Positions 1 to 56,069 of a DNA stretch of 56,069 bases are shown here, in pieces. A program made the translations under genes and the position numbers. The stretch is taken from assembly GCA_026389015.1 (NCBI GenBank), contig JAPLIR010000017.1:1-56069 (forward strand). The letters are read 5' to 3'. Within the stretch, counting starts at the first letter, position 1. The number at the start of each line of letters is the position of its first letter. The notes beneath the pieces are model-generated. The model did not search any database. It saw only the letters and a list, made by a program, of their open reading frames with translations, and was not told the origin of the DNA. This stretch comes from Candidatus Babelota bacterium (lineage in GTDB: Bacteria > Babelota > Babeliae > Babelales > Vermiphilaceae).

Positions 1-125
1 GTGATGGTCGTTTCGCGCACATGATCTTTATCAAAATCTTTTCGTTGCTCTAATTTTACGATGCGACGGTCTTTATAGCCGGTCATTTTTTCACTGACCG
101 GCCAACTAATATCGATTATGTTCAT
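1..125 (-). CDS. Partial CDS (N-terminus only; runs off window start). Start codon overlaps the gnd stop (TAATG). Product unknown; the N-terminus MNIIDISWPVSEKMTGYKDRR weakly resembles cyclase-family (arylformamidase-like) proteins.
   Basis: Reverse-strand ATG at 123-125 overlaps the stop of the upstream 6PGDH gene by 1 nt. The frame stays open to position 1. Translation read from the sequence. Confidence 0.35.
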   Translation of the reverse strand, partial: MNIIDISWPVSEKMTGYKDRRIVKLEQRKDFDKDHVRETTI

Positions 126-1027
126 TACTTAACCTTCTTCACGTCGTGACCACCAAAACCTTTACGCAGCATGGCAATAACTTTGGTTGCATAATTGCCA
201 CCCGATTCACGTGACCAGCGGCGAATTTCAAGCGACTCTTCGATTAATGGCACGGGCACATTAGTTTTGTGAGCATCTTCCACAGTCCATTTGCCCGTGC
301 CGCCTTCAGCGATTTCGCCTGACACATGTGTAAGTTCTTGATCTTCTTTAAACACATCGTGTGCAAGATCAAGCAGCCATGAACGAATAACCGAACCATG
401 CATCCACACATTGGAAATTTTTTCTAAATCTAAATGCGCATCTTTAAAGCTGCCATCTTTAATTAAATGGAATCCTTCGGCATAGCCTTGCAACAATGCA
501 TATTCGATGCCGTTATGCACCATTTTAACATAGTGACCCGCTCCCGATGGACCAACTAATGCACAGCCGTTGGGCGCTGCAATAGCACTCAACAAAGGAT
601 TAATGGAATCATACGCAGTTTTATCGCCACCAATCATGAGGCAATACCCTTGCGTGCGACCAAGCAATCCGCCTGATGTGCCACAATCTAAATATGAAAT
701 AGCATGCGTTGCCAACATCTGTGCGCGACGCATAGAATCGAGATAATTACTATTGCCACCATCAATCAAGATGCTATTTGCTTGCATATGCGGTAACAAT
801 TCTTGAATCACTTTGTCAACAATCGGACCTTGCGGAACCATAAGCCACACAACAGGACTCAACGTTGCAACTTCAGCCAGCGAAGCAACAACCTGAACAC
901 CCAAAGCGCTCGCTGCATCTTTATTAGTTTGATCTAAATCGAAACCAATAACTTCGTGTCCTGCTTTGAGCACACGCTCTGCAACGCCTGCGCCCATTCT
1001 TCCTAAACCAATAATTCCTAATTTCAT
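125..1027 (-). CDS. gnd: 6-phosphogluconate dehydrogenase (decarboxylating), short about 300-aa form
   Basis: 300-aa ORF. N-terminal Rossmann motif GIIGLGRMG, central GxSGGxxxxxxG-like region (DCGTSGG) and a C-terminal 6PGDH domain. Sits directly downstream of zwf. Confidence 0.85.
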   Translation of the reverse strand: MKLGIIGLGRMGAGVAERVLKAGHEVIGFDLDQTNKDAASALGVQVVASLAEVATLSPVVWLMVPQGPIVDKVIQELLPHMQANSILIDGGNSNYLDSMRRAQMLATHAISYLDCGTSGGLLGRTQGYCLMIGGDKTAYDSINPLLSAIAAPNGCALVGPSGAGHYVKMVHNGIEYALLQGYAEGFHLIKDGSFKDAHLDLEKISNVWMHGSVIRSWLLDLAHDVFKEDQELTHVSGEIAEGGTGKWTVEDAHKTNVPVPLIEESLEIRRWSRESGGNYATKVIAMLRKGFGGHDVKKVK

Positions 1028-1028
1028 A

Positions 1029-2423
1029 TTATCGCCACCTCATGCCATGTTTTTTTGCAAATAATTCCGCTGCTTCAGGACCAGAGCTCCCCGGTGTGTA
1101 GCTGGATAGCGGCACCTCTTTTTGTTTGGCAGTATCAATAACGCGCCATGCTGCTTCTATTTCATCACAACGTACAGAAACCGATTGTTCCCCACGCATT
1201 ATTTCTTCAATCAAGGTCTCATACCCAGAAAATTTTTCTGCGCCAAAAATACAGCTGTGACAATATTGCATGCTCATCGGCATTAATTCTTGTGATGTTC
1301 CTGGTTTTTTAGCATTGAGCGTAAGAATAAACGATTCATCGGGCGCAAGTCGAATCGTCAAATAATTTGATTCGCTTGGGCAATATTTGGTTAACAAACA
1401 ATCAACTTGCTTAAATTTAATGTGAATAACCGTCTCTTTTTTATCTAAAAACTTACCCGTCTTGAGATAGAACGGAACACCAGCCCACCGAGGGTTGTCG
1501 ATCATCAAAAATAACGCTGCAAATGTTTCGGTGGTAGAATCTTTTGGTACCCACTCTTCTTGTGTGTACCCTTCGTATTGCCCAGCAATGGCATCAACAA
1601 CACGAACCTTTTGTAATGCTTTGACGCGCTCGTTACGGATAAAGTCGCCCGTCAACTTTTCTGGTGCTTCCATTGCTATAATCGCCAACAGTTCAAGCAT
1701 GTGATTTTGTACCACATCACGCAATGCGCCGTAGGCATCGTAATAGCCACCACGTTTGCCGACGCCAACTGTTTCGCTCAATATAATTTGCACACTGTCG
1801 ATATAACGATTATTCCACAACGGCTCAAAAACACAGTTGGTAAACCGTATTAACGCAATATTGCTTACTAGTTCTTTGGTTAAATAATGGTCGATGCGAT
1901 AGGCTTGATGCTCGTATAATGATGCAGCAATGCATTCGTTAATCTCATGTGCCGATTGCGCATCACGACCAAAAGGTTTTTCGTACACAATGCGATGCCA
2001 CATCGGCTCATTCGTTGCAAGTTTTTTCACGACACCAGAAGCGGCCAATTGTAGTGTCACCTCACAAAAAAATGATGCTGAAACCGCTAAATAAACCAGA
2101 CGATTGCCCGTCATGCCATGTTTTTTTTCTAAACCTTCTACCACTTTGTCAAGCAGCACAAAGTCAGCCGGAACGGTGACATTCAAGGATTGATAATAAC
2201 TGTTATCAACTATTTTTTGCCAAATAACAGGGTCAATATCACCCTCGATAAATTCTTTGGCTGAGTCTAATATCTGTCCGATAGTCGTCGCTTCAAGCGC
2301 CGCTCCAACAATAATAAATTTTTCTAACTTCTTATGCGTAATCAGGCGATAGATAGCAGGCAACAACTTACGCCGCGTTAAATCTCCTGTCGCGCCTATA
2401 ATAATAAAGGTACATTCACTCAT
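1029..2423 (-). CDS. zwf: Glucose-6-phosphate 1-dehydrogenase
   Basis: 464 aa. NADP-binding GATGDLTRRKLLPA motif at the N-terminus, G6PD active-site motif RIDHYLTKE (variant of RIDHYLGKE), about 1-nt gap to gnd. Confidence 0.9.
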   Translation of the reverse strand: MSECTFIIIGATGDLTRRKLLPAIYRLITHKKLEKFIIVGAALEATTIGQILDSAKEFIEGDIDPVIWQKIVDNSYYQSLNVTVPADFVLLDKVVEGLEKKHGMTGNRLVYLAVSASFFCEVTLQLAASGVVKKLATNEPMWHRIVYEKPFGRDAQSAHEINECIAASLYEHQAYRIDHYLTKELVSNIALIRFTNCVFEPLWNNRYIDSVQIILSETVGVGKRGGYYDAYGALRDVVQNHMLELLAIIAMEAPEKLTGDFIRNERVKALQKVRVVDAIAGQYEGYTQEEWVPKDSTTETFAALFLMIDNPRWAGVPFYLKTGKFLDKKETVIHIKFKQVDCLLTKYCPSESNYLTIRLAPDESFILTLNAKKPGTSQELMPMSMQYCHSCIFGAEKFSGYETLIEEIMRGEQSVSVRCDEIEAAWRVIDTAKQKEVPLSSYTPGSSGPEAAELFAKKHGMRWR

Positions 2424-3747
2424 GGCTTAACCTTTTACGAGTTTCTTGTTTATATAATTCGACATTTGGTTGGTCAAAAGGATTGACGTCAAGGATATAT
2501 CCAAGATACATGATTTCTAACATTTTACACTGTAAAAATTGCCCTAAAAAAAACGGCGACAATGCCGTCAGTTTAAACGAAACATAGGGTAACGATCCTT
2601 TTGTATACGCAATCTGCACACCATCAATAATAGCATCCATAATAGTCGAAAGCGATCGACCTTGAATGTCTTCCACCAATTGATTGTACCCTTGCATATA
2701 CGGCACCGATAATGATGCAGAACTGCACACGGTCACAAAGGTTGTAACCTTATCTTTTGGCCCACCCAAATAGAGTTGTCCTACCGAATGCAAATCGGTA
2801 GAACCAACAGACACCGTCGGCGTCATACCGACACATACACGTTCGCTGTTGCGATTGAATTCTTTGCCAATACTTTCGCCCATTAATTGACGATACCATT
2901 TGCCAACAGATTCCAATTGATTAGCAAATAAAAATGTGTCGTGAATATGCAAGCCTTTTTTGTAGTGCGTCGCCAATATCGCAGCACTCAAAGCTGCAGG
3001 ATTATTGGTGATATCAGTGTCGGTAAATTCCGGCATCATCGACCGTGCTCCCTCAAGCAGCTCTTTAATATCAACACCAAGCATACCTAATGGGAAAAGC
3101 CCTACCGCAGAAAATACTGAATAACGGCCGCCGACTTTTTTAGGGATCTCAAGGCAGACAAATTTTTCCTGCTGAGCAACATGCCACAATGCAGAATCTT
3201 TGTCGGTCGTTGCTACCACGTAACGAAAATAATCTTCAGGTCTGTGATTTTTGAGAATAGGCAATAAAACCTGAAAGTTAGCTATAGTCTCGGTGGTAGC
3301 GCCTGATTTGCTCACCACATTCAAGAGCACTTGACCACCACGTTGCAATTCCTGCTCAAGCAACCCGCACAAAGCGCCAATATAATCAGCATCCACTGAA
3401 TCTGCCCAATACACTTTGAGTGCGGGATGCTGCTCATTATAGAACTTCCCCTGAATCGCTTCGTGTACCGCCATGGTTCCCAAGTTGGAACCACCAATCC
3501 CAATAACCACCAACATCATTGGTTTCAACGCCTTTTTTTCTTGGATTACCGCTTGGACAGTATTAAGCAAATGCGTATCGGTTGAAAGGTTAATGGATGC
3601 ATAATCAGAGTCATAACCAGTGGTCAATGCCTGCCGCGCCACTTTTATTTCCGGCTCTAATTGTTTGCCTATCGTTTTCAGCTCATCCTGCGACATTAAA
3701 CAACTATCTTTGTAGTGAAATTCAATTACTTTCATGGAGGGCCTCAT
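2416..3747 (-). CDS. pgi: Glucose-6-phosphate isomerase (bacterial short type)
   Basis: 443 aa. PGI/SIS-domain signature GIGGSNLG. Overlaps the zwf start by 8 nt (operon pgi-zwf-gnd). Confidence 0.85.
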   Translation of the reverse strand: MRPSMKVIEFHYKDSCLMSQDELKTIGKQLEPEIKVARQALTTGYDSDYASINLSTDTHLLNTVQAVIQEKKALKPMMLVVIGIGGSNLGTMAVHEAIQGKFYNEQHPALKVYWADSVDADYIGALCGLLEQELQRGGQVLLNVVSKSGATTETIANFQVLLPILKNHRPEDYFRYVVATTDKDSALWHVAQQEKFVCLEIPKKVGGRYSVFSAVGLFPLGMLGVDIKELLEGARSMMPEFTDTDITNNPAALSAAILATHYKKGLHIHDTFLFANQLESVGKWYRQLMGESIGKEFNRNSERVCVGMTPTVSVGSTDLHSVGQLYLGGPKDKVTTFVTVCSSASLSVPYMQGYNQLVEDIQGRSLSTIMDAIIDGVQIAYTKGSLPYVSFKLTALSPFFLGQFLQCKMLEIMYLGYILDVNPFDQPNVELYKQETRKRLSHE

Positions 3748-3933
3748 AGTACAAGGTTCTATCTTTTTTTACTTGCCTACTATAACAAAGAATTACATAA
3801 GGAATAAAAAAACATTTTTTGTTGATTAAAACAGTAAATAAATAGTATAGAAGAGTATGGGGTAAAATAAAAAGTCTTCATCAAAAAATAACTATGTATA
3901 AGTCGTAACCATTGTTAATCTCTTACTCAAAGG

Positions 3934-4293
3934 ATGAGTCACATGAAACAAAGAATCTTCAAACTATTTTTTATGATTTCCCTACTGGTATCATTGCCAG
4001 CTCTTGCAATGATGTCACAAGAAGAGTCAGCACTCTATGCTCTTAATAAAGAGTTGAACAACTCGCTCGTTTACATCAACAGCCGCACACAAGCAAGTAT
4101 TCTTGAATTAGAAAATCTATTACCGCATCACCAGTGGTCAACAGAATTTAAAGACTTATGCCAAGACATCAAAGACGAAGGCAACGTGGCACAAGATAAA
4201 CATGTTGCATACGTAATCAATGAATGTCTTGAAGCATGCAAGAATCTTTCATGCGATCAAGAGCAGATCTTACAAACTACAAACAAAGATTAG
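3934..4293 (+). CDS. Hypothetical secreted protein (signal peptide, Cys-containing)
   Basis: 119-aa ORF with RBS-like aaggatgag. Hydrophobic N-terminus [17 protein letters not shown]. No recognisable domain. Confidence 0.5.
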
Positions 4294-5087
4294 AAGATGG
4301 CACAGCATATATCAGCAACGAAAAACATGACACTGATGATCAAGCAACAAGAAGAAAAAAAACTAAAAAAATCTGCAAGCTATGTGTTAAATGCTTAAAC
4401 GTAAACGGTCGCCTTTTTGTTAACGGCCTTGAGTTTAGCAATTTAACCGCTCTTGCCGCAGCATTAAGTGACGTTGGCTTAGTCGGCTCAACCGGCGCAA
4501 CAGGACCATGCTGCACTGGCGCTACAGGCCCCGTAGGACCTTCAGGCGGCGTTACTGGCGCAACTGGAGAAACGGGTGCAACCGGCCCAGCTGGCGCAAC
4601 TGGAGCAGCTGGCGCTACCGGCCAAGCAGGCGCAACAGGAGCAGCCGGCACAGGATTCTTGACAACATTTGGTAATTTCTTTGCTCTTATGCCTGGAGAT
4701 AACTCTGCTACTGTCGCAGCAGGCTCTGCAGTTCAATTTCCTCAAGATGGCCCAATAAGCGGCGTCACTCGCACAAGTGCTTCTCAATTTAATTTGCCAA
4801 ATATTGGTACCTATGAAGTTACTTGGCAAGTAAGCGTTACTGAAGCAGGACAACTCGTTTTAGGACTTGATTCTGGTGCAGGCGTTTTAGAATTAGCACA
4901 AACTGTTGTTGGTCGCGCAACCGGCACCAGCCAAATAGTAGGCAGCACATTGATCACTACTACGGTTATAAATTCTGTACTCAGCGTTCTCAATCCAGCT
5001 GGCAGTTCAACAGCGCTTACCATTACCCCACTAGCTGGTGGAATAGATCCTGTTTCTGCAACACTGACTATTAAACAAATCGCTTAA
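4236..5087 (+). CDS. Collagen-like triple-helix repeat protein (about 30 G-X-Y triplets, mostly GATGxx) with a C-terminal globular domain reminiscent of the BclA/C1q-like C-terminal domain
   Basis: Perfect Gly-X-Y periodicity between about 4490 and 4670 ([40 protein letters not shown]...). Locally GC-rich DNA in an AT-rich genome. C-terminal beta-rich segment ends ATLTIKQIA. Start uncertain (no signal peptide; overlaps the upstream ORF by 58 nt). Confidence 0.65.
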
Positions 5088-5117
5088 TAATTTATCTCGA
5101 ACAAATCGTTATTAAAT

Positions 5118-5154
5118 CATGGCGTCAGGAATCCCTGGCGCCATGAGCGCTTTT
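5118..5154 (+). terminator. Putative rho-independent terminator after the collagen-like gene
   Basis: 12-bp stem with 1 mismatch (catggcgtcagg / cctggcgccatg), 4-nt loop, followed a few nt later by TTTT. Confidence 0.4.
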
Positions 5155-5288
5155 AAATCTTTAGCCATGATGCCTAATGCACATTCAACTTCCTTTAATA
5201 AGCCCTGATGTTAAAAACCGTTGACGCGCAAAACAAAAAATTCTACTGTGCTTAGGTTAGTAATGTTGAATGATAAAAAAGGAAAATA

Positions 5289-5696
5289 ATGCACACATCA
5301 ATCATCAATCAAGACTGGGCGATATTAATTATCCGTTTAATTTTAGGAAGCGTATTTATTCTTCATGGCGGCCAAAAAATGTTTGGCTGGCTTGGCGGAT
5401 CGGGCCTGCAAGGCTGGTTAGGCTACATGGCTTCATTACAAATTCCCACGCTCATTGCGTACCTTCCTCCCTTCATTGAATTTTTTGGTGGCTTGTGCAT
5501 ATTACTTGGCATTGCAGCAGAAGTTGGTGCTTTTGGATTATTAGCGGTTATGCTTGTTGGCATTTACTTAGTGCATTGGGACAAAGGATATTTTTCTCAG
5601 AATGGCGGTTATGAATACGCATTAAATCTAGCCTTGCTCTGCTTGGCAATCATTCTTGCCGGCTCAGGACCATTATCCCTATGGAACTTGAGGTAA
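5289..5696 (+). CDS. DoxX-family integral membrane protein
   Basis: 135 aa. Four predicted TM segments. N-terminus WAILIIRLILGSVFILHG typical of DoxX. RBS aaaaggaaaataATG. Confidence 0.7.
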   Translation: MHTSIINQDWAILIIRLILGSVFILHGGQKMFGWLGGSGLQGWLGYMASLQIPTLIAYLPPFIEFFGGLCILLGIAAEVGAFGLLAVMLVGIYLVHWDKGYFSQNGGYEYALNLALLCLAIILAGSGPLSLWNLR

Positions 5697-5855
5697 AAAC
5701 CAAACAAGACCCGCTCATTGCTCATTTCAGATTGAAATAATCAAACTGTATTATTTCAAAATATTGTATTTATTTATTAGGCAAACTATAGAATTTATAT
5801 TATTCTTATGGTGTCTATTAACAACAATCTTATCTTTAAAAATGGGGCCTTTTTT

Positions 5856-6524
5856 ATGATGTCTTTTTTAAAAAAATTATTACTCACCACCACTGCATTT
5901 ACGCTTATTTTCACTCAAGTCACTCGAGTTTATGCACACGATATTCCAGGAACAATTTCACAAAATATTCATAACACAATGTTGACGACCCGCGTAATAC
6001 CAACCAAAGAATATGAAAGACGTTTTGGAACAAGATTAGACAGCTCGTTCCTTCGTGGCATTTACATTGTGGAACTCTCTATAAAGAATAATAGTTCCCA
6101 ATCTTTGGTGTTCTCCGTCAACGACACACTTATTCACAAAGCAACACCACTTTTTACAAAAAAAGCACTCCAAAACCACTTAACATCAAGCCTAGGCATT
6201 GGTGTTATGACCATACTGTGTTTCCCTATAGGCTTTTTTATGGCATACCAAAATATAGCAATGGAAACATTAGCTCCACTCATTCACTTATTTGGTCCTG
6301 GGCAAGAAGACATTACTATTAAACCATATGACGAATTCAAAACTATGTTGTTTATTGAAGCAGAACAAGAAGAAAAAAAAGGCGCTACTGAAGAAGAAAC
6401 CGAAAAAGCAGATCCACTTTATTTTGATATGACGATACAACTAAAAGATGCATCAAAATTTGATCTGCCGCTTTATAAAAGATATGCACGAACCTTTGAC
6501 ATACGAATTCCGAACACAAAATAA
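5856..6524 (+). CDS. Hypothetical secreted/membrane protein (ORF opens at 5808; likely start at MMSFLKK)
   Basis: Signal-peptide-like MMSFLKKLLLTTTAFTLIFTQVTRVYA, a later hydrophobic segment and an acidic C-terminal region. No recognisable domain. Confidence 0.4.
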   Translation: MMSFLKKLLLTTTAFTLIFTQVTRVYAHDIPGTISQNIHNTMLTTRVIPTKEYERRFGTRLDSSFLRGIYIVELSIKNNSSQSLVFSVNDTLIHKATPLFTKKALQNHLTSSLGIGVMTILCFPIGFFMAYQNIAMETLAPLIHLFGPGQEDITIKPYDEFKTMLFIEAEQEEKKGATEEETEKADPLYFDMTIQLKDASKFDLPLYKRYARTFDIRIPNTK

Positions 6525-6661
6525 TCAACCACACATGCCTTCAAGCCGCATGTATTCAGCTGCGGCCCTCTTCGCTCTAGGATAAAACTTCGAAGTATAA
6601 TTAAGCTACGCCGGGCTTGCTTTTCTTGCATGTACAGTAGAACTAATACCGTAAGCATAAC

Positions 6662-7723
6662 TTAACCACATAATCCTTCTAATCTCATATACTCCGCGGC
6701 GCCGTATAAACTCACGTTATAGTCGGTAATAACATAAATAGGGATATTTTTTAAAAGATCTTTTTGTTTACCACAATTAATAAACTCATTCAAAAAACTT
6801 TCTTGCTGAAACAATTGCAAATTTTTTGCAGCTATGCCACCAGCAATGTAAATGCCGCCACGAGATAATGAATCAAGCGCAAAGTTCTTTGCACAACGAG
6901 CATAAAAGTGAGCGTAAAAATCAAAGGTATGCCAGGCATGTTCGTCAATAGTGCGTGAGTTAAAGATTTCATCCGGATGCAAACCGCCTTTTGCCAAAAA
7001 ATCATTTGGCTTTACCGCGCCATTGTATTGGCAGAAAAACTTATACATATTCTTAATACCAGTGCCCGACAGCACATCTTCCCACGAAATATTACAATCG
7101 CAGTTGTTAGTTTTTTTCAAAAAATTAACTAACGCAAACTCAATTTCTGACTGCGCAGCAAAATCGGCATGACCACCTTCAGAAGCCACCGGAACATACA
7201 TCTTCCGGTCCTTCTCCCAAAACATGATGCATTTGCCAAGGCCGGTACCAGCACCCAAAATTGCTTTATTAGTTTTACCATGAGCAACCGCATGATTAAC
7301 CGACACTAAATCCTTTGCATTAATACAAGACAAACCATAACCAATGACTTCAAAATCATTGGTTAAAAATACACACGAGAGCCCTGTTTGTTTTACAATC
7401 TCTTGAGTGTCGATAATAAAATCTAAATTGGTTGGTTTGCTATAATCACGATCAGCAGAAACAACACCCGCAGCAGCAAAACAGGCATGGTGAACCGTAA
7501 TGCTGTACCTATCTTTTATATGCAGTAGCACTTGATTGACCAGATCACTAAAGCTTACAATTTCCTGGCTTTTGGCATGCAGGGACAAAAGAAGGCTTAA
7601 GCCATCATCAGGATGTTGGAAAATACCAAAGTTACTATTAGTACCCCCAATATCGCCTACCAAAATAGCCCGAACATTGCGCGGAACCTCTTGTACATAA
7701 ATAACTTCGCGTAATGTAAGCAT
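6662..7723 (-). CDS. glk: Glucokinase (Glk family)
   Basis: 353 aa. N-terminal ATP-binding motif LVGDIGGTNSNFGIF (Glk: LVGDVGGTNARFAL). Convergent with the thioredoxin cluster; adjacent to the PPP operon. Confidence 0.75.
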   Translation of the reverse strand: MLTLREVIYVQEVPRNVRAILVGDIGGTNSNFGIFQHPDDGLSLLLSLHAKSQEIVSFSDLVNQVLLHIKDRYSITVHHACFAAAGVVSADRDYSKPTNLDFIIDTQEIVKQTGLSCVFLTNDFEVIGYGLSCINAKDLVSVNHAVAHGKTNKAILGAGTGLGKCIMFWEKDRKMYVPVASEGGHADFAAQSEIEFALVNFLKKTNNCDCNISWEDVLSGTGIKNMYKFFCQYNGAVKPNDFLAKGGLHPDEIFNSRTIDEHAWHTFDFYAHFYARCAKNFALDSLSRGGIYIAGGIAAKNLQLFQQESFLNEFINCGKQKDLLKNIPIYVITDYNVSLYGAAEYMRLEGLCG

Positions 7724-7863
7724 TCATTTTCTCCTGTTACGATACTCATACTGTATACATATCGTGTGTCCACGTCTTGATTGACAACACGCATTTTCAT
7801 TATAGTCTGTAGGATATATAAAAACCTTTTTTACACGCAACAATTAATTAAGGAGAAAGAGTC

Positions 7864-8364
7864 ATGAAGAAACTACATGCATTAGCATTAGCTACCACTA
7901 TCTTACCAATCATACTGATTACACAAGCTGGATTCACCTGCTCGTCAAACAAACCAGCTGAAGAACAAACACCACAACAAAAATCAGTCGAGAGCCAATC
8001 TCCTCAAAAATCATCGTCTGAAACCACAAGCAAAACCGGTGGATCGGTATATTCATTAACGCCAGGAGATGATTTTGACCAATTAATAAAACAAGGCAAC
8101 GTTGTCGTAGATTTTTATGGCACCTGGTGCCCACCTTGCCAACGACTAGCCCCTATTTTAAATCAACTTGCACAAGAATACTCGCATATAACCTTCATCA
8201 AAGTTGATACTGATAAATTTGAAGACTTAAGTAGCAAATACAACATTAGAAGCCTCCCAACACTCATATTCTTTAAAGATGGCAAAAAAATACAGCAAGG
8301 TGGCAGTCAAACAGACAAAAATGCATACAAAAAAACACTCGATGCATTCTATCCACAACAATAA
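7864..8364 (+). CDS. Secreted thioredoxin-fold protein (active site WCPPC), probable lipoprotein or periplasmic
   Basis: 166 aa. Signal peptide then a Ser/Thr/Gln-rich linker. Thioredoxin motif FYGTWCPPCQRLAPILNQLAQEY. RBS aaggagaaag. Confidence 0.8.
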   Translation: MKKLHALALATTILPIILITQAGFTCSSNKPAEEQTPQQKSVESQSPQKSSSETTSKTGGSVYSLTPGDDFDQLIKQGNVVVDFYGTWCPPCQRLAPILNQLAQEYSHITFIKVDTDKFEDLSSKYNIRSLPTLIFFKDGKKIQQGGSQTDKNAYKKTLDAFYPQQ

Positions 8365-8397
8365 AATCGACAGGCAGTACATTTTTTAAGGAAGAAA

Positions 8398-8823
8398 ATG
8401 AAAAACATAATCATATGCATGGCTTTAGTAAGCCTTGTTAGTTCTATATCAATAAAGTCTATGGCAGAAACAGCCCCCCTAGAAACCACACGAGGAGCAC
8501 AAGGAGTTCGATCTGTAACATCTAAAAGCCAGCTAGACCAATTAATCAAAGAAGGCTATATTGCCGTTGATTTTTATGCAGATTGGTGCAAACCATGCCA
8601 ACGCCTTGCTCCTATTATTGCTCAACTTGCACAAGAATATTCCAATGTACAATTTGCTAAAGTAAATGTGAGTACACTCAAAGAAATCAGCGATGCTTAT
8701 AATATTCAAAGCATTCCCGTAGTTATATTCTTTAAGAATGGCAAACAAGCAGCTAAACTTGGTGGCCTACGAGATAAAAACGAATACAAACGAACACTCG
8801 ATGCATTATATCCAAAACAATAA
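8398..8823 (+). CDS. Secreted thioredoxin (active site WCKPC); tandem paralog of 7864..8364
   Basis: 141 aa. Motif FYADWCKPCQRLAPIIAQLAQEY. C-terminal half is near-identical in pattern to the upstream gene. Confidence 0.8.
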   Translation: MKNIIICMALVSLVSSISIKSMAETAPLETTRGAQGVRSVTSKSQLDQLIKEGYIAVDFYADWCKPCQRLAPIIAQLAQEYSNVQFAKVNVSTLKEISDAYNIQSIPVVIFFKNGKQAAKLGGLRDKNEYKRTLDALYPKQ

Positions 8824-8854
8824 GATTGATGAGTAGTACATTTTAAGGAAGAGA

Positions 8855-9232
8855 ATGAAAAAAATAATCGCCTGCATGGCTTTAGTAAGCTTTGCGGGTA
8901 GCACTTCAACAAAATCTATGACACCAGGACTCAGTAAGACGTCAACAAAATCCATGACGCCAGAACCAGGAGGAAGTCCTACTCAGTCACCAAAAACACC
9001 ACAAATGCGTAGATGTGCCGTAGCGATTATTATGCAACGACGCCCCAGCATTACACAAAACACACAACCTTCGTCACCAAAGCTCAATAACAAAAAAACT
9101 GCTGCAAAACAAATTGGCCGCTCGCAATCAACACCTTTAAAAGGTTGCTATCTCCTGGCAGGACGCAGCAGTTTTCATACACCGTATAATTCATTACAAA
9201 GTCCAGAGATTATCGAAGAACAAAAAAATTAA
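8855..9232 (+). CDS. Degenerate third copy of the thioredoxin tandem array (signal peptide retained, thioredoxin body replaced by low-complexity S/T/P/K-rich sequence); possibly a pseudogene
   Basis: The 5' region (about 45 nt upstream plus the first about 60 nt) is clearly homologous at DNA level to the 8398 gene (caataa-atcgaca-gcagtacattttttaaggaagaaaATGAAAAA vs caataa-gattgatgagtagtacattttaaggaagagaATGAAAAA). No CxxC motif downstream. Internal 21-nt direct repeat encoding STKSMTP. Confidence 0.4.
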   Translation: MKKIIACMALVSFAGSTSTKSMTPGLSKTSTKSMTPEPGGSPTQSPKTPQMRRCAVAIIMQRRPSITQNTQPSSPKLNNKKTAAKQIGRSQSTPLKGCYLLAGRSSFHTPYNSLQSPEIIEEQKN

Positions 9233-9260
9233 TTAACTTTTTTGTTACGCTATATATCGA

Positions 9261-9298
9261 AAAAAAGCCGCATAGTTTTTTGCTATGCGGCTTTTTTT
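9261..9298. terminator. Bidirectional rho-independent terminator between the convergent trx array (+) and nrdB (-)
   Basis: A-run, 9-bp stem gccgcatag/ctatgcggc with TTTTTT loop, then T-run (aaaaaagccgcatagttttttgctatgcggcttttttt). Confidence 0.7.
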
Positions 9299-9319
9299 AT
9301 AACCAAAATATTTATCTAA

Positions 9320-9435
9320 AGTAGGCGTCTACCATTCTACCCTTCGATACAGTTTGTATCACACACGTGATACAAACCACTCAGGGCGATCGGGCAGTAT
9401 TTGCTCTGTTCCCTTAGTAGGCGTCTACCATTCTA
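9320..9435. repeat. Two perfect 20-bp direct repeats (agtaggcgtctaccattcta; 9320-9339 and 9416-9435) flanking a 76-bp segment that contains an 11-bp-arm inverted repeat (gtttgtatcac-acac-gtgatacaaac). The second repeat overlaps the nrdB stop codon.
   Basis: Direct reading. DR2 includes the last three codons plus stop of nrdB (RC ttagaatggtag = L E W stop). Confidence 0.6.
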
Positions 9436-10438
9436 ATGAGCCGGCTGTTTGATATTCAATAACCCGTGTCTCAAAGAAATTCTTTTCCTTGTTCAAATCA
9501 GTTGCCTGACCCATCCAAGGTAATGGATTCTTCTTGCCATAGACTTTTGGCAAATCAATACGCTCTAAACGACGGTCAGCAATATATTCAACATAGGTGC
9601 AGAATTGGTCAGGGTTGATGCCAAGCACGCCTTGTGGACATGCATCAAAAGCATAGGTCTTTTCAAGAATCACTGATTGCTTAATAAGTTCAACAATCTC
9701 AGCTTGAAAGCTCTCAGTCCATGCTTCAGGGTTTTCAACCTTGATAGTATTAATCAAATCGCAACCAAATGCTAAATGAATGCTTTCATCGCGCATAATG
9801 TAATCAAATTGCTCGCCAATACCAACCATCTTGCCTTGACGCTTTAATGCAAGCATCATGGCAAAACCAGCATAGAAGAAAATGCCTTCCATAATTACAT
9901 AAAACCCAATAAGGTCATGTAAAAACTTCTGAACATTTTCAATGGTATCAGTTTGGAAGTTCGGATCAAGAATAGATGATGTCAACTTAACAACAAAGTC
10001 ATCTTTTGCTTTAATCGATGGCACTGTTTCATACATGGTGTAAATGTCATCAGGATTTAATCCTAATGTATCACAACAATAAATAAAGGTGTCAGTATGC
10101 ACTGCTTCTTCATATGCCTGACGCAATAAATATTGACGGCATTCAGGATTAGTCACGTGCTTATACACCGTGAGAACCAAATTGTTTGCTGTTAATGATT
10201 CTGCGGTGGAAAAAAAACCTAGATTCCACAAAATCATACGCCGCTCTGTATCGCTCAAGAATGTTGTTGACTTCCATTGCTCAACATCTTTTTGCATCGA
10301 AATTTCTTCTGGAGTCCAGTTATTTGCTACGCCATCTACATAATGTTGGCGCGCCCACAAATAACGCATAGGCAAAATCTTGTTAGGATTAATCGTGGAA
10401 TTATTTAGAATTCCTTGTACTTGTGACGACATAATCAT
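9425..10438 (-). CDS. nrdB: Ribonucleoside-diphosphate reductase, beta (R2) subunit
   Basis: 337 aa. Ferritin-like di-iron ligand pattern (EAVHTDTF..., EGIFFYAGFAMM, E..H), typical R2 length. Confidence 0.9.
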   Translation of the reverse strand: MIMSSQVQGILNNSTINPNKILPMRYLWARQHYVDGVANNWTPEEISMQKDVEQWKSTTFLSDTERRMILWNLGFFSTAESLTANNLVLTVYKHVTNPECRQYLLRQAYEEAVHTDTFIYCCDTLGLNPDDIYTMYETVPSIKAKDDFVVKLTSSILDPNFQTDTIENVQKFLHDLIGFYVIMEGIFFYAGFAMMLALKRQGKMVGIGEQFDYIMRDESIHLAFGCDLINTIKVENPEAWTESFQAEIVELIKQSVILEKTYAFDACPQGVLGINPDQFCTYVEYIADRRLERIDLPKVYGKKNPLPWMGQATDLNKEKNFFETRVIEYQTAGSLEW

Positions 10439-10456
10439 CCTTCTCTACGTTAAATA

Positions 10457-13021
10457 TTATTGACACACATCACATTCTGGGTCAGCTGAAATAGAACATG
10501 CCTTAGGCATTACATCTACAATAGCATCTTCAGTGATTATTTGTTTTTCTGGTGCAGCTACCGCTTGCTCGCCTTCCATCGCTTTATATTCACGCTTTTG
10601 GGTATAGCCAAACTTCTTAGCATCCAACGTAGATTTTTCAACCTGAGTTGCCGCAAGAGAGCGTAAGTAATAGAATGTCTTTAACCCGGCTTTCCAACCT
10701 GCAATGTACGTATCGCTCAATAATTTGCCCGACACGCCATTGATAAAGACGTTGTGTGATTGACTTTGATCAATCCACTTTCCACGAGCTGCAGTCAATT
10801 GAACCAACCAAATAGGATCGATTTCAAATACTTCTTTGTACTTATCTTTAATATTTTGTGGAATAGCTTCAATCTGTTGAACATTGCCATCGAAATATTT
10901 CAATTGATCGAGCATATCCTGGCTCCACAAGCCTATCTTTTTCAAATCATTGACAAGATAGCTGTTTACTACGGTAAACTCACCACTCATGTTTGCTTTT
11001 ACATAGATATTTTTGTAAATCGGTTCAATACAAGGGTAACAACCTGCAATGTTAGAAATGGTTGCTGTTGGTGCCAATGCCATGGTGTTTGAGTTGCGCA
11101 TGCCGTGAGCTTTGACATGTTCGCGTACCGGAGTCCAATCAAGACGTTCTGTGCGTGAAACGTTAATAGACTCACCGCGCTCTTCTTCTAGCAATGCTAA
11201 GGTATCAACAGGAAATAGATTACGATCCCACTTAGAACCTTTAAACGATTTATAAGCACCACGATCTTTTGCAAGCTCAGATGATGCAAGAATTGCATGG
11301 TAGGAAATCAATTCCATAACATTGTCAGCAAATTCTAGTGCGCGTGGATCATTGAACGGAATATCAAGATTATATAAAGCATCTTGAAAGCCCATGACGC
11401 CCAACCCTATAGGCCTGTGACGCATGTTTGCATTTTGTGCTTCGATGGTTGGATAGAAGTTAATATCAATAACGTTATCAAGCATACGTATTGCAAGCTT
11501 AACAGAATTGCCCAACATCACTTCATCAAGTTTACCATTAATAATATGGCGTCCTAAATTCACTGAGCCCAAGTTACATACCGCAGTTTCATCAGCTGAA
11601 GTATTCAAGGTAATTTCTGTACACAAGTTTGAACTGTGCACAACGCCAGCGTGATCTTGCGGTGAACGAACGTTGCATGCATCTTTGAAAGTAATCCACG
11701 GATGGCCTGTTTCAAAAAGACGACTTAACATCTTACGCCACAGCTGCTTGGCTTCTATAACTTTAAATTTGTTAATTTCGCCGCGCTGAGCCATTAATTC
11801 ATAGTGCTCATAACGCTGCTCAAATTGCTTGCCATAAATATGGTGTAAATCAGGCACTTCGTCTGGCGAGAACAATGTCCATGGACCGTCTGCCAACATA
11901 CGCTTCATGAAAAGATCAGGAACCCAATTTGCCGTATTGATGTCATGCGTTCTGCGACGCTCATCACCGGTATTTCTACGCAAATCAAGAAAATCTTCAA
12001 CATCTAAATGCCATGTTTCAAGATATACACAGGTTGCGCCACGACGTGAGCCACTACGATTAATGGCAGCAGTAACATCGTTAGCAATTTTCAAGAAAGG
12101 AACAACGCCCTGACTTTCAGTCTTGATGCTTCCAATATTTGAACCGGTTGCGCGTAAGTTTGTCCAGTCATTTGCAACACCACCAGACCATTTTGACAAT
12201 TGTGCATTGTCGCCCAAACATTTAAAAATGTGCTTGAGATCATCATTAATCGTGGTCAAGAAACATGAACTCAATTGCGGACGAGTCATACCGCTGTGCA
12301 ATAATGTTGGTGTACTTGGCACATATGCAAAAGTAGACATAAGATTATAAAACTCAACCACACGCTCATTTGCTTGATCTTCCATTAATGCAAGACCCAT
12401 CGCAACACGCATCCAAAATGTTTGTGGCAACTCAAGGCGACGACCATTGTGCTTGGTGAAATAACGTTCGTTAAGTGTTTTTAAACCCATGTATTCAAAG
12501 TTTGAATCGCGATCCAAACACATATGATTTGCTAAAAAGTCCAAATCATATTGTCCCATTCTTGGATCAATAATACCGTAGGTAATACCTTTTTTAATAC
12601 TCTCTATGAATGATTGGCGATAGTACACTGCAGCATCAGGGTGAGTGATGGAGCTTTGGGTAACTTCGTTAAACAATTTCTTTAGTAATAATTTTGCTGC
12701 CACGTTGCTGTAAGCAGGATCTTTCTCTATAAATGAGCAGGTCGAGAGAACAAGCGCATCTTCAAGCTCATGTGAAGGGATTCCATCAAAAATATTTTTG
12801 AGTGTTTCTTCTAAAATTAAATCAACAGAAACAAACTCAGCATAATCGTTTGTTGCCCATGTAATCGCCTGACGCATGCGTACGAGGTCTAACGTCTCCA
12901 CTGCTCCATCTTTTTTAGTGATAGAGAGCATTGCATTAATTACTGTCTCATTTTTTTGATCGCGTGTTGTATCGCTGTAGCCAAAAGTCTTTCCTGATAC
13001 CATATTATTTTCCTGATTCAT
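10457..13021 (-). CDS. nrdA: Ribonucleoside-diphosphate reductase, alpha (R1) subunit, class I with N-terminal ATP-cone
   Basis: 854 aa. Catalytic motifs including NLCTEI, with active-site cysteines. Immediately upstream of nrdB (18-nt gap). Confidence 0.9.
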   Translation of the reverse strand: MNQENNMVSGKTFGYSDTTRDQKNETVINAMLSITKKDGAVETLDLVRMRQAITWATNDYAEFVSVDLILEETLKNIFDGIPSHELEDALVLSTCSFIEKDPAYSNVAAKLLLKKLFNEVTQSSITHPDAAVYYRQSFIESIKKGITYGIIDPRMGQYDLDFLANHMCLDRDSNFEYMGLKTLNERYFTKHNGRRLELPQTFWMRVAMGLALMEDQANERVVEFYNLMSTFAYVPSTPTLLHSGMTRPQLSSCFLTTINDDLKHIFKCLGDNAQLSKWSGGVANDWTNLRATGSNIGSIKTESQGVVPFLKIANDVTAAINRSGSRRGATCVYLETWHLDVEDFLDLRRNTGDERRRTHDINTANWVPDLFMKRMLADGPWTLFSPDEVPDLHHIYGKQFEQRYEHYELMAQRGEINKFKVIEAKQLWRKMLSRLFETGHPWITFKDACNVRSPQDHAGVVHSSNLCTEITLNTSADETAVCNLGSVNLGRHIINGKLDEVMLGNSVKLAIRMLDNVIDINFYPTIEAQNANMRHRPIGLGVMGFQDALYNLDIPFNDPRALEFADNVMELISYHAILASSELAKDRGAYKSFKGSKWDRNLFPVDTLALLEEERGESINVSRTERLDWTPVREHVKAHGMRNSNTMALAPTATISNIAGCYPCIEPIYKNIYVKANMSGEFTVVNSYLVNDLKKIGLWSQDMLDQLKYFDGNVQQIEAIPQNIKDKYKEVFEIDPIWLVQLTAARGKWIDQSQSHNVFINGVSGKLLSDTYIAGWKAGLKTFYYLRSLAATQVEKSTLDAKKFGYTQKREYKAMEGEQAVAAPEKQIITEDAIVDVMPKACSISADPECDVCQ

Positions 13022-13500
13022 AATATCCTTACGTTCGTTGTATTTTTCTTCTCTATCTCCCTATGCTTATGAGCAGATCCGCCCAATCAATACTTTTTAT
13101 ATGTAAAAACTTTTCTAAGAGAAAAAAACAATCTTTCTTACTTATGATAATGTAACCGTTTAAGTACCTATAATCAAACATTTTTCTTAAATTTTTTCTC
13201 AAAAAATATTCTTAATTTTTTGTCGCCGCAAGATTCATTATTAGTCCTTTTTGTCAATAAATAAATCTCGGCAAGAACAAGAAATAGCATGAACCACACT
13301 CAATATTTGCTCACTCTGTCACATTAAAAAAATAGACATCAAGTCAATATTAAAAATGATTCAATGACCGTAAAAACCAATCAGGATATTAAGTTCATTG
13401 ACAAAAGAAACATACCTTATGATACACTCCCTACGTGGTCACAATGATCACAACAGTAAAAGAAAAACCATCAACTATATTTTATCTAAGAGGAGTTTTT

Positions 13501-14244
13501 ATGAAACGTCATACAACTATAACACAATTTTTTGCACCAGTAATGCTTCTGTCAATACTGCTCATCGCACAACCATTGCACGCAGCCGTTGTAAATGTAA
13601 CAAGCCAAGCACAATTCGATACCATCATAAAAGATGCACGCCCTGCATTAATTAAATTCTCCGCTGGATGGTGTGGTGCATGCACAGGCATTAAAAAGCC
13701 ATTTGAAGATCTTGCTAAAGATAAAGAATTCAGCAACGTTCAATTCGTGCAAGTCGATATTGATGCTGATGCAAATAAAACAGTCGCTCAAAAATACGGC
13801 GTTGTTGGTATTCCTACCGTAATCTATGTAGAAAATGGCGTAGTGAAAAATAAAGAGGTCGGCGTAAAAGATCCTTCAAGCTACAAGGATTCAGTACGAA
13901 AAAATCTTCGCACTCATTTTGGATCACTAAAAACAAATATAGATGTGCCTACCGATGTAGATGTGCCAGCAACAACATCTGCTCCTTCAGCCATGCCAAC
14001 CTCAGCGCCAGCTTCTGCAGCATCGGCTCCGATTGTCGTACCAACAACAGCTCCTGTAGTAGTTCCTACACAAACTCCTGCTCCGGTTATTGTAACCGCT
14101 CCAGTTGTTACAGAACCTGTAGTAGTTGCGCCAGCCACTGCTGTACCTGTAGCGCAACCAATGCAGCATGAAGAAGCTGTGTGTTTGCAAAAATTCAAGG
14201 CTTCTTTGTCATGGTCTTCACCAAAATCAAAGACGTTGTTATGA
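13501..14244 (+). CDS. Secreted thioredoxin-domain protein (active site WCGAC) with a Pro/Thr/Ala/Val-rich C-terminal linker-like region
   Basis: ORF opens at 13435. Start chosen at MKRH (13501), preceded by RBS agaggag. Signal peptide, motif FSAGWCGACTGIKKPFEDLAKD, then a PT-rich tail (APVVVPTQTPAPVIVTAPVVTEPVVVAPA). Confidence 0.7.
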   Translation: MKRHTTITQFFAPVMLLSILLIAQPLHAAVVNVTSQAQFDTIIKDARPALIKFSAGWCGACTGIKKPFEDLAKDKEFSNVQFVQVDIDADANKTVAQKYGVVGIPTVIYVENGVVKNKEVGVKDPSSYKDSVRKNLRTHFGSLKTNIDVPTDVDVPATTSAPSAMPTSAPASAASAPIVVPTTAPVVVPTQTPAPVIVTAPVVTEPVVVAPATAVPVAQPMQHEEAVCLQKFKASLSWSSPKSKTLL

Positions 14245-14310
14245 GCATTGTAAACTGGATCAAAGGTTTATTCAGCAAATAAAAGTTATTTTTCCAAAAC
14301 AACATCTCAC

Positions 14311-14345
14311 AAAAAACGGCGGGTTTTTTATCCCGCCGTTTTTTG
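14311..14345. terminator. Bidirectional rho-independent terminator between the convergent genes at 13501..14244 (+) and 14365..14907 (-)
   Basis: aaaaaacggcggg-ttttttat-cccgccgttttttg: 9-bp GC-rich stem flanked by an A-run and a T-run. Confidence 0.7.
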
Positions 14346-14364
14346 TTATTTACTTAAATCAAAT

Positions 14365-14907
14365 CTAATACTTAATAACCCTTACCGTACGTGGCACGAT
14401 AATAGATTCCCACTTATCTTTTTCTTGGAGATACCTATCATGCTGTACAACCATTTCAAAAAGAGCTTTAAGTTTTGGTATTAACGCTTCAATATCGATA
14501 AGAACCAACGCTGCGGTTGGGAAAGCATATCCCTTAATCTTTTCAAGACGTCTTTTGGTCTGCCCCATTTTATCAATACATGCGATTAACGCAGTCTTAT
14601 AACTTATAAAAGGAAAACTCTCAAATTCATTTAGTCCAGAACCCAACCATCGCTCTGCTGACCAACGATGTTTTTTCCATTCACTGTTTTTTTCTATAAC
14701 CACCATTTTTAATTGCTTGTCTCTTTGTGCATCATCTGGCAAATCAACTAAAGGTAAAACCTGTCCGAAATCTGCCACAGCAATCTTGTAATTATTCTGA
14801 GCCCGTGCAATAACCTTAAGTTGCTTATGCTCACTATGCCTACTTTGACGTGCGCAACCGGGCAATACAATAACTATCGACAGCGCAAACATAAAAATTT
14901 TATTCAT
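14365..14907 (-). CDS. Hypothetical lipoprotein (ORF opens at 14955; probable start MNKIFMFALSIVIVLPGC)
   Basis: Signal peptide ending in a lipobox-like LPGC. No recognisable domain. Confidence 0.45.
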   Translation of the reverse strand: MNKIFMFALSIVIVLPGCARQSRHSEHKQLKVIARAQNNYKIAVADFGQVLPLVDLPDDAQRDKQLKMVVIEKNSEWKKHRWSAERWLGSGLNEFESFPFISYKTALIACIDKMGQTKRRLEKIKGYAFPTAALVLIDIEALIPKLKALFEMVVQHDRYLQEKDKWESIIVPRTVRVIKY

Positions 14908-15054
14908 CCGCAACTCCCTATCATTAAAAAATGGTCCAACGCTATCAATAACCATACCAGTATCCTCTAACTATATCTTAGACCACAAGAACTATGATAT
15001 ATACAAGAGTATATAATGCCTGAGCCCAACCAGACAATAATAAGAGGAACTATC

Positions 15055-16074
15055 ATGAAATTTTCCACGGCAACCTTTAATCTAGAAAATCTCATTACAG
15101 CAGAAAAGCCCATTTACCATAATACAAGACCACGCTATGAGAAAAACCAATATCAACAAAAAATCAACTGGATTAAGACGCAATTGCTTAAAATGGATGC
15201 TGAAATTATAGGATTTCAAGAAGTTTTTGAAGAGCAAGCTCTACGAGATTGTCTTATTGATACCCCCTATGAACAATGGAATCTCGTGATGAATAGGCCA
15301 GAAAATGGCAAGCCTGCCAATGCATTGCTCAGCAAGTTCCCTATAATTTCGACACAAACCATAGAAGAAATTCCTTTTGAATTCAGCTTTTTTGATGATA
15401 AAAAAAAGACTGCTCAACAAGATGCCATTCACATAGCAATACCTATCAAAAAATTTTCTCGGGCGCTGCTTAAAGCAGAAATTCAAGTCACCGCCACAAC
15501 TTCAATACTGCTGTATGTTATACACTTAAAATCAAAACGTCCTATTTTACCCGATGGCCTTGATCGCGATCTGGCAAGTTACACAGATCTAGCACAAGGC
15601 AATATTCGTTCTTTAATCAGACGCGGCATCGAGTGCGCAGGCATTCGCGCCCTTATATCACGCGACATAGAGACAACACCTACAAAGCCACTTATCCTCG
15701 TCGGCGATTTGAATGACACTGACACATCAGTAACTAATCAAATCATACTCGGAGAGGCTCCGTTTCACCGGCTTCCAGAAGATATAAAGAAAAAAAAATG
15801 GGAGTACGTATTACAGAACTGTAAAGATATTCAAGCACGCAAAAGCATTGAAAATTTTTATTTTACCTACATTCATAATGGACACTATGAAAGCCTTGAT
15901 AACATATTTGTCAGCAATCATTTTGCAGAATTGAATCAAAACAGAATTGGGAGAGTTATCGATGTACGCCTTTATAACGATCACGTTATTGATGACACCG
16001 TTTCGTTAGATAAAAAACCTATTTTTGTAACCGATCATGGCCAAGTTGTTGCCAACTTTAAACTTTTTACCTAA
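15055..16074 (+). CDS. Endonuclease/exonuclease/phosphatase (EEP) family protein
   Basis: Start at MKFSTATFNLEN (RBS aagaggaa; ORF opens at 15016). EEP hallmarks: N-terminal TFNLEN, internal LVGDLNDT (GDxN) and C-terminal VTDHGQV (DH) motifs. Confidence 0.65.
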   Translation: MKFSTATFNLENLITAEKPIYHNTRPRYEKNQYQQKINWIKTQLLKMDAEIIGFQEVFEEQALRDCLIDTPYEQWNLVMNRPENGKPANALLSKFPIISTQTIEEIPFEFSFFDDKKKTAQQDAIHIAIPIKKFSRALLKAEIQVTATTSILLYVIHLKSKRPILPDGLDRDLASYTDLAQGNIRSLIRRGIECAGIRALISRDIETTPTKPLILVGDLNDTDTSVTNQIILGEAPFHRLPEDIKKKKWEYVLQNCKDIQARKSIENFYFTYIHNGHYESLDNIFVSNHFAELNQNRIGRVIDVRLYNDHVIDDTVSLDKKPIFVTDHGQVVANFKLFT

Positions 16075-16314
16075 ATAAACAAAAATAGGTAAAAAGTAAG
16101 CTCTACTGCATAATCACTTACACAACAGCTCCATAGAACTTCTACGATTTCTTTTCGCTTTACGCGATCTTTACATCGTGTCTGTTTATAGGTGCTTTCT
16201 TTCTACCTATTATCAGATTACCACAAATAATATTCAGATTGCAATAATAATTGTATCTTTGTTGATTTAAACCTGTAAACAGGGGTAATAATCTCATTTT
16301 TTGGCTTACTATCG

Positions 16315-16875
16315 CTAGGCTATTTCACACATAGTATCAATAAGACCCTGTAAGTCACCAAGTATTAAAATGAGTGCTCCCGCAAAAATACGATGCCCCA
16401 AAATATAATGCATATCATGAAGATCACTGGCAATATCAGTCAAAAAATCCAAATATTTGTTCTCTGAGAAATCTGAATCAACGGTGAATTTTTTAAATAA
16501 TTTTCCAAGACCTTTGAATGCTGCCCCAAAAAGTTTGAGCTGCTTAATGATATCCGGATCATTTTGTGCAAAAAAATACCCACTCATATAGGGTATCCAA
16601 CAACGATCAATACCAGTAAGTTCGGCATGTATATATGCCAGCTTGCTCTTAAACGTGTTGCCAAAAACTGACTGGAAAGTAGCCACAAAAGCTGGCAGAT
16701 CGTTCTCAACCACGCGCTTGATATTCGTATGTGCTAGCAACATCAAACGCTCGTATTCCGGAGCCTCTGAAGACAAAAACTTATCACAATCAGTGATCGC
16801 ATTGGATGCATCAACATTGAGCAGGTCTTGTGCCCGCACTAGAATATTAACACTCAATAAAAACAGCATAGCCAT
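16315..16875 (-). CDS. Hypothetical protein (start uncertain; long ORF opens at 17085)
   Basis: ORF 16315..17085 with a possible internal start at MAMLFLLSVNILVRA (signal-peptide-like). An overlapping small TM ORF at 16914..17108 lies in another frame; a frameshift is possible. Confidence 0.3.
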   Translation of the reverse strand: MAMLFLLSVNILVRAQDLLNVDASNAITDCDKFLSSEAPEYERLMLLAHTNIKRVVENDLPAFVATFQSVFGNTFKSKLAYIHAELTGIDRCWIPYMSGYFFAQNDPDIIKQLKLFGAAFKGLGKLFKKFTVDSDFSENKYLDFLTDIASDLHDMHYILGHRIFAGALILILGDLQGLIDTMCEIA

Positions 16876-17114
16876 CAAACAATGTTTCAACGATCTCTCC
16901 TTGCAATGTGGTATTATGATCGTGGCCAACGCCAAAAAATACCAAACGATGACCGACCACGTAACATTTGTATGCCATAGCTCATAAGCCACAAAGCAAA
17001 TAAGGCCACTAACAGGCGTAATAGAAAGGCTCCTGCAATGTATAAAAATAAGGCAGCACCTAGAGTAAGATAAAAGATGCCCCATGGATTTCCGCGATGT
17101 GAATACATGTGTAG

Positions 17115-17405
17115 TTACTCCTGTACTTTTTCAAAACGCAACAGTTCCTTGCCATCAATAGTTACGGTTCCGATAAACATTCCGAGTGGACGAGCCCAAA
17201 GAGCATGGTCGCCAAAATCTTCTGAGTCATATAATGCTTGATACATAACAACTTTTTGTAACGTTTCAGTGTGATGACCAATACCAATAATTTTGTAATA
17301 GTTGCCTTTGTAATGCCGATAAAGCTGCCCAGTCTCAGGCATTGCACCTTGTTCTATTGCTTGCGCAATTTCAATAAGAGGAATTGATTCGTGGTTCATT
17401 GACAT
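17115..17405 (-). CDS. DUF1653-family small protein
   Basis: 96 aa. Pattern YRHYKGNYYKIIGIGHHTET...VVY..LY....LWARPLGMF matches the DUF1653 conserved core. Confidence 0.55.
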   Translation of the reverse strand: MSMNHESIPLIEIAQAIEQGAMPETGQLYRHYKGNYYKIIGIGHHTETLQKVVMYQALYDSEDFGDHALWARPLGMFIGTVTIDGKELLRFEKVQE

Positions 17406-17417
17406 GTCGCATACCTT

Positions 17418-17915
17418 TTATAAACTATTTCCCTTTAATTTTTCTTGATCAGCTTCAATCAACCCCTGTTTATAGGCAGCCAAAGGTTCTATGAGTCCTT
17501 TTTGTTTGAAGTATCCATCAAACCATTGCCATGTCATTTTGGCATTATTGAGCTTTTTTTGTTTTGCTTCAAAAGCATCATCAAGCCTATCACACTGCTG
17601 AATAATGATAGTGCTTACATAATCAGATCCTGTCATATATTTTAATGTAGTAGCGCGGTTAATAGTAGAATGCTCTGTACTTAAGAAAATAAGTAACTCG
17701 GACGGCGAGTATACTAATCGAGGTTCTTGAATTATTTCCTGAAAAGCATTGTTAAAGTAAACATACAAAGCTAAACAGTCATCATCAATATTTTTAATAT
17801 CATGCGCGCATGCTTTAGATAGTTTAATCTTCGCTGGTGATAGCTCTGACTTTTGCTGGTCCATAGCAACAACAGGCGCCATATACAAACCGATCAATAA
17901 TATTTTTTTAATCAT
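17418..17915 (-). CDS. Hypothetical secreted protein
   Basis: 165 aa. N-terminal signal peptide MIKKILLIGLYMAPVVA. No recognisable domain. Confidence 0.45.
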   Translation of the reverse strand: MIKKILLIGLYMAPVVAMDQQKSELSPAKIKLSKACAHDIKNIDDDCLALYVYFNNAFQEIIQEPRLVYSPSELLIFLSTEHSTINRATTLKYMTGSDYVSTIIIQQCDRLDDAFEAKQKKLNNAKMTWQWFDGYFKQKGLIEPLAAYKQGLIEADQEKLKGNSL

Positions 17916-18031
17916 AACGATTCCCGTATAAAAATATTCCTGTGTTTTTTATACATAAGAATAGCCAAAAAGCCCTACACATGATACTTTTCTATATAAA
18001 AAAACCTGAAATAAATTCACAAGGACATTGT

Positions 18032-18349
18032 ATGAAATTATATCTACTGCATACAACGCTTGCACTTTTAACCACAACGAACTTGTACGCAATGAACCTA
18101 CAACAAAAAGAAGAGTCCAATAAAAAATCATTAATATGCCCAACGATGAATAAAGGCTTTGCCAGAGACTGGACTGTCGCAGAAATGGCTAACGCTGATA
18201 CATTCTTTGAAAAAGAAGTTCTCAAACAGAAGCTTAAAGACGCCGAACAATTACCAACGTGTCCTCATCTCGGTTTACTCGTGGCGGCAATGAGAAAAAT
18301 AGAAAAAGTTGAAAGAGATAGAGTTATCGAAAAAAACGAAAAGACTTAA
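18032..18349 (+). CDS. Hypothetical secreted protein (ORF opens at 17942; start at MKLYLL with RBS aaggac)
   Basis: Signal peptide MKLYLLHTTLALLTTTNLYA. No domain recognised. Confidence 0.4.
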   Translation: MKLYLLHTTLALLTTTNLYAMNLQQKEESNKKSLICPTMNKGFARDWTVAEMANADTFFEKEVLKQKLKDAEQLPTCPHLGLLVAAMRKIEKVERDRVIEKNEKT

Positions 18350-18360
18350 AAACTATAAGG

Positions 18361-18397
18361 AAAAGCCCCGGGGATTTAAACTCCCGGGGCTTTTTTA
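18361..18397. terminator. Bidirectional rho-independent terminator
   Basis: aaaagccccgggg-atttaaact-cccggggctttttt: 8-bp GC stem, A-run before and T-run after. Lies between convergent genes. Confidence 0.7.
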
Positions 18398-18436
18398 TTT
18401 CTGACACATAAATAGATGAGCTATTTTTTAGCTAAC

Positions 18437-18718
18437 TTATTTAACGTCCGCTGGTAACTCAGAAGCTGCTTCTGGAGCAGGCATTTCTGATGCATCTTGG
18501 CAATTAAGATCAGCAGATTTTGAAAGGTCTTGACCCTCAATCTTAGCATCTACTGCATCTACGGCATCTACTACTTGAGTTTCAGTAGCTTGTTCAGAAT
18601 GACAACATGATCCACAATGAGATCCTTGCGCTCTAGCGGCAGCAGCTTTTCTGAATCCATAGATCGACACTAAAAGTGCAAGTGAAGCAGCGGATATCAA
18701 CATGATATTTTTTTTCAT
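18437..18718 (-). CDS. Small secreted Cys/His-rich protein (HCGSCCH), acidic C-terminus
   Basis: Start at MKKNIM. Signal peptide. Cluster HCGSCCHSEQ could be metal-binding (inference). Confidence 0.35.
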   Translation of the reverse strand: MKKNIMLISAASLALLVSIYGFRKAAAARAQGSHCGSCCHSEQATETQVVDAVDAVDAKIEGQDLSKSADLNCQDASEMPAPEAASELPADVK

Positions 18719-18771
18719 AAATAATCCCATCGTAATGTAATAATAATAATGTAAATTAAACCAGTATTAAT

Positions 18772-20106
18772 CTATTTCTTTGCTTCATTGCCCTCAGTTT
18801 CTTTGACAATATTGCCCAAATAATCAGGCAACTTAACACCAGACATCGCAGCAACATCGTGCAGTGGTGGCAACGATTTAATCATACCACTTAAAAAGTT
18901 AGCAGTCGAACTACCATCGCCTTTGCCACTGTCCCACACGGTGATTTTATCAATCTTGATGTTTTTAATTGCTTCAGTTTGAAGCTTGACGATCTCTTCG
19001 AGCTTTTCAACCATTAAGAGTGTTGCTGCATCCTGTGCATTAGCCAAACATGCCTCAATGAGCAATTTGTAACCATCTGCTTTTGCTTTAAGTACATTCA
19101 AGGTACCTTGCGCTTCAGCATCCTTCATGGCAAGTACGGCAGCCGCTTTTGCATACGCATCGATTTTGTGTTTTTCAGCTTCCGCTTGTGCAGCAATCTC
19201 AATTTTTCTTTTTTCAATCTCTTTAGGGACAATCTCTTCAGCTTCAAGACGCTTAATTTCAGCCGCACCTTTTGCGATGTTAATTTCCGCATAAGAATTT
19301 TGTTGTGCTGTTTTACTACGTCTATCTGCTTCTGCTTCTTTTTCAATCAGCTCAGCGTTAACGTTTGCAATGCGACCTTTAGCTTCATTTTCACCTTGCA
19401 CTGCCTCTGCATTGTAAGCAGCAACTTGAATACGCTTTTGTTTGTCGGCTTGCGCTCGACCAATTTCACCATGCTTATCTTGTTCTGCAACATCGATTTT
19501 AGCTTGATTAATTGCGGTAGAAACAGACTTTTTACCAATGGTCTCAATATAACCCGATTCATCGGTAATATCAGTAATGTTTACGTTCAACAGCATAAGG
19601 CCAATTTTTTTCAGTTCAGGCTCAATATGCTTTCTGATTTCTAATAAAAAGCATTCACGGTCTTGATTGATTTCTTCAATGCGTAATGATGCAACCGTTA
19701 AGCGCAATTGACCAACGATAATCTCTGTTGCCATAAGCTCAATATCTTTACGAGACAGGCCAAGCAAACGCACTGAGGCATTGTTCATTGCCTCAAGAGT
19801 TGTATCCAAGGCCACGGTAAAAGTACTTGGCACGTTGATACGAATATTTTGTTGCGATAGCGCCGATTTGAGAGGAATGTGAATGGCAATCGGTGTAAGC
19901 TCTAGATACTGATAGTCCTGAATTAATGGCCATACAAAAGTACCGCCACCATGGTAACACTTAGACGATTTATCGCCTCTCACGCGACCGTACACAACTA
20001 AAATTTTGTTTGAAGGGCAGCGACGATAGCAGCTTGCCAAAAAGACCAGCGTGAAAAATATAAACAGTGCTAAAAGAACAGCACTCAGAAGTATGAAATC
20101 GATCAT
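18772..20106 (-). CDS. yqiK: Flotillin-like SPFH/Band-7 protein (YqiK/FloT type) with a long coiled-coil
   Basis: 444 aa. N-terminal TM, SPFH domain, then a long A/E/K-rich coiled-coil (EAEADRRSKTAQQNSYAEINIAKGAAEIKRLEAEE...). Immediately downstream of an NfeD-like gene, the classic pair. Confidence 0.8.
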   Translation of the reverse strand: MIDFILLSAVLLALFIFFTLVFLASCYRRCPSNKILVVYGRVRGDKSSKCYHGGGTFVWPLIQDYQYLELTPIAIHIPLKSALSQQNIRINVPSTFTVALDTTLEAMNNASVRLLGLSRKDIELMATEIIVGQLRLTVASLRIEEINQDRECFLLEIRKHIEPELKKIGLMLLNVNITDITDESGYIETIGKKSVSTAINQAKIDVAEQDKHGEIGRAQADKQKRIQVAAYNAEAVQGENEAKGRIANVNAELIEKEAEADRRSKTAQQNSYAEINIAKGAAEIKRLEAEEIVPKEIEKRKIEIAAQAEAEKHKIDAYAKAAAVLAMKDAEAQGTLNVLKAKADGYKLLIEACLANAQDAATLLMVEKLEEIVKLQTEAIKNIKIDKITVWDSGKGDGSSTANFLSGMIKSLPPLHDVAAMSGVKLPDYLGNIVKETEGNEAKK

Positions 20107-20119
20107 GGTATATCCTTCT

Positions 20120-20713
20120 TTAAAGTTTTTCTACTTCGACAACTTCATGGTCAATCACCTTGACTACTTTAACCAAGGCAAACGATTCGATAATTTCTTG
20201 TGTATGTGATTGCGCTAACAATTCTCGTGTCACACCGTTGACCATCAACTGAATTTTGCCCTGACCCGTGGCAGGAATTCGCTGATAAACCGTTCCAACA
20301 AGACCGACTGTTTTGTGCACCATAAACACATCGCCCGACCCTTCAAAGAACAATGCTCCTCGAAAAATCAGTGCAACCAAAAACATAACCGCCACACCAG
20401 CGGCAAAAGCAATGACGATTGCTGGTAAATAGGACAAGTCAAATTGATGCGTGCAGGCCAAACCGACCCAACCAAACATCATAAAAAACCCAGACATAGA
20501 ATGTAAGGTGAACAGTTTTAAAGAAGGGACAGTGTGGTAATGAAAATCATCGCCACCTTCATAGGAATGTATATCAGCATCATCTATTTCCATAGCGCCA
20601 CTGAAAAATACAGTAATCATTCTTAAAGCAAAGAGGGTCGTTCCTAGGATTCCACTGACCCAAAACATCGTATCATTAGAATTTTCTAAGAAATTTAACA
20701 ACCAGATATCCAT
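20120..20713 (-). CDS. yqiJ: NfeD-like (YqiJ family) membrane protein, partner of flotillin
   Basis: Start at MDIWLL (RBS aggaagg). Multiple TM helices followed by a C-terminal soluble OB-fold-like segment. 13-nt gap to the flotillin gene. Confidence 0.6.
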   Translation of the reverse strand: MDIWLLNFLENSNDTMFWVSGILGTTLFALRMITVFFSGAMEIDDADIHSYEGGDDFHYHTVPSLKLFTLHSMSGFFMMFGWVGLACTHQFDLSYLPAIVIAFAAGVAVMFLVALIFRGALFFEGSGDVFMVHKTVGLVGTVYQRIPATGQGKIQLMVNGVTRELLAQSHTQEIIESFALVKVVKVIDHEVVEVEKL

Positions 20714-20757
20714 AATCAATTCCTTCCTAAAAACGGCCCTCAAGGCTTTTTTATAAT

Positions 20758-22014
20758 CTACTCAATAAAAGTAATCGCTTGGCCAATTTTATTTGCGCGG
20801 CCAGTTCTGCCAATTCTATGGATGTAATCTTCATAGGTTTGTGGCAAATCATAGTTAATAACATGCGTTACATCGTCAATATCAATACCACGAGCAACAA
20901 CGTCGGTAGCCAACAGAATCTTCACTCTGCCGTCTTTGAATACTAACAAAGCTTTTTGGCGTTGAGCTTGAGTCTTGTCACCATGAATTGAAGCGACTTC
21001 AAAGCCACGTTCTCTCAAAGCTTTTGCAAGTTTATCAGTTGCTCTCTTGGTTCTTGAGAATATGATAACGCGTTTGAATTCAGGTTTAATTAACAAATTA
21101 TGTAAAGCTTCAACCTTACCAGCTTGGTCAACCTTAAGAATATCTTGGTTAACGTTTTCAGCTGATTGACGGGTCTTTACGTTTACTGCAACCGGATTGG
21201 TTAAGAAGCGATCCATAATTTCTTTGGTATCTTTAGGCAATGTTGCAGAGAAGAATAATGAATGTCGCTTTTTAGGCAATTTACCAACGATATATTTAAT
21301 ATCGTTAATGAAACCCATATCAAGCATGGTATCAACTTCGTCCAACACAATAGCGTTATAGCGACCAAAAGATAAGTGACCGTTTTCTTCTAAGTCTCTT
21401 AATCTTCCCGGGGTACCAATAACAAAGGTAGGATTCTTTTTAAGATGTTGAATTTGAAATCCCATATTCAAACCACCAATGCATAATACTGAAGTTTGAC
21501 CAGTTTTGATCTTGAATGAATCAAGCTCTACTTGGATTTGTGCCGCTAATTCTCTGGTTGGTGTAATAATTAATACACGCTCAGTTTTCTTTGCAATAAC
21601 ATTGCTCACGAGAGGAAGCAAGAAAGCTGCTGTTTTACCCGTACCGGTGTTAGCAGTTGCAAGAATGTCTTTGCCTTCTAAAATCAAAGGAATAGCTTGA
21701 TCTTGTACTGGGGTAGGCAACAAGTAGCCCTTGGTTGCGATATTCTCTTTAACTTGTTGTTCAAGCAAAAAGTCATTAAAGGTGTTCTTTGGCACGTAAA
21801 CAGGAGCAACTACTTGCTCTTCAACTTTTTTAATAAACATTGAAGGGTTAAATTTCTTTACCGGCCCTCTGCCGCGACCAGAATCGCTACGTCCTGAGTT
21901 TGGTTTGTTGCCACCAGGTCTGGTGTTGCGTCTTTCAAAACTATTTGGCTTACCGTTACTTTTCTTATTTGATCCGCTATTGCCAGATCCACGATCGTTA
22001 CTTTTATAAAACAT
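20758..22014 (-). CDS. DEAD-box ATP-dependent RNA helicase with N-terminal Arg/Gly/Ser/Asn-rich low-complexity extension
   Basis: 418 aa. Q-motif region, Walker A variant ATANTGTGKTAAF, PTRELA, DEVD box (VLDEVDTML), SAT, HRIGRTGR motifs. Confidence 0.85.
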   Translation of the reverse strand: MFYKSNDRGSGNSGSNKKSNGKPNSFERRNTRPGGNKPNSGRSDSGRGRGPVKKFNPSMFIKKVEEQVVAPVYVPKNTFNDFLLEQQVKENIATKGYLLPTPVQDQAIPLILEGKDILATANTGTGKTAAFLLPLVSNVIAKKTERVLIITPTRELAAQIQVELDSFKIKTGQTSVLCIGGLNMGFQIQHLKKNPTFVIGTPGRLRDLEENGHLSFGRYNAIVLDEVDTMLDMGFINDIKYIVGKLPKKRHSLFFSATLPKDTKEIMDRFLTNPVAVNVKTRQSAENVNQDILKVDQAGKVEALHNLLIKPEFKRVIIFSRTKRATDKLAKALRERGFEVASIHGDKTQAQRQKALLVFKDGRVKILLATDVVARGIDIDDVTHVINYDLPQTYEDYIHRIGRTGRANKIGQAITFIE

Positions 22015-22187
22015 ACGTCCCTAAATTAATATGGTATCCATTTTGTCTATCATGATCAGTATATAGTAAAAATCCTTATTTGTAGCTTTTTATCTACACA
22101 AGAGCAAAATATATTTTAGGAATTATGCATAATAGAAATAATAGTCTTTGAGATAAGGGTAAAGACCAAAAAATAAACGTAGAAATT

Positions 22188-22787
22188 TTACTTATTTTTC
22201 GACTGCTCAACATAGTTCAAAACCTTGTTGAACTCTTTCCAAGGAAGGTCTGCCAGCTTGGCAATCTTAAATCCTGTAAGAATCTTCACCTTCAAGGCAT
22301 CATCACCATTAATTTTGGCAGCCAACAAAGCATGTTGTTTGTCACTCAAGCCCTGAGGAGACTTTTGGCCCATGTCAGATGCGGCAGCGCCATCATGGTC
22401 GGCAGGGTCTTCTTCCGCAAAAATACCCAGCAAGGCCATAGCGTCGTAGCGACGGTGGTAGGTTATTGAACCACCCCATGCTTGGTCGGAACTTGGCAAG
22501 TCAATGTTTGGAGTGAGGAGTGATTGGCATGCTATCCATTGCTGGCTTTTTGGATGACGCAGAATAGATTCAAGAGCAAGCTGACCGTTAACAATACGGG
22601 AAGCTTGGGTTAAGATAAGCCCATGTTTGGAACACATTTTATGAATAGATTCAAGCACGCATGGCAGCGAAGCATAGGTACCTTTGTGACCCTTACGGTC
22701 TTTATTAATCACCACGCCAAATTCGCTATGAGTATCCATTAAAGCAAGCATTAACTGGTCGATGTCTGGTGATTGAAATTCGTTCAT
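22188..22787 (-). CDS. ERF-family single-strand annealing protein (phage-type recombinase, P22 Erf-like)
   Basis: 199 aa. Matches the ERF core as recalled from P22 Erf: KG-Y-S...LE and especially GGSITYHRRYDAMALLGIFAEEDPADHD vs P22 GATSSYARKYCLNGLFGIDDAKDADTE. No other phage genes adjacent. Confidence 0.55.
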   Translation of the reverse strand: MNEFQSPDIDQLMLALMDTHSEFGVVINKDRKGHKGTYASLPCVLESIHKMCSKHGLILTQASRIVNGQLALESILRHPKSQQWIACQSLLTPNIDLPSSDQAWGGSITYHRRYDAMALLGIFAEEDPADHDGAAASDMGQKSPQGLSDKQHALLAAKINGDDALKVKILTGFKIAKLADLPWKEFNKVLNYVEQSKNK

Positions 22788-22975
22788 AGCGCGTCCAAAA
22801 GTACATGAAGGGTTAAAATATAATCATATACTTAACACTATAACAGATGTTTTCACGCAGTCAAAAAATGAAAATACGCCCTGTGTATACGTACATTTTA
22901 GTATACACAAGGCGCTTCAATCTGAATCATTGTGCATTGTCGTGCATGCACTATACATAATGTTTACTAGGTATT

Positions 22976-24037
22976 TTAGAAGCCTACTTCAAGCGTTACA
23001 TAAGCACCTGAGAGAGCAAAGTTGCTCAAGGTTCTTTGGAATGCCACATTTGATGGACCTTGCCGACGCATGAATCCGCTTGCTATGGCAATAGGCTCAT
23101 CGGAAATTTCAACTGATTGGATAGCATTGAGATATTCTTGAGCTTGGTATCCGACTGCCACGCGACCCACATAATCGCTACAAAATTCAAATTCATAAGA
23201 CAAGCCCAACTTACCCAGGAAAGCTGGCACAACCTGTGTCCTTGCGCACACCTTAATGTTTTGTGTAGTTTCTACTTCAGACACTTCCCGTTCGTATTCA
23301 GCAGCATCTTTCATGCGGCCTATCAACAGAGCTGATACACCCTTGCCCTCTAGAGTTAATCCTTTATACAGGCAATAACGGGCCTCAATGCCACCTTGTG
23401 GGCCTGCGCCAATAAAGCGAGTTGCAATGCTCGTGGAACGCTCAATAGATTGATCTTCCGAAGTAAACACGTGGCATAGATTTTGCTTCAAGCGCATAAA
23501 ACTCACGCCACCAAATATATTTGCGCACACGTGGTTGCCAATGCTCAACAGTTGGCCATAATCAAGATTCACTTCATCAAAGTGAAAGCGCACTGATGCA
23601 TGTGCTTTTTTAAAGTCCGAATCGTTATATCCACTTTGGAAAATTGGTGAAACATAATCTTCACCAGAAACATGTCCCTTGGAAGAACTGCGTGCATTGA
23701 TATGCTCATAGTTCACCATCAGATTGGTATGCTCATTGTGAAATATTGTCTTAAAACCTAGGTCAAACCCAAAATGATAGCTTGGATGTATTTCATCAAC
23801 TTTTCGGCACGTTGCATTTTCCGATGGCTGAGTTGTTTCTATGGCATAATGCAAGTTGCTCGTGCTCGGCTTTAGAGCCAGCGCACTGCCATATACTTCA
23901 AATCTATGAGCAGGACTTGAGGCCAAAACATGCAAAGGATCGGTACAGCCTTTTTTTATTTCGCAGCATCGACCACCAAACATAGTTGCCACAGGCGCAA
24001 AAAACGCTGCCACAAGTAATAATTTTTTATTTTGCAT
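22976..24037 (-). CDS. Outer-membrane beta-barrel protein, Legionella MOMP-like
   Basis: ORF opens at 24232. Start at MQNKK (RBS taaggag). Signal peptide, alternating amphipathic beta-strands, C-terminal ...VTLEVGF with terminal Phe typical of OM beta-barrels. Confidence 0.55.
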   Translation of the reverse strand: MQNKKLLLVAAFFAPVATMFGGRCCEIKKGCTDPLHVLASSPAHRFEVYGSALALKPSTSNLHYAIETTQPSENATCRKVDEIHPSYHFGFDLGFKTIFHNEHTNLMVNYEHINARSSSKGHVSGEDYVSPIFQSGYNDSDFKKAHASVRFHFDEVNLDYGQLLSIGNHVCANIFGGVSFMRLKQNLCHVFTSEDQSIERSTSIATRFIGAGPQGGIEARYCLYKGLTLEGKGVSALLIGRMKDAAEYEREVSEVETTQNIKVCARTQVVPAFLGKLGLSYEFEFCSDYVGRVAVGYQAQEYLNAIQSVEISDEPIAIASGFMRRQGPSNVAFQRTLSNFALSGAYVTLEVGF

Positions 24038-24249
24038 ACAAAAACTCCTTATATATTGTTCCTCAATAGAGATATACGACATAAAAACGCTACCGCATTG
24101 ATATTCAAAAATGCAAGAGTATGGGCTAGAAAATACATGACTCAAGAATTTCTTCTCTGGCAAAACAAAAACGTCTTCTTGAAAAACAATGGCGCTATAA
24201 AATAGAATAAGAATAAACAATAAAAAACCCAATACTCAAGGAAACTCGC

Positions 24250-24585
24250 ATGGCTATTAACACAAAAATGATCACTACCGGATTTGATTTACCAAACTAT
24301 CGTGTCATTGAATCATTGGGCGTTGTGCGCGGCATATCGGTACGCTCCCAAAGTATTTTTGGCAGCTTTGGAACATTTTTTCAATTACTTCGTGGTGGCA
24401 ACATCGCAAGACTGACTTCGCTGTGCGAAAAAACACGCCAAGAAGCTTTTGAAATTTTAATCAAACATGCAGAAACATTAGGCGCAAATAGCATAATAGG
24501 CTTAAGACTTGATGCCAATGAAGTCTTGAACGGCGTCACCGAAGTTTTGGCATATGGCACCGCCGTGATTGTAGAAAAAAAATAG
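24250..24585 (+). CDS. YbjQ/UPF0145 family protein
   Basis: 111 aa. MITTGFDLPNYRV...VVRG...NSIIGLRLD pattern characteristic of UPF0145. Confidence 0.7.
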   Translation: MAINTKMITTGFDLPNYRVIESLGVVRGISVRSQSIFGSFGTFFQLLRGGNIARLTSLCEKTRQEAFEILIKHAETLGANSIIGLRLDANEVLNGVTEVLAYGTAVIVEKK

Positions 24586-24675
24586 AGCCATGAAATAATA
24601 CTGTAGACAAATTGCCATCAACTTATGATACAGTAAGCCATAAAACCTTATCGAATTTTAAAAAAAGGAAATTTT

Positions 24676-25440
24676 ATGACACTACTTATCATAAGTTGTC
24701 TTGTTTTCATACTCATGACCTGCACATTTATTGTCGCCTATATAAAAAAAGATAATACCATTGTGGATACAGCATGGGGCTTGGGCTTTATTGTTGTCGC
24801 ATGGTCCTCATTCTTGCTCGGCGCTCATCATCAACCGGCTGGCTATTTAGTCAGCGCACTTGTTACCCTCTGGGGCTTGCGCCTTATACTGCACATTAAC
24901 CTCCGCAATAAAGGCAAAGGCGAAGATCCTCGCTACAAAGCATTTCGCGAAGAATGGGGCGCATGGGCACCGCTACATAGTTTTTTTAAGATATTTATGC
25001 TGCAAGGTTTTTTATTGCTCGTCATTGCATTTCAAATAATTACGGTGAACAATGCAACGTTTGCACCACTTACAACACTCACCTTTATCGGTTTACTTGT
25101 ATGGATTATTGGCTTCTTATTTGAATCAATAGGCGACTATCAACTCTATGCATTCATGAAAAATCCTGCCAACAAAGGACAACTCATGACTTTAGGCCTT
25201 TGGCGCTACACGCGTCATCCAAACTATTTTGGTGAAATTACCATGTGGTGGGGAATCTATTTAATGGCATGCACTGCTCCGTATGGAATCATTGCAATCA
25301 TCAGCCCAATCACTATAACATCGCTACTTCTCTTTGTATCAGGAATCCCAATGACCGAAAAGATGCTAGAAAAACATCCCGCCTTTGCAGCCTATGCACA
25401 AAAAACAAGCGTGCTCATTCCATGGTTTCCAAAAAAATAA
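24676..25440 (+). CDS. DUF1295 / steroid 5-alpha-reductase-like integral membrane protein
   Basis: 254 aa, multi-TM. C-terminal motif GLWRYTRHPNYFGEITMWWGIYL typical of the DUF1295/ICMT-like superfamily. Confidence 0.65.
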   Translation: MTLLIISCLVFILMTCTFIVAYIKKDNTIVDTAWGLGFIVVAWSSFLLGAHHQPAGYLVSALVTLWGLRLILHINLRNKGKGEDPRYKAFREEWGAWAPLHSFFKIFMLQGFLLLVIAFQIITVNNATFAPLTTLTFIGLLVWIIGFLFESIGDYQLYAFMKNPANKGQLMTLGLWRYTRHPNYFGEITMWWGIYLMACTAPYGIIAIISPITITSLLLFVSGIPMTEKMLEKHPAFAAYAQKTSVLIPWFPKK

Positions 25441-25561
25441 ATACTGAGCACTATTCTTTTTAATTTTGAAAAAGTATTGAAAAACCATCGCATAATATCA
25501 CACACTAACAAACGATGGCGGGAAAACTACGAGAAGTAAAAAATAGAGGTGGGGGATATTC

Positions 25562-26050
25562 ATGAAATCTATTATGCATACAACTAAAATAAGCATTGCT
25601 GAAAAAAATCGCATTGAATTAGTAGCAATACTCAATACATCGTTGGCTTCCACAGCAGATCTTTATGCGCAATTAAAACAAGCGCACTGGAATGTGAAGG
25701 GTCCTAACTTTATTGGATTGCATAAACTCTTGGACGAACTTGCCGAACAAATTGAAGAGCACGTTGATATTATTGCAGAACGCATTACCAGCTTGGGTGG
25801 AACAGCTTTGGGCACTATTCAGGCGACACATGAAAATACCGAGCTACGCGTTTATCCGACAAATATATTTTCATGGGAAGATCATATTGAGCATTTAACG
25901 CATAATATTGCAATCTTAGGCGAACTATCTCGCACGAATATTGAAAAAACAGAAGAGCTCGAAGATATGGCAACCAGCGACTTCTATATCGCCTTAACTC
26001 AAGTTCTTGATAAGTCATTATGGTTTTTAGAAGCTCATCGTCAAAAATAA
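25562..26050 (+). CDS. dps: Dps (DNA-protection during starvation) ferritin-like protein
   Basis: 162 aa. Dps signature LYAQLKQAHWNVKGPNFIGLHKLLDE...EHVDIIAERI. RBS gaggtggggg. Confidence 0.8.
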   Translation: MKSIMHTTKISIAEKNRIELVAILNTSLASTADLYAQLKQAHWNVKGPNFIGLHKLLDELAEQIEEHVDIIAERITSLGGTALGTIQATHENTELRVYPTNIFSWEDHIEHLTHNIAILGELSRTNIEKTEELEDMATSDFYIALTQVLDKSLWFLEAHRQK

Positions 26051-26303
26051 TAGTAGTTCTTTATTATTAAAAACTAAACCGGGGACCAAAAACTACATGA
26101 ATGGTTTCTATCCCCGGTTATTTATATCTTCGTTATCTTATACTTGTTGCGTAGCAATATATTCTTGTGCTGCTTCAATGCGAACCTCATTGCTTATTCT
26201 TCCAAATAACGCTCTTTTATTACGAGCCCTAAAAAGGTGCCTACAACATAGGCTGGATAAAGCTCATATGGCCATGGTATAGTGAGCTTGTACTTTAACA
26301 GTA

Positions 26304-26882
26304 TTAAATAGTTTCAGTTTCATAACTGGATGTCTCTACTTTTTCTAAGTCCTTTAATTCTTGCTTAATGAGTCTTGTCTCTTGAATGCAGATTTCATAT
26401 TTTTTAACTAACCTCATTATAAAATCACGCTCAAAAGCGCATCTTATTAAAAAAAATCTTAATGATTCAAATGATTTAACACCCTCTTCTTGATAGACAA
26501 GACCCTCACTTAAAATATTTTCAATGTTCTCGTTACTATCGCATTTCTTACAAAAATCGAACAAAAAATCGTTTACAAAACTTCTCGATTCATCAGCTAT
26601 TCTTTGTTTTTCTTCTTCTGATAATCCGCCAACACCATTTTTTACTTCTAATTCAGCGGTTTTTCTTTTTATAAGTTCTCTAAGAAGATATTGCGAATCA
26701 TCATGAAACGAACGGAGAATTTCATCTCTTTTGGCAATCATCTCACCAAGATCTGAAAGCTCCCGCTCTTTTTGAAATTCAACGACTTTAAGTTCTTGTA
26801 TGCGCGCCTTCACATCATTGCCATAACTAGCAATAGCAAAAGGCAATAGAAATACGGTTAAAGATACGCCTTTATAATTCAT
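26304..26882 (-). CDS. Paralog-family A secreted coiled-coil protein (solo third copy)
   Basis: 192 aa. N-terminus MNYKGVSLTVFLLPFAIASYGNDVKARIQELK is near-identical in pattern to 27855..28424 and 40633..41181. Conserved SFESLRF and KYE motifs. Confidence 0.5.
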   Translation of the reverse strand: MNYKGVSLTVFLLPFAIASYGNDVKARIQELKVVEFQKERELSDLGEMIAKRDEILRSFHDDSQYLLRELIKRKTAELEVKNGVGGLSEEEKQRIADESRSFVNDFLFDFCKKCDSNENIENILSEGLVYQEEGVKSFESLRFFLIRCAFERDFIMRLVKKYEICIQETRLIKQELKDLEKVETSSYETETI

Positions 26883-27295
26883 AAGGTTCCTTTTGAAGTT
26901 TAACTATCTTTTAATAGATTTATTTAAAATTTCTTATTCCACCATTTAGACCAAAATTCTAACTCTTCTCTTCGTCTAATAAAATACTTTTGGAGTAGCA
27001 AATGCCATGTTATCGTGAGAAGAGATAATGCTATGAGATTATGGGTGAACTGTGTCATTTTTTATCCTTCTTCCATATGTACCGTTGTTTTATATAATAA
27101 TGTACATAATACAATGGAACACATGATATAAGCCCCATAAAATATGTTTCATACCAGTACCACATATCTATCCTTTATAGTTCAACCAAATAGGTTACAT
27201 TAAAAAATCGTCTTTCAATTGCAATAGTAAGCAATGTTTTCTAGGTGCACATTGCCATGAAACAGCGCGCACCTAGAATCCCTTAGCAAATAAAT

Positions 27296-27868
27296 TTATT
27301 GAGGTGCATACTTAGTAAAATTGTTCATCGTCTTATCAACTCTTTGGCTACCACCAGCGAGAGCTAATCTACAAGCTAGAGATTGACAAGCCATAGGAAC
27401 ACCAACTGGGTTTCTTTCCGATGTTTGATTTTTAGAAAGGCATCTGCCGAACTCGACTTCCGTAACAAAAGCTTCCTTTTTTTTAGCTTCTTCTTCTGCT
27501 GCAATCATCTGTGCTAAAGTAGGATGATAAGATCTGTACACTTTATAAGCCACATAAACGCCTACACCAGCTCCTGTCCCAACTGCTACATAAGGTGCAG
27601 CAACAATAGCTGCTGCCTTAACCGCAACAGCACCAGATTTTACTGCACCCACAGTTGCTGTTACGCCTTCACCTATTTTCTCTAAAGCTCCCACACCAAA
27701 ATAATAGCCAAAGCCCGTCGATGCCGTAACAACTGCTGGTAGGTTCTCTTTTACTCCTTCAATAATTGTTGTTGCTGCCACTTCACCCATAGCCTTAATT
27801 GCAAAGATATTTGACTGGACAGTAAGAATTAAAAAAGAATATAATAAGATCATTTTAATATATTTCAT
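27296..27868 (-). CDS. Paralog-family B: secreted Gly/Ala-zipper protein with conserved Cys-containing C-terminal domain ending KYAPQ
   Basis: 190 aa. Signal peptide. GxxxG-rich hydrophobic stretch (GVGALEKIGEGVTATVGAVKSGAVAVKAAAIVAAPYVAVGTGAGVG). C-terminus EFGRCLS...ACQSLACR...FTKYAPQ conserved with 41190..41837. Overlaps the upstream family-A gene by 14 nt. Confidence 0.5.
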   Translation of the reverse strand: MKYIKMILLYSFLILTVQSNIFAIKAMGEVAATTIIEGVKENLPAVVTASTGFGYYFGVGALEKIGEGVTATVGAVKSGAVAVKAAAIVAAPYVAVGTGAGVGVYVAYKVYRSYHPTLAQMIAAEEEAKKKEAFVTEVEFGRCLSKNQTSERNPVGVPMACQSLACRLALAGGSQRVDKTMNNFTKYAPQ

Positions 27869-28424
27869 GTGTTGACCTATTTTTTAATGCAGTTAATTCT
27901 CGACTAAATTTAATTAACTCTTCTACGCATGCCTCATACTTGGCTACAAGCTTTTCCAACAACATGTGCTCAAGAATCGCTCTTGTTAATATAAATCGTG
28001 CAGATTCAAAGGACGTTGCAGAATCAATATTCTCTTGATCATAGAGCCCTTTTGTAAGCATGCCCTTAATCTCTTGATTGGCCCCTAGAGCGACTACAAA
28101 CTGTTTTACAAATTCATTCAGTGAAGCCTGCATAATTATACCAACCTGCTCAAATTCTTCTTCTGATAGGTCCTTTCCATGCTTTCTTGCTATTGCATCA
28201 GCTTTCTGTCTCTTAATTGTATCCCAAAGAATTCCTATATTTTGCCTAGCACATCGAAGAATCTCATCTCTTTCGGCAATCATTTTACCAAGGTCAGAAA
28301 TCTCCAACTCTTTTTCAAAATACTTTTGTTCAAGCTCTTTTATACGCGCCTCAACATCATTGCCATAACTAGTTATCGTAACTGGCAATAGAATAAAACT
28401 TAATAACATGCCTTTATAATTCAT
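27855..28424 (-). CDS. Paralog-family A secreted coiled-coil protein
   Basis: 189 aa. MNYKGMLLSFILLPVTITSYGNDVEARIKELE. RBS aaaggaac. Confidence 0.5.
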   Translation of the reverse strand: MNYKGMLLSFILLPVTITSYGNDVEARIKELEQKYFEKELEISDLGKMIAERDEILRCARQNIGILWDTIKRQKADAIARKHGKDLSEEEFEQVGIIMQASLNEFVKQFVVALGANQEIKGMLTKGLYDQENIDSATSFESARFILTRAILEHMLLEKLVAKYEACVEELIKFSRELTALKNRSTHEIY

Positions 28425-28495
28425 AATGTTCCTTTAACCATATTCACAGAGAGCACCATATAGTGCTCTCTAGAGTAAAAATATACCATCCAATA

Positions 28496-28723
28496 TTAAC
28501 TCTTAAACCCATCAAAAAACTTACCCTCAAACCAATAGTTAAAAATTGTACTGGCAACCATATATATTAATGCAATTAATATATATAGATGAGCGTTTTC
28601 CCATACAAAAGGAATAAACAAATTCCAATTAAAAAAACGGCCAACGAAATAACCAATAATAGAACCAATTATTAATGCCATTAAGTGATAAAATGGAGTT
28701 TTTGCATATTTTAATAGCTGCAT
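28496..28723 (-). CDS. Small hydrophobic membrane protein (2 TM)
   Basis: 75-aa ORF between the family-D and family-A genes. No paralog detected elsewhere in the window. Confidence 0.3.
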   Translation of the reverse strand: MQLLKYAKTPFYHLMALIIGSIIGYFVGRFFNWNLFIPFVWENAHLYILIALIYMVASTIFNYWFEGKFFDGFKS

Positions 28724-28738
28724 TCTTATACCTTAGTT

Positions 28739-29446
28739 TTATGGACAAAATGGACAAAGAGTTCCTGCAGCCCAGGCAGCCATTGATGCTGCCTCAATAC
28801 CCGCCACTAATCCAACAGTTCCGGCACCAGTTGCTGCTGCTGTTGCTATTGCTGCTCCAGAAGCGGTCGTAGCTATTGCAGTAGCGGTGGCGGATGTTGC
28901 AATAGCTCCAGCTACTGCAGTAGCTCCTAAAGTTGAAGTTGCCGTAGCCGTAATTACAGCGCTACCCGCTGCCCCAATAGCTGCCGCCGCTGCTCCACCA
29001 CCAGTTGCAACTACAGCGGCCGTAATACCTGCTCCTGCTGCTGCTCCAACTCCACCCCAACATAATGATTTAGTAAGCCAATAAAGCACTGCTCCAGTGA
29101 TAGGCCCGCCACCATTAAGACGACCATTTTCTTTAACAGAAAATTCACCTTCGCTATTTTTATTAAGCGTTAAATACCCATGAGCAAGAATTTTGCTCAG
29201 CCTTGCCGTATCAACATTTCTTATATTTTTATCAACTAAATAATTCGGCACTTCTTTATATTGTCCATCTTCGTTGACTTGGAAACTCTCTCCATCATGA
29301 AATAGCGAAGCTCTTTTTGCTTCCCCTAATTTCTGCACTGATGCGCCCGAAATTTGAGTCATCATACCAAATGACGAGCTACTTATAAAAATGGCGGATA
29401 ACATAACGAGATTAAAATATGACTGCTTACTTTTTAACATGATCAC
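28739..29446 (-). CDS. Paralog-family D: secreted protein with long Gly/Ala/Thr-rich hydrophobic C-terminal half, ending LCPFCP
   Basis: 235 aa. Signal peptide ...SSSSFGMM. Central NGGGPITGAVLYWL resembles KGGGIGGAWVGSTIGYGL of 39580..40173. Very Ala/Gly-rich tail (about 120 aa). Confidence 0.5.
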   Translation of the reverse strand: MIMLKSKQSYFNLVMLSAIFISSSSFGMMTQISGASVQKLGEAKRASLFHDGESFQVNEDGQYKEVPNYLVDKNIRNVDTARLSKILAHGYLTLNKNSEGEFSVKENGRLNGGGPITGAVLYWLTKSLCWGGVGAAAGAGITAAVVATGGGAAAAAIGAAGSAVITATATSTLGATAVAGAIATSATATAIATTASGAAIATAAATGAGTVGLVAGIEAASMAAWAAGTLCPFCP

Positions 29447-29474
29447 ACTTTCTTTTAAAATTGATGGATTGCTA

Positions 29475-29789
29475 CTATTTCTTTTCAGTTGCAGATTTTT
29501 GCTGAGTAAAATATTTGTAACCCTGATGAGCAGCTACTGCAGCGCCCGCAACAACAAGAGTACTCGGAAATAAACAACAGCCACCCTTTACTATTGCCGT
29601 GGTTGTTGGCCAGGCTACATAAGCAACTGTAGCGGCTGCTGACGCCTTACTAATACCACTTGTTGCTTGTTGTTGATTTTTTGCGCCTTCATTCGGCTTA
29701 TTTGCTGGAAACATAGCATTAGACAAACCATGTGTAGCTAACATCAAAAAAGCAACTGCAACTATATTTCTTTGTACCATTATTGGCAT
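29475..29789 (-). CDS. Paralog-family C: small secreted/membrane protein with Gly/Ala hydrophobic segment and Lys-rich tail
   Basis: 104 aa. Pattern AAATVAYVAWPTT...GAAVAAHQGYKYF...KK parallels AASVGIGFGVAKVVLAYTAPYIGLAHAVTAAGISGYHTYK...KKDK of 39272..39580. Confidence 0.45.
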   Translation of the reverse strand: MPIMVQRNIVAVAFLMLATHGLSNAMFPANKPNEGAKNQQQATSGISKASAAATVAYVAWPTTTAIVKGGCCLFPSTLVVAGAAVAAHQGYKYFTQQKSATEKK

Positions 29790-30431
29790 CCTATCATCAT
29801 TAAAAGTTAATAATTATTTTTCTATTTTTCTCATTGCGTAAAATGCACGGCATCAAAAAACTCTCAATTTATTGGTAAGAGCCCTTTCGAATAATATGTT
29901 AATAATATTTACTTGATTTTTTTACTTCACTAAAATTCAACTGTACTCGCGACAAAACATCAGCATGAATGCGACATAAAGACATCCGTCAAAAGTTTTT
30001 AATCTGATTTTATACGTAATGAAATTTGTTTAATCTGTTTGTCTTGATTAAGCATTAAATGCGACAAGCCGCCTGAAAAAGATCGTAGAAAAATTGAACG
30101 TGTAAAAAAACTATTGTTGCATACCATGAAAGGTGTCCGATCGTACTTAAAGAGTGATGATAACGTGCCCATATTTTCATGATCGCTTAACATACATGAA
30201 ACTGTAACATCTAAATCTTAGGATGATTCGTGTTAATTTAGTGTTATATCTATACGGCGCCCTTTCACATGGCAAAGACCGAGAAGTCTTATTGAAAAAT
30301 GAGGAAATCTTATTTTTAATTATTTGCTGCATATCACGATAGTCGACAACTCAGTTAAAGTCAACAAAGATAGACAAAAGAATAAATTCGGTTAGGTTAT
30401 GCACAAAGAGTTATTTTTACTAAGGAGAGCC

Positions 30432-30635
30432 ATGGCAAATAGTTTACATGAATTAAAGAACGAACAAGATGCAATGCGATTGCAATTATTTGAATTATAC
30501 AAATCAGGAAACAAGTCTATTTTAGGCACATCAAAAGACATAAAGATTGCCTATACTTCCTTGCGATCTTTCATGCTGGGTAAAAAACTGAGCTACCTTA
30601 ATTTGTTGAAAATAAAAGAATGGCTCAAAGATTAG
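30432..30635 (+). CDS. Small HTH-like DNA-binding protein (about 68 aa), paralog of 38560..38775
   Basis: ORF opens at 30399. Start MANSLHELKNEQ (RBS aaggagag). About 75 percent aa identity to the 38.6-kb copy. Segment GTSKDIKIAYTSLRSFMLGKK resembles Cro/XRE-type helix-turn-helix. Confidence 0.5.
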   Translation: MANSLHELKNEQDAMRLQLFELYKSGNKSILGTSKDIKIAYTSLRSFMLGKKLSYLNLLKIKEWLKD

Positions 30636-31531
30636 ACCGTCATTAAATAGTTTGCTCGCGTCGCACCATCTGGATGGCCAGATGCAACTGCCTGTGGAAG
30701 ATGAGCAAGAAGTCCCATATGTTCTTTTTTGTATTCATTAGATATCTCCTGACAAGCAGCAAAAAATTGTGCTGCTGCATGAATTTCTTCTGCAGTGCTG
30801 TAGCGCGCTGCAAACATATCTGCTTTTTTTTCTTCGTAATAGGTAAATAATGCATTTGAACTATAACTCAAACATACGTCAGTCGTACCTCCGGCAAGCA
30901 TACCAAGCATAATCGCAGCAATAGGGTATGACATAAGCAAACATGCAACACCAATGCCAACAAATGCTACGCATGCTCCAATGACACCGCAGATGATAAT
31001 CTTTTTTATAGAATAGTTATGATAAATATGACCAAGTTCATGCCTGAAAATAAATCGTTGTGCATCTTCGGTAAGCATCGTATTAATTTTCTTATGAAGT
31101 TCTTTTGTATTCTCAGGAAGGGCCGCGACAACGGGCTCTAATAGTTTATACACACTTTTTACCTGGGCATCATGTTCAATGTTTTTCCACATACGCGGAT
31201 CAATAATTACGGTATTTAATTGGGCCATGGCGATGCCATCGCCAGCATATGCATACCTAATATCAATGGTATCAGGATTTAATCCACAGGCTGAAATCTC
31301 CTTATCAAACGCAACTTGATATTGTTGTGATGGATAATAATGCAAACCTCTTGTCTGGCTCTGAGCTCCTGAATAATTTAGATAACCAACATATCCACCC
31401 ATTGCTAATGAACAAAGAACAATGGCCGTGCGACTACGAAACATAGTTGGATTACCATAAGCCAAAAAAATCAAAGGAATGGAAAGATTAAAGACACCAA
31501 GAGCTTGTTGCAGCAACATCGAACTTATCAT
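30632..31531 (-). CDS. M48-like zinc metallopeptidase (HExxH...E), membrane-associated
   Basis: 299 aa. FRHELGHIYHNY (HELGH of the M48/HtpX family), downstream EKKADMFAA (third-ligand Glu motif). TM segments. Confidence 0.55.
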   Translation of the reverse strand: MISSMLLQQALGVFNLSIPLIFLAYGNPTMFRSRTAIVLCSLAMGGYVGYLNYSGAQSQTRGLHYYPSQQYQVAFDKEISACGLNPDTIDIRYAYAGDGIAMAQLNTVIIDPRMWKNIEHDAQVKSVYKLLEPVVAALPENTKELHKKINTMLTEDAQRFIFRHELGHIYHNYSIKKIIICGVIGACVAFVGIGVACLLMSYPIAAIMLGMLAGGTTDVCLSYSSNALFTYYEEKKADMFAARYSTAEEIHAAAQFFAACQEISNEYKKEHMGLLAHLPQAVASGHPDGATRANYLMTV

Positions 31532-31690
31532 GAAAATTATCCCTATAAAATTTGTATTGGCCTGCTCTTATTGCATACAGGCTTTGATTAGGTAGCTACA
31601 AAGATCAAAAGAAAAACATTAAAGCGTACCATTAACTATCTTTATAAGTAGTTTCGGCCCCCACTTTTTATATTTTCTGAGCTAATATTT

Positions 31691-32704
31691 TTACGCTGGT
31701 TGCCCATCAAGATATTCTTGTGCCGCTTTAATGCGATCCTCATGACTTGGATGTTCGCCTAATGGTGTATTGTAATAAAACCACTTTAAAATATTATTGT
31801 TTGCCTTGACTAAGTAGTAACGTACATTTAACTCCAAGCGATCAAACAAAGCTAACTTTGACTTATTTTCTTCTAACTTAATATAAGTCTCTAAAAAATC
31901 AGCTTCTTTATTTTGTTCTTTTTGCTGAAGATCTTCACAGAACTCGATCAATCCTTCTCCCTTACCATTTTCTTTATAGGCAAACTCATCAGCTTCTTTT
32001 TCAAATCGCTTATTAATAATTAAAGACACTAAGCCCAATGTAGCAAAATTCTTTATTACATTTTTAAAATAATGGATAATATCGATCTTAGCACGGTACA
32101 TATTGTCAACATGATAACCCAAAATATCGTACCGATTGGGAGCAATATACTCCACTAATTTATGCATTCCTATAGCAATAGGAATTAAAATAGCTAGCTT
32201 CTTATTTACATGATTATACTTTATATGTCCTAACTCATGAGCTAAAACAGCCTCTAAAACTTCGTCCGATGTTTCGAGTAATAATTTTTGATTTATAATA
32301 ATTGCTCCTGTGCTTGTAAAAAGTTTACAAGCACAAGCATTAAAAAAACCACTATCCGTAGTAAGAAAGATGGTTGGTGTCTTCATATCATTCTGCTTAC
32401 AAATACTGTCTACATATGAATACATTTTCGGCATCGTAACAGGCGTTACTACAATTCCATGCATTAACATAGTAAACATAAAACGCAAAAGTCGTTGAGA
32501 CCGAGTAAGCTCTTGATAATTTTCGATCGCCGTTTTAATATTTCGTAGATCCGGATGAGCATCTTCATTAAAAATAATTTTGTAATTTAAGCTATTTTTA
32601 AATGCTTTGAGCTCCTGTTTATAAACACTGGTTTTTTGTTCTGCCTGAGCAACTCCCATGCAAAAGATAAAAGCTAATAAACACGTCTGACGAATTAAAT
32701 ACAT
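31691..32704 (-). CDS. M48-like zinc metallopeptidase, paralog of 30632..31531
   Basis: ORF opens at 32767. Start at MYLIRQ (RBS aggataaa). Signal/TM N-terminus, LAHELGHIKYNH, EKEADEFAY, C-terminal HPSHEDRI. Confidence 0.55.
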   Translation of the reverse strand: MYLIRQTCLLAFIFCMGVAQAEQKTSVYKQELKAFKNSLNYKIIFNEDAHPDLRNIKTAIENYQELTRSQRLLRFMFTMLMHGIVVTPVTMPKMYSYVDSICKQNDMKTPTIFLTTDSGFFNACACKLFTSTGAIIINQKLLLETSDEVLEAVLAHELGHIKYNHVNKKLAILIPIAIGMHKLVEYIAPNRYDILGYHVDNMYRAKIDIIHYFKNVIKNFATLGLVSLIINKRFEKEADEFAYKENGKGEGLIEFCEDLQQKEQNKEADFLETYIKLEENKSKLALFDRLELNVRYYLVKANNNILKWFYYNTPLGEHPSHEDRIKAAQEYLDGQPA

Positions 32705-32847
32705 AAATTTTATCCTGAGCAATGAAATAGTTATTTTGTTGTTTCCATCTAAACGCCACTGCTTCAAAACTATTCATCTCAGATTTCACGCTAGAACTAT
32801 AGCAAATATAACAATATTCGTCGTTATTTGTGTTGCAGTATAAACAA

Positions 32848-33453
32848 TTAAAAACTATACCCAAGCCCGGCGCCAAAAATGGCTCCACTCACGTTAGCCT
32901 TTACTGATTGCAATCCCATTAAACAATCACAATCATTGCTGCCCACTTTTACAAAACTATAATCAACGAACAAATCAATCAAAAAATTACAATCCATACG
33001 ATAATTTGCGCCTACTTTTGCTATCCCACCAAAGCCCCATTTCGATTGATTTGCAAAAACAAAATCAGAACAGTTTTTTGTGCGAACATTCACTGGTTGA
33101 AATCCTAAGCCAACATAAAAGTCAACGCGATCATCACACATGCGCTCAAGATACTTTACCCCAAGAGCCAAAGGAATCAATTTCACGGTTGTCTCATCAC
33201 AAAGCCCAATGGAGTGTCCTTTTTTGTGAAAATAATTAAAGCCGGCAAAAGCATACCATGGGGTATCTTCGCACACTTGCACCGTAAGCTCCGGGCCATA
33301 CAAAGCACCGCCCTTGCCATAAATATTTTTAAATTCAGAATCAGTCGGCTTGAAGTAAGCACCCTTGAATTCTAAAATAATGTCTCTTGCCTGCAATGAA
33401 AAAACAAAAAATAATGAAACTAAAAAAGAACGTATTGTTTTACCTGTCATCAT
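32848..33453 (-). CDS. Small outer-membrane beta-barrel protein (OmpA/OmpW-like 8-strand type)
   Basis: 201 aa. Signal peptide, alternating beta-strand pattern, C-terminus GAGLGYSF (aromatic-x-aromatic terminal Phe). Confidence 0.6.
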   Translation of the reverse strand: MMTGKTIRSFLVSLFFVFSLQARDIILEFKGAYFKPTDSEFKNIYGKGGALYGPELTVQVCEDTPWYAFAGFNYFHKKGHSIGLCDETTVKLIPLALGVKYLERMCDDRVDFYVGLGFQPVNVRTKNCSDFVFANQSKWGFGGIAKVGANYRMDCNFLIDLFVDYSFVKVGSNDCDCLMGLQSVKANVSGAIFGAGLGYSF

Positions 33454-33471
33454 GATTTTACTTCCTACTTT

Positions 33472-34863
33472 TTAACAATTTTGTGTAACAGTTATTGCAA
33501 GTGGCTCTGAAGTGGTGCCAACAGCGTTAGTGCCCACCACATAATATGTATATACCACATTTGGCGATCTATTGTGGTCTAAAAATTGCAGCGGAGCTGT
33601 AGCTGGAACAATGGCAACTAATTCAGTTAATGCAGCATCACGATAAATAGAATAACTCACCGGCAATGATGAACCTGTTGCACTCCAGGTTAATTTATTT
33701 ATCAAATCTCTTTGGAGCAAAAACACATTGTGCGTTTTGCAACCCTGTCCCGTAATTTGAAACGATTGCAATGCTATAACATCAACGGTATTCGATGTGT
33801 AATTAGAAACATACGCGTAGTGACCATTGGGAGATATTGCAATTGCATCAGGAGATTGTCCAACTGGTATTATTGGAGGAATTACGGTATTGGTGGCAAT
33901 ATCAATAATATTCACGGTGCCTTGTCCCGCGGTTAAACCAGTGAATGCAGGGGCGCCGTTGGAATACAGCGTATTATAGTTACTCACATAGGCATAGCGG
34001 CCATCGGGCGTAATGGCAATGCCCGAAGGCTGTATGGCAAGATCAATCATTTTAATTATTGTATTACTTGTTAAATCAACTACAGCAACGGTTGTGCCTA
34101 TTGGTGCAAAATTGTTGCTCCCAAAATTAGTGACATAGGCGTACTTGCCATCGGGTGTTATTGCTATAGCAAATGGTCCAGAGAATCCTGATATCGTACC
34201 AACTACTGTATTGTTACTCGTTTGTATAATATTGATAAGGCCAGTACCAGGAAGGCCACCACTGTAGGTAATAACATAAACAAGTCCACCATCAGGTGCT
34301 ATTGCCAATGAAGCAGGAGCAAGATCCACAATAATTGGTGGTCCCACAATAGTATTGGTATTCAAATCAACAACACGTACCGTGTTTCCATGACCACTGC
34401 CAAGGATTGGTCCGCCATAATTATTCACATATGCTGTAGTACCATCAGGTGTTATTACCATGCCGGATGGTCCATCAAAACCCCCAATCAAGCCTGTAAC
34501 GGTATTAGTCGCTATATCTACAATAGAGATTGTCGCGGCATTGCTATTAGCTACATACGCTTTTGTGCCGGCCGCATTAATAGTCACCGTATACGGCTCA
34601 CTAAAAGTGGTACTCGTAATAGTTTGCTCAAGAAGATTATCCGTGAGATTTAATACACTCACCGTATCCTCACCAGCAATGCCATAATTATTATTGTTTG
34701 CAACATAGGCAAAATGATTATTTGGTGTAACAGCAAGCCCAGCAGGTGTGACACCTGTAGTAATTGTCGCAACCACGGTATTAGGCGCAACTGAATACAC
34801 GTGCGATGACGTTAATAACAATACAAAGCTTAAAAAATAATGCCTCTGAATTTTTTCTATCAT
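33472..34863 (-). CDS. YVTN-family beta-propeller repeat protein (secreted)
   Basis: 463 aa. Signal peptide. Repeated about 40-aa units with AYV(A/T)N...V(S/D)V(I/L)D...TN pattern (FAYVANNNNYG, AYVANSNAATISIVDIATN, AYVTNFGSNN, AYVSNYNT, AYVSNYTSNTVDVIAL). Confidence 0.65.
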   Translation of the reverse strand: MIEKIQRHYFLSFVLLLTSSHVYSVAPNTVVATITTGVTPAGLAVTPNNHFAYVANNNNYGIAGEDTVSVLNLTDNLLEQTITSTTFSEPYTVTINAAGTKAYVANSNAATISIVDIATNTVTGLIGGFDGPSGMVITPDGTTAYVNNYGGPILGSGHGNTVRVVDLNTNTIVGPPIIVDLAPASLAIAPDGGLVYVITYSGGLPGTGLINIIQTSNNTVVGTISGFSGPFAIAITPDGKYAYVTNFGSNNFAPIGTTVAVVDLTSNTIIKMIDLAIQPSGIAITPDGRYAYVSNYNTLYSNGAPAFTGLTAGQGTVNIIDIATNTVIPPIIPVGQSPDAIAISPNGHYAYVSNYTSNTVDVIALQSFQITGQGCKTHNVFLLQRDLINKLTWSATGSSLPVSYSIYRDAALTELVAIVPATAPLQFLDHNRSPNVVYTYYVVGTNAVGTTSEPLAITVTQNC

Positions 34864-35052
34864 TACAATCCTCTCTAGAAAAATAGTATTACAATGCTCA
34901 TATGCTGAAATACTATCCTAGAGGTTCTCTCCGCATCGTGTCAACAGATCTCCAGAAACCTAATAAGTGTTTGTTTTTTAATACGAGGTATAGTCAAAAA
35001 CGAATAACCTGATAACATTCAACAAAAAACATGTCCATAAAAAAGGATACGT

Positions 35053-36069
35053 ATGTTACTCATGAAGCGCTACTCGAGCATGCTCTTGCTGGGAGTTTAT
35101 TTGCAAAGTCTGGCCACCGTTGACCCAGCTGAAAATAGAGCCCTACGCAATATTAGACAAATCACCAACCCATCAATGGGTTTTGAAAAAGCTGGAGAAT
35201 CATATTTTTCTCCCGATGGTAAAACGCTTATCTTTCAAGCCGTACCAACGGGTGAAAAACAGTACCAAATTTATTCAATTGATATCGAACAAGGCGCACC
35301 ACACTTGGTGAGCACGGGCCGCGGCGCCTGCACCTGCGCATTCTTTAGACCTGATGGGCAGAAAATAATTTTTGCTTCCAGCCACGATGCTCCTGCTATG
35401 GATGATGAAGCTATGCAGACAGTGCCAGGATATCAACGCGACACTAAAAACTATGTGTGGGAATTTACACCCTACATGAATATTTACCAAGCCAATCCGG
35501 ACGGCACGGACTTAGTGCCCTTAACCAGTGGGCCTGCGTATTGTGCAGAATGCGCTTATTCGCCCAATGGCAAGCGCATCGTGTATGCAAGCAACGCTTG
35601 CGGGTCTATGAATCTTTATACTATGAATGCCGACGGCTCAAACGTGCAGCAAATTACCCACACAACCTCTATCTATAATGGTGGTCCATTTTTTTCACCT
35701 GACGGCAATTCAATCGTCTACCGAACCGATCCGGAAAAAAAAGATTACTTACAAATTTACGCTATCTCCCTCAATGACGGCCACACACAACAACTGACTA
35801 TGAACGGCGCGGTGAACTGGGCGCCATTTTGGCATCCGAATGGTAATATAATAGCTTTCACCACCTCACTGCATGGCCACCATCAATATGAAATTTATTT
35901 ATTAAATATTCACACACAAACTTTGTATCGACTCACGTACCATACAAGCTTTGATGGGTTGCCCAGTTTTAATAAAGATGGTACTCAAATCACCTGGACT
36001 TCCAAAAGAGGTCCGGACCAAACGTGCCAAATTTTTGTAGCTGATTTTGTTATGCCAGAAAATTTTTAA
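35053..36069 (+). CDS. TolB-like PD40 (WD40-like) beta-propeller protein, periplasmic
   Basis: 338 aa. Signal peptide. Repeated FSPDGKTLIF / YSPNGKRIVYAS / FSPDGNSIVYRTD / WHPNGNIIAFT PD40 motifs. Confidence 0.65.
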   Translation: MLLMKRYSSMLLLGVYLQSLATVDPAENRALRNIRQITNPSMGFEKAGESYFSPDGKTLIFQAVPTGEKQYQIYSIDIEQGAPHLVSTGRGACTCAFFRPDGQKIIFASSHDAPAMDDEAMQTVPGYQRDTKNYVWEFTPYMNIYQANPDGTDLVPLTSGPAYCAECAYSPNGKRIVYASNACGSMNLYTMNADGSNVQQITHTTSIYNGGPFFSPDGNSIVYRTDPEKKDYLQIYAISLNDGHTQQLTMNGAVNWAPFWHPNGNIIAFTTSLHGHHQYEIYLLNIHTQTLYRLTYHTSFDGLPSFNKDGTQITWTSKRGPDQTCQIFVADFVMPENF

Positions 36070-36079
36070 AGGATACTTT

Positions 36080-37500
36080 ATGAAACTATTTCGTGCGCGA
36101 AAACACACACAGATTAAAATGAAAGATCGGAGACTTTTGTCGGAGATCTTTCAGGGCAAAAGAATAGTATTAATTACGCTCATCGTTACGCGCTGCCTTG
36201 GCTCAGACAACCAAACAGATCTCCTAACGCCGGTACTCGTTGATAAGCCACTTCCTTTTAGCATTTGCGTGAAGCCTTCGAGTATTACCATACCTGGAGG
36301 GATACAATCATCTGCAGCAGGACAATGTGAGTCTGAAATTCTTTTGATAGCCGGACGTACCAATGGACTGCATAATTTTAACAACGACAATAACAACTTC
36401 CCACCGAGTCAGCAAAACACTACCATATTTGTTGTAAACATGCATACAAAAAAAGTGAGTTCTCAACAGCTCCACAGTACTATCAATCTGATGAAACACT
36501 ATATATTACCGGTGGTTATGGCGTTGATACAGCTACCGGAAATTTTTCCACTAAAGATACTCTCACGGCCATTGATGTTCCCGGCCTTATGCATTGGGTA
36601 AAGCACCCCAATTGCCCCTCGCATGCATCAAAGTATATTCGTCAAATTTCAAATCCTGTTTTTCAAGTAACAGGAGGCGCGATGTATCAAGTAGGCAAAA
36701 ATCCAACACTGCTTATATTTGGCCAAAATTTTGCAGGTTTTTATAATGGTTCTTCAAATGGCGATTACACACAACAAGTGCGTAGATTTCGTATCGTTGA
36801 TAATGGTGACTATCTTGGCGTAATTGTGTATCCAGCTACACCACCAAACCCAAATTATCGTCGCAGAGATTTAAATGTTGTCCCTATCGTACAATATAAT
36901 AAAGATGACAAAAAAGTTCCTGGCTTTGTAGCCCTTTCAGGAGTTTTTACTCTCAATACAGGCATTTGGACCGTGCCCGTTGAGATTACCACTAACGGAC
37001 AACCTTCAATGGCTGACCCTACCCTATCGGCAACCTTCAAACAAGGAATGAATAATTACGCATGCCCTCATGCTGAACTGTTATCAAAACATGGCAATAT
37101 GTACACGATATTATTCGGCGGCATTACCTTCGGATTTTTCCAAAATAAAACATTTCAAACCGATTCTGAAATTCCATTTACTAATCAAATGACGATAGTT
37201 AAACGAAATCGTTGCGGCTTATATGAACAATATTTACTACCTACCCAATACCCGGTAATTCTTTCAAAAGCATCAAATCCCAATAACCAGCTGCTGTTTG
37301 GAGCTGGCGGCATATTCATTCGCGCATGTGATATTCCTACAACCTGCAATAAAGTGATAAACTTAAAAAAAATTAAAAAGCCCACAGTGATTGGTTACAT
37401 ACTCGGCGGCATTCAAAGCACCTTACCTAACACCAATACATCTTCAGACTCGGCTGCATCACCCTATATTTTTAAGGTTATACTCACGCCACATTGCTAG
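36080..37500 (+). pseudogene. Kelch-like beta-propeller protein gene interrupted by a frameshift at an A7 homopolymer (about 36445-36451): ORFs 36047..36601 (frame 2) and 36589..37500 (frame 1) are one gene
   Basis: Frame 1 is open from 36394 and encodes ...SEFSTAPQYYQSDETLYITGGYGVDTATGNF... continuous with the 303-aa ORF. Frame 2 encodes ...TTIFVVNMHTKK up to the A-run. GGYG / FGG motifs. Could be a genuine pseudogene, programmed slippage or a sequencing error. Confidence 0.4.
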
Positions 37501-37514
37501 ATAAGAGAGAAAAA

Positions 37515-38474
37515 ATGAATACATTAAAATTAATACTACGCTCACTTAATGTAATTGCCTTACTAACCCTTGAATTGTATCCGATTACCTTAACGCCTCC
37601 ACCAAGCCCACGTGAATGGTTTCAAGCTGCAGACAATAACCAAAAATTGTCGAGCTTTCCTTATATAACGGGCGACACTTTGCGGACACTTGCTTCGTGT
37701 TGCATCGATGAATTAAGAATTCCGTTTAATACCAATGACATACATGACGGCGACATTATTTTTGTACGATCAAATTTAATCCCCTATTTTTTTGATGTAG
37801 TTCATCCGCTGCTCCAAGCACACTACATTTTGATTTCTCATAATGAAGACAGCCCTGCCATACGTAATTATGAAAACTTTCTTGATGACGAAAAACTCAT
37901 TGCATGGTTTGCCATGAACGTAGAGATTACTCATCGACATCCCAAATTGCATTTGATTCCCATTGGGATTGCTAACTCCTACTGGCCCTTTGGCAACGTA
38001 GAAATATTAGACGAGGTAACAAAAAAATTGCCCAACATCCAAAAACAACATCTGCTGTATATAAATTTTTATTTAGAGGATACACGAGCTTCCCGAATAC
38101 CGATCTATAAACTGTTTCTTAATAAACCATGGGCATACAGACGATATGGCAGACCTTGGAATGAATACTTAGAAGATCTTGTATCATCGCTGTTCGTTCT
38201 CAGCCCCCATGGCAATGGATTAGATTGCTACAGAACATGGGAAGCACTTCTTATGGGAAGCATCCCCGTCGTCAAAACATCATCGTTGGATCCATTATAT
38301 GATGATCTGCCGGTTGTTATTGTGCAAGAATGGGAAGAAGTAACTGAAGAATTTTTAGTGCAAAAATATCGCGAGATAAGTACTAGAGACTTTAAGATGC
38401 AAAAAATATATGCGCAGCATTGGCTGTATTTAATAAAAGAGTGCCAGAAAAACTTCTTACATGCTACGCGTTAA
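37515..38474 (+). CDS. Putative glycosyltransferase-like protein (C-terminal motif resembling exostosin/GT-B nucleotide-sugar binding segment)
   Basis: ORF opens at 37494. Start MNTLK (RBS aagagag). Segment SPHGNGLDCYRTWEALLMGSIPVV resembles the ...G...R..EAL..GCIPV motif of GT47/GT-B enzymes. Assignment tentative. Confidence 0.4.
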   Translation: MNTLKLILRSLNVIALLTLELYPITLTPPPSPREWFQAADNNQKLSSFPYITGDTLRTLASCCIDELRIPFNTNDIHDGDIIFVRSNLIPYFFDVVHPLLQAHYILISHNEDSPAIRNYENFLDDEKLIAWFAMNVEITHRHPKLHLIPIGIANSYWPFGNVEILDEVTKKLPNIQKQHLLYINFYLEDTRASRIPIYKLFLNKPWAYRRYGRPWNEYLEDLVSSLFVLSPHGNGLDCYRTWEALLMGSIPVVKTSSLDPLYDDLPVVIVQEWEEVTEEFLVQKYREISTRDFKMQKIYAQHWLYLIKECQKNFLHATR

Positions 38475-38559
38475 ATTTTTTTGACACTTAGAAGTAACGA
38501 GTAAAAACCCAGAAGAGCGATAGTCCAAACTGCTTAAAACAAAAAACCCGATTTCACAA

Positions 38560-38775
38560 TCAAATCTCTTTGACGCCTTGCAACCAATCTTTAATTTTCA
38601 ATAAATTAAGAGAATGCAATTTCTTACCCAACATAAAACTTCGTAGTGACGTATATGGAATATTAATGTCTTTAGAAGTTTTTAGAATAGATTTACTTCT
38701 CAATTTGTACAACTCAAATAATTGTAATCGTATTGCATCTTGTTCATTCTTTAATTCATGTAAAGACGTTATCAT
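38560..38775 (-). CDS. Small HTH-like DNA-binding protein, paralog of 30432..30635
   Basis: 71 aa. MITSLHELKNEQDAIRLQLFELYK...TSKDINIPYTSLRSFMLGKKLHSLNLLKIKDWL. Upstream region also conserved with the other copy. Confidence 0.5.
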   Translation of the reverse strand: MITSLHELKNEQDAIRLQLFELYKLRSKSILKTSKDINIPYTSLRSFMLGKKLHSLNLLKIKDWLQGVKEI

Positions 38776-39271
38776 GGCTCTCCTTAGTTAAAACCTATTT
38801 GTGCATAACTTAACCTTTTTTTTTATTTTGTCTATTTTATACAGTATTAACTGAGTTATTGACTTTAGCGTATTTATCTAATATCGTAAGAAACAGTAAG
38901 TAGTTTCTCTAAAAAATTTTGCACATATAAAGGCAGTTTATGTACAAGTCTTCTCGCCAAATTCTTTCTCCAAATCTTCATTTATTTATAATAATTTCAG
39001 GCAACGCGCTCACAAGTTAATTGAACCAATAGACTCTGTCTCGCTCGTTTTTTGCGCGCATTCAAATAAAGAAAATATGTCTAATTTTTTGTTACTCATT
39101 CCAGCTACCAAAGACCATAGATTGGATTAACATCTCAAGCCAAATTTGAGAAATGAAAGGACAAGCATGTAAAATCCTCCGATAAACTTAAAATTATAAA
39201 CTAAAGGGGATAGCAATTAGCAAAAAATATTCAAAAAAAATCCTTATATTTAACCACAGAAAGAATCCATC

Positions 39272-39580
39272 ATGTTGCAACGTAAGCAGTTGTTTTTCAG
39301 CTTATTTTTCCTCACAGCATTCGTAGAAACAAGTTCATTTGCAATGGACAATAATCAAGACAATAATAAAGCTTCTTTGTTAAGAAAAGCAGCCAGTGTT
39401 GGTATTGGTTTCGGTGTAGCAAAAGTAGTACTGGCATATACGGCGCCATATATCGGATTGGCGCATGCTGTTACCGCAGCAGGTATTTCTGGCTATCATA
39501 CTTATAAATCTGTATCGACGCCTCTTAAAGATACCGCTACAAAAACTCCAGCTCCTTCAGAAGAAAAGAAGGATAAATAA
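39272..39580 (+). CDS. Paralog-family C small secreted/membrane protein
   Basis: 102 aa. Signal peptide, Gly/Ala hydrophobic segment, GYHTYK, K-rich tail. Paralog of 29475..29789. Confidence 0.45.
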   Translation: MLQRKQLFFSLFFLTAFVETSSFAMDNNQDNNKASLLRKAASVGIGFGVAKVVLAYTAPYIGLAHAVTAAGISGYHTYKSVSTPLKDTATKTPAPSEEKKDK

Positions 39581-40173
39581 TGATATTTAAAAAAGCATCA
39601 GTAATTCTCTCAATGTTACTCATTTCTTCACAATCATTTGGTATGAATCAATTAACACAACATAAGTTTTCTGAGCTAGATAATCTTGATTTATCAGAAG
39701 CTACCTTTTGTATTCCTCAAGAAAGAATGACCTCAACAAGTTGCAATAAACAACTTCTCTATAACAAAGAAGGCTTTCTTGTTGCTGACGGAGAGGAAGT
39801 AATACCGGTTAATTCTTATGATACCGATAAACTTTTACGCGGTCGCAAGATTAACGATATCATTAAATATGGCACAGTAGGAAAATTCAAACTAAGCCAA
39901 TATGATAATGGTGAATATAAAGTAGACGCGGTTGTCGAGCTAAAAGGCGGCGGCATTGGTGGCGCATGGGTTGGATCCACTATTGGTTATGGTCTAGTTA
40001 CGTTTCTAGGTCATGGAACGATTCAATTAATAGCTGTGTGTACAGGACCTGTTTTTTATACAGCTACTGCTGGAACACTCCACAAAATGATGGCAATACC
40101 AATTCATAAAGCTGCTACTGCTGCCGGAATAGCGGGTGGCATAGCTCTTGGCGTAGCAACAGGCCCTGCATAA
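39580..40173 (+). CDS. Paralog-family D secreted Gly/Ala-zipper protein
   Basis: 197 aa. Signal peptide ...SSQSFGM. KGGGIGGAWVGSTIGYGL then a hydrophobic Gly/Ala tail. Start overlaps the stop of the family-C gene (ATAATG). Confidence 0.5.
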   Translation: MIFKKASVILSMLLISSQSFGMNQLTQHKFSELDNLDLSEATFCIPQERMTSTSCNKQLLYNKEGFLVADGEEVIPVNSYDTDKLLRGRKINDIIKYGTVGKFKLSQYDNGEYKVDAVVELKGGGIGGAWVGSTIGYGLVTFLGHGTIQLIAVCTGPVFYTATAGTLHKMMAIPIHKAATAAGIAGGIALGVATGPA

Positions 40174-40336
40174 TATGAGAACATGGTTTTTTTATTTTTA
40201 TTGGTATGAACTAGTTATAGGTGTCTTGTTTACCTGGCTTATACTGTATTATATGAAATGGTATGTTCTAAACGGCGAAGATGAATTCGTCATTATTTCT
40301 CGATACTTAAGAAAACGTTTTTTTAAGGAAAAATAA

Positions 40337-40477
40337 ATGCCTATGTTTCTACATACTGTGCTTGGTTGGCTCATTTTAATCATTTTATGGCATATATGGA
40401 TAAAGCATCATTTTTATACTCAAAAAAACCTCGAAGATATTGAAGATGAGGTTAATGAATGGATTGATAAAATCTAG
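40337..40477 (+). CDS. Possible small membrane peptide (46 aa) between the family-D and family-A genes
   Basis: Unlisted short ORF MPMFLHTVLGWLILIILWHIWIKHHFYTQKNLEDIEDEVNEWIDKI with a good RBS (aaggaaaaataaATG). Occupies the position equivalent to 28496..28723 in the other copy but has no sequence similarity to it. Confidence 0.25.
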   Translation: MPMFLHTVLGWLILIILWHIWIKHHFYTQKNLEDIEDEVNEWIDKI

Positions 40478-40632
40478 TCCATTAAGTTACCGCTTTCTCT
40501 ATTGATCATTAGATTAAGCGTTGAAATAAATGGTGGTCCTTATGTCCTACCATTTATTTCAACGCTTAATATTGGAAGAAGAAATTTAAATCAGAAACAA
40601 TTATATATCGATAGTTATTCAGAAGGAATATC

Positions 40633-41181
40633 ATGAATTATAAAAGCATATTTTTTAGCATAGCGCTATTACCCTTTACTCTTTCTAGTTATGGAAACAA
40701 TGTCGCTCGAATACTAGAACTTAAAGAGATGAGGTTTCAAAAAAGGCTTGAGATTGCCGATATTAGTAAAAGAATAAGCGAAAGTGAAACTATTATTAAT
40801 TCATCAGGATCTCTCTATCAAGAATTATTTGAGTCAGTTCTTGAAAGAGAAAAAGAATTATTTAAACAAAAAAACGACATAAAAAAACTAGACGAAAAAG
40901 ACGTTGAATTAATTACTAAAGAAATTAACGCTTCTAACGATTCTTTTTTAAAATTATTCGAACAATCTATTGAACAAAATAAGAATATTAAACAGATTCT
41001 GATAAAAGGTTTTTTTGATGAAGAAAATCCTAATGAATTTGGTTCATTTCAATCCCTGCGATTTTTATTTGTAAAAGTTATTTTAGAAAGACAATTCATT
41101 GAAGAGCTTGTTGCAAGATATGAAGACAAGATCCAAGAGCTTATTAATATTAATCAAGAATTAGAAAAATTACAGCAATAG
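40633..41181 (+). CDS. Paralog-family A secreted coiled-coil protein
   Basis: 182 aa. MNYKSIFFSIALLPFTLSSYGNNVARILELKE. Conserved SFQSLRF and RYE motifs. Confidence 0.5.
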   Translation: MNYKSIFFSIALLPFTLSSYGNNVARILELKEMRFQKRLEIADISKRISESETIINSSGSLYQELFESVLEREKELFKQKNDIKKLDEKDVELITKEINASNDSFLKLFEQSIEQNKNIKQILIKGFFDEENPNEFGSFQSLRFLFVKVILERQFIEELVARYEDKIQELININQELEKLQQ

Positions 41182-41189
41182 GAAATATT

Positions 41190-41837
41190 ATGAATTACAA
41201 TAAAAACATTATGATACGCACGCTTTTGATAAGCATGACACTAACAACAAATTTCCTACAAGCTTCTTTGTATGATACAATTAGGAATTGGTTTTCAGCC
41301 CCTAAACCTATGCTTGTAGCCAGTGTAGAAAAAGCGAATGAAGTATTGACAACTCACTTACCTGCTACTAATGAATTATCATCAAATTTTGGATCGAGAT
41401 TTGGCTATGAAACCGTTGCACTTATTGGTTCTGGTTTAGCAGCTACAGGGGCAAAAGTAAAAGCAGCATGCATAACTGTGGGTGGCACTGCAAAGGCAGG
41501 GGCATTGTATGTTGCTGCTGCACCTGCAACTCCTTATATTGTCGGCGGCGTAGTGGGTACTTTGGGTACTTATGGAACATATAAAGCTTATAAATACATT
41601 AGCCAAAAGCCAACTTCAGAACAGGAGATTGCAGCAGAAAAAATGTATAAAGAAAAAGAAGCCCTTGTTGCAGAGAGAGAATTTGGTCATTGTCTTTCAA
41701 ATAATTATACATCCGCAAGGAATTCTCTCGGTGTTCCACTTGTCTGTCAATCGGCGGTATGCAGATTTGCTGTAGCTGCTGGCAGTCAAAAAGTTGAAGA
41801 AAAACTAAGCGCCTTTAATAAATACGCTCCTCAATAA
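41190..41837 (+). CDS. Paralog-family B Gly/Ala-zipper protein with conserved Cys-containing C-terminal domain ending KYAPQ
   Basis: 215 aa. Starts 8 nt after the family-A stop. C-terminus EFGHCLSNNYTSARNSLGVPLVCQSAVCRFAVAAGSQKVEEKLSAFNKYAPQ. Confidence 0.5.
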   Translation: MNYNKNIMIRTLLISMTLTTNFLQASLYDTIRNWFSAPKPMLVASVEKANEVLTTHLPATNELSSNFGSRFGYETVALIGSGLAATGAKVKAACITVGGTAKAGALYVAAAPATPYIVGGVVGTLGTYGTYKAYKYISQKPTSEQEIAAEKMYKEKEALVAEREFGHCLSNNYTSARNSLGVPLVCQSAVCRFAVAAGSQKVEEKLSAFNKYAPQ

Positions 41838-41942
41838 GCAGTTCCGAGAAGAAATCAGCGATATCGATACTCGATTAAGCCAGGAGGTCTCTAGCCTGGC
41901 TTATGATTTATTTAAAAGTTCGGAACATTACTTTTTTGATGT

Positions 41943-42395
41943 CTAAGAACGTCTTTTTATTGTCTGAATCATCTCTTCCAATGACTGTAAAAAACAAGAG
42001 CGATCCTGCTTTGAAAAAGTAGCGTTATAACTTGAAGCTACGCTTGTTTCACGTAAATGAGCACGTAAATCACGCATTGCTTTTGCAACACCTATAGTAT
42101 CATTATTAAAAATTCTACCCGTTGGGCTCAGAACGTTTACACACTTTTTCAAGCACCGCTCTGCCAGTAATATATCGAAGGTAACCACAATATCACCAGT
42201 CTCTATATGTTCTTCAATCCAATTATCTGCAGCATCTAGATCAGACTCAACCCGTATTTTGTGCACGTTTTTATCAACTATCATATTAAGGCGACTATTA
42301 CTTACTAAATAAACCTGCAGGTTATGCCGCATAGCCACCCGAAAAATTTCTTCCTTTACAGGACAAGCATCAGCGTCTACGTAGATATTTAACAT
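41943..42395 (-). CDS. YaiI/YqxD family protein (UPF0178, DUF188)
   Basis: 150 aa. N-terminus MLNIYVDADACPVKEEI is the hallmark of UPF0178. Confidence 0.65.
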   Translation of the reverse strand: MLNIYVDADACPVKEEIFRVAMRHNLQVYLVSNSRLNMIVDKNVHKIRVESDLDAADNWIEEHIETGDIVVTFDILLAERCLKKCVNVLSPTGRIFNNDTIGVAKAMRDLRAHLRETSVASSYNATFSKQDRSCFLQSLEEMIQTIKRRS

Positions 42396-42605
42396 TCACA
42401 ACCTTTCAGTATGAATAGACAACCTTATAATTTTTATAGCCAGTTTCAGTCCGTATGTTACCAATTTTTAATGAGTAGATACACGTAATACATGTTAAAG
42501 ACTACCCTACTACGCATCTGCTTACGCAGCTAGCTACGAAGGGCATACTTTGCTTTGTTCTATCAATATTTATTTTAATGTTTAGTTTATTAAAAATGAG
42601 CAACA

Positions 42606-42637
42606 AAAAAGCATCGTTAAATAAACGATGCTTTTTT
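42606..42637. terminator. Rho-independent terminator (usable in either direction) downstream of the GIY-YIG gene
   Basis: aaaaaagcatcgtt-aaataa-acgatgcttttttag. Confidence 0.6.
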
Positions 42638-42676
42638 AGTATCTTAAAGGACTTGATAGGGAATGCTAGCTCACGT

Positions 42677-42922
42677 CTACCATAATCTTTTCTTAGCAAA
42701 TGCCCTACCTGATTGAGACTTCAAATAGTGTTCAAATTGTTTTGCTCTATCCATATCTTTAAACATCATACAAATGACTAACTCCCAAGGCCTATCTTTC
42801 CTTGTATGAATAGACCCACCTGAGTTGTGTGTTTCCAACCGTTCCTCAATATTAGTTGTATAACCAACATAAAAAGTTTCTGGAATATTAATAGAACGTA
42901 TCATGTAAACATAGAAAAACAT
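42677..42922 (-). CDS. Small GIY-YIG nuclease-family protein (UPF0213/YhbQ-like)
   Basis: ORF opens at 42964. Probable start MFFYVYMIRS. GIY-YIG core FYVYMIRS...FYVGYTTNIEERLETHN. Confidence 0.6.
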   Translation of the reverse strand: MFFYVYMIRSINIPETFYVGYTTNIEERLETHNSGGSIHTRKDRPWELVICMMFKDMDRAKQFEHYLKSQSGRAFAKKRLW

Positions 42923-43064
42923 AAGTGGAATTTTCTTAAAAAAAACTGGAATGAAGAATATCAACTTCTTATTGGGGCCGGTCCGTCTTCGTTCCTCGTA
43001 AACTCGGAACTACTTCGGACAGTCTCCGCAACTAACATTTAAAGTAATTTTTTCTTCCATAAGT

Positions 43065-43108
43065 AATGGCGGAAGCCAGACGAAGCTCTGCGAAGCAGAA
43101 GCGAAGAC
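43065..43108. repeat. Conserved 3'-trailer box downstream of tRNA-Glu (homologous to 43227..43282 and partly to 47201..47238)
   Basis: aatggcggaagccagacgaagct-ctgcgaagcagaag...gaagac aligns with gatggcgtcagccagacgtagcttgccgagtcagaag-acccggataagc-gaagatc. Confidence 0.5.
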
Positions 43109-43186
43109 TGGCGTCCCTGAGGGGATTCGAACCCCTGTTTTCGCCGTGAAAGGGCGACGTCCTAGACCGGGCTAGACGACAGGGAC
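43109..43186 (-). tRNA. tRNA-Glu (anticodon UUC)
   Basis: RC folds as a cloverleaf: acceptor gtccctg/cagggac, T-arm agggg-ttcgaat-cccct, anticodon stem tcgcc/ggcga with loop ctTTCac, 3' CCA encoded. Confidence 0.8.
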
Positions 43187-43226
43187 ATGAATTTCAAAAT
43201 GATTAAACTGCCAACTCATTAGAAAA

Positions 43227-43282
43227 GATGGCGTCAGCCAGACGTAGCTTGCCGAGTCAGAAGACCCGGATAAGCGAAGATC
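43227..43282. repeat. Conserved 3'-trailer box downstream of tRNA-Lys containing motifs CGTAGCTTGCCGAG and CCCGGATAAGCGAAG
   Basis: Direct comparison with 47201..47238 (cgtagcttgccgag-ctgaatg-cccggataagcgaag). Confidence 0.5.
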
Positions 43283-43358
43283 TGGTGAGCCGCGTTGGAT
43301 TCGAACCAACGACCCACAGCTTAAAAGGCTGTTGCTCTACCGACTGAGCTAGCGGCTC
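43283..43358 (-). tRNA. tRNA-Lys (anticodon UUU)
   Basis: RC gagccgctagctcagtcggtagagcaacagcctTTTaagctgtgggtcgttggttcgaatccaacgcggctcacca: canonical cloverleaf, CCA encoded. Confidence 0.85.
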
Positions 43359-43488
43359 GGTATATCAATAAATGATTTCTTCAAAATAAATAAGAATATA
43401 ATAAAGAAATTACCCTATAAAAACTATATCTCTAGCGGGTTTTTGTCAAGAAATTACTATAAATTCTCAATAAAAACCTTTTAATGAG

Positions 43489-44853
43489 CTAAAAAGCTTT
43501 TAAAATGAGTGTCGTAATGTAGCAATAAATCATAACGCCCACAATATCCATGATCGTTGCCAAAAAAGGTCCGGCAAAAAAAACAGGGTCAACATGAAAG
43601 CGACGCAAGGCAAAGGGAATACAGCTACCAAGGGTTACTGACATCACCACGATAACACCAAGAGACAATCCAACGGCAAGACTCTGTAAAACATTGTGCG
43701 AAGAATAATAAATACGTATAAAGGCAACGATGCTTAATACTAACGCCAACATGCAGGCCATCAGAAACTCACGACGCAAAAACTTGTACATGTTTGACCC
43801 TCTAATGTCACCCGAGGCCATACCTTGAATAGCCATTGCAGAGGTCTGGCTACTGGTGTAACCACCCGCACTCGTAAGCATCGGTATAAAGGATATTAAA
43901 AAACACCCTAAAATATCTTCGTATGAACGTATAATGGTGCCCGAAAGAGATTCAAACAAAAGTAACGGAATCAGAATATAGCTCCGTTGAAATAACATCT
44001 TAAAAAATGAGGTTTCAAAGTATGGATATTTCAATGGGGTCAATGCCGCCATTTTTTGCACGTCTTCGCTCGCTTCCTCTACCAAGACATCTACCAAGGT
44101 CTCACTTGAAATGACGCCCAAAAAGTGATTTCCTTTGCCCACAACAGGGATGGTCATCAAGCTGTAGTGTACCATGTATTTTGCTACCGTTTCTCGATCT
44201 TCTTCCGCTTGCGCAACATATTCGTTTTCTTGCATAAAAGATGAAATTAAGCTCTGTGATTGATGAAGCACCAAATCTTCTAATTTAATGTGGCCAACCA
44301 AGCGATGTCCCGTATCAGTAACATAAATTTGCTGGTGAATATCGCGACTTGGACTTAATCGCTGCAAAATTTTAATGCTCTTTTCGACCGTAAAATCTTT
44401 AACAAGCGTAATGACTTCAATATCCATGATGCCACCAGCAGTCTCTGGATGGAATTTAAGCAATGATAGTACTTTTTCCCGTGCTTTTTTGTGGAGCAAT
44501 TTATGATAATGCCTGAAATCCTGATCGCTTAGTAATTCTAGCAAGTCAGTTACTCTATCAACCGGCATGTCGTTCAATAAATCAATTTTATCTTGCTCAG
44601 ACAAAAACGATAAACTTTCTGCCTGAAATCCATCGGAAAAATTTTCAAAAACTTCCAACTTCAAATCCTTGGGCAAAGCCAAAAATAATGCCTGGAAATC
44701 ATCATGACTAATATCAGCGAAGAAATCTGCAATATCTGCAGGGTGAATTTTTAAAAGTTCTTGCCAAAGATGAACTCCCCAATCGGAATCCTGTTCTATC
44801 ACGGCCTTAATATTATCTTGAATCTCTTTTAAAATTTGTCGTACATTCATCAT
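43489..44853 (-). CDS. mgtE: Magnesium transporter MgtE
   Basis: 454 aa. N-terminal MgtE-N domain, tandem CBS region, C-terminal five-TM MgtE channel domain. Confidence 0.85.
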   Translation of the reverse strand: MMNVRQILKEIQDNIKAVIEQDSDWGVHLWQELLKIHPADIADFFADISHDDFQALFLALPKDLKLEVFENFSDGFQAESLSFLSEQDKIDLLNDMPVDRVTDLLELLSDQDFRHYHKLLHKKAREKVLSLLKFHPETAGGIMDIEVITLVKDFTVEKSIKILQRLSPSRDIHQQIYVTDTGHRLVGHIKLEDLVLHQSQSLISSFMQENEYVAQAEEDRETVAKYMVHYSLMTIPVVGKGNHFLGVISSETLVDVLVEEASEDVQKMAALTPLKYPYFETSFFKMLFQRSYILIPLLLFESLSGTIIRSYEDILGCFLISFIPMLTSAGGYTSSQTSAMAIQGMASGDIRGSNMYKFLRREFLMACMLALVLSIVAFIRIYYSSHNVLQSLAVGLSLGVIVVMSVTLGSCIPFALRRFHVDPVFFAGPFLATIMDIVGVMIYCYITTLILKAF

Positions 44854-44979
44854 GGTTCCCTAAGGTTAGGGGGGTAGGCAAAATCATCGAGCCACCCTCG
44901 CACAGATATTAGTCTTATTTTCTCATAAAAACTGAGGTTGCCCTCGACAGATAATGCTATTTTATCTTCAGGGTAAACG

Positions 44980-44988
44980 ATTATACCA
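44980..44988 (-). promoter_or_regulatory. Candidate extended -10 promoter element (TGgTATAAT) for mgtE
   Basis: RC of ttataccacc gives ggTGgTATAAt, about 125 nt upstream of the mgtE ATG. No convincing -35. Confidence 0.3.
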
Positions 44989-45097
44989 CCGTTGTCCATT
45001 TGACTTTAATTTCAAATGTTTTTACCCTTATAATAAGCGTTTTTAGGTCTATAGAAGCCATTTTTATACGCTCAAAAACCCCTATAAGGATCCCCTC

Positions 45098-46063
45098 ATG
45101 GAAAAACATCAGGCAATAGCCCCCAACAGTATCTTTTCGTTCACGGTCACAGACCAAGAACAGGCCATGCGTCTTGACAAGTATCTCGCGCAACAATTGC
45201 CTGGGTATTCACGGAGCTTTTTTCAAAACCTGATTGACGATAATCTTGTGTCCATTAATGGCAAGCCCATCAAAAAAACTGGCGTACTGCTCAAAACCAA
45301 TGACCTGGTAGTCGTGCAGTTCCCTCCCGTAAAAACCATAGAACAAATCGAAAAACCCGACACACCACTTACTGTCACTGTTATCTTTGAACATGAACAG
45401 TTTCTTATCATTGATAAGCCCGCAGGCCTGATGGTCCACGAGCCCCATACTGCAAGCACGGTGTTCACCTTAGTAGATTGGCTCCTTGCGCATCATAAAG
45501 AAATTTCGGCCATTGGCGACGCAGGAAGACCCGGCATTGTGCACCGTCTTGATAAGGACACTTCTGGTATTATTATTATTCCACGCACAAGCTATGCCCA
45601 TGCAACTCTTGGTGCTATGTTTGCACAACGAACAATTCATAAGACGTATCTTGCGCTCGTACAAGGTCACCCAGAAAAAACGGGGACGGTAGATCTGCCC
45701 ATTGGTCGGTGCACGAGAACAAAAACAAAAATGGCAACCTTTGACCCTTCAATCTACAGCAGTGCAAAAAGACGCAATGCTTTGACCAATTATACCGTAC
45801 TTGAATATTTTGAGGACAGCTCGCTTGTAGAAGTCAAACCAGTCACCGGCCGCACGCATCAAATCCGCGTGCATCTTGCTGCTATTGGCCATCCCATTAT
45901 TGGCGATACCGTCTACGGAAAACCGTCACTTGCTATCAATCGACAATCATTGCACGCTCATGCAATTTCATTTGTTCTAGATGGGCAATCGTACCAATTC
46001 ACTGCACCAATCCCCAATGACCTAGCAACAGTGCTGGCATTGTTACGTAAAAAAACATCGTAA
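45098..46063 (+). CDS. rluD: RluA-family 23S rRNA pseudouridine synthase (RluD-like) with N-terminal S4 domain
   Basis: 321 aa. S4-like N-terminus. Catalytic motif HRLDKDTSGIIII with conserved Asp. C-terminal GRTHQIRVHL. Confidence 0.8.
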   Translation: MEKHQAIAPNSIFSFTVTDQEQAMRLDKYLAQQLPGYSRSFFQNLIDDNLVSINGKPIKKTGVLLKTNDLVVVQFPPVKTIEQIEKPDTPLTVTVIFEHEQFLIIDKPAGLMVHEPHTASTVFTLVDWLLAHHKEISAIGDAGRPGIVHRLDKDTSGIIIIPRTSYAHATLGAMFAQRTIHKTYLALVQGHPEKTGTVDLPIGRCTRTKTKMATFDPSIYSSAKRRNALTNYTVLEYFEDSSLVEVKPVTGRTHQIRVHLAAIGHPIIGDTVYGKPSLAINRQSLHAHAISFVLDGQSYQFTAPIPNDLATVLALLRKKTS

Positions 46064-46206
46064 CAAAAATTACTTGCCTTTTAAAGAAAAGCAGAATAGC
46101 ATAGTGGCGAGCCAAGAAGGAATTGTAGTAATGAAGCTTTGAAACTTTTTCGCGTTATGCGTGATATTTTATATCCCGTAAAACTGTTCTTGGACACACA
46201 AATCTA

Positions 46207-47082
46207 TCAAGCGCGCGCTTCTTCCATATCCTCAAATACTGTTCCACGTTTGCTCAAACTAATCACCGAACTTACTGCCAATTCAGGCTGCTGTTGTTTT
46301 GCTTTACGTACTTTTTTGGGCTGATGAGATCGCTCTTTAAGCACCTCAAATTGACGTGCATATTTCTGTATCACCTGCGCATCATCAAGCACAATAACAT
46401 TCTCCTGATTTTGGCTATGCGCTGATTTGGTAATGTTAAATGACCCTGTCCACACAATTGATTTGTTTAATAAGTTTCTACCAAATATAAGAAATTTATT
46501 ATGCATAATACTGGCGCTAAAACTTTTTTTGTTATTTTTTTTGTAATCAGGATCATACACAAAAACATTAAACCCTTGTTCTTGTAATAGGGGGATTTTT
46601 CCAAATCGACCTGTTACGCATCCCGCATCAGCAATGATATCTATGGCAATGCCGCGATTTTTTGCAGCTATTAATGCTTCTGCCACATCGCCATCGGTAA
46701 AAGTAAAAGTGGCAATCCTAATTGATTCTTGTTCCTGTTCAATCAAATGCAGTAATGCTTTTTGCACACTATCGTCAGGAGAAAAAAACACCTGCTTTAT
46801 GCAACCATCACAAATAAAATTAAAGGGCGTATCGGATGCTACTGGTTCTGGTTTCTTTCGCGTTTCCTTGGTTGATGCATCGGGAGAATACCCGACAATG
46901 AAATGCGTTTTTCCAAAATTGAGTGGCACATCTAATTCAAAAGAGAAGAGTAATGGTTCTGATTTTTTTGGAGATTTAGCGTTTGAAGATTTGGCATTGC
47001 GAGTTTGCGAGGTTGCTGACGCTGTGAGCATAAGCAAGCTCAAGACATGATATAACATTAAAAATTTATTTTTTTTGCTCAT
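46207..47082 (-). CDS. Secreted phospholipase-D-like (single HKD-motif, Nuc-like) protein
   Basis: 291 aa. Signal peptide. C-terminal MHNKFLIFG...GSFNITKSA approximates the HxK(x)4D...GSxN PLD/Nuc signature (Asp position occupied by Gly). Confidence 0.5.
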   Translation of the reverse strand: MSKKNKFLMLYHVLSLLMLTASATSQTRNAKSSNAKSPKKSEPLLFSFELDVPLNFGKTHFIVGYSPDASTKETRKKPEPVASDTPFNFICDGCIKQVFFSPDDSVQKALLHLIEQEQESIRIATFTFTDGDVAEALIAAKNRGIAIDIIADAGCVTGRFGKIPLLQEQGFNVFVYDPDYKKNNKKSFSASIMHNKFLIFGRNLLNKSIVWTGSFNITKSAHSQNQENVIVLDDAQVIQKYARQFEVLKERSHQPKKVRKAKQQQPELAVSSVISLSKRGTVFEDMEEARA

Positions 47083-47406
47083 TATGCTTCCTCCAGCAAC
47101 TGGTACTCTTCTTCTCTATAATACGATCATACTATGATTTTATCGTGGTCTATTCAAGAAAGCTACTATTCCCCGCGCCGTCCTCCCTGACCGCGTCCGT
47201 CGTAGCTTGCCGAGCTGAATGCCCGGATAAGCGAAGTCGGAAGGTAGTCCGAATTCATGAGGACAAACTTGAAGGGTCTTTATTTTTACCAAGCTTCCTA
47301 TCTATCGCGCCTCAAAACACCCTTCAAGTTCGCTCGTTTTACTCGCTACCTTCAGGCAGGACGGCAGGGTATGTGTATTTTTTTTCAAAATTATTTGCAT
47401 CATTTT

Positions 47407-50169
47407 TTATGAACCAAACTTCCATCGCATTTCAACTTCACCACCCACGTCACGCCGCTCGTTTCGAATGCCACGTATACTCACATCGTCAGACAACAAA
47501 TACTCAACCTCAAAACGTGTATCCTCTGAAAGACTAAAATTTTGCTGCGCTACCGCACGTAAACGATCGTTAATATCAATTTCAACAGCCCCCCGCAATC
47601 CGCCACGACCTGTTTGATCGCTAAAACTGGGCACCAAATGGATGTTACTGAGTGGCTTCAACCAACTTTGAAAAAAGCTATTCAATCGCGATGGTGATTG
47701 CTCAGAATCAAAAAACACGGTTTTTAAATTTTGCATGACCAACGCCGGCATAACAATGCTCAGCGATTCTTCTTGTGAGCCAACCAACAACAACGCAATA
47801 ATTTGTTCTTCCGTAAGGGATGGCGTTGACTCCAATGCAATGTCGTGGTTGAGCAATGAGCCATTGACATGCAACGATACATTAAATTTTTTAATCTTAT
47901 TTTTTGCGACAAGCTCTATTATTGGGTCATTGATTTGGTCGGGTAGTAAATAAATATGACCCTTTGTTATAGTCAGTGGCTTATACGGGAATGCTAAGGT
48001 GCCAGAAAGAATTTCCACCGACCCAGAAACTTTTGGATCGATAACGGTGTTGCCCACATGCACGGTTGCTTTTGCTTGTGCTTGAAAAAATGCTGTATCG
48101 ACACGAATTGGATTTCTTGTTTCTATCGTTACATCACACGCCATATCAAAACCTTTTGCTTCAAACATGCCACTCGTGAAAGCAAGCACACTTTTTTGCA
48201 ATGCATCAGAAAAAATATTTTCTTTAAGCTGCGAGCGATCAATAATCAATCGTCCTGTTAATGCAGACTTGGCTTTGGCGTCATACAACATAGTCATGCC
48301 GCCAGAAACTACCGCAAATAAATCCTTCTTGAGATTCAACAAACATGAGTCAAGCATTAAAGGAAGGTACGCATACGTCAGATTGTACGCATCATCAAAT
48401 AACGCAACGGCCCTTTCTACTGTAGCGTTACCACGATGCAACGTGCTATGCACATGATGCGCCACTACTTTTTTTTTATCAAAATCAACCGTCATGTCTA
48501 CATCAAAGCCATCGATAAAATTATATGTTTCAGGCAGACGAATGGTGCCTTGCGCCAACTGACCTTTCAAATGCATGAGGTTATCGGCTAATGAACCCTT
48601 AAGATTGAGTATCCCTTCTCCTTGAAGATTGTACGACAAAAATTGTTTGACCAATAAACGCAACAATTCAAAACTAATAGGGCCCTGGAAGTTATTGTGG
48701 TCATCTTTATCGGTAGTAAGATCAATGAGCGCATTGCCACTGCTATCTTTATAGCTTAATCGCTGCAAGCGCAACGTTGGCTGAAGTACTAAGGCGAGCT
48801 CATACACATTGCGATTCAAATGCCCCACAAGAGCTAACAAATCATTTTTGAGCGCCAATGTTCCGCGCAATTCAACCTGAGCATCAAGAAGAGCACTCTG
48901 CGCAATACCGCGATATGATCCCGTGATAGTCCGATGCTCATCCAGATCAAATCGCACATTCATGGCATGCTCTGCAAGTGACCATAAGGGAAAATCTGGA
49001 ACGCTTACAGCGCCAGCATTACTCAGAATGCAATGTCCTTTGCTTTGAGGTATATCCCACTGCCAAGAACCTTCAAGAGCACCCAATAATTGGTGCTGCG
49101 CTGACAAGGTGCCTTTTAATATAGTGTCCTCTTTCTTAAACGCAATCATGCTTGTATCGCATAGTGCACGAGCATTATAAGTGAGAGGGCCACTGGTTGA
49201 TTGTCCCGACAAATCAAAGCGGTCTGCAGAAAATAAACCTTGTAACGCAACTTCACACGAACCATCCAATGGCAGAGAGCCTAATGAAGCGTCAATCACA
49301 TCAAGCAGATAACGTGCCGGCATGCGTGCGTGTGCATCAAGATGTATGCCATTATCGTAACGCACCTTAATTGCATCAGCATCAAATAATTGATCGGCAC
49401 TTTTGAGAGTAAATAATCCTTGCCCATTATTCCATGCACCATTCAAAAAACAGGTTTTTTTATTCATGGTAAGTTGCTCGAGCTCAGTTTTACCGTCAAA
49501 GGTGAGGTGTGTTTGTAAGCCCGTTGGATGACTTGAAATATCAAGATGCGCAGCACCACTGAGCTTGCTTATCATCGTGCGTTCATACAACGTAAGAGCA
49601 CCATCGTGCAGATGTATATTTGTTTTAAATATTCCATTCATATTTTTAGATTCGCTGCTCCAATCAAGATCCATAGCCACATGAATATCAGGATAGCGAG
49701 CGACAAGATGTGCTTTTTCAAAAGTGAGTGATTTTAAAAATACCGGCGCATCTGATGGACCTTCAATCATGCCACGAATGTGCTGCTCGACAACGGCGAT
49801 GCGACCTTGCTCAATAATGGTCTGGCCCTGAAGATCTTTAAGATGCACATGCAAACCAACCATGCCATAAAACAACAGAGTAAACCAAGAACAAGATAAC
49901 GTGAGTGTTTTGGACTCCCAACTCCATGGGGCGGCGTCAGAAAATTGAGCGTTAAAGGACTTGGGATATGCTTTGACCTGCTCTAAAGTCACACTCGGCG
50001 AGAATAGGTTGACGCGCTGCACCTTAAACTCGACAGTGCAATTGCCAATGCTCTCAAGGATTATTGCAACTTTTTGAGCGGCGCGGTCATGCACCCACTG
50101 ATGATTTTGTACAAAAACGACGGTGGCGACAAAGCCAAGCAACACAGCAAAAATAATTTTTTTAATCAT
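47407..50169 (-). CDS. TamB/AsmA-like translocation-and-assembly-module protein (N-terminal signal anchor, C-terminal DUF490-like domain)
   Basis: 920 aa. Single N-terminal TM. Long beta-rich body. C-terminal region ...DRLRAVAQQNFSLSEDTRFEVEYLLSDDVSIRG... typical of the TamB C-terminal domain. Confidence 0.55.
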   Translation of the reverse strand: MIKKIIFAVLLGFVATVVFVQNHQWVHDRAAQKVAIILESIGNCTVEFKVQRVNLFSPSVTLEQVKAYPKSFNAQFSDAAPWSWESKTLTLSCSWFTLLFYGMVGLHVHLKDLQGQTIIEQGRIAVVEQHIRGMIEGPSDAPVFLKSLTFEKAHLVARYPDIHVAMDLDWSSESKNMNGIFKTNIHLHDGALTLYERTMISKLSGAAHLDISSHPTGLQTHLTFDGKTELEQLTMNKKTCFLNGAWNNGQGLFTLKSADQLFDADAIKVRYDNGIHLDAHARMPARYLLDVIDASLGSLPLDGSCEVALQGLFSADRFDLSGQSTSGPLTYNARALCDTSMIAFKKEDTILKGTLSAQHQLLGALEGSWQWDIPQSKGHCILSNAGAVSVPDFPLWSLAEHAMNVRFDLDEHRTITGSYRGIAQSALLDAQVELRGTLALKNDLLALVGHLNRNVYELALVLQPTLRLQRLSYKDSSGNALIDLTTDKDDHNNFQGPISFELLRLLVKQFLSYNLQGEGILNLKGSLADNLMHLKGQLAQGTIRLPETYNFIDGFDVDMTVDFDKKKVVAHHVHSTLHRGNATVERAVALFDDAYNLTYAYLPLMLDSCLLNLKKDLFAVVSGGMTMLYDAKAKSALTGRLIIDRSQLKENIFSDALQKSVLAFTSGMFEAKGFDMACDVTIETRNPIRVDTAFFQAQAKATVHVGNTVIDPKVSGSVEILSGTLAFPYKPLTITKGHIYLLPDQINDPIIELVAKNKIKKFNVSLHVNGSLLNHDIALESTPSLTEEQIIALLLVGSQEESLSIVMPALVMQNLKTVFFDSEQSPSRLNSFFQSWLKPLSNIHLVPSFSDQTGRGGLRGAVEIDINDRLRAVAQQNFSLSEDTRFEVEYLLSDDVSIRGIRNERRDVGGEVEMRWKFGS

Positions 50170-50209
50170 GGACGTTCCCCTTATCCCCTAACCTATAACC
50201 TCACTTTTT

Positions 50210-50713
50210 TTATAGCAATCCCCACTTCTTATCATACCGATATTTTCTCAGGAAAGAAACTTGAGCGACAGAAGAACTTAAGCCATACATAGACTTTTTT
50301 TGCGTATCAACTAAATAGATCGATCCCGGCTGAATAATGCCATTGGGCTTAAAAATAATCTGATCATCTTTGAAGGTGATTGGCGAGGTAATATCACCGC
50401 GGGGGTCTGACGGTGGACCCTTGACCCCCGCTATAAAGCCAAAATCAATAGCATCGGGCAGCCGCTCACAACGCCCATTATAGGTGTATGATTTTGCGGC
50501 TTTATCCACGATGATAACCTGCTTTTTATTGGTCAACATAGCACAACGTTGTGCGTACATGCACATGCCGTATAGTTTATCAACTTCGGCGCGCATGAGT
50601 GCGCCATCGAGAAACCGTACTTGAGTAAAGGTCAACACTGCAATAACGCTCACGATAGCAACGACTACCATCAACTCAATGAGAGTGAACCCTGAGTGCT
50701 TACGCATAACCAA
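50210..50713 (-). CDS. Prepilin-type N-terminal cleavage/methylation domain protein (type IV pilin / T2SS pseudopilin-like)
   Basis: 167 aa. Motif KHSGFTLIELMVVVAIVSVIA (G-F-T-L-I-E class III signal). Start abuts the stop of the upstream ATPase gene. Confidence 0.7.
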   Translation of the reverse strand: MVMRKHSGFTLIELMVVVAIVSVIAVLTFTQVRFLDGALMRAEVDKLYGMCMYAQRCAMLTNKKQVIIVDKAAKSYTYNGRCERLPDAIDFGFIAGVKGPPSDPRGDITSPITFKDDQIIFKPNGIIQPGSIYLVDTQKKSMYGLSSSVAQVSFLRKYRYDKKWGLL

Positions 50714-52429
50714 CTATACCTCAAGAGTCTCCTGCTCAATAGCTGCAACGGACAATACTTCTTCTATAGTAGTGACGCCTGCTTTAATTTTACGTACGCC
50801 ATCTTGAATCAAGAGAATCATGCCTTCAGCAAGTGCTTGCTTGCGCAGCAAAGATGTGTCAGCGCGCTGCATAATAAGCTTTGCTATCTCGGGCGATATC
50901 GTCATAAGTTCAAATATTGCCAAACGACCTCTGTAGCCAGTCTGCAGGCAGTCTTCACAGCCAACAGGCTTATACAACGTAGAGCCTTTAATTTCTTTTT
51001 CTGTCAAGCCGATGCTCAATAACACATCTTTTGATGGCACATAAGCAACCTTACATTTTTCGCACAGTCTACGCACCAGTCGTTGGGCCACAATCAGCAC
51101 CACAGACGATGCGATTAAAAATGGCTCAACGCCCATATCCAGCAAACGAGTAACCGAAGCGGGTGCGTTGTTAGTGTGCAAAGTGCTCAACACCAAATGG
51201 CCTGTTAAAGCTGCTTGAATTGCAATTTGGGCAGTTTCTGAGTCACGGGTTTCACCAATCATCACAATATCAGGATCTTGACGCAAAATAGAACGCAATG
51301 CTGCCGCAAAGGTTAACCCTACTTTTTCTCGTACGGCAACCTGACCAACCCCAGCCATTTGATATTCAACCGGGTCTTCGACCGTCACAATGTTAACGTC
51401 AGGAGTATTGAGCTCACCCAAAATGCAATAGAGTGTTGATGTTTTACCAGAACCAGTTGGACCAGTCACATAAATAATGCCATTGGGTTTTACAATGTTT
51501 TGCATCAACAATGTTAGATCATGCTCACTGAACCCAAGATCCTTGAGTTTGCCAAAGGTTCTTGATTTATCAAGCAGACGCATAACAATACGTTCGCCAA
51601 ACACCGTTGGCAATACCGACACACGAATATCAATCTGCTTGCCCGCAATTTTAAGATCGATTCTACCATCTTGTGGCAATCGTTTTTCGGCAATGTTCAG
51701 ATCGGCGATAATTTTAATACGAGAAATTAAGGCTCCTTGAATTCTTTTTGGTGGTGTCATAACCTGATACATAACGCCATCAATACGATAGCGAACCCGT
51801 AGTTCTTTTTCAAAAGACTCTATATGAATGTCAGATGCGCCACGTTTTGCCGCTTGAAACAAAATATGATTCACCAGCTTAATAATTGGCGCTTCACTGG
51901 CCATCGCCAAAATGTCTTTTTCTTCAATAGACTCAAAATCTACCGCACCAATCTCTTTATCTTCGCCCTCAAGCTCCTCCATCATCTGCTTGGCGCCTTC
52001 AAGAGGATAGTAGCGATTGATAGCGTCTAAAATCACTTTTTCAACCGCCACGGCATAGGGGACATTGCCACCCAACAACAGATTAAGCTCATCGATAGGC
52101 TGAAATTTAAGAGGATTGTTAATCAAAATGGTTATCTGACCATCAATCATCACCGGCATTACGCTGTTGTCCCGTAAAAACTTTAAAGGCACTTTTGCCA
52201 ACAGCTCGAGATCAGCCATTTTGTCAGTAATTTTATCTACATAAGCCACAGAAAAATAAGAAGCCAGCGCTTTTGCTATTGCCTCAGGTTGCACGGCATG
52301 CTTTTCAATCAAACAATGCTCTAAAGTTTCGCCCGCCTTGCCAGGAGTTTGCTGACAATCACGTAATTGCTCTGGGGTAATCACACCCGCTGCCAATAAA
52401 ATTTCGCCTATACCATTTGTAATCATCAT
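50714..52429 (-). CDS. GspE/PilB-family secretion ATPase (T2SS / type IV pilus assembly)
   Basis: 571 aa. N-terminal T2SE_Nter-like domain. Walker A VTGPTGSGKTSTLY, Asp box, Walker B, His box. C-terminal tetracysteine CEKC...CEDC. Confidence 0.85.
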   Translation of the reverse strand: MMITNGIGEILLAAGVITPEQLRDCQQTPGKAGETLEHCLIEKHAVQPEAIAKALASYFSVAYVDKITDKMADLELLAKVPLKFLRDNSVMPVMIDGQITILINNPLKFQPIDELNLLLGGNVPYAVAVEKVILDAINRYYPLEGAKQMMEELEGEDKEIGAVDFESIEEKDILAMASEAPIIKLVNHILFQAAKRGASDIHIESFEKELRVRYRIDGVMYQVMTPPKRIQGALISRIKIIADLNIAEKRLPQDGRIDLKIAGKQIDIRVSVLPTVFGERIVMRLLDKSRTFGKLKDLGFSEHDLTLLMQNIVKPNGIIYVTGPTGSGKTSTLYCILGELNTPDVNIVTVEDPVEYQMAGVGQVAVREKVGLTFAAALRSILRQDPDIVMIGETRDSETAQIAIQAALTGHLVLSTLHTNNAPASVTRLLDMGVEPFLIASSVVLIVAQRLVRRLCEKCKVAYVPSKDVLLSIGLTEKEIKGSTLYKPVGCEDCLQTGYRGRLAIFELMTISPEIAKLIMQRADTSLLRKQALAEGMILLIQDGVRKIKAGVTTIEEVLSVAAIEQETLEV

Positions 52430-52614
52430 AGTCTCCTATGCACTGAGCAATTGTTCCCAAAAGCTCCTTAATGTACCATTAAAAACACCCTCAACATATC
52501 ATAAGTGGTATACAGGGCCTAGAGATACCTTTTCTTTTCACTATAATTATGTATGCTGAAATCTCATAGAAATCACTGTAATTTTACCTTATGATCCTAA
52601 TGTATACCATATGA

Positions 52615-53565
52615 TTGCCAGAGGATGCCATGATAGTAATACAAAACCTTTTTTTAGTTGTCTGTTGCCTAGCATTATCGTACATGGGCACCATTAAATC
52701 TGATGAAATCACCACACAAACTGAAGTAACTTTCGCAGCCGTAGAGCCCAAAGATACCGTGCAACAAACCCCAAAAGCTGTAGAACAAAAGGTACACGAT
52801 CCAATAAAATTAACACAATCTGATAAACGAAAACGAAAAAGCTCTACAAAAAAAGCAAAGCGCCACACCTTCCGCGATATGACGTATGAAGAATTGGCTA
52901 CCACTAAAGATCGCAAGGTTAAAGAAGGTGATCTTGAGTTGGCAATTAAATATGCAGAAAAGATGGTGCCTATGTGCAAAGATATGCACGAACTCAAGGA
53001 TTTGATTCTTGAACTCGCCAATCTTTTATTCAAGGCAGGTGAATTTGAAAAATCAGGAAAACTATACAATGAATTTATAGCGCTCTATCCGGGCAATGAA
53101 CACATTGAACGAGCTTATTACCAAGCTATATTATGCACATCACAAGGCGTACTCGACGCTGTGCGCGACCAATCAAAAACCAAAGAAACCCTAGAGTTAA
53201 CCAAAAAATTCTTAGAGCGCGGTGATATTTTCACCACCTATAAGGCACACGTGGAAACCATCCAGAAGCAATATTACCAACGCCTGGCCGAAAGCGAAAT
53301 TAACATAGCCACCTTTTACAGCAATCGCGGTAGCTTTAAAGCAGCACAACACCGCATGAACAACATAAGAAAAGAATATGCCGATAAGTTACCTGACCTT
53401 GAACCGCAACTTCTTGCGCTCGAAATCACCTTCGCACAGACGCAAGGCAATAAAGATCTTATTGCACAAAAAGTGAACGAATTACAGGAAAAATTCCCTA
53501 CCTATAGCGCCACCATTGCGTTGGCACAAGCTCCTCAAGCAAAGAGCTTTATCCAAAAGTTTTAA
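52615..53565 (+). CDS. TPR-like helical repeat protein, possibly BamD-like outer-membrane assembly lipoprotein
   Basis: 316 aa. N-terminal hydrophobic signal (Cys-containing LVVCCLALS). All-helical repeats with Y/A/L periodicity. Assignment tentative. Confidence 0.35.
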   Translation: MPEDAMIVIQNLFLVVCCLALSYMGTIKSDEITTQTEVTFAAVEPKDTVQQTPKAVEQKVHDPIKLTQSDKRKRKSSTKKAKRHTFRDMTYEELATTKDRKVKEGDLELAIKYAEKMVPMCKDMHELKDLILELANLLFKAGEFEKSGKLYNEFIALYPGNEHIERAYYQAILCTSQGVLDAVRDQSKTKETLELTKKFLERGDIFTTYKAHVETIQKQYYQRLAESEINIATFYSNRGSFKAAQHRMNNIRKEYADKLPDLEPQLLALEITFAQTQGNKDLIAQKVNELQEKFPTYSATIALAQAPQAKSFIQKF

Positions 53566-53934
53566 GTGAGCGCAATGCACAAAAACACACAGCTTGGGTC
53601 TCAAGCCGAAGAATTGGTAGCTCTGCAACTCACCAAAAAAGGGTTTGCCATCATGGAGCTCAACTATAAACAAAAATTTGGCGAGATAGACGTTATCGCC
53701 CGCAAAGATTCACTGCTTATTTTTGTTGAAGTCAAAATGAGAACAAATAATCATTTTGACCTTGCGGAAGTTATTACTCACTCAAAACAACAAAAAATTA
53801 TACGAACCGCATCCCACTATCTTGCATATAATAAGTATGAAGATAGCGAATGTCGCTTTGATGTGGCACTTGTCCAGTTAGAAAATAATATGCCACAGAT
53901 CACCTACATCCCCAACGCATTCGAGAAAGAATGA
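53566..53934 (+). CDS. yraN: YraN-family endonuclease-like protein (UPF0102)
   Basis: 122 aa. GEIDVIARKDSLLIFVEVKMR...RFDVALV pattern of UPF0102. Confidence 0.65.
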   Translation: MSAMHKNTQLGSQAEELVALQLTKKGFAIMELNYKQKFGEIDVIARKDSLLIFVEVKMRTNNHFDLAEVITHSKQQKIIRTASHYLAYNKYEDSECRFDVALVQLENNMPQITYIPNAFEKE

Positions 53935-54599
53935 AGCATCTAAAGCAAATGACCCAGAGAATTATAACCGGTACTATTCTTGCTTTTCTTTTTTGGGTTA
54001 TTTTTTTCAAACTACCGGTGATTTGTTTTTCGCTCATACTCGGATGTATTTTGGCAGTTATTCTTATCGTTGAATGGCCACGCTTGCTCAACATAAAACA
54101 AGCACCATTTTGGCTTCTTATGCCATTGTATCCTATAATGCCGTTTGTCTGCATGATTCTCATGAACCAAGATAAACTCTATCACGAACTTTTATTCTTT
54201 TTATTCATCATCGTACCAATTCACGACACTGGATCCTATTTTGCAGGGTCTTGGTTTGGCAAACACAAAATTGCACCCACAATCAGTCCCGGCAAGACGT
54301 GGGAAGGATTTTTTGGTGGATTGCTCATCACCTACTGCAATGTTTTCCTCATTCTCTGGTATCTTGGCCACACCACGAATCCACCATTCATTATAATCTT
54401 TACCTTTATCATTTGTGCTCTTAGTTTATGCGGCGATTTGTTTGAATCGTGGCTTAAAAGACGCGCACACATTAAAGACTCCGGCACACTTCTTCCTGGC
54501 CACGGCGGACTACTCGATCGCTTTGATGGCATCATGTTTGGCGCACTATTTTTCTTCCTAACAAAAGATTATCTGCTCATCGCATTTGGCATACGATAA
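53931..54599 (+). CDS. cdsA: Phosphatidate cytidylyltransferase (CDP-diglyceride synthase)
   Basis: 222 aa. Multi-TM. Signature SPGKTWEGFFGG and C-terminal GHGGLLDRFDG. Confidence 0.75.
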   Translation: MKHLKQMTQRIITGTILAFLFWVIFFKLPVICFSLILGCILAVILIVEWPRLLNIKQAPFWLLMPLYPIMPFVCMILMNQDKLYHELLFFLFIIVPIHDTGSYFAGSWFGKHKIAPTISPGKTWEGFFGGLLITYCNVFLILWYLGHTTNPPFIIIFTFIICALSLCGDLFESWLKRRAHIKDSGTLLPGHGGLLDRFDGIMFGALFFFLTKDYLLIAFGIR

Positions 54600-54679
54600 T
54601 AATAAAAATATTGCGTATTATTACGCAGAAGATGCATGATGGCTTCTAAAGTAATATTTTTAAAGAAAATAGGAAGATT

Positions 54680-56069
54680 ATGAAGCCAACGTTCTCCCTC
54701 AAAGATCAAATACTATCTCCACTCATATTTTCAGCGCTACTATTTCTACCACAACTAACCTCTGCTATGATGCAGCCAGACGAATATCAAATCCAGCTTA
54801 ACACCTTTGCCAAATCATTTAATGATGCCACTGATGCCTTACAAAAAAACAATCTGCCCATTACGCAGCAAAATATAGACCAAGCAACTACCGCATTAAA
54901 TACTATAAAAACAAACTATCCCCTTGATAAAAAATACGATATATTGCGTCAAAAAATTGCCACAGTAAAGGCTACCATTCAAAATAAATCAGTAACCATA
55001 ACCAACACCTTTGTAGACACTCAAACTAAAGCACTAGATCAATTAAAATCATCGCTTGCAGCAAAACAAGCGGCGCAACCAAAGGCAGCCGCCGCGGTCC
55101 CGGCGACCCCCTCACCAGCAGCCACCTCAGCTCCAGCCACAGTACCAACCCCCGCTCCAGCCTCAGTAGCCGCCCCAACACCAGCAACAAAAACTCAAAC
55201 CGTAACACAGCCCACACAAAGCACAGTCGATACAACAAAAGCTCAAGCTGACTCAAATGCTGCAATTAAAAAAGCACAGGATGATCTTGCTGCCGCCAAT
55301 GCACAAACAAAACAAGCGCAAGATACCGCAGCAAAACTACAAGCTGATCTGGCCACTGCCAATACGCAAGCAAAACAAGCGCAAGATGCCGCAAGTAAAT
55401 TACAGGCTGATCTCACCGCTGCCAATGCACAACTAAAACAAGCGCAAGACGCCGCAACAAAAGCTCAAGCTGATTCAGATGCCCCAATTAAAAAAGCACA
55501 GGATGACCTTGCTGCCGCCAATGCACAAACAAAACAAGCGCAAGATACCGCAGCCAAACGACAAGTTGATCTGGCCACTGCCAATACGCAAGCAAAACAA
55601 GCGCAAGACGCCGCAAGTAAATTACAGGCTGATCTCACCGCTGCCAATGCACAAGCAAAACAAACCCAAGATACTGCAGCAAAACTACAAGCTGATCTGG
55701 TCACTGCCAATACGCAACTACAAAAAACTCAAGATACAACAACAAAGGCTCAAGCTGACTCAAATGCTGCAATTAAAAAAGCACAGGATGACCTTGCTGC
55801 CGCCAATGCACAAGCAAAACAAGCGCAAGATACTGCAGCAAACGCTCAAGCTGACTCAAACACTGCGATTAAAAAAGCACAGGACGACCTTGCTACCGCC
55901 AATGCACAAGTCGCTTCACAAACTCAAACCGCACAAAAAGCTCAAGCCGACCTTGCTGCTGCCAATACACAACTAAAACAAGCGCAAGATACGGCAAACA
56001 AGGCGCAAGATGATCTTGCAAACTCTAATACAGGATTAAAACAGGCCCAAGATGTGGCAACAAAAGCTC
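54680..56069 (+). CDS. Partial (3'-truncated by window end) secreted coiled-coil repeat protein with tandem about 21-aa AQD-A-KLQADL-ANAQ-KQ repeats
   Basis: ATG at 54680 with RBS aggaag. Signal peptide. Pro/Ala/Thr linker, then more than 12 near-identical heptad-compatible repeats. Frame open to the end of the window. Confidence 0.6.
   Translation, partial: MKPTFSLKDQILSPLIFSALLFLPQLTSAMMQPDEYQIQLNTFAKSFNDATDALQKNNLPITQQNIDQATTALNTIKTNYPLDKKYDILRQKIATVKATIQNKSVTITNTFVDTQTKALDQLKSSLAAKQAAQPKAAAAVPATPSPAATSAPATVPTPAPASVAAPTPATKTQTVTQPTQSTVDTTKAQADSNAAIKKAQDDLAAANAQTKQAQDTAAKLQADLATANTQAKQAQDAASKLQADLTAANAQLKQAQDAATKAQADSDAPIKKAQDDLAAANAQTKQAQDTAAKRQVDLATANTQAKQAQDAASKLQADLTAANAQAKQTQDTAAKLQADLVTANTQLQKTQDTTTKAQADSNAAIKKAQDDLAAANAQAKQAQDTAANAQADSNTAIKKAQDDLATANAQVASQTQTAQKAQADLAAANTQLKQAQDTANKAQDDLANSNTGLKQAQDVATKA
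55231..56069. repeat. Hierarchical tandem DNA repeats (about 63-nt subunits within about 210-nt near-identical units) inside the coiled-coil protein gene
   Basis: Example: 55231-55290 vs 55444-55500 differ at only a few positions. Confidence 0.7.

Follow-up and report, generated by a model that had tools for sequence, protein, structure and literature searches.

Genes A and B form a genuine conserved pair: across the collected loci, B started within 28 nt of A in 11 of the 15 non-redundant A genes (independent contigs), at a spacing of −55 to +28 nt. The pairs counted were the two of the window described below and those of loci L001, L002 (two pairs), L003, L006, L007 (two pairs), L011, and L014. 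Gene order and strand were constant in all 11, at a protein identity of only 25–40 %, and the contexts were unrelated (chromosome, plasmid, several metagenomes). A lay immediately upstream in three of the four loci that had been found through B only. The remaining four non-redundant A genes were without B, and most B genes were without A. The first-pass annotation had proposed such a pair, and this was upheld in that B homologs elsewhere often adjoin A homologs. The two proteins are not related to one another by hhalign.

The window, that is, the whole stretch of DNA analysed (56 069 nt), is a contig of a Candidatus Dependentiae MAG with two A-B pairs and a third A alone. The first pair is encoded on the minus strand: A1, an exported coiled-coil protein of 189 aa (28424..27855; A-family HMM, E=3e-56), and B1, of 190 aa (27868..27296; B-family HMM, E=9e-59), taken from the ORF list, overlap by 14 nt (ATGAAATATATTAA). 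The second pair, A2 (182 aa, 40633..41181) and B2 (215 aa, 41190..41837), was assigned on the plus strand from the ORF list and the respective family HMMs; its genes are separated by 8 nt, with an AGGA straddling the A2 stop codon. The positions first given for these four ORFs, for the overlap, and for the gap all proved correct. The first ATG of B1 yields MKYIK, which matches the B-family consensus M-K-x-I-K, and B1 and B2 are 40 % identical (E=3e-42). Both pairs of the first-pass annotation were thus real; the third A at 26882..26304 had been overlooked. This unpaired paralog, A′ (192 aa, 26304..26882, minus strand; A-HMM, E=2e-56), lies downstream of B1. The three A copies share 38–42 % mutual identity. 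The whole window contains three A and two B in total, no B pseudogene was found in it, and neither a B nor a B remnant follows A′.

The B family, collected with an exhaustive HMMER search (E≤1e-3), comprised 146 cluster representatives; among the few matches that carry an organism name, only Candidatus Dependentiae and Candidatus Babeliales occurred. Conservation centres on some 60 aa at the C-terminus, a module with the consensus F..CL..N....R...G.P..C(E/Q)..A..(F/L)A..AG...(V/L)(D/E).....F, which in B1 covers aa 132–190 (27299..27475, minus strand; column statistics over the 146 homologs). In B1 numbering, conservation amounted to 99 % for P158, 98 % for C161, 95 % for G156, 75 % for C143, and 12 % for C166, the motif G-x-P-x-x-C being near-invariant. 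A conserved three-Cys C-terminal module had been claimed at the outset; the module and two of its cysteines (98 and 75 %) were retained across the 146 homologs, and the third was not (12 %). The third cysteine and the ending KYAPQ, which had been included in the same claim, are local to a subgroup; three cysteines together with KYAPQ are confined to the two copies of the window. In the AF2 model of B1, residues 100–190 reached a pLDDT of 93–98 and the module was predicted as a three-helix bundle, with helices at 118–146, 159–172, and 174–187, that is, a helix, a loop, and then a two-helix bundle. The N-terminal half was of low confidence (pLDDT 41–59), and this region is strongly diversified across the family.

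The N-termini of B1 and B2 show the n/h/c regions of a Sec-type signal (MKYIK, 12 hydrophobic residues, NIFA). In B1 the signal peptide is followed by a Gly/Ala-rich, marginally hydrophobic segment (aa 73–106), a helical stalk, and the conserved C-terminal domain, referred to as the head. The G-x-P-x-x-C motif together with its 75 % partner cysteine suggests that the head is likely located outside the cytoplasm. The same is indicated by members that consist of a signal peptide and the head and nothing else (P0113 and P0135), and by members with a signal peptide and two clear TM segments, which place the head there too. A signal peptide combined with one TM segment would leave the head cytoplasmic. 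Since the hydrophobic stretch of B1 (34 aa) is marginal and B2 has none above the hydropathy threshold, membrane insertion and topology are regarded as tentative.

The Gly/Ala-rich region of B had been read as a GxxxG/AxxxA glycine zipper. The register was tested against 5000 shuffles of the same segment: 14 small-xxx-small pairs were present, compared with an expectation of 11.3 and 12.4 (P=0.13 and 0.29). The i,i+4 register was accordingly not above the shuffles, the pattern follows composition (about 45 % Gly/Ala/Ser), and the region was rejected as a true glycine zipper. The glycine-zipper families PF13488, PF13441, and PF05433 were likewise unmatched when B1, B2, C1, and C2 were scanned against Pfam-A with hmmscan (E≤0.1).

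The A family comprised 18 matches. The AF2 model of A1 (pLDDT 83, pTM 0.69) was an antiparallel three-helix coiled coil, in which a signal-like helix (4–16) is followed by helices 22–82, 88–114, and 133–188. The N-terminal hydrophobic stretch of A1 remained below the TM threshold and therefore resembles a cleavable signal peptide.

The A-B pair had been presented as a unit. The pair as such is genuine; it makes up just one portion of a larger repeated cassette composed of C (a Gly/Ala/Thr-rich protein, secreted or in the membrane), D (a small membrane protein), A, and B, frequently with a divergent HTH gene. Arm 1 of the window begins with E1, a small signal-peptide/TM protein of 104 aa (29475..29789, minus strand; ORF list, hydropathy). 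It continues on the same strand with C1 (235 aa, 28739..29446; ORF list, alignment) and, between C1 and A1, with the small two-TM protein D1 (75 aa, 28496..28723; ORF list, hydropathy). C1 consists of a signal peptide, a small N-domain, GGGP(I/V)TG, and a Gly/Ala/Thr-rich tail of about 110 aa ending CPFCP. HTH1, a small divergent helix-turn-helix-like regulator of 78 aa, is encoded at 30399..30635 (plus strand) and is 79 % identical to HTH2, the arm 2 regulator (71 aa, 38560..38775, minus strand; ORF list, comparison with HTH1). Arm 2 carries, on the plus strand, E2 (102 aa, 39272..39580; ORF list, 26 % identity to E1), C2 (197 aa, 39580..40173; ORF list, alignment), and the small TM protein D2 (53 aa, 40175..40336; ORF list, hydropathy), followed by A2 and B2. 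C2 is a short-tailed C variant ending ATGPA, of the subtype found in the plasmid (L003) and phage (L016) copies.

While the regulators of the two arms are 79 % identical, the cargo is only 20–44 % identical; the HTH gene and about 100 nt upstream of it share about 80 % DNA identity between the arms. HTH homologs also adjoin the L001 and L003 cassettes, and HTH1 had no Pfam match. A member of the C family was present in every cassette (jackhmmer, E=1e-30 to 1e-79). For D1, no sequence homologs were detectable elsewhere, only positional analogs. E1 showed no significant relationship to B by hhalign, and E is not demonstrably a truncated B. Long versions of the cassette hold up to four position-specific B paralogs, which group by operon position across L002, L006, L007, and L011. 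The maintenance of these paralogs across genomes favours distinct subunits of one assembly over a simple toxin-antidote pair. Promoter and terminator scans gave nothing informative. Two further genes were recorded in the surroundings: a T2SS/T4P ATPase gene within the window and a gene with an Ntox37 polymorphic-toxin domain near the L007 cassette.

Cassettes were located on chromosomes, on a circular plasmid-like element of about 18.8 kb, and in phages of about 35.8 kb. The circular element (L003) encodes ParA, a resolvase, and a primase, and was found in three samples. In the phages (SRR25158381_1220732 and ERZ27279678 k141_1591857, 35.4–35.8 kb; about half of each genome was read), C, D, and B lie between TerL and portal on the strand opposite to the structural genes. 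An A homolog was undetectable in the phage cassettes by hhalign of the phage “A-like” protein, which is an architectural analog only. The cassette arms have a GC content of 0.34–0.35, as compared with about 0.39–0.44 in most flanks, and two tRNA genes lie about 1.3 kb from them. A scan of viral contigs with the phage B, scans of genome contigs with patterns that were overly specific or low in complexity, and tblastn searches of INPHARED phages and PLSDB plasmids gave no match, and mobile elements of Dependentiae were not found in the literature search.

The cassette proteins were compared with known families and folds. Pfam and NCBIfam scans of all of them gave nothing significant (for B nothing at E≤0.1), and 55 isolated B head domains had no match in Pfam. 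PHROGs gave no significant match for the cassette proteins, and PADLOC none for A, B, C, D, E, or HTH. Profile searches of the PDB with the B, A, and B-head alignments yielded nothing significant; their best match, mitochondrial ATP synthase subunit e (E=0.12), was taken as compositional. Foldseek against viral structures returned nothing at E≤0.001, and fold searches retrieved generic helical bundles only. The suggestion of a “new type” is borne out to the extent that Pfam, NCBIfam, PHROGs, PADLOC, and PDB all lack a fitting family. Judged by these comparisons, A, B, and the cassette are new insofar as they match none of the known families or systems; a new mechanism is not thereby claimed.

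As the best explanation, put forward tentatively and given somewhat less than an even chance, A and B would be co-expressed, Sec-exported subunits of a mobile envelope module specific to Dependentiae (TM6/Babeliales). The last 34 or so residues of the Gly/Ala-rich region of B would dip into the membrane as a hairpin round a conserved A-P-A-T-P-Y turn, so that both ends of B would lie outside the cytoplasm. The hairpin would be followed by the helical stalk and by the three-helix head of about 60 aa, which may be stapled by a C143–C161 disulfide. A would be a soluble periplasmic three-helix antiparallel coiled coil that is made in step with the downstream B and may bind it as partner or escort. 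The movement of the cassette among chromosomes, a small plasmid, and phages argues for an accessory, membrane-directed function rather than a housekeeping one. As candidate roles, it might mediate exclusion or antagonism among bacteria or phages that infect the same host, or it might act on host membranes after type II secretion. A type II secretion system is common to TM6 genomes according to PMC4776705, and in Chromulinavorax signal peptides are present on 44 % of CDS and enriched in ORFans (PMC6561590). Counting against this reading are the A genes without B and the many B genes without A, the phage cassettes with no more than an architectural analog of A, the low-confidence model of the N-terminal half of B, the uncertain membrane insertion and topology, and the generic character of the fold matches. 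A bolder form of this reading, which is considered unlikely, takes C, D, A, and up to four position-specific B paralogs with a common disulfide-stapled three-helix head as an unrecognised heteromeric envelope machine, possibly a pore, fibre, adhesion, or secretion device acting on the membranes of host or competitor.

Also to be considered, and likewise unlikely, is a role of A, B, and C as host-directed effectors that would be Sec-exported, released by the T2SS or in outer-membrane vesicles, and inserted into or spread as a coat on a protist membrane (vacuole or mitochondrion), in the manner of the Inc-like proteins of other intracellular bacteria. Among the named matches the family is confined to protist-infecting Dependentiae, and B, with its putative hydrophobic hairpin, coiled coil, and strongly diversified N-terminal region, would suit such a role. 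The proposed effector repertoire is dominated by signal-peptide ORFans, and outer-membrane vesicles have been observed (PMC6561590); the T2SS is given as core to TM6 in PMC4776705, and the ATPase gene in the window is of the T2SS/T4P type. However, no eukaryote-like domain was found, and the D-type TM proteins and the divergent regulator better suit a module of the bacterial envelope.

The cassette might also serve antagonism of the bacteriocin or toxin-immunity kind: a secreted membrane-active toxin, for which the Gly/Ala/Thr-rich C is a more plausible candidate than B, would kill competitors that lack the cassette, and D or A would protect the producer. This was judged distinctly unlikely. 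Carriage by a small plasmid and by phages is shared with many bacteriocin loci, two divergent variants of the cassette occur in a single genome under almost identical regulators, C, which is rich in Gly/Ala and Cys-flanked, is directly followed by a small TM protein, and the Ntox37 gene lies near one cassette (L007). Against this, no bacteriocin, microcin, or immunity model was matched, a double-glycine leader and an ABC/C39 exporter were absent from every locus, the B paralogs are orthologous by operon position across genomes, unlike orphan immunity arrays, and the cassette is hosted by bacteria that live obligately inside cells and have reduced genomes.

Very little probability was assigned to a phage lysis module in which the D proteins act as holins, A and B span the periplasm like i- and o-spanins, and the chromosomal copies are prophage remnants. 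The position of the cassette beside TerL and portal in two related phage genomes agrees with it, as do the small proteins with one or two TM segments and the Rz-like combination of exported coiled coils and conserved Cys; moreover, the readable half or so of each phage genome showed no recognisable endolysin, holin, or spanin. The cassette is nevertheless encoded on the strand opposite to the structural genes, gave no PHROGs lysis or spanin match, and has no muralytic domain. B is without a lipobox, and the N-terminus of A is signal-peptide-like and not a TM anchor. Chromosomes also retain at least two intact divergent copies, besides long versions with orthologous paralogs, away from phage genes.

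That A and B are mere neighbours, functionally unlinked, from two expanded signal-peptide ORFan families is hardly credible: the wealth of exported ORFans in Dependentiae genomes and the four A genes and many more B genes that stand alone would agree with it, but not the 11 of 15 A genes with B within 28 nt in constant order and strand in unrelated contexts, nor the stop/start overlap and the RBS across a stop codon in the window.

Dependentiae occur widely as obligate parasites of protists, and only a minority of the proteins they export has a known function. The analysis defines A and B as protein families without earlier annotation, together with a new Cys-containing domain of about 60 aa and a conserved multi-gene cassette. 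Should the cassette turn out to serve in exclusion, in antagonism, or at host membranes, it would offer a concrete, testable way into the question of how traits of virulence or competition spread horizontally in Dependentiae. If the heteromeric machine were true, it would be a mobile determinant of how Dependentiae interact with protist hosts or among themselves, spread by phages and plasmids. Even as only a lineage-specific envelope component, the cassette would still make a well-defined subject for structural work and for a new family in Pfam.

Among known systems, class II microcins were compared first, a loose analogy to microcin V having been drawn for B. B and especially C resemble them in having Gly/Ala-rich segments of moderate hydrophobicity and Cys close to the C-terminus; further likenesses are the plasmid-borne cassette in one case and the small TM protein adjoining C. 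The analogy was abandoned: the leaders of the cassette proteins are Sec-type instead of double-glycine, no ABC, C39, or MFP exporter gene was present in any cassette read, the proteins measure 190–235 aa (B about 190 aa) as against less than 10 kDa for microcins, and the core of B is a folded three-helix domain with no microcin model match. The Rz/Rz1 spanins resemble the pair in their exported or anchored periplasmic coiled coils, conserved Cys, and overlapping or abutting genes, and their lysis cassettes in the small TM proteins close by and the occurrence in phage genomes. The A/B cassette differs in having no lipoprotein partner, PHROGs match, or muralytic enzyme, in its strand opposite to the late genes, and in its intact multi-copy chromosomal versions; in addition, the N-terminus of A is below the TM hydropathy threshold, and the signal region is free of Cys in both B1 and B2.

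For the bi- and tripartite alpha-helical pore-forming toxins YaxAB/XaxAB and AhlABC of the ClyA superfamily, which are elongated helical bundles with a hydrophobic head hairpin, fold scores were no better than those of the coiled coils of Smc, EnvC, PspA, and IpaB. These toxins have about 350–400 aa, whereas the A/B subunits are half that size, carry Sec signals, and have no sequence or Pfam relation to them. The B head (Cx17C) differs from CHCH/COA6-type domains, in which twin Cx9C (or Cx9C/Cx10C) motifs form two disulfides in a helical hairpin; at an identity of 12 %, the likeness suggests that a small helical fold arose by convergence rather than by shared descent. Chlamydial Inc proteins combine a bilobed hydrophobic domain of 40–60 aa with type III secretion, as compared with a marginal 34 aa in B1 and nothing above the threshold in B2; the available part of PMC4776705 makes no mention of a T3SS in TM6 genomes.

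In its genetic arrangement, the A-B pair may be set beside cifA-cifB. The latter form a two-gene operon of the Wolbachia prophage WO, and the Cif proteins, which act in the cytoplasm as enzymes or binding proteins, lack signal peptides. A and B carry signal peptides and have no sequence or domain relation to Cif; the likeness is that two adjacent genes co-diverge, travel on the phages or plasmids of a bacterium living inside cells, and occur in a genome as several divergent copies.

The window is an entire contig (56,069 bp) from a metagenome-assembled genome of Candidatus Dependentiae (TM6; locus tags NTX86_), and both A–B gene pairs lie on it. It is ordinary chromosome, with genes for G6PD, PGI, ribonucleotide reductase, an SPFH protein, a DEAD helicase, a Legionella-type OMP, TamB, and a T2SS/T4P ATPase. 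All four open reading frames proposed by the first-pass annotation were recovered in place. On the minus strand (arm 1) these are A1 (28424..27855, 189 aa), an exported coiled-coil protein, and its downstream neighbor B1 (27868..27296, 190 aa); on the plus strand (arm 2) they are A2 (40633..41181, 182 aa) and B2 (41190..41837, 215 aa). The 14-nt overlap of the first pair was confirmed, the B1 ATG lying 14 nt inside A1 and its MKYIK start agreeing with the family consensus, as was the 8-nt gap of the second pair, with AGGA across the A2 stop codon. Identity is 40% between B1 and B2 (E = 3e-42) and 38-42% among the A copies of the window. A third A gene without its own B (A′, 26882..26304), absent from the first-pass annotation, was located downstream of B1. 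Six-frame HMM scans put the totals for the window at three A genes and two B genes, with no B remnant.

Neither family gave a significant match in Pfam, NCBIfam, PHROGs, PADLOC, or PDB sequences, the isolated head domain (the conserved C-terminal module of B, ~60 aa) included; no fold match was obtained among viral structures. The two families are unannotated and the Cys-containing head domain is new; no known family or system fits the A–B pair, which is new in that sense, function apart. A word-indexed search with B returned nothing beyond B1 itself. At E ≤ 1e-3, exhaustive HMMER searching with a B1+B2 profile yielded 146 cluster representatives of 69-324 aa, mostly 140-260 aa, and 47 of these reached E ≤ 1e-10; the few named matches were only from Candidatus Dependentiae and Candidatus Babeliales.

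Contigs were fetched by B homologs (L002, L003-5, L011-12, L013) or by A homologs (L001, L006-L010, L014-15), and every ORF on them was scanned with HMMs of both families. B homologs elsewhere do adjoin A homologs, in conserved order and at tight spacing: a same-strand B follows next after A in 11 of 15 non-redundant A genes (two each in the window, L002, and L007; one each in L001, L003, L006, L011, and L014), at -55 to +28 nt. The A genes standing alone are A′ and those of L008/9, L010, and L015. Of the four loci seeded from B only, three had an A immediately upstream. The B homolog of L001 carries an in-frame TAA (7352-7354) at a Gln codon conserved in B1 and B2; because its head domain runs on in frame for 75 codons past this codon, the TAA would be either a nonsense mutation (recent pseudogene) or an assembly error.

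Three parts of family B are conserved (residue numbers refer to B1). Most members share an N-terminal signal, M-K-N-I-K-K-I followed by a hydrophobic run. The second part is a Gly/Ala-rich segment with the juxtamembrane motif A-P-A-T-P-Y ... G ... Y-G-G-Y-K-V-Y-R-Y-Y-N-P-T-x-E-Q (Pro116 in 89%), and the third, after a variable helical spacer, is the C-terminal module F..CL..N....R...G.P..C(E/Q)..A..(F/L)A..AG...(V/L)(D/E).....F, with P158 at 99%, C161 at 98%, G156 at 95%, and C143 at 75%. The module, previously described as carrying three cysteines and ending in KYAPQ, is therefore real and strongly retained across homologs, but KYAPQ is confined to a subgroup and, with C166 in just 12% of members, this is a two-Cys domain. 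Composition is biased in the Gly/Ala region (small residues make up about 45%), whose small-xxx-small register did not rise above that of shuffles (P = 0.13 and 0.29), and the pair matched none of the Pfam glycine-zipper families. The label of glycine zipper is unwarranted on present evidence.

Both proteins were modeled by AlphaFold2 as confident helical folds. With the 146-sequence alignment as input, B1 residues 100-190 reached pLDDT 93-98, the N-terminal half being modeled at low confidence. In this part the hydrophobic helix finishes (96-114), a long helix spans 118-146, and residues 147-158 form a conserved loop; helices 159-172 and 174-187 then complete a three-helix bundle. C143 falls three residues ahead of the end of the bundle's first helix and C161 two residues inside the next helix, a predicted placement compatible with a disulfide. 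The A1 model (19 sequences, pLDDT 83, pTM 0.69) consists of a short signal-like helix and antiparallel long helices at 22-82, 88-114, and 133-188. Since the N-terminal hydrophobic run of A is too short for a TM anchor, A is probably a soluble periplasmic protein. Within the signal-peptide region (A1 residues 1-20), M1, L12, and P14 are kept at 90% or more (alignment A6); this region is among the best-kept parts of a family only 25-40% identical overall, which an ordinary Sec signal would not usually be. Something specific may retain or recognise it.

B1 has a marginal hydrophobic stretch (aa 73-106), and in B2 no stretch rises above the threshold. Other members possess a signal peptide and two clear TM segments (e.g., L011 9461-9997), and the cluster representatives P0135 and P0113 consist of signal peptide and head only, with no hydrophobic segment. 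Both architectures would put the head outside the cytoplasm, consistent with the conserved pair of Cys. A hairpin at the A-P-A-T-P-Y turn, with both ends of B periplasmic, would be the most economical topology for the family as a whole; a single-TM reading, in which the head would be cytoplasmic, is less economical. In P0135 (213 aa, on 12 contigs; E = 0.004 against the A-HMM) and P0113 (100 aa), an A-like N-terminus (MNYK..LL..P) is joined straight to a B head, and these proteins may be a fusion linking the two families.

The pairs belong to a conserved cassette. In both arms of the window, in L001, L003, L006, L007, and L011, and also in phages, two more genes lie upstream of A: one for C, a Gly/Ala/Thr-rich protein, and one for D, a membrane protein of 53-90 aa; L002 has C but no D between C and the B gene that follows. 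Copies of D across loci are only positional analogs. C is built of a signal peptide, an optional ~75-aa N-domain, GGGP(V/I)TG..Y..TK.LC(W/Y)G, and an almost charge-free Gly/Ala/Thr-rich tail, either ~110 aa long and ending CPF(L/C)P or shorter and ending ATGP(A/V). Its homologs were linked by jackhmmer (E 1e-30 to 1e-79), and the family had no database match. Copies lie in the window at 28739-29446 (minus) and 39580-40173 (plus), in L001 (5493-6215), L006 (2528-3316), and L011 (6667-7329), and on phage or plasmid-like contigs (L013 8564-9163, L003 8427-8945, L016 10720-11199); short forms without the N-domain occur in L007 (4724-5200) and L002 (4018-4440). Just upstream of the L007 cassette are a protein of 514 aa that carries an Ntox37 polymorphic-toxin domain (829-2373, minus) and an AAA ATPase (2760-4115, plus).

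A small, divergent HTH-like gene stands upstream in L001, L003, and both arms (HTH1, 30399-30635, plus; HTH2, 38560-38775, minus; 79% identical). This gene and ~100 nt upstream are ~80% identical in DNA between the arms, whereas the cargo is only 20-44% identical. A promoter-like TTGACT-17-TATCGT is present in both arms (30364-30336, minus strand; 38859-38887, plus strand). The order C-(D)-B-A-B-B-B is seen in the long cassettes of L002, L006, L011, and partly L007. Their B paralogs cluster by operon position across genomes in an NJ tree, a pattern that favors distinct subunits unable to replace one another over a variable array; B1 and B2 cluster with phage copies.

Between the inverted cassettes (30632-38474) are envelope-type genes: two M48-family metallopeptidases (HExxH), an OMP beta-barrel protein, a YncE/lactonase-like beta-propeller, a TolB-like PD40 propeller, a 303-aa protein of no assigned kind, and a GT47/RXYLT1-like glycosyltransferase. 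The cassettes of L001 and L011 are also flanked by glycosyltransferases (GT2, STELLO). GC is lower at 26-42 kb (0.34-0.38; 0.40-0.42 within 34-38 kb) than over most of the contig. The arms themselves are at 0.34-0.35, against about 0.39-0.44 across most flanking sequence. Just past arm 2, on the minus strand, are a YaiI/DUF188 gene (41943-42395) and a GIY-YIG-like small ORF (42677-42964), followed ~1.3 kb past the arm by tRNA-Glu and tRNA-Lys (43109-43186 and 43283-43358, minus). The 26-42 kb region may be an integrated island.

The cassette is also carried by a plasmid-like element and by phages. L003 (18,783 bp), L004, and L005 are a single ~18.8 kb element from three independent metagenomes, circular because L005 reads through from the end of L003 to its start with 100% identity. 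Encoded on it are ParA, a resolvase, a primase-helicase, a DUF1016/YhcG nuclease, and DUF4258, with an HTH-C-D-A-B-B′ cassette among its cargo. In L013 (1-14429), C-D-x-B sits between the large terminase and a P22-type portal on the strand opposite the structural genes, and further along come one major head and one tail protein; the related L016 (1-17578)/L017 (ERF, RusA, TerL, portal) shares this insertion, with another C subtype. About half of each of these phage genomes was covered; contigs bearing TerL relatives measure 35.4-35.8 kb. These tailed phages presumably belong to Dependentiae hosts. The small exported coiled-coil gene at their A position has no detectable homology to A.

A general model is offered tentatively, at somewhat less than an even chance: A would bind B as partner or escort, B would be membrane-inserted with an extracytoplasmic, disulfide-stapled head, and the cassette would be an accessory membrane-directed module. 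Particular roles are each far less probable than this model. The cassette could serve exclusion or antagonism. It could instead act on host membranes following type II secretion; the T2SS is common to TM6 genomes (PMC4776705), and the proposed effector set is dominated by exported ORFans (PMC6561590). Phage lysis is less likely. The pair differs from spanins in lipobox and anchor, and PHROGs gave no spanin match. With regard to other known systems, the suggested likeness of B to microcin V breaks down on leader type, exporter, size, and models, and resemblances to ClyA-type toxin and COA6 folds were no better than those to generic bundles. Gly/Ala-rich bacteriocins are closer in likeness to C than to B.
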